Below are positions 1 through 27,701 of a DNA stretch of 27,701 bases, one piece after another. The stretch's first letter is position 1; every line of letters starts with the position of its first letter. The translations under genes and the position numbers were made by a program. Under the pieces are notes generated by a model. That model had not been told where the DNA came from. It made no database searches and saw nothing but the letters and a program-made list of their open reading frames with translations. The stretch lies in the IMG/VR virus record IMGVR_UViG_3300027956_000033, positions 1 through 27,701 of that record, one strand, 5' to 3'. Source of the DNA: a virus (Duplodnaviria > Caudoviricetes).

Positions 1-2
1 TG

Positions 3-524
3 AGCGGCAACGTGCCCGAGGCGACGACGGCGCTAGGCGAGCCGCGCACGCCAGGGGCGACCGGTTTCGGCGCGCTGGTCGGTCGCTACGACATCGAGCG
101 CGACACGCCGACGCTCGAGGCGCTGCGGCTGGCCGACGTCAACGTGCCGCGCGAGACGCGCGTGCTGTCGACCGGTGGCGGCTACGGCGTGGAGCTCACC
201 GAGGCGGAGCGCGACACGCTGAAGCGCGCCCGCGGTCAGGCGATCATCGCGGAGGTCGCTAAGGAGCGGGCCCGACCGCGGACGGCGAGATCTGAGCGGG
301 TGCTGCGGACTGCCGATCCGGGATCGGCGGAGTACCGTGCGGCGCTCGAAGATTTTAACGCGGCGATGCAGGGGGCGGTCAGCGACGCCGCTCGATGGGC
401 GAACCAGGATTTCGAGAAGCAGCTTGGCAAGGCCGAGATCAAGCGTCGCGAAAAGCAGACCCGCGAGGTCGAACAGCGGTATCTCGGGACGCCGAGTCTG
501 CCAGTGGGGGAGCTCAATCCGTGA
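3..524 (+). CDS. 3' end of a probable large virion-associated protein (likely truncated by window edge)
   Basis: The frame of ORF 12..524 is open from position 3 with no upstream stop; helical, charged sequence; same strand as the following structural genes. Confidence 0.6.
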   Translation, partial: SGNVPEATTALGEPRTPGATGFGALVGRYDIERDTPTLEALRLADVNVPRETRVLSTGGGYGVELTEAERDTLKRARGQAIIAEVAKERARPRTARSERVLRTADPGSAEYRAALEDFNAAMQGAVSDAARWANQDFEKQLGKAEIKRREKQTREVEQRYLGTPSLPVGELNP

Positions 525-555
525 TGTGCAACACTAGCGCCGCAGGCGAACGCTA

Positions 556-2532
556 ATGGCCGATACCAAGCACTTCGCGAGCGCGCAGGCCGCGGTCGAA
601 GACATTGTTCCCGGCGCGCGTGTCATCGGCCAGATTCCGTTCTACGTCACCGAGCCGATCCCTGAGGCCGAGCGAACGCGCGACGGGCCGACGACACGCT
701 CGGTGCAGCGCGGCTACACCGTGTCGTACATCCGCCCCGACGGTCAGCCCGACGAGATCGTCGTCGGCCCGTCGTACGAGGCGAAGGAAGGCGAGCCGGC
801 GCCGACTGGCGCGACCGTCGTCTGGAATAACGAACCAGGAGCTCCGCTGCCGCCGGCGACGGTCATCCTGAAGGGGCCGAAGCAGGGTCCGTCAACGACT
901 ACGGCGACGGCATCGGCGCCAGAGGCGCTTCAGCGTCTCGACGCGCAGATGAAGCCGATCACGGACCCGAATCAGCCCGCGGTCTACGTGCGCGATCCCA
1001 AGGCGCCGGCCAGTACGCCGCCGTTCAAGCTCGATCCCGACGCCGTTACCAGCAACCCGTCGAAGTGGCAGATTCTGAAGCACCCGACGACGCAGGAACC
1101 GATGGCGTACGTCGACCCCGCCAACAACAAGGTGATGGCGACGATCGCGCCAACGCCGGACAAGAAGGCGACGGGCACGTACGAAAACGTCTACGACCCG
1201 AACGACCCGACCAAGAAACGCATCATCGGCATGGTCGACAAGGGTGACCCGTCGATCTACCGCGCCGTCACGCAAGACCCGAGTACGCAACGGCAAATCG
1301 TCACCACGCCGACCGCGGTCTACGCGATCAACCCCGACAACACCCACGTCAAGCTCTTCGACATTGACAAAAACTCGCCGTTCCAGGCGGTCATAGTCGA
1401 CGGCAAGCCCTTCCGTTTCGATCCGAATACGGGCGTCTTCACGCCAGGTCCGGTGAACGCGCACCCGGATATCAAGGATCAGAACGGTCTGACGATGGTC
1501 TGGACGGGCTCGGACGAAGACGGCAAGTACGCCTACCCGCCAGGAGTGAGCCCCGCCAAGACGATGACGGGTGCGGGGACCACGTCCAAGTACCTCATTT
1601 GGTACAACGCGCAAACTGGCGAAGAGATCAGTCGGACTGACAATCCGAATTACGAGCCGACGCCGCCGACGCTGCCGCAGGTCAACACAACGGCGCCGCA
1701 GATCCCGGTCGTAGACCCCGACAAGCCGGGGCAGATCAAGTGGATTCCGAACCCCGCGCGGGTGATGGCGCCGCAGGCGCTGACCGACCTGGCGGCGCAG
1801 CTTTCGGGCGTGGTGGCCGATCCGAGCAACCCGCTGACGCTCGAAGAGGCGAAGGCGATCATCGACGCCGCCAACGCGCAGATGACGGCTGCGACCAACG
1901 CCGCGACGACGGCAATGCAGACGACGCAGCAGGGCGCGGTGACCGGCGCGGGCATCCTGAACCAGCGAGCAGCGACCGCTCAGAACCTGGTGCAGCAGGG
2001 GCTCGGCATGGTGCAGGGCAACCGCGATATCACCATGCCGCTGCCCGGTATCGGCTCGCAGCTAACGCAGGGCGCAGCAGCGTTCGCGACCGAGCTCGGT
2101 GGAGGCCAGGAGGTTTACGACACCGCCGCGCGCCTGGTGAAGGCCGCGGACCCGCAGGGCGGTAACCCGATGATGTCCGCCGCGGCAGCGACGCTGACGC
2201 AGGTAATGAACCGCTACAAGCAGGCGACCGGCCAGGACCACCCACTGGTGCAGGCAACAAAGGCGGCAAAGCAGTCGCAGACCGCGAATGCGATGGTCGC
2301 GCCGGGTACGCCGGTGGTATCCCCCGCGGCGGTCGCGCCGACGGTCTTCCAGGCGCAGTTCGACCCGCGACTCAATCCCGCGGCGCCGCAGCAGCCCGCG
2401 GGGACGGTGCTGCCAGCAGGCGTAGCAGGCACGGTCGCTCCCGACGATCCGCGACGGCTGCGGCGAAGTCCGATGGATAGCTTCGTGGCGCCCGAAACGC
2501 TGCTCAGCCTACTTCAGGGGCAGGGAGGGTAA
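556..2532 (+). CDS. Putative internal virion/ejection protein, 658 aa
   Basis: Long ORF with GC3-rich codons; repeated short beta-hairpin-like units (YVDPANNKV, FRFDPNTGVF, WYNAQTGEEI, VVDPDKPGQI) followed by an A/Q/G-rich helical region; function inferred from composition and context. Confidence 0.55.
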   Translation: MADTKHFASAQAAVEDIVPGARVIGQIPFYVTEPIPEAERTRDGPTTRSVQRGYTVSYIRPDGQPDEIVVGPSYEAKEGEPAPTGATVVWNNEPGAPLPPATVILKGPKQGPSTTTATASAPEALQRLDAQMKPITDPNQPAVYVRDPKAPASTPPFKLDPDAVTSNPSKWQILKHPTTQEPMAYVDPANNKVMATIAPTPDKKATGTYENVYDPNDPTKKRIIGMVDKGDPSIYRAVTQDPSTQRQIVTTPTAVYAINPDNTHVKLFDIDKNSPFQAVIVDGKPFRFDPNTGVFTPGPVNAHPDIKDQNGLTMVWTGSDEDGKYAYPPGVSPAKTMTGAGTTSKYLIWYNAQTGEEISRTDNPNYEPTPPTLPQVNTTAPQIPVVDPDKPGQIKWIPNPARVMAPQALTDLAAQLSGVVADPSNPLTLEEAKAIIDAANAQMTAATNAATTAMQTTQQGAVTGAGILNQRAATAQNLVQQGLGMVQGNRDITMPLPGIGSQLTQGAAAFATELGGGQEVYDTAARLVKAADPQGGNPMMSAAAATLTQVMNRYKQATGQDHPLVQATKAAKQSQTANAMVAPGTPVVSPAAVAPTVFQAQFDPRLNPAAPQQPAGTVLPAGVAGTVAPDDPRRLRRSPMDSFVAPETLLSLLQGQGG

Positions 2533-2536
2533 GCGT

Positions 2537-3658
2537 ATGGGCGTCATGATCGACGGCGAGTGGCATGAAGAGCTCGCTGATCCCGGTGGCGGCTCGTACG
2601 GCAGTGCTGAGGAATACAACCAGGCGTCGGGTTCGACCGATTGGGGCGAGAACCTCAACACCACCGCGGGCGGCAGCAGTGGCGGCGACGCCATGTCGCA
2701 GATCAACCCGCAGGCGATCGGGCAGAACGAGTACGGCGACGATATCTTTAACACGCCGAACGGCCAGAAGACCGGTACGCAGATCACCCAGGAGCTCGCG
2801 GCTGCTGGTTGGGACGGAGTAGGCGATCCGGTCCAGGTCTACAACCGCACGGCAAGCGGCGGCGCCGCTCCCACGCCCACCGCGGTCAAGGCCGCGACCA
2901 CGGCACTGAAGACCGGGTCGGGCGCCGAGCAGTACGGGTCCGCCATCGATCGCCTGTACGAGGCGATCATCTCGGGCAACGCGCAGCGCATCGCGGAAGA
3001 GATCCGCCAGTTCAACGCGACGTTCGGCCTGGACACGCGTAAGTTTGAGGAAGACGTCCGCCAGTTCAATCAGACGTTCGGCATCACCGAGGCGGGCCTG
3101 ACGGGCACGTACGGCGGTCAGCCCACGCTGCCGGCGCTGACCAGCTACGCGACGCAGTTCGGCCAGTGGGGCGTGCCGACCGCGGGTCAGGCAACGCTCG
3201 CGGCGCAGAACCAGGCGTATACGCAACAGATGGGCGCGATCAACGCCGCGGCGGCACTGCAGGCGAATCCTTTCAGGCAGCAGCAGGTGATCGGCCAGCT
3301 TGGCGGGCTGCTTGGCGGCGGCTCTGTAGCGGGCTTTCAGGCGCCCAACATCGTGCCCGGCGTCGGCACCGCGGGCGGCAATACGCGCGGCGGCATGGGT
3401 TACCTGCAGCAGTTGATCGATGACATCCGCGACCCGAGTGCCAACACCGCCAGCATGAACAGCATCCTGGACGCGACGCCGACGCCCAACAAGCTGAACA
3501 GCGTCGATTTCATGCGGGCGGCGCCGTCAACGCAGAGCATGGTCCTGCAGGCGATGCAGGAAAAGTACGGGCTGGACCCGGGTGATGCGGTCAAGCAGAT
3601 TCAGAACACGCTGCCGCAATTTCAGGCGCCGAGCACGCTCGGTGGGATTCGGAGGTAG
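2537..3658 (+). CDS. Putative internal virion/DNA pilot-like protein, 373 aa
   Basis: SD GGAGG upstream; G/Q/A-rich; tandem repeat EEIRQFNATFG / EEDVRQFNQTFG. Confidence 0.55.
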   Translation: MGVMIDGEWHEELADPGGGSYGSAEEYNQASGSTDWGENLNTTAGGSSGGDAMSQINPQAIGQNEYGDDIFNTPNGQKTGTQITQELAAAGWDGVGDPVQVYNRTASGGAAPTPTAVKAATTALKTGSGAEQYGSAIDRLYEAIISGNAQRIAEEIRQFNATFGLDTRKFEEDVRQFNQTFGITEAGLTGTYGGQPTLPALTSYATQFGQWGVPTAGQATLAAQNQAYTQQMGAINAAAALQANPFRQQQVIGQLGGLLGGGSVAGFQAPNIVPGVGTAGGNTRGGMGYLQQLIDDIRDPSANTASMNSILDATPTPNKLNSVDFMRAAPSTQSMVLQAMQEKYGLDPGDAVKQIQNTLPQFQAPSTLGGIRR

Positions 3659-3660
3659 GC

Positions 3661-3804
3661 ATGCCGCTGCTCGGTGGTAAGAAAGCTAAGACGAAGGCTG
3701 GAATCAGCCAAAACATCCGTACGGAGATGAAGGCGGGCAGGCCGCAAGATCAAGCGATTGCGATCGCCATGCGGAAGGCCGGCAAGCCCAAGCCGAAGAA
3801 GTGA
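3661..3804 (+). CDS. Small basic protein, 47 aa (MPLLGGKKAKTKAGISQNIRTEMKAGRPQDQAIAIAMRKAGKPKPKK)
   Basis: Missing from the ORF track; SD GGAGG upstream; resembles a widespread small phage protein type with an IS.NI..E...G.P..QA.AIA motif. Confidence 0.8.
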   Translation: MPLLGGKKAKTKAGISQNIRTEMKAGRPQDQAIAIAMRKAGKPKPKK

Positions 3805-3907
3805 CTCCTGGTCGACGCTACCGACGCTGGCGTAAGAGCTCGCACCTGCCGCTGCTCTGGCAGGCGTTTATCGGCTGCATCAACTTTGAGCGTCATCCGA
3901 CCTGGAG
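3805..3907 (+). promoter_or_regulatory. Structured intergenic leader predicted to sequester the scaffold-gene SD
   Basis: CTCCTGGTC(3805-3813)/GACCTGGAG(3899-3907), GACGCT(3814-3819)/AGCGTC(3889-3894), inner hairpin CCTGCC(3845-3850)/GGCAGG(3859-3864). Confidence 0.45.
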
Positions 3908-3916
3908 GTACGCGGC

Positions 3917-4807
3917 ATGACGATGGAAGACCGCGGCATCCATCCCGACCTGGTTGAAGAGACGCTCGCGGAGCAGGCCGCGCAGGAAAGCGCCGTGGGC
4001 GCGCAGCAGGAGGCTCCTGCGCGCGGACGACGCAACGGTCGCTCACGCGCGCCGCAGGCGCCTGAGCCCGCTCCTGATGCGCCTGCGGAGGCTTCTGACG
4101 GCGAAGCGCCAGAGGCGCCGGAATGGTGGACGGCGGCTAAGGCCGCAACAGACCCGAGTGAGGCGTTCAAGCTGCTGGCGAAGAACCTGCCGCGCGACGT
4201 CCTGGAGAAGGACGAAACGCTCAGCGGGCTGGTCGGCCACAAGGCGGACGCGCTGCTGCGGAAGCGCCAGCAGGACGCGATCGAGCAGCAGAAGCGCGAA
4301 GCCGCGCAGAACAACGATCTGTACACGCTTGGCGAGCTCACACAGCGCGAGCTCCAGGAGCGTGAGGCCGCTGCTCAGCAGCAACGTCAAGCCGCGGATG
4401 GCGGCTTCATGGACGGTGTCGTACTCTTCCAATCGCAATTGCCCGAAGAGATCCAGCGCACGGTCGCTGGTCGCGTCTTCGGGGAGGGAAAAGGTCAAGC
4501 CGCAGGGGTCGCTGAATATCTCCAGTTCCTGTCCGACGAACGGGTCAAGCTCAAGGAAGCGGAGCTCGAGCGCGAGTTCCAACGCCGCGAGTCTGCACTC
4601 AGGAAGTCGGTCTTGAGCGAGGTCAACGGCGACGAGCCAGTCCCCGAGCGCGAATCTGGAACCCCCGGTCGCGTCCGCGAAGTGACTGACGAACAAATCG
4701 AGGCGATGACCATCAAGGAATATGACGCCTTGTTCGACGAGAACGGGCGACCAAAACCGGGGGTCCGCCATCGAGCGACGCGAGGCATCCCCCTGACACA
4801 ACACTAG
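3917..4807 (+). CDS. Putative capsid scaffolding protein, 296 aa
   Basis: Directly upstream of the major capsid gene; acidic disordered N-terminus, coiled-coil E/Q/R-rich core, short C-terminal helix; SD GGAGG. Confidence 0.7.
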   Translation: MTMEDRGIHPDLVEETLAEQAAQESAVGAQQEAPARGRRNGRSRAPQAPEPAPDAPAEASDGEAPEAPEWWTAAKAATDPSEAFKLLAKNLPRDVLEKDETLSGLVGHKADALLRKRQQDAIEQQKREAAQNNDLYTLGELTQRELQEREAAAQQQRQAADGGFMDGVVLFQSQLPEEIQRTVAGRVFGEGKGQAAGVAEYLQFLSDERVKLKEAELEREFQRRESALRKSVLSEVNGDEPVPERESGTPGRVREVTDEQIEAMTIKEYDALFDENGRPKPGVRHRATRGIPLTQH

Positions 4808-4818
4808 GGGGTTAGCCA

Positions 4819-5673
4819 GTGGCTACTGGTGCAACGGAATTTGTAGACAAGACGATCGCGGACGGCGTCTTCAGCCCGGATATCTGGAGCAAGCAGGTAC
4901 TCCGCGCGACCGAGTCGAACCTGGTCATCGCCAAGCTCGTTAACCGCGGCTTCGAGGCGGACGCGACCGTCGGCAAGGCGGTCAAGGTCGCGTCGATCGG
5001 CAACCTGGCCGCGCGGGCGAAGGCGGAGAACACCGCCATCACCTACGAGACGGTCGCTGAGAACACAACGACCATCACCTTGAATTTGTGGAGTTACGCT
5101 GCGCTCGGCATTGAGGACATCGTCAAGGTGCAGGCCGCGGTTGACGTGCAGAACGAGTACCAGCGCAAGCTCGGGTACGCCGTCGCACGCGACATCGACA
5201 CCAAGCTGGCGGCGGACTTCGCTGGCTTCAGCCAGACTGTCGGCACGCTCGGCACCGCGGTGTCAGACGCCAACGTCCTGGCGGCGATCAAGCTGCTGGA
5301 CGACCAGGACGTGCCGCAGAACGAACGCTACTTTGTGATGACTCCGGCAGAAAAGGTGTCGAAGCTGGCGCTCGATCGCTGGAGCAACGCGTTGTATATC
5401 GGGGACCGCAACCTGCCGGCCAAGACGGGCGAGCTCGGCAACATGTACGGGCTCGATCTGTACGTGACGACCAACCTGGTCAAGCCCGCCGCGGGGCAAG
5501 CGCACAACGCGATCTTCCACCGCGACGCGATCGCGCTGGTGCAGCAGAGGTCGCCCAAGTCGCATCTCTTCTACGACATCGACGTGTTCACCTGGAAGAT
5601 GGCAGTGGAGACGATCTACGGCCACCAGGAGATGCGCGACAACTTCGGTGTCCTGGTTCTCGGCGCGAGCTAA
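4819..5673 (+). CDS. Major capsid protein (HK97 fold, P22-coat/N4-gp56-like), 284 aa
   Basis: Motifs FSPDIWSKQVL, GKAVKV, LGYAVARDID, LDDQDVP..RYFV, GELGNMYGLDLYVTTNL, FHRDAIAL, VETIYG are typical of this MCP class. Confidence 0.9.
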   Translation: MATGATEFVDKTIADGVFSPDIWSKQVLRATESNLVIAKLVNRGFEADATVGKAVKVASIGNLAARAKAENTAITYETVAENTTTITLNLWSYAALGIEDIVKVQAAVDVQNEYQRKLGYAVARDIDTKLAADFAGFSQTVGTLGTAVSDANVLAAIKLLDDQDVPQNERYFVMTPAEKVSKLALDRWSNALYIGDRNLPAKTGELGNMYGLDLYVTTNLVKPAAGQAHNAIFHRDAIALVQQRSPKSHLFYDIDVFTWKMAVETIYGHQEMRDNFGVLVLGAS

Positions 5674-5678
5674 CGGCC

Positions 5679-6251
5679 ATGCCAGAGACGATTACAGGCA
5701 ACGAGTTCCTGGACGGGCTGCTCGAGCGGACGCCGGTGGCGCCGTCTCAGCCGCGGCGGGGTCAGAACTACAACTACCCCGAGCGTCTGTACCTGCTGCC
5801 CGACGGGCGGGTGGAGTACCTCCAGGGCGACCCTCACAACCGCGCGTACTACGAGGACAAGGGCTATCACCTGATGTCCGACGCGCCCGGGCGTGACGGT
5901 CGCCCCTCAGAGGTCGATCAGTACCTGAAAGTTGAATATCCCAAGATCCTGGCCGAGCAGCGCGAGAAGGCGACGATCATCAACGCCATCCGCAAGGCGG
6001 GCGAGAAGGATCGCAACCTGAATTTCGAGGACGACTTCGACTCGCTGAGCCTGGAAGAGATGCGGGCCGAGCTCAAGCGCATCCAGGACGACTACGGCAA
6101 GCCGATCAGGATCTCGAAGTCGCGAGCGGCGACGCGCGCCGAAGAAAACCGCGATCGCATGCTGCAGGGCGTCGAGACGACCGAGCAGACGTCGATCGAA
6201 GCAGTCGAGGCGCGTCGCATGGCACGCCCTCCGCGAGGGAGTGCGACATGA
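5679..6251 (+). CDS. Hypothetical protein, 190 aa
   Basis: Follows the MCP; stop overlaps the next start (ATGA). Confidence 0.75.
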   Translation: MPETITGNEFLDGLLERTPVAPSQPRRGQNYNYPERLYLLPDGRVEYLQGDPHNRAYYEDKGYHLMSDAPGRDGRPSEVDQYLKVEYPKILAEQREKATIINAIRKAGEKDRNLNFEDDFDSLSLEEMRAELKRIQDDYGKPIRISKSRAATRAEENRDRMLQGVETTEQTSIEAVEARRMARPPRGSAT

Positions 6252-6922
6252 CCGAGCAGAACGAGGGCGCCGCGGCAACGGAGCGCCAGCGCGAGCAGTA
6301 CCGCCAGGATCGCGAGCGTCGGGACGAATGGGATAAGCAGCCGTTCCCCAAATCCCGCGAGCGGGAACGTGAGGCGAACGAACGCGCGTACTGGCGCGCC
6401 GTGGCGGAGATCCCGAATCCTGGGCCCGTCGAACCGTTGACCGAGCTCCAGGCGTTTCACGCTGAACAGACCGACCCGCCACCCGGCCCGTACCCCGATC
6501 CGCCGCTCGGGCCGTATCCCGACCCCGTCATCAAAGAGCGCCCATCGGAGGAAGCCGTTTATGGCAGCACAAGAAAACGACGAGAAGAACGACAAGGAGC
6601 AGCGGGAACGCGAGAAGTCCGACAAGGAGAGGGAAGCTCAGGAAGCGCGCGACGAGAAGGCGGAGAAAGCGGAGCAGCGGGCCGAGCAGCGGGCGGCGGA
6701 GCGGGAGAAGGACGAGAGTACGACGAGCCAAACTTCGACGGGTACGACGAGGACGTCCGAGAACGGGCCGAAGGCGCCCCAAGCGCAGCCGCCCCCGAGC
6801 GGCAATCTGCCAACGTCCGAAAGCCATCCAACGCAAGGTCATCCAACGTTTCCCGGGCCGCAGCCGCCGAGCACAAAGCCGACGGCGGCAACGACAAGCG
6901 GGCAGCAGACCGCGGCGCCTGA
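6248..6922 (+). CDS. Hypothetical charged/Pro-rich protein, 224 aa; 3' half overlaps the next gene
   Basis: SD GAGGGAG, ATGA coupling; GPYPDP repeat. Confidence 0.55.
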   Translation: MTEQNEGAAATERQREQYRQDRERRDEWDKQPFPKSREREREANERAYWRAVAEIPNPGPVEPLTELQAFHAEQTDPPPGPYPDPPLGPYPDPVIKERPSEEAVYGSTRKRREERQGAAGTREVRQGEGSSGSARREGGESGAAGRAAGGGAGEGREYDEPNFDGYDEDVRERAEGAPSAAAPERQSANVRKPSNARSSNVSRAAAAEHKADGGNDKRAADRGA

Positions 6923-7376
6923 CGAGAAGCTGGACCCCAAGAGCGGCGACATGCTGGTCGATCCGCGCCCGACGGCGCCGCCGATCATGCTCGGGGACGC
7001 CGATTACGTCTTTCCGCCCGCGGCGGCGAGTTCGGAGGAAGTCCTGGCGCTGGAGCCGAATCGGTACGAAGACGCCGTCGACGGCCCCGACGAGCAGATC
7101 GCGCAGACCACGTACGTTCACTGGACCCGCCCCGATGGCGGCGACTTCATCGCGCCTCTGAGCACCGTGGAGGTCTACGAGCGCAAGGGCTACAAGCGCG
7201 GGGAGGATGAAGAGATTCCTGATCTGGTGGCGTACATGGCCGAGAACGCCAAGAGCGACGAGCAGCGCGAGCGTGACAAGCGGTCGAAGGAACGCATCGA
7301 GCAGCATGATCGCGACCGTAGGGAGCTGCTGAAGCAACAGGACGATCGACGGCGGGAGCAGGCGCGTGCCGGTTGA
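6561..7376 (+). CDS. Hypothetical protein, 271 aa, with low-complexity N-terminus
   Basis: SD GGAGG upstream; globular-looking C-terminal part (YVHWTRPDGGDFIAPLSTVEVYERKGYKR). Confidence 0.75.
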   Translation: MAAQENDEKNDKEQREREKSDKEREAQEARDEKAEKAEQRAEQRAAEREKDESTTSQTSTGTTRTSENGPKAPQAQPPPSGNLPTSESHPTQGHPTFPGPQPPSTKPTAATTSGQQTAAPDEKLDPKSGDMLVDPRPTAPPIMLGDADYVFPPAAASSEEVLALEPNRYEDAVDGPDEQIAQTTYVHWTRPDGGDFIAPLSTVEVYERKGYKRGEDEEIPDLVAYMAENAKSDEQRERDKRSKERIEQHDRDRRELLKQQDDRRREQARAG

Positions 7377-7839
7377 CGGGACGTCGATCGAGTCGCAGAT
7401 CGGTGCCGCGCAGGGGCTGTGGACGCACACGCCCGTCGATTGGGCGGGTAACGAGGGTCCGGCGAAGCCGGGCTCCTGGCCCAACAATGCGATCGCCGGC
7501 CAGTTCAGCACGGCGACTGGCACTCGGCCTGGCAACCCGGGCGCACCGGGTAGTGCGACCGCGGCAGGCATTACTTTGGGGACGCCGACGGGCGTTACCA
7601 GCACAACGGCGACCATCAACTGGACGGTCGCCGCTGGTGCCGGCACGGTGTCGAATGTCGAGTGGGGGCTGACAACGAATTACGGAACATCTGGCGCCAA
7701 TCAGAACGGCGCTGGCGCGAAGACCACGCCGCTGACGGGTCTGACGCCATCGACCACGTACCACTACCGCATCAGAGCGACGCTCAACGCCGTGACGAAC
7801 TACACCGAAGACGACGTCTTCAGCACACCGGCGACCTAG
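7366..7839 (+). CDS. Fibronectin type III-like domain protein, probable virion decoration, 157 aa
   Basis: C-terminal FN3 pattern (VTSTTATINWT...VEWG.TTNYG...LTGLTPSTTYHYRIRA); GTG start with SD GGGAG. Confidence 0.75.
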   Translation: MPVDGTSIESQIGAAQGLWTHTPVDWAGNEGPAKPGSWPNNAIAGQFSTATGTRPGNPGAPGSATAAGITLGTPTGVTSTTATINWTVAAGAGTVSNVEWGLTTNYGTSGANQNGAGAKTTPLTGLTPSTTYHYRIRATLNAVTNYTEDDVFSTPAT

Positions 7840-7862
7840 CCGCCGAAAAAGGAGCGCCATCC

Positions 7863-8099
7863 ATGTCTCAGCCGAATCCACCACGCCCGCCGGGTCCGCC
7901 CGACCACCCGCACGGCGGACCACCAGGCCAGACCGGCGACCATCCGCAGGGCGGGCCACCGGGTCAGGAGAAGCCCCGCCCCGAACAGGATCTGCCTGAG
8001 TCGCCACCGCGCCCGGAGCAAACGCCAGGTCCGCAGCCGCCCGATCCGGGTGAGCTCGATGACGACGACCAGCCCGAGGCGCCCGAGCGACCGCGATGA
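7863..8099 (+). CDS. Pro-rich disordered protein, 78 aa
   Basis: SD AAGGAG before ATG 7863; repeat DHPHGGPPGQ / DHPQGGPPGQ. Confidence 0.65.
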   Translation: MSQPNPPRPPGPPDHPHGGPPGQTGDHPQGGPPGQEKPRPEQDLPESPPRPEQTPGPQPPDPGELDDDDQPEAPERPR

Positions 8100-8320
8100 G
8101 CGACGAGCGGACGCCGGACGTCATCGACGGCGCTCGGTTCCTGGGCATGTCGCGGGCCGAGGGCATGCATGAGCTCGGCATCAGCGACGAGCGGGCGTAC
8201 GCCAGGGCGTACCGCGACGTCGAGGCGGCGGTGAACGCTCGCGACAACCGTGAATCGCAGGGGGGCGTTCGTGCCCCCATCGTCATCAAGCGTGCAGGAC
8301 GGGAGGTTACCGATGCCTAA
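8096..8320 (+). CDS. Hypothetical protein, 74 aa
   Basis: ATGA coupling with the upstream gene. Confidence 0.65.
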
Positions 8321-8432
8321 GGTCGGCAAACAGATCTTCGCCTACGGTAAGAAGGGCGAGCAGCAGGCCGCGGCGACGGCACGGAGAACCGGCCAGAAGG
8401 TAACGGTTACGAAGGTCAAGAAGAGCAAGTAG
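8313..8432 (+). CDS. Small basic protein, 39 aa ([39 protein letters not shown])
   Basis: SD GGGAGG; resembles the MPKVG...F.Y...G type of small phage proteins. Confidence 0.7.
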
Positions 8433-8433
8433 G

Positions 8434-9552
8434 GTGGTAAGCGCACCCCCGCTGCTGCCGCTGTCGAGTTCGCCGCCGTCGTATTCACCGCCGCTGGTTC
8501 CGCCAAATACGGTTCCACCGCTGCAGCCGACGCCGCCTCCGCTCGAGCCGAGTCCGCCAGCACCGTGGACCGGTCCGCCAGGACCACCAGGACCACAGGG
8601 CGAGCAGGGTCCGACGGGGGCCACCGGTCCGCAGGGCGAACAGGGTGATACCGGCCCGCAGGGGGCGCAGGGCGAACAGGGCGAGCAGGGAATCCAGGGT
8701 CCGCCAGGTGGCGCTCCGTCCTGGCAGGGCGAGTGGTCGGCGGCGGTCGACTACGCCAGCAACGACGCGGTCAGCCTGGACGGTTCGAGCTTCTATGCTG
8801 CGGGCGATCCGTCACTCGGCACCGCGCCACCATCGGCACCGTGGCAGCAGATCGCGGCCAAAGGCGACACCGGCCCGCAGGGCGTCCAGGGGCCGCAAGG
8901 TATCCAGGGACCGGTTGGCCCGCAGGGCGACCAGGGGCCGACCGGCGCGCAGGGCGCAACGGGTGCCACAGGGGCGCAAGGTATTCAGGGTCCAGCAGGC
9001 GCGACTGGTCCAGAGGGACCGCAGGGTGATCCTGGTCCGCAGGGCGCTACAGGCACAACGGGCGCGCAGGGTCCGAAGGGGGACACTGGCGATACCGGCG
9101 CGCAAGGCATTCAGGGTCCGCAGGGCATTCAGGGCGTACCAGGAACGCCAGGTGCCGCGGGCGAGAAGTGGTTCACCCAGGCCGGCGCACCGGCAGGTGG
9201 CACTGGCGTCGTCGGTGACTGGTCGCTTAACTCAACGAACGGCGACTACTACGAGAAGACGGGTGCCTCAGCCTGGACGCTGCGCGGGAACCTGCGCGGC
9301 CCGCAAGGGATTCAAGGCATCCAGGGACCAGCGGGTACGACGGGCTCGCAGGGGCCAGCCGGTCCTGGCGTCCCGACAGGCGGCACCACCGGCCAGATTT
9401 TGGCGAAGACCAGCGCGACGGACTTCGCGACGGCGTGGCAGAACGTCATCGTGACGCAGACGATGTGGGATGCGCTGGTCGCGCGGGTGGCGGCGCTCGA
9501 GGCGCGGCCAGTTATCAATTCCATTGACGACCTGGTGTACGGGCCAGCCTGA
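8434..9552 (+). CDS. Collagen-like fibre protein with a CBM5/12-like insert, 372 aa
   Basis: Long Gly-X-Y runs ([12 protein letters not shown]); [24 protein letters not shown]...PW module; [13 protein letters not shown] and [10 protein letters not shown] motifs typical of phage fibres. Confidence 0.85.
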
Positions 9553-10592
9553 TGCCTTCACTTGCTCAGTACCGCCGCGCGGTCGCAGTTGAGAGTGGCC
9601 CGTACATCGGGCCCGAGAGCTACGTCGTCCGCGCGACCAGTGGCTCGGATACGACCAAGATCGTGTGCTCGGCGTACCCGATTCGATCAGGCATCCCGCA
9701 GGCCGACATGTACGTCGAGCGACCGCTGTACCGTCCGGACGCGCAGCGTCTTGAGGATCGCAACCGTTACGTGATGATGTACGACCCGCCGACGGGAACG
9801 CTCGAGCCCGATCTGCCGTGGACCTTGCCGCCGATCGCGCCACCGGGCGGGTCGACGTACGAGAACATGGAGGCGTACCAGTACGGCGGCTCGGACATGC
9901 CGCCATTTGGCGGGCTGGAGATGTTCCAGTACGAAGAGCTCGAAGACCTGGGCGCGACCGGCGTGGGCGAGCGGTTCGAGATCCTGGGCCCGTTCGACGT
10001 CCCGACGCTGCACCAGTTGATCAACGATGGGCTGAAGCAGTGCTGGATGGTAGTCGAGGTCGCGTGTGTGACGACGCCAGGTGCCTCACGTCACTCGCTG
10101 GAGATCGTCTCACCATGGCTGCAAGACGCCAACCATGTGCGGCAGGCCGGCGTTTTGACCTACGGTGAGGATCGTAACCAGGCTGATCCGTTCGATCGGA
10201 TCGTGCATGGCGCCGTCGAGCGTGACGGCGGCACTTTCTACTTCAACACCGATCGGCGCACGTTCGCGGAAGGCGACATTCTGTTCCTGCGCTGCTACAA
10301 GCGCGCATACGACCACTGCCGCCCCGCGGGCGGCGTGTACGGCGACAAGTCGGGGCTGGAGCTCGATACCGATGAGGCGCCGATCGAGCGGGATTGGCTA
10401 GCGTCGAGCGCGCTTACGGTGGGTTGGCGGCGTTTCGCGCACATTCTCGAACCGCAGGCGAACCAGCGCCTGATCCGCGACCAGGTAAGCGCCGCGGCGT
10501 GGTTCACCGATCGCAGTCGGCAGCACTTCACCGCGGTCGCACCGACGCTGACGTTCCGCCCCGCGCGGCGGTTCGGGCCGGTCCACGTATGA
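9552..10592 (+). CDS. Putative head-tail adaptor/tail protein, 346 aa
   Basis: TGATG coupling; lies between the fibre and the nozzle-like gene; INDGLKQCW helix typical of adaptors; function inferred. Confidence 0.5.
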   Translation: MPSLAQYRRAVAVESGPYIGPESYVVRATSGSDTTKIVCSAYPIRSGIPQADMYVERPLYRPDAQRLEDRNRYVMMYDPPTGTLEPDLPWTLPPIAPPGGSTYENMEAYQYGGSDMPPFGGLEMFQYEELEDLGATGVGERFEILGPFDVPTLHQLINDGLKQCWMVVEVACVTTPGASRHSLEIVSPWLQDANHVRQAGVLTYGEDRNQADPFDRIVHGAVERDGGTFYFNTDRRTFAEGDILFLRCYKRAYDHCRPAGGVYGDKSGLELDTDEAPIERDWLASSALTVGWRRFAHILEPQANQRLIRDQVSAAAWFTDRSRQHFTAVAPTLTFRPARRFGPVHV

Positions 10593-12499
10593 GCATCTAT
10601 TCGGCTAGGAAAAGTCCATTTCCCTATCACCTGAAGATCGGTGCGACCGGACTGTTGCTCGGTTCGGCGGGACCAAACAAGCCGATGCTGGTGTCGAGCA
10701 AGACGCAGGACATCAGTCAGGTGTCGCCGCCGGACTTCAGCTATGCGGGCACCAGTCCTATCAGCGATCGCGATCAGCCGTACGAGTCGCTCGTTTTGGG
10801 CTACGGGCTGAAGACGCAGGAGAAGTGGCAGGACTCCCGTTATGCCTACGCCAGCGCGGTCGACCTGTCGGTCTGGCCCTGGTGCAAGGGGCCGGAGATC
10901 CCGACGGTCACGCCAGCGACGTTTGACCCAACGGGGTACGCGTTCTTCTTCGAGCTCGGTGGCGTGCTGTACTGCGCGCAAGGTCGTTACGTACTGCGCC
11001 GCGACAGCGACACCGTCTGGACGATGGTCAAGGACTTCGGCGCCGCGGCCAGCGTGCTTAACGTGGCGGTGTTCGCCAGTAACTTCGACGGCATCCAACG
11101 GGCCTGGGTCGCACTGTCCAGCGGGCCGGCGCAGTATTCGAGCAACGGAACGACCTGGACGGCAATGACGACGTTTGCTGCTCTGGCGTTCGTGTCAGTT
11201 GGTCGTGAATGGTGGTGGGCCGACGATGTCAATCGTCTGCGGAAGTGCGACACCAATGCCGATCCGACGCTGGAGGCGAACTACACCAGTTTGATTTTCA
11301 GGGCGGGCGACAAACTCGCGCCGATTACGGCGCTGATGGTAACGGCGTCGGGCACGCTGATCATTGCCAAGACGGATGGTCTGTACACCCTGAATCAGGC
11401 TGGCGACGATCGCCAGTTATTCCCGTTCCTGCGGTTCGGAACGCACAGTGGCAACGGCAAGGCGTGGGGCCAGTTCGAGAACGACCTGTACACGGCGTAC
11501 ACCAACAACCTGATCAAGATCGGACCCGACCTGTCGGGCAATGAGATCGGGCCGGAGAAGCTGGTTAACAACGACTCGCCGGTGCGCGGCGCCGTCTCGG
11601 CCTTTGCCGCGGTCGGGACGCGCTTTGCGTACGTCGGCATCCACAACCAGGACACGAACACCGGCTACCTGATGAAGTATGGCGGGTACGTTGAGAAGGA
11701 CGGTCAGACCGAGCACCTGGATGCCTGGCACGGCTCGTTGTGCGTTCCGTTCAGCGGCTACATCAACCACATGTTCGTGTCGACCATCGGCGCGCCGCAG
11801 TTTCACACGCGTACCTGGCTAGTGTTCCGAGACGGCAGGATCGGCTACATGATCAATCCGTGCGTCTCGAATCCCGCGGCGTGCTCGCAGTACCGATTCC
11901 ACGTCGGGACGGGCTTTGTCGAACTGCCGCTGTGGCATGGCGGTTATCACGCTAGCGTCAAGAGCCTGCGGCACTTCTCGGTCACCGGCATGCGGCTGGA
12001 CGGGCAGAACTACGTCACCCTGGACTACAAGCTCGATCCCAAGGCGGTCCTGTTCACGGCGTTCGGCAACACGTTCGATTCTGCGACCTACGAGAGCGCG
12101 CCGTTCCCCACCGACGCCAGCGCGACGCTGGCAGTGTTCCGCGTCAACCTGACGAACACCGTCAATACGGCGTCGCCGCTGGTGTCGGCGGTGTCGATCG
12201 GGCATGCGCTGCGGCCCACGCGCTTCATGCAGGTAGAGCTCACGATCCTGTGCAGCGACGGCCTGGTGCGCCGCGACGGGGTGCCGCTGCGAATCGGGCG
12301 GCGCCAGATCCAGCGTGTGGTCGAGGAAGCGGTCGATAATCCTGGTGCGGTGACGTGCGTGCTGCCCGACGAGAGCACCCAGGATCTGTCGTTTACCGAC
12401 TACGCGATCGCGCAATCGTTCGATGAGATCGGGCGTCAGTGGCGTGGGTCGCTGACGGTTAAAGCAGTGCAGTGGAACACGGTTCTGACGGAGGTCTAA
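10589..12499 (+). CDS. Putative tail nozzle/stabilisation protein (beta-propeller-like), 636 aa
   Basis: Probable start ATG 10589 (ATGA overlap) rather than 10394; beta-rich, aromatic-rich; size and position fit a podoviral nozzle. Confidence 0.55.
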   Translation: MSIYSARKSPFPYHLKIGATGLLLGSAGPNKPMLVSSKTQDISQVSPPDFSYAGTSPISDRDQPYESLVLGYGLKTQEKWQDSRYAYASAVDLSVWPWCKGPEIPTVTPATFDPTGYAFFFELGGVLYCAQGRYVLRRDSDTVWTMVKDFGAAASVLNVAVFASNFDGIQRAWVALSSGPAQYSSNGTTWTAMTTFAALAFVSVGREWWWADDVNRLRKCDTNADPTLEANYTSLIFRAGDKLAPITALMVTASGTLIIAKTDGLYTLNQAGDDRQLFPFLRFGTHSGNGKAWGQFENDLYTAYTNNLIKIGPDLSGNEIGPEKLVNNDSPVRGAVSAFAAVGTRFAYVGIHNQDTNTGYLMKYGGYVEKDGQTEHLDAWHGSLCVPFSGYINHMFVSTIGAPQFHTRTWLVFRDGRIGYMINPCVSNPAACSQYRFHVGTGFVELPLWHGGYHASVKSLRHFSVTGMRLDGQNYVTLDYKLDPKAVLFTAFGNTFDSATYESAPFPTDASATLAVFRVNLTNTVNTASPLVSAVSIGHALRPTRFMQVELTILCSDGLVRRDGVPLRIGRRQIQRVVEEAVDNPGAVTCVLPDESTQDLSFTDYAIAQSFDEIGRQWRGSLTVKAVQWNTVLTEV

Positions 12500-13198
12500 A
12501 TGGCGCGAATCGAAACTGATCCGAACTACACCATCCCGACGTTTTCGCGGGCAACTGCGCCTACGGACCTGTTCAAGGCGACCGACGTCCAGGGGCTGGC
12601 GGCGGCGATGAGCACGCATAACCATGATGGAGCCGGGAAAGGGCTGGTCCTCGCCGCCGGCACCATCACTGGCAGCATGATCGCCGCGGGCACGATCACC
12701 GCCACCAACATCCTGACTGGCACGATCGACAACTCGAAGCTCCAGGACGGCACGATCGAGTCGAACAAGATCAAGGACGGCACGATCGTTACGGGAGATA
12801 TGGCCGACGGGTCGGTCACGTCATTCGTCAACGCAGGGGGGTTCATCAGTCCTTCGACTACAAGCACAAGCCCGGTACTCATTCCGAGCCTGGTGACCCC
12901 GTCGATGTCCGTTCAAGGCGGGCGCGCCATATTGGTCAGCGGGCACATAACGGTGCAGTATTCCTCAGTCTCGAACTGCAATCTGTTCCTGTACCGCGAT
13001 TCGACGCAGCTTGGTGCGCTGGCGATCGCGCAATCGGCGTCCGCTTCGCAGATCCTGCCGCTGGCGTTTACGTACATGGACAACGGAGCCACCGCCGGTG
13101 CGCATACGTGGAGTCTGTACTGGTCGACCAGCGGTCCGTCTATCTCCCTGGTGGGTGCGGCCTACTCCGAAATATGGGCGATGGATATCAAGCGATGA
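12500..13198 (+). CDS. Putative short tail fibre/receptor-binding protein, 232 aa
   Basis: SD GGAGG; HNHDG motif, 10-residue repeats (GTITGSMIAA, GTIDNSKLQD, GTIESNKIKD), C-terminal beta-sandwich-like region. Confidence 0.65.
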   Translation: MARIETDPNYTIPTFSRATAPTDLFKATDVQGLAAAMSTHNHDGAGKGLVLAAGTITGSMIAAGTITATNILTGTIDNSKLQDGTIESNKIKDGTIVTGDMADGSVTSFVNAGGFISPSTTSTSPVLIPSLVTPSMSVQGGRAILVSGHITVQYSSVSNCNLFLYRDSTQLGALAIAQSASASQILPLAFTYMDNGATAGAHTWSLYWSTSGPSISLVGAAYSEIWAMDIKR

Positions 13199-13545
13199 CG
13201 ACACTCGAAACCATCGGGCGATCGACGGGCGGCAAGCCGATCAATTTGAGCCAGCTACAGGACGAGCTCGTCGCGGGCGGCGTGGCTACCGGCGACGGGC
13301 TTGGCATGAGCGGCGAGTACGTGTATGCGTACGACGCCAGCGGTCTGCCGTCGGACTTTGACGAGGCGCAGCGGGCGACCGCCGACCAGGTCATTGCCGA
13401 CCATGTCGGCATGCGCGACAAGACGACCGAAGAATACGCCGACGAGTTTCAAGCTGAAGGCACAACCGCGGCGCGCAAACAGGAGATCCGCGACATTCAA
13501 AGTGGGCTGCTGCCGCCCGAACAGGTGCCGATGGAGACGACATGA
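13195..13545 (+). CDS. Hypothetical tail-associated protein, 116 aa
   Basis: ATGA coupling at 13195; INLSQLQDEL and IADH motifs. Confidence 0.65.
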   Translation: MTTLETIGRSTGGKPINLSQLQDELVAGGVATGDGLGMSGEYVYAYDASGLPSDFDEAQRATADQVIADHVGMRDKTTEEYADEFQAEGTTAARKQEIRDIQSGLLPPEQVPMETT

Positions 13546-13721
13546 ACGAGGACGAGATCAACCTCAAGCTCGACCAGCTATCGCAGCAGCAGAGTTTCCA
13601 GACAAACGCCATTCGCGCGGCGCTCGAAGCACGCTGGTCAGGCGGCGCCGACACGGTCGACGGGTGGGTCAAAGCCCTCGATCCGTCGATCGAGACGAAC
13701 CCGCAAACGCCGCTGTACTGA
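13542..13721 (+). CDS. 59-aa protein paralogous to the N-terminal module of the downstream amidase
   Basis: Missing from the ORF track; SD GGAG; MNEDEINLKLDQLSQQQSFQTNAIRAALEARWSGGADTVDGWVKALDPSIETNPQTPLY; overlaps neighbours at both ends. Confidence 0.8.
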   Translation: MNEDEINLKLDQLSQQQSFQTNAIRAALEARWSGGADTVDGWVKALDPSIETNPQTPLY

Positions 13722-14455
13722 TGCCGACGATCGAGCAGCGCATCGGCCAGTTGTCCGAGCAGCAGGGCTGTATCACGCGTGCGCTGGCGTGCATGGGCGA
13801 TGGTCGCTGGACGTGCGCCCAGGCCGGTGCCGACAGTGTCGAGGGCTGGCTCCTGGCGCTGAATCCGACCTGGCAGGGGCAGCTTCTGCCGACGGCGCCG
13901 CTGTACACCATGCCCGACCCGCCGCTGATCCTGCCCGCCGACGTCGAATGGATCGGTTCTCCGAACCACTACAACGGCAGGGCGGGCCACCAGGTGGTGG
14001 CGATTGTGATTCACACGATGGCCGGCAGTCTGGAAAGCTGCGATAGCTGGTTTCAGAACCCTGCGAGCCAGGTGAGCTCGCACTACGGCATCGGGCTGGC
14101 AGGCGAGATTCACCAGTACGTCAGTCTGTGGGACGGCTCCTGGGCGAACGGCGTGCTCGAGCCGGGCAACGATTGGACGCCGCTGGTCGGCAATAGCTCC
14201 AATCCCAACTATCAGACCGTCACGATCGAGACGGAAGACAACGGCCACGGCTGGACGGAGGTCACCGAAGCGCAGTACCAGGGCACGCTGGCGGCGTGTC
14301 GATTGGCGATGCAGAGTTATCCGCAGGTGTTCTACCTGTTCGGCCACCGCATCATTTCGCCGCAGTCGCGGCCACAGTGCTGCGGCGATCGCTGGTGGGA
14401 GAGCGGCAGCTTTCAGCGTCTGGCCGACGAGCTCGATCTGGAGGCGCATTTCTGA
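13721..14455 (+). CDS. N-acetylmuramoyl-L-alanine amidase (Amidase_2-type), probable endolysin, 244 aa
   Basis: IVIHTMAG, VSSHYGIG..GEIHQYV, TIETE, GHRII...PQCCG motifs; TGATG coupling gives start 13721. Confidence 0.88.
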   Translation: MPTIEQRIGQLSEQQGCITRALACMGDGRWTCAQAGADSVEGWLLALNPTWQGQLLPTAPLYTMPDPPLILPADVEWIGSPNHYNGRAGHQVVAIVIHTMAGSLESCDSWFQNPASQVSSHYGIGLAGEIHQYVSLWDGSWANGVLEPGNDWTPLVGNSSNPNYQTVTIETEDNGHGWTEVTEAQYQGTLAACRLAMQSYPQVFYLFGHRIISPQSRPQCCGDRWWESGSFQRLADELDLEAHF

Positions 14456-14628
14456 TGTCCACGCTCGCCATCATCCTGATCATCCTGCTGGTGCTCTTGC
14501 TGTTCGGCGGCTATGTGGGCCGCGGCAGCTACGGCAGCAATGCGTACTACGGACCTGGCCTGGGCCTGATCGGGCTGGTGATCATCATCGTGCTCATCCT
14601 GGTGCTGACCGGCAACCTCAGCCTCTAG
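14455..14628 (+). CDS. Small two-TM membrane protein (DUF3309-like), holin candidate, 57 aa
   Basis: MSTLAIILIILLVLLLFGG...YYGPGLGLIGLVIIIVLILVLTG; TGATG coupling to the amidase. Confidence 0.75.
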   Translation: MSTLAIILIILLVLLLFGGYVGRGSYGSNAYYGPGLGLIGLVIIIVLILVLTGNLSL

Positions 14629-14634
14629 TCGGCG

Positions 14635-14871
14635 GTGAACATGGTCCACGCGCTGTGGGCGGCGGTCCAGGGCGACCCGCGCGCGATGCGGATTCTCCAC
14701 GGCTGGCTGACCGTCGCGTGGTTCGCCGCGGCGTTTCCGATCATGATCTTCTGGAGCGAGAACATCCAGTTCCTGGTCTTCGTCAGCGTGTACGCCGTTG
14801 TCACCGGTCACTGGTCAAGCTGGCAGGCGGCGCGGGTCGAAGAGAAGCAGGACGAGAGCAGTGGCACGTAG
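14635..14871 (+). CDS. Two-TM membrane protein, holin candidate, 78 aa
   Basis: Two hydrophobic segments, charged C-terminal tail; in the lysis region. Confidence 0.7.
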   Translation: MNMVHALWAAVQGDPRAMRILHGWLTVAWFAAAFPIMIFWSENIQFLVFVSVYAVVTGHWSSWQAARVEEKQDESSGT

Positions 14872-14873
14872 GC

Positions 14874-15065
14874 GTGGAGGACGCTGACGGCGCCGATCCG
14901 CGGCACTCCAGCTTCAGGCTCGAGGTAGCGATTTCGATTGGCTACCAGCGGCGACGGACGACGCTGGCCGGTAAGTGGGAGGGACCGCTGGTGACCGCGG
15001 TCCTCCTTGTCGCAAGCATCGCTATTGTGGCGTTCATCGTGCTTCAGGTGTTTCGGTGGGTGTGA
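14874..15065 (+). CDS. Single-TM membrane protein, 63 aa
   Basis: GTG 2 nt after the previous stop; C-terminal hydrophobic helix LVTAVLLVASIAIVAFIVLQVF. Confidence 0.55.
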   Translation: MEDADGADPRHSSFRLEVAISIGYQRRRTTLAGKWEGPLVTAVLLVASIAIVAFIVLQVFRWV

Positions 15066-15066
15066 C

Positions 15067-15210
15067 GTGCGCCAGCGGGGCCAGGAATCGGTCGAGTATG
15101 CGCTCCTGGTCGCGACGGTCGCACTACTGGTGCTGATCGGCGTTCCTGTGTTCGGCGGGGTAGTTCGCGCCTGGTTCGATGCACTCCTGCAGCGCATCAT
15201 CTCTAGCTAG
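15067..15210 (+). CDS. flp: Flp/Tad (type IVb/IVc) prepilin-like protein, 47 aa
   Basis: MRQRG|QESVEYALLVATVALLVLIGVPVFGGVVRAWFDALLQRIISS: basic leader, Gly-1, Glu+5, Tyr+6, hydrophobic helix, amphipathic tail with Phe. Confidence 0.8.
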   Translation: MRQRGQESVEYALLVATVALLVLIGVPVFGGVVRAWFDALLQRIISS

Positions 15211-15284
15211 TGGCGATAGTGTGCCCAGGCGCCGATGGCGACGATGCACGCCAGCAGCACCAGGACAACGACGGAGTCAGGCAC
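15207..15284 (-). CDS. Tiny single-TM peptide, 25 aa (MPDSVVVLVLLACIVAIGAWAHYRH)
   Basis: GTG overlaps the end of the upstream minus-strand gene; stop overlaps the flp stop in CTAG. Confidence 0.45.
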   Translation of the reverse strand: MPDSVVVLVLLACIVAIGAWAHYRH

Positions 15285-15405
15285 GGAACACCATCGCGAT
15301 CGCCATGTAGATCGCCCATAGCTGGTGCGCCACGGTCGAGACGGTCAGGAGGACGAGGCAGGCCAGCATGGCGTACGCGACCAGGGGGTGGACTTCACCG
15401 TCCAT
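15277..15405 (-). CDS. Small hydrophobic membrane protein, 42 aa
   Basis: MDGEVHPLVAYAMLACLVLLTVSTVAHQLWAIYMAIAMVFRA; TGATG coupling. Confidence 0.55.
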   Translation of the reverse strand: MDGEVHPLVAYAMLACLVLLTVSTVAHQLWAIYMAIAMVFRA

Positions 15406-15854
15406 CAGAGGTCCGTCCAGCCGCGGTCGGGGGTCCAGACCGCCGTTCCGCTCGGGTGGGCCTGCCAGAAGATCTCTTCCTCGAGCGCCATCTTCAGCGC
15501 GTCCCTCGGCGGCTCCTGGACGAAGTACATCTCCAGCGCGGCGACGTCTGCGGGCCGCAGGCTACGCGTTTCGCCGGTGTCGTCGGTACGGACGATGACG
15601 ATCGGGCCGGCGAGGCGGCTGTGGCCCAGGTGCGCCGCGAAGCGGTTCGGCTCGGGCCGATCCTCGCGGATCAGCGCGTCGTCGTCGCAGAAGGCGTAGA
15701 AGCCCTGGCGGCGCAGGCTCGGCGGCAGGCCGCAGGTGCCGAGGTTCCCGCCGACCAGGCGCAGCAGTTCGCGGTAGTCGTCGCCGTCGATCTTCTCGGA
15801 GCGCAGCGGTGCTGCCCCTCCAGGCAGCACCAGCACAGTCACCGGGCGGGTCAT
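15405..15854 (-). CDS. DUF3846-like protein, 149 aa
   Basis: YRELLRLVGG, AFCDDDA...PEPN..A, LAGPIVIV..D..GE..SL pattern; ATGA coupling at 15854. Confidence 0.7.
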   Translation of the reverse strand: MTRPVTVLVLPGGAAPLRSEKIDGDDYRELLRLVGGNLGTCGLPPSLRRQGFYAFCDDDALIREDRPEPNRFAAHLGHSRLAGPIVIVRTDDTGETRSLRPADVAALEMYFVQEPPRDALKMALEEEIFWQAHPSGTAVWTPDRGWTDL

Positions 15855-16708
15855 GGCAGTTTTTTGGCGACGCTGATGACGTCGCCGTCGGTGACCGACG
15901 CCGCGGCAGCATTGAAGTCTTTGGCGGCGACGATCGTCGTTTCGGTCCTGGTGACCGTGTAGGTGACCACCCATTCGATCAACCCGGAAACCACCCCGTT
16001 AGCGGGTGTTTCCGCAACCTTGGGCGGAGAAACTGGCACCGTGCTAGGCATCTGAAATTGCTCCTTTTTTGGCTCTCTGTTGGGGCCGCGGTTCGTCCCG
16101 CGGCGGGGCACGCCAGCGGCGTCGAGCGTCTCGTACAGGCGGGTCGTACCGATGTTGTAGGCGCGCATGATCTCGGCAATCGTCTCGCCGGCGACGTACG
16201 CGTCGATGACTTCCTGGCGCTCTTCGAGCGACAGCGGCGGTCGAAAATTGGGCGGGGCGTCGGAAACGGGAGTTTCCTCCTTTGGTGGCGGAACGACGGC
16301 GTCGTAGTGGGGTAAACCGCGGGGCATTACCGACTTGAGAATCATCTCGTCTGCGATCTGCGCGGGCGTTTTGCCGGCATCGATCCCTTTCTCAATTTCG
16401 CGATCGAACTCGGCGTCGATGACGACGTCCAGGACGGCATCGCGAACACTGATTGGCTTGATCAACGGGTCAGGTCGTTCCACGATCTGCGGTTCTTTGA
16501 GGTCGACTTCGTTGATCAGCGCGCGGTTCGACGGTGATAGGTGCAGGCGCTTGAGCTCTTTGCGCCGTTTCACTTCGGCCCTTTCTGCCTGCAGCGCAGG
16601 CTTGATGTACTGGAAGTAGCAGTGCGCGCACTGGTCGTGGCCGGCGTGCGCGGTGCCCATGCAGCCCTCTCCGCGGTACTGGCACTTGCGGTGAGAGGAC
16701 GAGGCCAC
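15851..16708 (-). CDS. Putative DNA-binding protein: N-terminal Cys4 Zn finger plus HTH, 285 aa
   Basis: CQYRGEGC...CAHC; HTH-like EVIDAYVAGETIAEIMRAYNIGTTRLYETLDAAGVPRRG. Confidence 0.7.
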   Translation of the reverse strand: MASSSHRKCQYRGEGCMGTAHAGHDQCAHCYFQYIKPALQAERAEVKRRKELKRLHLSPSNRALINEVDLKEPQIVERPDPLIKPISVRDAVLDVVIDAEFDREIEKGIDAGKTPAQIADEMILKSVMPRGLPHYDAVVPPPKEETPVSDAPPNFRPPLSLEERQEVIDAYVAGETIAEIMRAYNIGTTRLYETLDAAGVPRRGTNRGPNREPKKEQFQMPSTVPVSPPKVAETPANGVVSGLIEWVVTYTVTRTETTIVAAKDFNAAAASVTDGDVISVAKKLP

Positions 16709-16709
16709 G

Positions 16710-17042
16710 TCAGTGGCCTGTCCTACTAGCTGCGCGCTCTTTCTCGGCTGCGGCCTGGAGCTTGGGGACGACCTGGTCGCGCCATCCCTGCTTCGTCTCG
16801 TCGGTCCAGGAGCGCACCGCGGGATTCTTCACGAGCTCTCCGAGCATGTTCAGCAGCGCGCCGAGCGGGGCGTAGGTGCGAACCGTGGCATGCGCGCCTT
16901 CGACGCCCCATCCGCGGATCTCGACTTTGCTCTGCCCGTCGTAATCCGCGAGCAGGGTGACGATGTCAGCGGTGTTGACGTACAGCGACGGTATCTCGCG
17001 CCCGTCAAACTGAAGGCGCGGCAGTTCAAGGAATGAGTTCAT
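16710..17042 (-). CDS. Hypothetical protein, 110 aa
   Basis: Tiles the minus-strand operon. Confidence 0.65.
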   Translation of the reverse strand: MNSFLELPRLQFDGREIPSLYVNTADIVTLLADYDGQSKVEIRGWGVEGAHATVRTYAPLGALLNMLGELVKNPAVRSWTDETKQGWRDQVVPKLQAAAEKERAASRTGH

Positions 17043-17056
17043 GCGAGATCGGGGGC

Positions 17057-17305
17057 TTACGCCCCCGCCTCCTTTCCCAAGGTGTCGAGTACACGGCTGA
17101 TTTCGGCCAGCCCATCGTCCGCGCGCAGGTAGGCAAGGTGGTAGAGGGCTTCGCTGCCGTTGTCCTGGCGAACGACCACGTACGCGCCGTTGTCGACGTT
17201 GTTGCGGTCGCGCTGATCGGGCTTGCGGTTATCCAAAGTGCGTACGTCGGCAAGAGTGCCGATCCGCAGCAGTTCAACGGGATCTCCCCATCGTCCGTAG
17301 ATCAT
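17057..17305 (-). CDS. Hypothetical protein, 82 aa
   Basis: SD GGAGG and TGATG coupling at 17305. Confidence 0.65.
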   Translation of the reverse strand: MIYGRWGDPVELLRIGTLADVRTLDNRKPDQRDRNNVDNGAYVVVRQDNGSEALYHLAYLRADDGLAEISRVLDTLGKEAGA

Positions 17306-17466
17306 CAGTCTTCCTCCGGGCACTCTTCGTGGCGCGGGTTGGCGTTGACGCAGTCGCCGCACACGGTGATGTCGCCGTCGCAGTTCGAGCACTCGACGGT
17401 GAAGCGGCGGGCAGTCTCCTGCCCACAGTTCTCACACGCGCGGAGCGTGTTCTCCAGGTAAGCCAT
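17305..17466 (-). CDS. Cys-rich putative double Zn-finger microprotein, 53 aa
   Basis: Missing from the ORF track; MAYLENTLRACENCGQETARRFTVECSNCDGDITVCGDCVNANPRHEECPEED; TAATG coupling. Confidence 0.7.
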   Translation of the reverse strand: MAYLENTLRACENCGQETARRFTVECSNCDGDITVCGDCVNANPRHEECPEED

Positions 17467-18464
17467 TAGTCGTCCTTTCCGAAGATCTCTTCGTATGTGC
17501 GGCTGTAGCCGCGGGCCTTAGCCTCAGCGAGGCTCACAGGTGGCTTCCATGCGGCTGACGGGGCCGCGGCTGGAGCGGGCGCCGTAGCGGCGACCAGGTC
17601 CAGCAGTTCGTCGGCGGATTCCTCCACGCCTGTCTCGGGGTCGATCTGCGCCGAAGGCGTCGGCGCGGCGCTGGCGGCGGTCGCTTGCGCGAGCCGCACG
17701 CTCATCGGGATGGCTTTCGCGCCCCACGGCAGACCGTACTTGTCGGCGCAGGTGGGGCCGTAGCCGGCGGTCAGGGACTCGCGGGTGTCCAGGTCGCGAC
17801 CGCAGATGAAACATTGCGAGCCTTCCTGGGCGAAGGCCAGACCAGCGATCAGCCACTCGTCCTGCCGCTCGGCGGCGTCCAGGATGTTGATGGCGTCGCG
17901 GACACGGTCGCGGAGGCCACCCTGCGCGGAGCGCCAGATGCGGAGGTCGCCTTGCGGGGCGATGTGCGCCACTCCCATCCACTCGTCCCCACCCGACCGT
18001 GTCGAGATGACACGCGAGCCTGCCAGCTTTGAGTCCTGGCCGGCCAGCTTGATGTACAGGGCGATCGACTCGCCATCGGGAAGGGTGATGCGGTAGCGCC
18101 CGTCGGGCACGATCGCCAGCGTGACGTGAATCTGCGGCGCTGCCGCGGCGGGGACGTTGCCAGCGTACGCGGGCTTTTGCGCCTTGGCCGCGAGGCGCCT
18201 GCGGGCGTCGGCCATCAGTACGTTCAGGACACCCTTGCTCTGACCGTCGGTCAGGAAGCCAGGAATCGCGACGCGATTCTGCATGTCGCGCATGAAGTCG
18301 TCGCCTTCGTCGCGGCACTGGTAGTTGGCGGCGTACAGGCTCGCGGCCTGACGGAGCTCGATCGTCATATCCGACGCCTCGAATTTGCGCCCAAGCGCGG
18401 CGCCAATTTTGAAGGCGGCGTTGAAGACGGAGCGGAGGTCGTCGCGGACTGGTGAGTTCTGCAT
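17466..18464 (-). CDS. DUF6011-like Zn-finger protein, 332 aa
   Basis: CFICGRDLDTRESLTAGYGPTC motif; ATG 18464 lies 7 nt after a -10 box. Confidence 0.75.
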   Translation of the reverse strand: MQNSPVRDDLRSVFNAAFKIGAALGRKFEASDMTIELRQAASLYAANYQCRDEGDDFMRDMQNRVAIPGFLTDGQSKGVLNVLMADARRRLAAKAQKPAYAGNVPAAAAPQIHVTLAIVPDGRYRITLPDGESIALYIKLAGQDSKLAGSRVISTRSGGDEWMGVAHIAPQGDLRIWRSAQGGLRDRVRDAINILDAAERQDEWLIAGLAFAQEGSQCFICGRDLDTRESLTAGYGPTCADKYGLPWGAKAIPMSVRLAQATAASAAPTPSAQIDPETGVEESADELLDLVAATAPAPAAAPSAAWKPPVSLAEAKARGYSRTYEEIFGKDD

Positions 18465-18522
18465 AGCACCTACTATAGGGCACCTACTGGAGGGGCTGTC
18501 AAGTTTCCCTCCAGTAAGTGCC
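18465..18522 (-). promoter_or_regulatory. Leaderless sigma70-like promoter with the -35 inside an inverted repeat
   Basis: TTGACA(18502-18497)-N19-TATAGT(18477-18472)-N7-ATG; IR 18479-18494/18507-18522 (15 of 16 positions match). Confidence 0.75.
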
Positions 18523-18526
18523 GGCA

Positions 18527-18712
18527 TTAGCGATTCGGCTCGTCGTCCGACTCGAGGACGGTGATCTCGCGCACCGCGGTCCAGCGCAGTGACAGATCGA
18601 TGGCCCACGCTTCTGCCTCTTCGTAGGTCGCGAAGCGGAGAGCGTTCTCCCCCCAGGGGGCGTCAGGTCGGTCGCCGCCGGTGCGGACGCCGACCTTGTA
18701 GCTGCGGCTCAT
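18527..18712 (-). CDS. Hypothetical protein, 61 aa
   Basis: W..NALRFAT.EEAE...DL..RW.AV motif; ATGA coupling. Confidence 0.75.
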   Translation of the reverse strand: MSRSYKVGVRTGGDRPDAPWGENALRFATYEEAEAWAIDLSLRWTAVREITVLESDDEPNR

Positions 18713-18981
18713 GACGGCAGCACCGCTTCCGGGTGCTCCTTGAGGTATGCCTCGAGCGCATCCTTCTCCGCGACCAGGGTCGCGCGGGCGGACTGCAGTG
18801 CCGCGATCATGGCGTCGATGTCGCGCACGCCGTACAGGTTCAGGACGGCGATGCGGCGCTGGTCGACCTGGATGTCGACACGCGCGAGGGCGATGTTCTG
18901 GACACCGACGAAGACGTCGGAGCGGACCTTAACCTCCCCGGTGAGGGGGAGGCGGGCCTGACGGCGGGATGTGATGGTCAT
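18709..18981 (-). CDS. Hypothetical protein, 90 aa
   Basis: SD CAGGAG before ATG 18981. Confidence 0.7.
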   Translation of the reverse strand: MTITSRRQARLPLTGEVKVRSDVFVGVQNIALARVDIQVDQRRIAVLNLYGVRDIDAMIAALQSARATLVAEKDALEAYLKEHPEAVLPS

Positions 18982-19196
18982 CGGGTGTAGCTCCTGGTGA
19001 GTGGGTCGTAGGCGTGCAGGAGAGGGCACCGCTCGGTAACGTGCTCCGGTCCTGGCGCGTGGTCGCAGCAGACGTAGTAGTCGGGATAGTTGCCCCAACC
19101 CTGGGCGCGACCGCCGCGGACACGGTGAGGGGCTGGCTGGCTGCACGCGGGGCCGTTACGTCCACCGAGCGGGACGGGGCAGGTTCGTTCTGTCAT
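18978..19196 (-). CDS. Cys/His-rich hypothetical protein, 72 aa
   Basis: ATG 7 nt downstream of the promoter -10; C..C..CCDH pattern. Confidence 0.6.
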   Translation of the reverse strand: MTERTCPVPLGGRNGPACSQPAPHRVRGGRAQGWGNYPDYYVCCDHAPGPEHVTERCPLLHAYDPLTRSYTR

Positions 19197-19247
19197 GCCG
19201 CCTACTGTAGCATGCCTACTCAAGGCGGTGTCAAGTCCGAGTAGGAT
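19197..19247 (-). promoter_or_regulatory. Leaderless sigma70-like promoter in the divergent control region
   Basis: TTGACA(19234-19229)-N19-TACAGT(19209-19204)-N7-ATG; IR CCTACTC(19215-19221)/GAGTAGG(19239-19245); possible rightward -10 TAGGAT 19242-19247. Confidence 0.75.
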
Positions 19248-19285
19248 GGTTGCAGCAGCCGACCTGGCCGGAGTAAGGTAACGGC

Positions 19286-19549
19286 ATGCCAACGAAAACC
19301 AGGCTCATTGAGCGGGCGTACGCTGCCTGGCTCAAGTACCGCCCCGGGCACGGCCCACCACCGACGTTCAGCGCGAGTACCGTCGAGGTTTACGACGGTC
19401 GCACGTATGTGTTCCTGCGCCGTGGGGACACGATCGTGGCCGTCTATCGCTACGTACCCGCAACCGCGAATACACGCGACACGTTGAAGCCGCTCGAGCG
19501 GTACTGGCCGGGCCCGTACGGACGGCGCCGCGCCGCGACCGCGGCATGA
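19286..19549 (+). CDS. Hypothetical protein, 87 aa
   Basis: SD-like GGAGTAAGG; first gene of the rightward operon. Confidence 0.7.
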   Translation: MPTKTRLIERAYAAWLKYRPGHGPPPTFSASTVEVYDGRTYVFLRRGDTIVAVYRYVPATANTRDTLKPLERYWPGPYGRRRAATAA

Positions 19550-19902
19550 GCGATCGCGACACTCGCCGCCCATCGGAGGCGGAGAACAATGCGTGGTTTG
19601 CGTACCGCGCGATCGCGAAGAAACAGGGACGCGAAGCCGATGAAGTCGCGTTCCGTACCGGCTGGCGGCAGGGCTGCGGGTTCACCTTCGGGGCGACCAG
19701 CAAGCTGTCGCCGGCGATTGACGCATTCGTGGCGTGGATGGACTACGTGACGTCTTGGAGCGCGCCACTCCCACCACCCCCAGGAGAACAGGAGGTCGAA
19801 GATCCCGGTCCAGCGGGCAGTTACATGACGACGGCGCACATGGACGGCGCCGACACATTGGGCACAGTAGCTAGGAAGCCTACCCAGGCAGGAGCTCAGT
19901 AA
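19546..19902 (+). CDS. Hypothetical protein, 118 aa
   Basis: ATGA and TAATG coupling. Confidence 0.6.
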   Translation: MSDRDTRRPSEAENNAWFAYRAIAKKQGREADEVAFRTGWRQGCGFTFGATSKLSPAIDAFVAWMDYVTSWSAPLPPPPGEQEVEDPGPAGSYMTTAHMDGADTLGTVARKPTQAGAQ

Positions 19903-20555
19903 TGCCAATCCGCATGAACAAGCCGGGCGAGAGCTCGTTCGGCATCAACATCGAAGACACCTTCGACCCGAACGACGATCACACGGTCGAACTGGTCGAC
20001 ATGGACGAGTTCCAGGGTGTCAGCAAGATTGACGGCAAGCCGTACACCAGCATCGTCTGGAAGTTCGCCATCTACGACACCGACGGCATCGCGTTCACCA
20101 ACCTGATCGACGGTGGCGTGTTCGAGACGTGGCAGTTCTCGAGCCTGAGCCTGAGCGAGAAGTCGCAGGGTCGGGCGTGGGCGGCGGCGCTGCTCGGCAA
20201 GCCGTCGCTGACCGACGCTGAATGCGACGCGATCGCGGAGGCGTTCGACAGTGCGCTGGTCGGCAAGCAGGCGACGGCGTCCTGGAAGGTCGAGGACGTC
20301 AACGGCAACAAGCGGCTCAAGCTGGCGCTGCTGCGTCCGCTGCGCCGTCAACGTCCTGCTCCGCCGTCTACGGCACCGAAGCCGAAGCCTGCGCCGGAAG
20401 CGCCACCGGAATTCGTCACGCCGAATCCTCCGCCGCGGTCGATGCCGACGGCGAACGGCGCTCGAGAAACGGCAGCGGAGCGCCGTGCTCGGCTCCAGGC
20501 GGAGCTCGCGGCGATGCCCGAGGACGACGCCGATGCCGAACCCTTCAACGACTGA
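19902..20555 (+). CDS. Putative ssDNA-binding protein (OB-fold type), 217 aa
   Basis: SD AGGAG; beta-rich core, Pro-rich linker, acidic C-terminal tail DDADAEPFND; replication context. Confidence 0.6.
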   Translation: MPIRMNKPGESSFGINIEDTFDPNDDHTVELVDMDEFQGVSKIDGKPYTSIVWKFAIYDTDGIAFTNLIDGGVFETWQFSSLSLSEKSQGRAWAAALLGKPSLTDAECDAIAEAFDSALVGKQATASWKVEDVNGNKRLKLALLRPLRRQRPAPPSTAPKPKPAPEAPPEFVTPNPPPRSMPTANGARETAAERRARLQAELAAMPEDDADAEPFND

Positions 20556-21540
20556 GATCGTGCTGGCCGGGGAGACGGGAGTCTCCCTGGCTCAGCCAGA
20601 CCAGCGTGTCCTGTACCTGATCCAGGAGTTCGCGTCGGCGTGGAAACGCACGCTCGAGCTCTCGATCGACCTGGGCGAAGCCCTGATCGACCTGAAGGCT
20701 ACGCTGCCGCACGGTCAGTTCGGTCCCTGGCTCGAGCAGCACGCGCCGTTCACCGAGCGGCACGCGCGTCGGTTCATGGATCTGTGGGCAAATCGGACAT
20801 TAGTGTCCGAATTGCCGTCGGATACGGGCGTGACCGCAGCGATGCGGTGGGTTCAGGCGCAGCGTCGGACGCCGCGGCCTACGCCCGAGCATGAGCCCGA
20901 TATAGACGGCGTCGACGCAGAGGCCACCAGGGAGCCGCTGTTGCGGTTCTGGCTTCCTGGAGCCCCGACGCACGTCATCGTCAATCAGATGCTGCTGACG
21001 TTCTTCCCTGATGCCTCAACGGCGTTGGACGTGACTTATGGCTCCGGTAACTTCTGGAGTCAAACGACGCATCTCGCGGTCACCGGCCACGATCTGGACG
21101 AATACTGTGCGCCGGACGGTGTGATGGACTTCACCGATCTGAAGTACGACGACGCCAGCTTCGACGTGGTGCTGTTCGATCCGCCGCACATAGCCGACGG
21201 CGGAGACGACTCGGTGATGGCGACCAGGTTCAGCACGGTCGCGACGCAAACGGCGCTCGATGAGCTCATCCTGCAGGGCACGCGCGAGGCGTGGCGGGTG
21301 TGCGACAAGGGCATCATCGTCAAGGTGACGAACCACGTCCACGGTCGGCTCTTTCAGAACGAGGTCGACCTGGTAGCGGAGGCGCTCGGCTGGAACCAGC
21401 CGCTGTACGACCAGGTGCATCAGGTCCGCGACCATGCGTTCATCGATCCGTCCTGGGGCGAGCAGATGAGCGCGTACAACAACGGCTCGACGTTCCTGGT
21501 CTACCGTAAGGGATCGCAGATCCACGGCAGGAGGGGCTGA
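20533..21540 (+). CDS. DUF3102-like domain fused to an amino-DNA methyltransferase, 335 aa
   Basis: LGEALIDLKATLPHGQFGPWL...ARRFM (DUF3102-like); LDVTYGSGNFW (SAM-binding) and FDVVLFDPPH (DPPY-like). Confidence 0.8.
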   Translation: MPNPSTTEIVLAGETGVSLAQPDQRVLYLIQEFASAWKRTLELSIDLGEALIDLKATLPHGQFGPWLEQHAPFTERHARRFMDLWANRTLVSELPSDTGVTAAMRWVQAQRRTPRPTPEHEPDIDGVDAEATREPLLRFWLPGAPTHVIVNQMLLTFFPDASTALDVTYGSGNFWSQTTHLAVTGHDLDEYCAPDGVMDFTDLKYDDASFDVVLFDPPHIADGGDDSVMATRFSTVATQTALDELILQGTREAWRVCDKGIIVKVTNHVHGRLFQNEVDLVAEALGWNQPLYDQVHQVRDHAFIDPSWGEQMSAYNNGSTFLVYRKGSQIHGRRG

Positions 21541-21734
21541 TGATCACGGACGTACAGGTGTCGCGTGCGCTGGAGCGCATGCCGATCGAGATGATGGCGC
21601 TGTTCGAGACGATGCCGGAGGACTTCCAGAGGGCGTACCTGGCGTATTGGGAAGGACGACCTGATCCGCACGGCGCGCATCGTGACACGCTGCCCGCCTT
21701 TGTGGCTGGTGTGTTCACCGGACTGCGTCGCTGA
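21540..21734 (+). CDS. Hypothetical protein, 64 aa
   Basis: SD AGGAGG; TGATG coupling at both ends. Confidence 0.65.
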   Translation: MITDVQVSRALERMPIEMMALFETMPEDFQRAYLAYWEGRPDPHGAHRDTLPAFVAGVFTGLRR

Positions 21735-22219
21735 TGGCGATCGTGCTGGTTGCGGTTATGGCGCTAGCGCAGGTGATCTCAGACGGAGCGGAGTCGTATG
21801 AGTGGGCGCCGCCGGCGCTGCCGATTCCGGAAGAAACGGTCACGCTGGCCGACGAGGTTGGGTTGGATGCCGTTCAGCTACACGGTGCCGTAATGACCAC
21901 CAGGAGCACGCCACGCACGTACCTGGAGCATGAAGGGCTCCTGAAGCCTCCACTGCGGGCGATAGCTCCTGCGGGGCCGTCCTGGGGGCTGTGGGATCGA
22001 TTGGCCCAATGCGAGAGCGGCGGCAATTGGGCGTCGAACAGCAACCCGCGCTACAAGGGCGGATTGCAGTTCGATGCGCCGACCTGGCGCAGCTACGGCG
22101 GGCTGCAGTACGCGCCGAGCGCACATCTGGCGACGAAGGCCGAGCAGATCGCCGTCGCAGAGCGACTCCGCGCCGCACGCGGACTGCAGCCGTGGCCGGT
22201 GTGCGGTCGGCGTGTTTGA
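21734..22219 (+). CDS. rpf: Resuscitation-promoting factor (Rpf)-like lytic transglycosylase, 161 aa
   Basis: WDRLAQCESGGNW...YKGGLQFDAPTWRSYGG..YAPSAHLATKAEQIAVAERL....GLQPWPVCG; hydrophobic N-terminus. Confidence 0.9.
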   Translation: MAIVLVAVMALAQVISDGAESYEWAPPALPIPEETVTLADEVGLDAVQLHGAVMTTRSTPRTYLEHEGLLKPPLRAIAPAGPSWGLWDRLAQCESGGNWASNSNPRYKGGLQFDAPTWRSYGGLQYAPSAHLATKAEQIAVAERLRAARGLQPWPVCGRRV

Positions 22220-22379
22220 ACCGGGACCGGTTATCTACATCGAGATTCCGTTGTTCGAGTTTGAGCGTCTGCACGCTGAGATCCGCGAATTGACGTCCCT
22301 GGTGCATCGCTTCGCAGAAGAGAACGCTCGCCTGCGCGCGGAGAACGAACGGCTCAGCCGTGCGCTCAGTCACTCGTAA
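22212..22379 (+). CDS. Small coiled-coil protein, 55 aa
   Basis: GTG overlaps the rpf end; EENARLRAENERL heptads. Confidence 0.55.
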   Translation: MFEPGPVIYIEIPLFEFERLHAEIRELTSLVHRFAEENARLRAENERLSRALSHS

Positions 22380-22764
22380 CGGGGCGCGCTCCGCGCCGCG
22401 GCGTGGTCCGCCGGCGACGATCAAGCTCGGCGTATCCGAGACGCAGTTCCAGGAGCGCGTCAAGAAGCTGGCGCGCATGTACGGCTGGTGCGGCTGGCAC
22501 GTTAGTTTCTCGCACGGTGCCGTGACCGGCGCGCATACGCTCGGCCTGGGCGACGACCACTACGACTCGAACGGCATGCCGGACTGGATCTTCTGGAAGC
22601 CCGGCAGGCACGTTCTGTTCCGGGAGCTCAAGGCCAAAGGCAAGTATCTGAGTGTCGACCAGCGTCGGTGTCACGCGTCGTTGCGAGCCGCCGGTTGTGA
22701 CGTGGACGTGTGGCGACCAGGTGACGAAGACAAGGTGATCGCGACCTTCAGCGGTGTAACGTAG
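22360..22764 (+). CDS. VRR-NUC family nuclease, 134 aa
   Basis: SETQFQ..V, GMPDW, FRELKAKGKYLSVDQ, VWRP motifs. Confidence 0.85.
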   Translation: MRSVTRNGARSAPRRGPPATIKLGVSETQFQERVKKLARMYGWCGWHVSFSHGAVTGAHTLGLGDDHYDSNGMPDWIFWKPGRHVLFRELKAKGKYLSVDQRRCHASLRAAGCDVDVWRPGDEDKVIATFSGVT

Positions 22765-22779
22765 CCGCAACAAAACGAG

Positions 22780-22820
22780 AAACGCCGCCCCTGTTTCTTG
22801 ACCAACCAGGGCGGCGTTTT
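22780..22820 (+). terminator. GC-rich hairpin with T-tract; possible terminator/attenuator upstream of the replicase
   Basis: AAACGCCGCCC(22780-22790)/GGGCGGCGTTT(22809-22819)T. Confidence 0.55.
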
Positions 22821-22854
22821 CGGAAAGGACTCTGGCCCCGAGGGGCTTAGTCAC

Positions 22855-25800
22855 ATGAATACTACTACGACCGTTGTGGTGTCGTTCTTCCGTAACGAGA
22901 CGGACGTTCGGCCCCAACCGCAAACGTTCACAATCGAAGAGCTTTTCGAGCTCCTGACGAAGCATCAGCCGCGGACGCATAAACGCCGCGGCATGTTGTG
23001 GTCGCCGTTCCTGTTCAACGGTGCGCGCAAGGGCGAGAACCTGATTGAGAGCACGCTGCTCGCCTTCGACATCGATGACGGCACGTCACCCGAGCAGGTG
23101 GAGGAATGGCTCGAGGGACGCAGCTACTTCCTGGCGTCGACGCACTCGAGCACGCCCGAGCACTGGAAGCTGCGCGTCGGGCTGGTCCTGACCGAGCCGA
23201 TCCCCGCGGCGGACTTCGCGAGCGTGTGGCATTCCGCGGTCGCGGAGCTCCTGCACGGCCACGTCGATCCGTCGACGCACGATCTGGCGCGCATGTTCTA
23301 CCTGCCGACGGCGCCACCAGGCGCGGAGCCATACGCCGAGATCGCCTGGGGCGAGCCGCTGGACTGGCGATCGTTGCCACGGTGGGAGCCGCCCGAGCGA
23401 CCAGCGTTGCCCGACCTGGACGGCATCGAGGGGCTGGACGCTGGTGTCGAGCGTCGACGGGCGAAGCCGATGCTTCAGAAGTGGTGCCTGGACGTAGCGA
23501 ACGCGACCCCAGGCGAGCGGCATGAAGCGATCCTGAGGCTCGGACGGGCCGCGGGCGGGCTGGTCGGGTCAGGCGCGCTGGCGTACGAAGAGGCGTATGC
23601 CGAGTTCCTGGACGCTGCGGAGGCGTGCGGCGAGGTCGCTGACCACGGTCTGCGGGACGTCGACCGCGCGATCCGTGGCGCGCTGCAATACGGCATGGAC
23701 GAACCCTGGACGCCGGCACAGTTGGGTGACAGCGACGACTGGCTGACGGCGCCGAAAATCAAGCTCACCGGATCATCTGTTCCTGTTCCGCCTATGGGGA
23801 TGGGAACAGGGAACAGATCGAGTGCTCGAGGGCAACCCCCGGAGGGGGTTGGAATTTTGGACCCCATCAAGTGGCGTTCCCACCGTCAGACCGTGGATCT
23901 GCTGCCGCCCGACATCGACTGGTTCATCGACGGCATCCTGGGCCGCGGGCTGATCACCGAGCTCGTCGCCAAGGTGAAGATGGGTAAGACGACCTTCATG
24001 CTGCAGGGCATCCGCGCCGGTATCGCCGGCGATGACGAATACTGCGGTCGCGCGGTACATGGCCCGCTGCGCGCGGCGTACGTCACCGAAGAGGGCTGGC
24101 AGACCTTCCAGATCGCGATGATGCGTTACGGGCTGAACGACCTGGTCGACAACGACGCGTTCTTCACGGTCTTCGATTTCGAGACGGAAGACGTCGACGC
24201 TAAGAAGCCGAACCTGCCGTTCGTCATCGACTCGCTGATCCGCCACGCAACCGAAGACAATGTCGACGTCGTCATCCTGGACACGCTGAGCATCATCGCC
24301 AGCCTGGACGAGGAAGACCACTCGGGGCGGGCCGCGGGCGTCATGGCGGAGGTACGGCGTCTGTCGACCGCAGGCTTCGCCGTCGGCATCCTGCGCCACA
24401 GTCGAAAGAGCGGCGGCGACGTGGGTGACGCTGGTCGCGGCTCGTCCGCGATCTCTGGCTACTGCGACATCCTGCTGCAGATCGAGCCGTTCAAGGGTGA
24501 CGAGGACGCGACCAGCGCGCGGGTGATGCGGACCAAGTCACGGCTCGGCGTGTACGAGCCGCTGATGCTCGAGTTCGACAAGGCGACCGAGCGGTATTCG
24601 AGCAACGGCGCGGTCCAGTCCAGCCAGGAGCGGCTCGAAGCCGCGGTAATGAAGGCGCTGGCCGACCTGAACGCGACCAGTGAAGAGCAGGGCAAGACGT
24701 CGCTGGAGGTCACGGCGAAGAGCGGCAAGCGCAAGCAGGCGGTGACCGACATGCTCAAGACGCTGGTTGCCGAAGGCAAGGTGGCGTCGGCGTTCCGCGG
24801 CAGAACGGTTATCTATTGGCTCAAGCTGGTCATTCACCTGACGCATGAGGCGGCGGAAGAATCTGTTCCCGGAACTGCGGAACAGCCGGAACAGGTTGTA
24901 CAGGAGCCGCCGCGAAACCCCCTTACGGGGGTTTCGGTTGAAACGCTATCTGTTCCCGAAAATCTTCTCCCGGAGGGAGAGAAACGGGAACAGATAACCA
25001 AGCGAAAGGCGCCGACGGCGGAGGCGATCGCCAAAGCCGCGGAAAAGAAGGCGGCGCTGGAGCTCGCGCGGCTCGAGGCGGCAGACGCCGCGGCGCCGAC
25101 GCTGGAGTACCTGACGGTGCTGACCGACCAGGATCTCGTCGCGGCGATCGCGCGGCTCAACACGGTCGCATGCGCGCTGGACACAGAGACGACGGGCTTG
25201 AACGCGAAGCGCGACAAGTTGCGGACGATCAACCTGTCCGACGGGCAGACGCATGTCGTCATCGACGCCTGGGGCATCACCGACTGGACGCTGCTGCAGT
25301 CCTACCTGGACCAGGTCGGCACGGTCAGCATGCACACGTACCTGTTCGACCTGGCGTTCCTGGATGTGATCGGCATCAGGGTTAATCCCGACAAGGTGTA
25401 TGACGTCCGCACCGCGGCAATGGTCCTGGAGTCGAAGGAAGACTGGACGGATTACCGTCTGCAGGGCATCGCCAAGCGTCACCTGGCCGAGCACGTCTCG
25501 AAGGCCGAGCAGAAGCGGGGGTGGGACGCGCCGGTGTTGCGCCACGCCAAGCTGGCGTACGCCGCGGAGGACGCGCGGGTGACGCATGCCGCGGCGATCG
25601 CCGTCGCATCCAAGCTCCAGCAGGACGCCGACGTCGACGGGCTGTGGACGTGCCTGGCGCTCGAGCGTGACGTCCAGGCAGCGACCTGGTGGCTTGCCTC
25701 CGCGGGAGCGCCCGCCGATCGCGACGTCATGCGCGAAGCCGTGGCGGAACAGGAGGCGAAGCTGGCCGAGCATCTCGAGATTCTGAATGCGACCGCTGGC

Positions 25801-26802
25801 GAAGCCACCGTCAACTGGCGCAGTCCGAAGCAGGTGCTGCCTATCCTGATCGAGCGTGGTCTGGATGTTGAGTCGACCAGTGAAGGGGCGCTGATGGATA
25901 CGGTGATGGGCACGGAGGCGCCGATCCCGCTGGTCAGTGCGCTGCTGAGTTACCGTTCGGCCAGCGCGTGCCTGGGCCTGCTACGCAGAGCGCAGAGCAG
26001 CATCCAGGACGATGGGCGGATCTATGCGTCGTTCAATCCGATCGGCGCGCAGACGGGCAGGACGTCCTGCTCCGACCCGAACCTGCAGAACCTGCCGCAC
26101 GATACCCGAGCTCGCGAGGCGATCCGCCCGCCGACGGGACGCGTCTTCGTCCGTGCCGACTACTCGCAACTGCAGCTTGTCATCGCGGCCTGGATCGCGC
26201 AGGACGCCGAGATGCTGAAGGTGCTCAACGACCCGCACGGCGACGTCCACCAGCGCACCGCGGAAGCGGTCGGCTGCACCAGGCAGCAGGCGAAGGCGGT
26301 CAATTTCGGGTTCCTGTTCGGCGCCGGCTCGGAGACGTTCCAGCGTGAGCAGCGGAAGAACGGCGTGTACCTGACCGAGCAGCAGGCGTGGCGGTATCGC
26401 GAGACGTTCATGCGGACGTACCGCGGCATCCGCTCCTGGCACAAGTCGCTGAGTGATTGGGGCACGGAGGAAGTGATCTACGATCCGTCGGGCTCTGGAC
26501 GTCGCCGTGCGGCAGTCTTCAGCAAGAACGTCAAGGCCAACACGCCCGTCCAGATGGTCGAAGCGCACGGTTTCAAGCGTGCCCTGCAGGTGCTCTACAA
26601 TAGCCGACATGAAGCACCGTCGGCGCGGCTCGTCATGATGGTTCACGATGAGCTCATCGCTGAGTGCGATGCCGACGACGTGGAGCGGACGCAGAAGTGG
26701 CTGTGCAAGGGCATGCTCGAGCCGATGCAGGCGCTGCTGCCAGGCGTCACCGTCCGTGTCGACGTCAAGGTGACCAGGAGCTACGCCGACAGTGACAAGT
26801 AA
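22855..26802 (+). CDS. polA: Primase - RecA-like helicase - 3'-5' exonuclease - family A DNA polymerase fusion, 1315 aa
   Basis: AEP-like FDIDDG/STHSS/DLARMFYLP; Walker A AKVKMGKT and Walker B VILDT; Exo I ALDTETTG, Exo II FDL, Exo III YAAEDA; PolA TGRTSCSDPNLQN, ADYSQLQL, RQQAKAVNFGFLFG, VHDE. Confidence 0.9.
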   Translation: MNTTTTVVVSFFRNETDVRPQPQTFTIEELFELLTKHQPRTHKRRGMLWSPFLFNGARKGENLIESTLLAFDIDDGTSPEQVEEWLEGRSYFLASTHSSTPEHWKLRVGLVLTEPIPAADFASVWHSAVAELLHGHVDPSTHDLARMFYLPTAPPGAEPYAEIAWGEPLDWRSLPRWEPPERPALPDLDGIEGLDAGVERRRAKPMLQKWCLDVANATPGERHEAILRLGRAAGGLVGSGALAYEEAYAEFLDAAEACGEVADHGLRDVDRAIRGALQYGMDEPWTPAQLGDSDDWLTAPKIKLTGSSVPVPPMGMGTGNRSSARGQPPEGVGILDPIKWRSHRQTVDLLPPDIDWFIDGILGRGLITELVAKVKMGKTTFMLQGIRAGIAGDDEYCGRAVHGPLRAAYVTEEGWQTFQIAMMRYGLNDLVDNDAFFTVFDFETEDVDAKKPNLPFVIDSLIRHATEDNVDVVILDTLSIIASLDEEDHSGRAAGVMAEVRRLSTAGFAVGILRHSRKSGGDVGDAGRGSSAISGYCDILLQIEPFKGDEDATSARVMRTKSRLGVYEPLMLEFDKATERYSSNGAVQSSQERLEAAVMKALADLNATSEEQGKTSLEVTAKSGKRKQAVTDMLKTLVAEGKVASAFRGRTVIYWLKLVIHLTHEAAEESVPGTAEQPEQVVQEPPRNPLTGVSVETLSVPENLLPEGEKREQITKRKAPTAEAIAKAAEKKAALELARLEAADAAAPTLEYLTVLTDQDLVAAIARLNTVACALDTETTGLNAKRDKLRTINLSDGQTHVVIDAWGITDWTLLQSYLDQVGTVSMHTYLFDLAFLDVIGIRVNPDKVYDVRTAAMVLESKEDWTDYRLQGIAKRHLAEHVSKAEQKRGWDAPVLRHAKLAYAAEDARVTHAAAIAVASKLQQDADVDGLWTCLALERDVQAATWWLASAGAPADRDVMREAVAEQEAKLAEHLEILNATAGEATVNWRSPKQVLPILIERGLDVESTSEGALMDTVMGTEAPIPLVSALLSYRSASACLGLLRRAQSSIQDDGRIYASFNPIGAQTGRTSCSDPNLQNLPHDTRAREAIRPPTGRVFVRADYSQLQLVIAAWIAQDAEMLKVLNDPHGDVHQRTAEAVGCTRQQAKAVNFGFLFGAGSETFQREQRKNGVYLTEQQAWRYRETFMRTYRGIRSWHKSLSDWGTEEVIYDPSGSGRRRAAVFSKNVKANTPVQMVEAHGFKRALQVLYNSRHEAPSARLVMMVHDELIAECDADDVERTQKWLCKGMLEPMQALLPGVTVRVDVKVTRSYADSDK
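23775..23850. repeat. Inverted-repeat cluster 1 (CTGTTCC/GGAACAG) in the primase-helicase linker
   Basis: ATCTGTTCCTGTTCC(23775-23789)/GGAACAGGGAACAGAT(23803-23818); AACCCCC-GGA-GGGGGTT(23834-23850). Confidence 0.75.
24861..24996. repeat. Inverted-repeat cluster 2 (CTGTTCC/GGAACAG) in the helicase-exonuclease linker
   Basis: ATCTGTTCCC 24861; GGAACAG 24879, 24888; CGAAACCCCC-TTAC-GGGGGTTTCG 24913-24936; TATCTGTTCCCG(24947-24958)/CGGGAACAGATA(24985-24996). Confidence 0.8.
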
Positions 26803-27688
26803 GCCAGCATCGCTGCGGGAGCCGCACTGGTCTGCCTCCAGGTTCATGCTCTTCGAGCAGTGCCCGAGGTTGTACAAAGACCGCTACATCGACGGCATCG
26901 CCACGGAACCGAGTCTGGCGATGCTGTTTGGATCAGCCGTTCACACTGCTCTGGAGGCACTGCACCAGGGGCAAAGGGGGACGTGTCTTACCGCTGCAAG
27001 CAGCGGCGAAGACCACTACCGCAGCGCCAGGGCGCTGTACGCAGAGCGGTTCGATGCGATGAACGCGCGGCTCGAAGAGCTCGGACTGTGCGCGCCGGCG
27101 TCGCTGTACGCCGAGGGTCTGCGGATGCTGAACCTGGTCGAAGACCTGAATCTGAATGCCGATGGTCGCAGCGAAGCTGAACGCTGGTTCACGCTGCCGA
27201 CCAAGTCGACGTGGGGTCTGCCGACGATCGGCGCGGTTGACCTGTGGTCGCCACCGTGGTCGGCGCATGGCGCGGTGGTGTGGGATTTCAAGACGACGGT
27301 CGGCGCCTGGGGCGCGGAGCGCGCGGCGCGCGAACGCTGGCAACCGATGCTGTACGCGTGGGCCTACAAGCGTGCCTATGACGTCATCCCGACGTTTCGT
27401 TACCTGGTCCTGAGCCGCGCTAGCGGAACGTCCCAAGTCTTCGACCGCGGCTGGTCGCAACGTGAGTGGCGGGAGGACTTCAGCGCGCTGCACTTCCAGG
27501 CCGAGGCGATTGCAGAAGCGATCGACCAGGGGCAGTTCGACTGTTCCCGAGGTCACGGAACGTGTCTCGAATGCGGCGAGCCGTACGGCCACGATCACGT
27601 CTGCGATGACGCGCCGCGGCCATCGAAAATCAGGCTGGTCAAGAAGCACGGTCAGACCTGGGTTCAACCTGCGCTGATCGAGGCGTAA
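26792..27688 (+). CDS. PD-(D/E)XK (RecB/Cas4-like) exonuclease, 298 aa
   Basis: WSASR....EQCP..Y..RY, FGSAVH.ALE, E...GAVD...WDFKT, Q...Y.WA, C-terminal Cys cluster. Confidence 0.85.
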   Translation: MTSKPASLREPHWSASRFMLFEQCPRLYKDRYIDGIATEPSLAMLFGSAVHTALEALHQGQRGTCLTAASSGEDHYRSARALYAERFDAMNARLEELGLCAPASLYAEGLRMLNLVEDLNLNADGRSEAERWFTLPTKSTWGLPTIGAVDLWSPPWSAHGAVVWDFKTTVGAWGAERAARERWQPMLYAWAYKRAYDVIPTFRYLVLSRASGTSQVFDRGWSQREWREDFSALHFQAEAIAEAIDQGQFDCSRGHGTCLECGEPYGHDHVCDDAPRPSKIRLVKKHGQTWVQPALIEA

Positions 27689-27701
27689 GCTACGCTGACC
27701 T

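Follow-up and report, generated by a model that had tools for sequence, protein, structure and literature searches.

A sediment phage carries primase, helicase, DNA-binding, proofreading and DNA polymerase domains on a single frame of 1315 residues, and both linkers that flank its helicase and winged helix carry inverted arrays of the 7-bp box CTGTTCC, nine copies in all, together with a C/G palindrome. The frame lies in the window, by which we mean the whole stretch of 27,701 nucleotides of viral DNA analysed here, and its domains follow in the order AEP primase, helical domain, RepA-like helicase, winged helix, exonuclease and PolA of the Aquifex/PREX type (Table 1). Judging from sequence, structural models and analogy with known replicons, we predict, with somewhat better than even confidence, that the gene is the phage's self-loading replicase and that its origin is written into the two linkers flanking the helicase.

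Table 1. Features of the fused replicase gene and its surroundings (positions in the window; aa, residues of the fused protein)
Feature	Position	Strand	Basis
Candidate single-strand binding protein, acidic tail (lead)	19902..20555	+	look-alikes DUF669/DUF2815, TM 0.66–0.69, predicted models
VRR-NUC-like endonuclease, upstream accessory	22360..22764	+	Pfam 22.2 bits, under cut-off; PHROG 93 E 3e–14
Fused replicase gene, 1315 aa	22855..26802	+	open from ATG 22855 to stop 26800–26802
AEP primase-polymerase catalytic domain, aa 5–178 (D72, D74, D138, R107, R146)	22867..23388	+	PHROG 9765, conservation in 148 relatives, fold
Four-helix domain after primase, aa 196–281, at the place of a PriCT-type domain	23440..23697	+	model
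Exchanged cassette: array 1, helicase, winged helix, array 2	23765..25023	+	joints in co-occurring strain; identity profiles
Origin-like array 1, linker 1	23777..23851	.	CTGTTCC forward at 23777, 23783; reverse at 23803, 23810; then palindrome
RecA-fold, RepA-like helicase, aa 337–586 (K378, E412, D476, H515, R563)	23863..24612	+	AAA_25, invariant columns, fold
Winged-helix domain, aa 589–657, predicted origin-binding domain	24619..24825	+	fold, covariation with box sequence
Origin-like array 2, linker 2	24863..24996	.	CTGTTCC at 24863 (+), 24879 (–), 24888 (–), 24950 (+), 24987 (–)
Ala/Lys/Glu-rich conserved junction segment before exonuclease, aa 721–748	25015..25098	+	alignment; retained in short form P0271
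3'–5' proofreading exonuclease (D776, E778, D832, Y902, D906)	25114..25590	+	Pfam, invariant columns
Family A polymerase, Aquifex/PREX-like	25732..26787	+	D1102, R1143, K1147, F1151, D1265, E1266 intact
PD-(D/E)XK exonuclease, overlaps replicase stop codon, accessory	26792..27688	+	Pfam, PHROG

The preliminary description had read one uninterrupted frame here and had called primase, helical, P-loop helicase, winged-helix, exonuclease and PolA segments in it, and these calls are borne out by Pfam, PHROG and model folds. Pfam matches AAA_25 at residues 351–520 (E 1e–13, above the cut-off of that family), the 3'–5' exonuclease at 754–912 (3e–17) and DNA_pol_A at 960–1311 (9e–51). The fusion of helicase, exonuclease and PolA is common to 19 relatives of 993–1325 aa, drawn from JGI, ENA and Logan among other sources. 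Wherever the 5' end is covered, in 15 sequences representing 8 distinct genes, the gene is a single open frame of 1315–1348 codons; no viral contigs were found for the DUF3987-type relatives P0024 and P0021. Read support across the linkers, the check proposed at the outset, was obtained as well: a 1513-bp contig equal to positions 23625–25137 (0 differences, 0 gaps) spans both linkers with no stop or frameshift and was found in 2 of 4 runs, one of which may be the source of the window and both of which may belong to one campaign, while the remaining runs, X3 and X4, gave only parts from relatives. A chimeric assembly or an erroneous joining of separate genes might be suspected from the sharp identity breaks at the linkers, but the identical bridging contigs, the 8 distinct genes with open frames and the 19 fused relatives from separate collections leave it with a negligible probability, and for the fused frame we regard such an artefact as ruled out. 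A single-chain, self-priming and self-unwinding replicase is the best reading of the architecture predicted from sequence and models.

One suggestion did not survive. The GTG at 25117 that follows GGAG, proposed as an internal start for a free exonuclease-polymerase, occurs in the window only, being absent from all 11 other distinct genes with a readable junction, and we reject it because it is not conserved and would remove the conserved junction segment, which is probably helical. Were the replicase to start at the in-frame TTG at 22798, it would be 19 residues longer. No sigma-70-like promoter was found in 22300–27000.

The N-terminal domain is an AEP primase by motifs I, III and IV and by fold, and priming is predicted for it. 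Residues 40–160 match PHROG 9765 'DNA primase' (4e–16), and the AlphaFold model of residues 1–300 (pLDDT 92.8) has the RRM-type AEP fold, with S-2L PrimPol (Z 9.6, rmsd 3.5, 142 aligned; Foldseek E 8e–6), RepB' (Foldseek 3e–5), LigD PolDom and PriS among the top matches. The AEP superfamily is marked by hhhDhD in motif I, His (sxH) in motif II and Asp in motif III, and its PrimPol-PV1 supergroup by Arg-hydrophobic in motif IV. Both aspartates of motif I and that of motif III are kept in the window and nearly throughout 148 relatives (D72 in 147, D74 in 146, D138 in 148). Motif IV, assigned by position, would be R146-M147 after D138, with Arg in 138 of the 148. At motif II, where the alignment of positions is our judgement, residue 99 is Ser in the window and in 50/148 relatives and His in 86/148, and R107 is kept in 147/148; Arg instead of His in motif II is the mark of the DR0530-like AEP family. 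The four-helix domain that follows has no Pfam match of its own, and PriCT_1 is present in relatives and in its structural look-alikes.

In the helicase, K378, E412, D476, H515 and R563 are invariant in all 19 proteins; by position we take them to be the Walker A Lys, the catalytic Glu, the Walker B Asp, the sensor His and the arginine finger. Its Walker A motif starts with Ala. The model of residues 335–660 (pLDDT 86.4) superimposes on RSF1010 RepA with Z 20.7 (rmsd 3.4, 218 aligned), which is to be read as a tie with KaiC (20.1) and T7 gp4 (20.0), and Foldseek puts KaiC first. Over its final 70 residues the model resembles winged-helix domains (4kmf, Z 10.9, rmsd 1.2, 62 aligned). A sequence search of solved structures gave no match for the primase or helicase parts.

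The box is strongly concentrated around the helicase. CTGTTCC occurs 14 times in the window versus 2.8 expected, a count reached in 0 of 100 shuffles, and of its 10 copies inside the gene 9 are confined to 390 bp of linker sequence, where they use both strands and all three reading frames; nine copies were found in 0 of 500 control window pairs, and of 12 genes put to the same 7-mer control 4 did not pass it (L006, L007, L008 and L027). The centres of the arrays are C/G palindromes with loops of 3–4 nt, which in array 1 is built around CCCCC-GGA-GGGGG at 23836–23848. Array 2 begins 38 bp past the winged helix, has two forward and three reverse boxes, includes a perfect 10-bp inverted repeat at 24913–24936 and a 12-bp one at 24947–24996, and ranks first among 69 tiles for structure (z –6.4); array 1 is unremarkable in unbiased tiles (z –1.2, –0.7). 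The linkers are 57–63% GC, only mildly AT-richer, with no long AT-rich melt.

Relatives in which both linkers are present have a box of their own, the same in both linkers, and the winged helix follows it: identity of this domain is 38–92% in 12 same-box pairs versus 17–39% in 54 different-box pairs, the relatives' boxes having been picked after looking at the data. Polymerase identity does not track the box, since the window polymerase is 90% identical to that of L001, which has a different box, and 64% identical to that of L004, which has the same one. In a test of 13 proteins from their amino-acid sequences alone, with thresholds set after looking, 8 or more CTGTTCC sites were compatible with the residues of all 6 whose winged helix is at least 50% like that of the window, versus 1 of the 7 others. 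Part of this covariation comes from co-inheritance, since the winged helix is linked to its box. Identity profiles further reveal a 1.26-kb block exchanged in-frame between near-identical genes (window and L001, L005 and L009), and its ends lie just outside the arrays, within conserved coding sequence. This block is likely an origin-plus-initiator cassette, with binding and origin activity predicted from sequence and by analogy.

The analogy is with SaPI Rep/PriRep5 and SCCmec Cch2, self-loading primase-helicases that likewise end in a winged helix and have short opposed iterons right after its coding sequence (PMC9371898, PMC7581432), as array 2 is placed here. Their origin is intergenic, has an AT-rich centre and is served by an AAA+ helicase. 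The arrays of the window, in contrast, are translated in frame, flank the helicase, contain a C/G palindrome and are followed by PolA; opposed repeats after the winged helix are thus present and a central AT-rich region is absent. In the mechanism we propose, the winged helix would bind the boxes of arrays 1 and 2, RepA-like rings would load at them unaided by a host loader, in the manner of SaPI Rep on its opposed iterons, and the palindromes would help duplex opening; the AEP domain would then prime and the tethered exonuclease-PolA would extend, several copies per ring. Since boxes and binder must match, the two arrays, helicase and winged helix would move as one cassette, whose exchange would give the gene a new origin specificity and leave primase and polymerase in place.

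The arrays might instead be operators or structural elements, serving autorepression by the winged helix, termination or recombination, with the origin elsewhere. GC skew is positive around the whole genome, has no switch and gives no origin, the arrays are 1.1 kb apart and could loop and repress, and a separate hairpin stands upstream of the replicase start (22780–22819). One palindrome, 24919–24931, scores as terminator-like, but such sites occur at chance level (4 versus 2.5). The mid-gene, two-sided position directly after the winged helix fits origins better (as these are described for SaPI and SCCmec in PMC9371898 and PMC7581432), and the cassette boundaries lie a little beyond the arrays, where the coding sequence is conserved, so that we hold this alternative to be quite improbable.

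A polyprotein, one chain cut in its linkers into primase, helicase-winged helix and exonuclease-polymerase, appears unlikely too, though in that case the arrays may still be origins. PREX, whose polymerase is the nearest solved one after that of Aquifex, is proteolytically processed (PMC7689252), and about 50% of both linkers is Pro, Gly, Glu, Ser and Thr; linker residues are, however, not conserved among relatives, so no cleavage motif is visible, and their sequence is accounted for by the DNA boxes. P0271, a 625-aa exonuclease-polymerase recorded from a 42-kb contig, would agree with cutting, but it falls in a 90% cluster with a fused protein of 1325 aa and may be a cut or miscalled copy of it.

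To return to the single-chain replicase, the catalytic Asp of polymerase motifs A and C, the Arg, Lys and Phe of motif B and the exonuclease DxE are invariant in 19/19 proteins. The best PDB matches of the polymerase are 8jrb (E 3e–42), PREX (6e–33) and Klenow (2e–26), and NCBIfam PRK14975 scores 330 bits, under its cut-off of 640. Aquifex PolA and PREX are by sequence its closest solved relatives, which makes the independent evolution from PREX that had been suggested doubtful for the polymerase. Its pocket is altered at Q1107 (codon 26173), F1155 (26317) and E1236 (26560). The Gln and Phe stand at the positions of Glu710 and Tyr766, a pair stated as invariant in family A polymerases and kept in Aquifex PolA and PREX, and no natural Gln variant at the steric gate was found in literature listings. 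A new Glu on motif 6 (Glu852) occurs in 53/53 and 14/14 of the Gln710 sequences and in 0/187 and 0/27 of the Glu710 sequences. FastTree puts the Gln/Phe/Glu pockets in two groups; two origins were considered and set aside, the AU test keeping one clade (p 0.535, 44 rows, trait columns dropped), and because one clade is not rejected the 67 Gln710 sequences do not count as independent events. The pocket is probably rewired rather than broken: Glu1236 would stand in for the carboxylate lost at the steric-gate position.

Since the steric-gate Glu is Gln, the enzyme could also be read as a low-fidelity, ribonucleotide-tolerant or modified-base polymerase for priming, repair or diversification, with the host replicating the bulk of the genome. 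Klenow E710Q alone is crippled, a mutator with a low incorporation rate, Arg712 is also lost (Val, Ile or Ala) in the close clade, and Phe at the Tyr766 position (B4) is common to 2-aminoadenine polymerases (PMC10201439). On the other hand, rUTP binding constants of Klenow E710Q are little improved (Table 1 of the Klenow study), Gln710 is always paired with Glu852, the catalytic residues are invariant in 19 proteins and the chain already has a primase. A Z-base genome was rejected, with DpoZ models at 65.5 of 500 bits, PF00709 in 0 of 2 complete genomes versus 14 of 14 controls, and no PurA/PurZ-like gene in either complete genome. We consider this reading very improbable.

The gene sits in a complete phage genome of 41,315 bp, in the main frames of which no other long frame was identified as primase, helicase or polymerase; the candidate single-strand binding protein has no Pfam or PHROG match. 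Among the matches listed from GenBank phages, the exonuclease-polymerase reaches at most ∼26% identity, the primase matches are 'virulence-associated E' primases (27–31%) and the helicase part has no match; the best match in the genome collection is only 26%.

Fusions of primase, helicase and polymerase in phages were noted in 2016 (Kazlauskas et al., PMC4889955). Pas55 of Actinoplanes phage phiAsp2 and gp55 of Lactococcus phage 1706 likewise join the three in one polypeptide, the former as DnaG, SF3/VirE and PolA, the latter as AEP, SF3 and PolB, whereas the window has AEP, RepA-like SF4, winged helix and PolA of the Aquifex/PREX type. Assignment to the Pas55 type was rejected, as the window has an AEP and a RecA-fold helicase, not DnaG and SF3/VirE. 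PREX of Apicomplexa shares the order primase-helicase-exonuclease-PolA (Czernecki et al. 2023, PMC10201439); it has a TOPRIM primase and keeps Glu710/Tyr766, against AEP and Gln/Phe here, and membership was rejected because the TOPRIM primase is absent and the N-terminus is AEP by fold. AEP is fused to cluster-8 PolA ('Hot Spring 1') in ∼7% of bacterial members, for which the available text mentions no helicase or linker arrays (PMC10201439). The 'Pyrovirus' 3173/OS3173 PolA polyprotein comes from a ∼40-kb phage with a related PolA (Palmer et al. 2020, PMC7689252); its N-terminal helicase, which some species carry as a fusion and others as a separate protein, is of the DUF927 type, no AEP is identified, the hosts are thermophilic Aquificae, and identity to the nearest record is 26%. 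Corynephage BFK20 gp43 combines an AEP primase-polymerase, for which dNTP priming was shown, with a RepA-like SF4 helicase, like the window, and as described lacks exonuclease and PolA (PMC4889955, PMC4538821); its AEP belongs to the Prim-Pol family, as in most relatives of the window protein, and the window's own AEP differs. Metagenomes hold many more uncharacterised long fusions. In a narrow literature search we found no description of an AEP, SF4 and PolA fusion or of a linker-origin cassette. As triple fusions are already known (Pas55, gp55, PREX), the fused replicase is a new parts list and not a new principle.

A broader proposal, which we put forward only tentatively, is that such genes are complete one-frame replicons with an exchangeable core. 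Co-occurring phages would trade the array-bracketed helicase and winged helix in-frame to switch origin specificity, escaping or imposing kin interference; primase and helicase types would also be freely mixed around a polymerase that has shifted its steric-gate carboxylate onto a different helix, and the PREX of malaria parasites might itself have been captured from this wider mix-and-match family. Each of at least five box types comes with its own matching winged helix, a natural binder-site panel inside one gene with which simple swaps can probe origin recognition, self-loading, and priming and extension by tethered domains. Reduced to one gene, a replicon of this kind could be put to use in primer-free amplification or orthogonal replication. 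The textbook rule on ribonucleotide exclusion by family A polymerases can be tested on the Gln/Phe/Glu pocket, and the many fusions that involve PREX-type polymerases are relevant to the origin of the apicoplast replicase.

As the preliminary description proposed, the replicase is a single uninterrupted frame of 1315 residues on translation of the window, and the primase, helicase, winged-helix, exonuclease and PolA parts named there are all recovered. Pfam places AAA_25 at residues 351-520, a 3'-5' exonuclease at 754-912 and PolA at 960-1311, with no 5'-3' exonuclease domain found in the protein; PHROGs assigns residues 40-160 to primase, and predicted-structure models support an AEP fold, to which a four-helix domain is added, and a RecA fold of RepA/gp4/KaiC type followed by a winged helix. 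Primase D72, D74 and D138 are kept in 146-148 of 148 relatives (used out of 150 hits), and catalytic residues of the helicase, exonuclease and polymerase are invariant across 19 aligned proteins. Contig support exists across both linkers: one 1513-bp contig covers them with zero differences in two runs, which may belong to one campaign and may include the source run. The frame is also unbroken in all 15 sequences reaching the 5' end, which represent 8 distinct genes; against such evidence the chance that the fusion is an artefact is negligible. An internal start for a free exonuclease-polymerase, GGAG then GTG at 25117, had also been suggested, and this is not conserved, occurring only in this genome's own records and in 0 of 11 other distinct genes. 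A short form of 625 aa that starts just past the linker (P0271) clusters with a 1325-aa fusion. We consider it unlikely that the replicase is a polyprotein, later processed. A Pyrovirus polyprotein is already known from excerpts of PMC7689252 and PMC10423840.

Coordinates of features in the window and, where marked, in the complete phage record L013
Feature	Position	Strand	Remarks
Collagen-repeat protein	8434-9552	+	amid virion genes (Pfam)
Reverse-strand gene block	15405-19143	-	HTH, DUF3846, DUF6011 matches (Pfam)
217-aa protein	19902-20555	+	acidic C-terminal tail, DUF669/DUF2815-like look-alikes
DUF3102 joined to DNA methyltransferase-like domain	20461-21540	+	Pfam, PHROGs
Small PF06737 transglycosylase-domain protein	21734-22219	+	E 3e-28, within replication block (Pfam)
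16-bp inverted repeat	22780-22819		just upstream of replicase start
Short CCCC-GA-GGGG palindrome	22836		just upstream of replicase start
Replicase	22855-26802	+	open frame
Array 1	23777-23851		linker 1
Array 2	24863-24996		linker 2
2822-aa protein, glucosaminidase and M23 peptidase domains	7176-15644 (L013)	+	outside window; one fifth of genome

A complete phage record of 41,315 bp, which carries terminal repeats, contains the window at full identity. Beyond the window this genome encodes terminase subunits, the 2822-aa protein, which probably serves in the virion or in ejection, and a 657-aa frame that matches no family; the main frames there revealed no further primase, helicase or polymerase. 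The sequences come from freshwater sediment metagenomes, searches of phage records found no close cultured phage, and a Chloroflexota label carried by partial relatives via a binned genome is a weak hint of the host. Near the replicase gene, which has no clear Shine-Dalgarno ahead of its start, lie two nucleases (Pfam, PHROGs) and a candidate single-strand binding protein of 217 aa. The PF06737 family, which includes resuscitation-promoting factors, is of interest if the phage hosts grow slowly. GC skew remains positive over the reverse-strand block.

The novelty of the architecture stands in part: literature searches did not find the list AEP, SF4, winged helix, exonuclease and PolA, but two phage triple fusions are already known from the parts of PMC4889955 available, where the three 'PolA' entries per supplement file searched, two of them displayed for the domain table, hold no AEP-SF4-PolA row. 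AEP fused to cluster-8 PolA is likewise known (PMC10201439, in excerpt; the supplement part searched contains no AEP), and BFK20 gp43, in the portion of its description available, joins AEP and RepA. AEP family definitions follow excerpts of PMC5862659, PMC9943667 and PMC3273815.

Judged by sequence, the middle of the replicase is swapped within the close clade. Primase identity to P0002 and P0003 is 95-97%, with 51-53% for the helicase and 90% for the polymerase, and to P0004 the primase is unrelated, the helicase 87% and the polymerase 74% identical. DNA identity to the relative L001 is 83-97% ahead of 23755, 28-75% to ∼25030 and 62-96% beyond, and between L005 and L009 the corresponding three stretches give 93-100% (apart from a first tile at 73%), 47-75% and 85-98%; the pattern was not seen in the other four compared pairs, of which L004/L011 are alike throughout and three are too distant. 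Breakpoints lie close to 23765 and 25023, and the two runs that yielded the window's bridging contig also contain a strain bearing the alternative cassette. Literature searches found no two-sided exchangeable cassette.

Modules mix more widely as well. Among the 19 closest relatives (P0002-P0020) the window's AEP is found in 2, Prim-Pol (PF09250) replaces it in 15, and the records of 2 lack the N-terminus; a DUF3987 helicase is joined to either primase type in P0021-P0024, P0121 and P0122. Hand counts from the listed domain annotations of 38 distant long proteins with the same polymerase type (P0395-P0432) give DUF3987 in 18, Prim-Pol in 12, D5_N in 4, DUF3854 in 2 and VirE in 1, with Prim-Pol and a helicase family together in 11. 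Since varied primase and helicase families join the polymerase among close and distant relatives, fusion around this polymerase type is, on these annotations, recurrent. The family listings of the related PolAs P0399, P0413, P0423 and P0436 add methyltransferases (PF01555, PF02086), intein/HNH or uracil-DNA glycosylase, which would be further fusions around this type. In PF09250-bearing close relatives (P0004-P0020, alignment A1; loci L004, L005, L006, L009, L011, L021) primase motif I reads G-L-h-D-h-A-P-D, not hhhDhD, so that the first Asp seems to have shifted upstream by two residues; DLD is retained in P0021-P0023, and the altered motif may mark an active variant or a weakened primase.

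The polymerase has DYSQLQ in motif A and NFGFLFG in motif B, which in Aquifex PolA and PREX carry E and Y instead. Gln/Phe occurs in 53 of 240 PolA sequences, all 53 with a Glu in motif 6 that is found in 0 of 187 with Glu710; counted from Q849, it would be Klenow 852. Among 41 further sequences, 4 of them near-copies of the earlier 240, this Glu is present in 14 of 14 Gln forms (one retaining Tyr) and 0 of 27 others. A tree test did not reject a single origin of the triad, and literature searches found no natural Gln/Phe/Glu pocket. Fusions with an ordinary pocket exist, so the altered pocket is unnecessary for fusion. Hohlbein et al. (PMC3715850, in excerpt) term the E710-Y766 bond invariant and describe Klenow E710Q as a slow mutator and Y766F as near normal. 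That the window's polymerase is a relaxed enzyme seems very improbable.

The window holds 14 copies of CTGTTCC versus 2.8 expected. Of the 10 that lie in the replicase gene, 9 sit in its two linkers, spread over both strands and three frames and surrounding CCCCC-N-GGGGG palindromes. None of 500 control windows matches this linker count; 8 of 12 genes pass the control (≤10/500), and 4 fail, partly because the record holds a single linker or fixed windows cut boxes. Boxes, read by eye, are lineage-specific and identical in both linkers of a gene (linker 1/linker 2: GCCGTCC 4/5 in L001, GGTWCC 6/6 in L005, TTCTTCTC 2/3 in L021, CTGTTCC 3/7 in L004). Winged-helix identity is 38-92% for same-box pairs (n = 12) versus 17-39% for different-box pairs (n = 54), which polymerase identity does not separate. 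For 13 proteins without DNA, checked at peptide level, at least 8 CTGTTCC sites are encodable in 6 of 6 with a window-like winged helix (≥50%) versus 1 of 7 others, P0011 being the exception (Fisher p 0.005, with thresholds chosen afterwards, kin among the proteins and GGTWCC uninformative). That the boxes change in concert on either side of a 750-bp helicase speaks for a sequence-specific binder, putatively the winged helix, although linkage also contributes.

Among 69 tiles none is more structured than array 2; array 1 is unremarkable in tiles and stands out only if cut by hand. We found neither a long AT-rich stretch in the linkers nor a GC skew switch in the genome. That the arrays are something other than origins is distinctly unlikely. 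SaPI Rep, in excerpts of PMC9371898 and PMC7581432, binds iterons of opposite orientation just downstream of its winged helix; array 2 may be the origin usually trailing such a gene, here read through into polA, and array 1 a second candidate site. The self-priming, self-unwinding replicase first proposed has its domains in place, and with every activity inferred it is the most likely reading, which we hold with moderate confidence: a self-loading covalent replicase that would bind its own gene, unwind the DNA, prime and then extend.

Follow-up and report, generated by a model that had tools for sequence, protein, structure and literature searches.

Can a replicative DNA polymerase of family A do without the steric-gate Glu and the O-helix Tyr, two residues that have been described as invariant in this family (PMC3715850)? 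The question is raised by a gene of an uncultured phage, which encodes Gln and Phe at the corresponding positions. The gene lies in a window of 27,701 nt (the whole stretch of DNA that was analysed), which together with L001 and L103 belongs to a complete phage genome (G001; 41,315 nt) carrying capsid, terminase and lysis genes. Its product is a fused replicase, organized as follows together with the adjacent gene:

22855..26802, + strand: fused replicase ORF, 1,315 aa from ATG (frame open from TTG at 22798), primase-like + helicase + 3'-5' exonuclease + PolA
22927..23364, + strand: N-terminal primase-like domain, aa about 25-170 (phrog_9765, E 4.5e-15; phrog_256, E 2.6e-08)
23905..24414, + strand: AAA_25 helicase-like ATPase domain, aa 351-520 (PF13481, E 1.2e-13)
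25114..25590, + strand: 3'-5' exonuclease with intact DxE, FD and YxxxD catalytic motifs (PF01612, E 2.9e-17)
25732..26787, + strand: family A polymerase domain (PF00476, E 9.1e-51)
26792..27688, + strand: adjacent PD-(D/E)XK exonuclease gene, a replication-module neighbour (PF12705, E 2.8e-18)

The N-terminal domain, which from its motifs we take to be of the AEP type, shares 56% identity with the N-terminus of the protein P0026. Among relatives, such fused replicases are mosaic in their primase and helicase parts (window 22855-24500; L106:4867-8835; L109:11772-16268; P0025-P0028). The window combines one primase type with AAA_25, the genome G002 has Prim-Pol with AAA_25, and the genome G003 has Prim-Pol with PriCT and DUF3987; P0026 joins the primase type of the window to DUF3987, yet its polymerase is only 35% identical. 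Elsewhere in the window, an ORF at positions 20251-21537 (true start probably downstream of the listed GTG) contains DUF3102 fused to a DNA methyltransferase-like domain, and a transglycosylase-like gene (PF06737; 21734-22219), presumably resembling resuscitation-promoting factors, resides within the replication module; G003 has such a gene too. Window positions 1-524 encode the C-terminus of a probable virion protein of 2,822 aa (L103:1176-9641), in which peptidase and endolysin-like domains lie close to the N-terminal end, and G003 has a 2,797-aa ORF in a similar place. No close relative was found in GTDB genomes or among cultured phage records, where all 2,641 matches were below 60% identity (24-26% for the 25 matches listed).

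Fold and catalytic motifs identify the enzyme as a family A replicase from the neighbourhood of the Aquificae/apicoplast-like PolAs. The polymerase model (pLDDT 96, from a 68-row alignment) has its best fold matches in the Aquifex pyrophilus PolA 8jrb and in Plasmodium apPol/PREX, which also match best in sequence, with TM values of 0.72-0.83 to 8jrb, apPol and Klenow entries and 21-24% identity over the fold. Since the gate Glu and the O-helix Tyr are conserved features of family A and not the basis of assignment to it, an enzyme with Gln and Phe in their place is classed as a family A variant. The features of Aquificae-like (Hot Spring) PolAs found here are (i) 8jrb and apPol as the nearest solved structures, (ii) Phe at B3, (iii) exonuclease motifs of the active type, and (iv) the lack of a 5'-3' exonuclease. 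A short exo+pol architecture, proofreading motifs and Phe762 are shared with the Aquificae-like/Hot Spring 1 PolAs (cluster 8; Czernecki 2023), and primase/helicase fusions are known in this group, according to the part of that classification that covers it (PMC10201439).

Residues were assigned from alignments to 8jrb and apPol, whose E, Y and G..AD occupy the same columns. E. coli numbers serve as labels; 705-766 and 881-883 follow a preliminary description of this DNA and published papers, and 668, 709, 712, 734 and 845-854 are in part our own assumption. The active site comprises the following elements:

26059..26061, + strand: Arg of the TGR motif (Arg668 equivalent, by alignment), canonical partner of the gate carboxylate (contact described in the relevant part of PMC6158600)
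26158..26160, + strand: intact catalytic Asp in motif A, at the Asp705 position
26170..26172, + strand: Leu at the Ile709 position, member of a set of linked changes
26173..26175, + strand: Gln at the steric gate (Glu710 equivalent)
26281..26319, + strand: motif B, with Arg754 (26281), Lys758 (26293) and Phe762 (26305) intact and Phe at the Tyr766 position (26317-26319)
26539..26568, + strand: helix Q (motif 6), with Asn845 and Gln849 kept, Met850 (26554), a new Glu852 (GAA 26560-26562) and His854 (26566)
26644..26652, + strand: motif C HDE, intact

Both substitutions reported in the preliminary description, Gln in motif A (DYSQLQLV; CAG 26173-26175) and Phe in motif B (RQQAKAVNFGFLFG, with NFGFLFG at its Phe; TTC 26317-26319), are encoded where it had placed them. 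Alignment likewise confirmed its statement that the catalytic Asp705, Arg754, Lys758, Phe762 and HDE equivalents are intact, and the same is true of Arg668 and of the motif-6 Asn and Gln. The unusual segment NTPVQMVEAH downstream of motif B, to which it had also drawn attention, proved relevant, as it carries on helix Q the tightest partner of Gln710, Glu852.

Sequencing or assembly error has a practically negligible chance of explaining the Gln and Phe. The 1,701-nt stretch coding for exonuclease and polymerase is identical in the records L001 and L023 (possibly one sample), and the Gln/Phe codons recur in separate read sets. Agreement here refers to the places where contigs cover the codons, with 28 lesser differences besides: contigs of run X1 (possibly the source sample) cover both codons and a contig of run X2 covers the Phe codon, in each case with no differing letter. 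Moreover, relatives ranging in identity from 90% to about 35% keep the residues while their codons change synonymously; in 17 sequences the Gln codon switches between CAG and CAA and the Glu852 codon between GAA and GAG, the residues being unchanged. Among 120 polymerase regions, Gln and Phe co-occur in all 23 of the closest (at least 59% identity), a point which the preliminary description had left to homologues to decide; four distant regions (about 37% identity) are also Gln/Phe, and one is His/Tyr. The dN/dS ratio of the palm and fingers is 0.10-0.24 in 10 of 10 pairs. The Gln710/Phe766 feature is thus real and under selection, as had been supposed from the single sequence. One relative (P0004/L004) shows odd changes in helix Q, maybe due to assembly error or decay, and retains Glu852.

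Coupling between positions was analysed in 264 PolAs, obtained by pooling the proteins of the 120-region search with the best 150 representatives (50% identity) from 1.84 billion proteins. Because these proteins were ranked by how closely they resemble the query, the counts at position 710 (Glu 217, Gln 42, His 4, Asp 1) do not give a family-wide frequency. An acidic residue occupies helix-Q position 852 in all 46 Gln/His710 proteins (44 Glu, two Asp; referred to below as swap proteins), versus three of the 217 Glu710 proteins, which mostly have Ala or Gly there; for the 150 representatives alone the figures are 23/23 and 1/127. Leu709 is found in 44 of the 46 swap proteins versus five of the 217, and Phe766, more loosely associated than the 852 acid, in 42/46 versus 22/217. 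By MI-APC, the 710/852 pair (Gln359-Glu488 in P0002 numbering) ranks 11th of 115,921 column pairs, and 6th of 108,345 with stricter weighting. As a held-out check, DNA was scanned for nothing but the helix-Q motif with Glu852; each of the three loci obtained also encodes Gln710 and Phe766 (two share the same motifs). In three of the four His710 proteins (P0028, P0205, P0234, P0224), which lie on separate branches, His710 is accompanied by Leu849, a pairing that again ties position 710 to helix Q.

The pairing of Gln with Phe emphasized in the preliminary description therefore stands insofar as both are present and co-occur, but the tightest partner of Gln710 is the acid at 852. Gln710/Phe766 was rejected as the primary pair: only about four of 21 independent pairs differing at 766 also differ at 710, and the MI z-score is 3.1 versus 7.6 for 710/852. 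The window's clade has the further changes Val712, Met850 and His854; the last two were rejected as necessary parts of the set, since Met/Ile850 is found in 35 and Asp854 is kept in 15 of the 46 swap proteins, with no independent-pair signal.

Several individual proteins deserve mention. Phe766 occurs alone, i.e. with Glu710, in a PolA group comprising L074, L077, L079, L089, L091, L098 and L100. Insertions are present in the TGR-PNLQ motif of P0217 and L049, that of P0217 scoring as an intein with an HNH domain. The exo+pol protein P0195, which is of the swap type, has an N6/N4 DNA methylase domain at its C-terminus, and P0074 is a full-length Pol I-type protein with Asp at the gate. Three double-glutamate proteins (Glu710 + Glu852) were found, P0216, P0067 and P0095, the latter two being full-length and of the Pol I type. 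Ten swap proteins of other lineages carry generic names or none, so that their phage origin is only putative.

Judging from trees built without ten trait columns, it is likely that the swap arose several times, although the exact count is soft. A FastTree of 208 rows, from which one fragment and 55 rows of the canonical Pol I type were omitted, requires eight changes of the trait. In six independent pairs on well-supported branches, the state at 710 is matched by the 852 acid in a mean of 6.0 pairs (sign test, median p 0.031) and by Phe766 in 4.9 (p 0.0625). A subset of 50 rows (18 swap, 32 Glu), picked after the FastTree result had been seen, gave eight changes in IQ-TREE under both LG+G4 and the C20 mixture, of which well-supported branches force only three; a single swap clade was rejected (AU p 0.0018 and p 0.00023). 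In the FastTree, neither of the double-glutamate proteins P0216 and P0067 is sister to a swap lineage (P0095 left out). A scenario in which the swap arose once and the fingers segment then spread through recombination was also considered; it is unsupported by trees of separate segments, which need 7-9 changes, though it is compatible with well-supported branches (for the motif A-C segment, the best tree has seven changes and the well-supported branches are compatible with one origin).

To our knowledge, every mutation of the gate Glu either abolishes its size and its charge at once or severely impairs catalysis. The gate carboxylate of pol theta is bonded to the O-helix Tyr, the motif-6 Gln and the TGR Arg, that of KlenTaq has a water molecule in common with Asn750 and Gln754, and in pol gamma the Arg contacts the gate Glu, as described in the pertinent parts of PMC6158600, PMC6125688 and PMC3241644, respectively. 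Klenow E710Q has a kpol of 0.23 versus 40 per s (about 170-fold slower) and a Kd of 320 versus 17 uM (PMC3715850), i.e. a loss in kpol/Kd of about 3,000-fold as computed from these published values. Y766F is near wild type, and the Glu-Tyr bond is of minor importance according to the same authors (PMC3715850). Since E710Q is slow in Klenow, there is one PolA copy per genome (in three of three genomes) and the gene is under purifying selection, the phage must have compensated for the change.

The enzyme is, in our judgement, fairly probably an active proofreading replicase that copies ordinary DNA, with Glu852 of helix Q predicted to supply the charge lost with the gate Glu. Gln710, which has the same size as Glu, would still pack under C2' and block the 2'-OH. 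Glu852, placed one turn after Gln849 on the same face of the helix, may take over the carboxylate hydrogen bonds to Arg668, Gln849 and Asn845. The hydroxyl of Tyr766 would become dispensable, because there is no carboxylate at 710 for it to bind, and this residue would usually drift to Phe. The likely route would lead through a double-glutamate intermediate of the kind seen in the three proteins mentioned above. The proximity of 852 and 710 is predicted from their covariation, from the geometry of an ideal helix and from published work on the residues around them; Glu852 comes three residues after Gln849 in the modelled helix (476-501), which would place it 60 degrees round on an ideal helix. 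The shorter Asp852 of two swap proteins and the His710 of four set a limit to this geometry, which is not identical in all of them.

The magnitude of the defect of Klenow E710Q, together with the Prim-Pol domain of relatives, could suggest instead that the PolA domain has lost much or all of its activity, genome replication being left to the fused primase-polymerase or to a polymerase of the host. We consider this very unlikely, given that Asp705, His734, Arg754, Lys758, Phe762 and HDE are present in 46/46 swap proteins, that dN/dS is well below 1, that the domain is modelled with the high pLDDT given above, and that the polymerase domain persists through free exchange of the N-terminal module.

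A different possibility is that the enzyme is compensated for replication but selected for altered behaviour, such as lower fidelity, extension of RNA or mixed primers, or tolerance of rNTPs or 2'-modified substrates. Klenow E710Q is a mutator (PMC3715850), repeated origin could mean advantage as well as ease, and the swap is over-represented in this group of PolAs, with no case among the canonical Pol I hits. Position 709 is also changed, and substitutions of its Taq equivalent, 614, relax sugar choice; the exchange of Ile for Leu is, however, conservative. Against such a role, the proofreading residues of the exonuclease are retained in all swap proteins covering them, and the K2 of Klenow E710Q on rUTP is 0.056, the wild-type value being 0.083 and that of E710A 0.16 (PMC3715850, Table 1). 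Nor is the swap tied to one primase, because it accompanies a variety of N-terminal modules and also occurs in proteins some 600 aa long showing only the exo and pol families. Altogether, selection for altered behaviour seems unlikely to us. The altered sugar selectivity proposed in the preliminary description thus finds no support, Gln being equal in size to Glu and Klenow E710Q having no preference for closing on rUTP (PMC3715850).

The same holds for the altered base selectivity proposed there, as no nucleotide-modification genes were found and restriction sites are avoided. PurZ/PurA (PF00709) was detected in none of the three genomes (97-100% complete; the positive control matched 14/14), nor was Thy1. 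Nucleotide-modification families were absent from the scanned ORFs (15, 27 and 66), except for one DNA methyltransferase-like ORF, most of these ORFs having no family. The 41,315 nt of G001 lack 10 of 40 six-base palindromes altogether, mostly ones that contain A, versus eight of 2,248 other hexamers; CGGCCG, for instance, occurs 0 times versus 35 expected. The corresponding values are 10/36 versus 6/2,346 for G002 and 3/35 versus 2/2,074 for G003. Such avoidance in G001 suggests a host with many type II systems. It also indicates ordinary DNA; the relevant part of a study of coliphages reports that those with hydroxymethylated DNA avoid 2.4% of sites, against 55.8% for those without (PMC6286503). 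A pocket adapted to a modified base, like that of the DpoZ polymerases of 2-aminoadenine phages, is for these reasons very unlikely, even though both DpoZ clades have Phe at 766 and many ORFs of these phages have no family; the DpoZ authors themselves, in the part of their paper concerned with this residue, doubt that Phe explains Z selectivity (PMC8599892). Specialization for RNA or unusual bases is therefore probably not the role of this enzyme.

Comparison with known systems sets the enzyme apart. Its nearest solved relatives, 8jrb and apPol, retain Glu710, Tyr766 and a small residue at 852, where it has Gln, Phe and Glu; E415 of apPol is a proven steric gate, according to the section of PMC12027338 dealing with it. 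The Klenow laboratory mutants E710Q and Y766F (PMC3715850) carry the same two substitutions singly, and the natural enzyme adds Glu852 and Leu709. DpoZ shares with it the Phe at the Tyr766 position (motif B4), but no gate change is reported in the part of PMC8599892 concerned, and the window phage lacks PurZ and avoids A-containing restriction sites. CCPol/TV-Pol, a primase-type PolA, resembles the window enzyme in belonging to a mobile element and in its link with a helicase; according to the corresponding part of PMC7581432, CCPol retains E710 and F762. Most of the exonuclease is missing from CCPol. In the window enzyme the exonuclease is intact and a separate primase domain is fused to it, so that the largely lost exonuclease and PolA-domain priming characteristic of CCPol/TV-Pol were not found here. 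The enzyme is neither a DpoZ nor a CCPol. The relevant part of the 2023 PolA classification notes Phe766 for DpoZ only and mentions no gate variant (PMC10201439). In the open-licence literature (the classic Klenow/Taq mutagenesis papers being outside this scope) we found no natural gate variant, no description of position 852 and no combination of Gln710, Phe766, Glu852 and Leu709.

A bolder generalization, which we regard as doubtful, is that phage PolAs have repeatedly split the steric job (Gln/His710) from the charge job (Glu/Asp852), giving proofreading enzymes with relaxed sugar or template selectivity. For annotation, the swap proteins are a warning that a phage PolA without the motif A Glu need not be dead or signal unusual DNA. 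If the compensated swap is true, the role of the carboxylate becomes testable, as geometry of the Arg668/Gln849 network versus exclusion of the 2'-OH, and Glu at position 852 is predicted to rescue Klenow E710Q. Such a rescue would free position 710 for the engineering of polymerases that accept modified sugars yet keep the activity usually lost. The swap would then represent a natural, repeatedly evolved second-site suppressor of the loss of the gate Glu.
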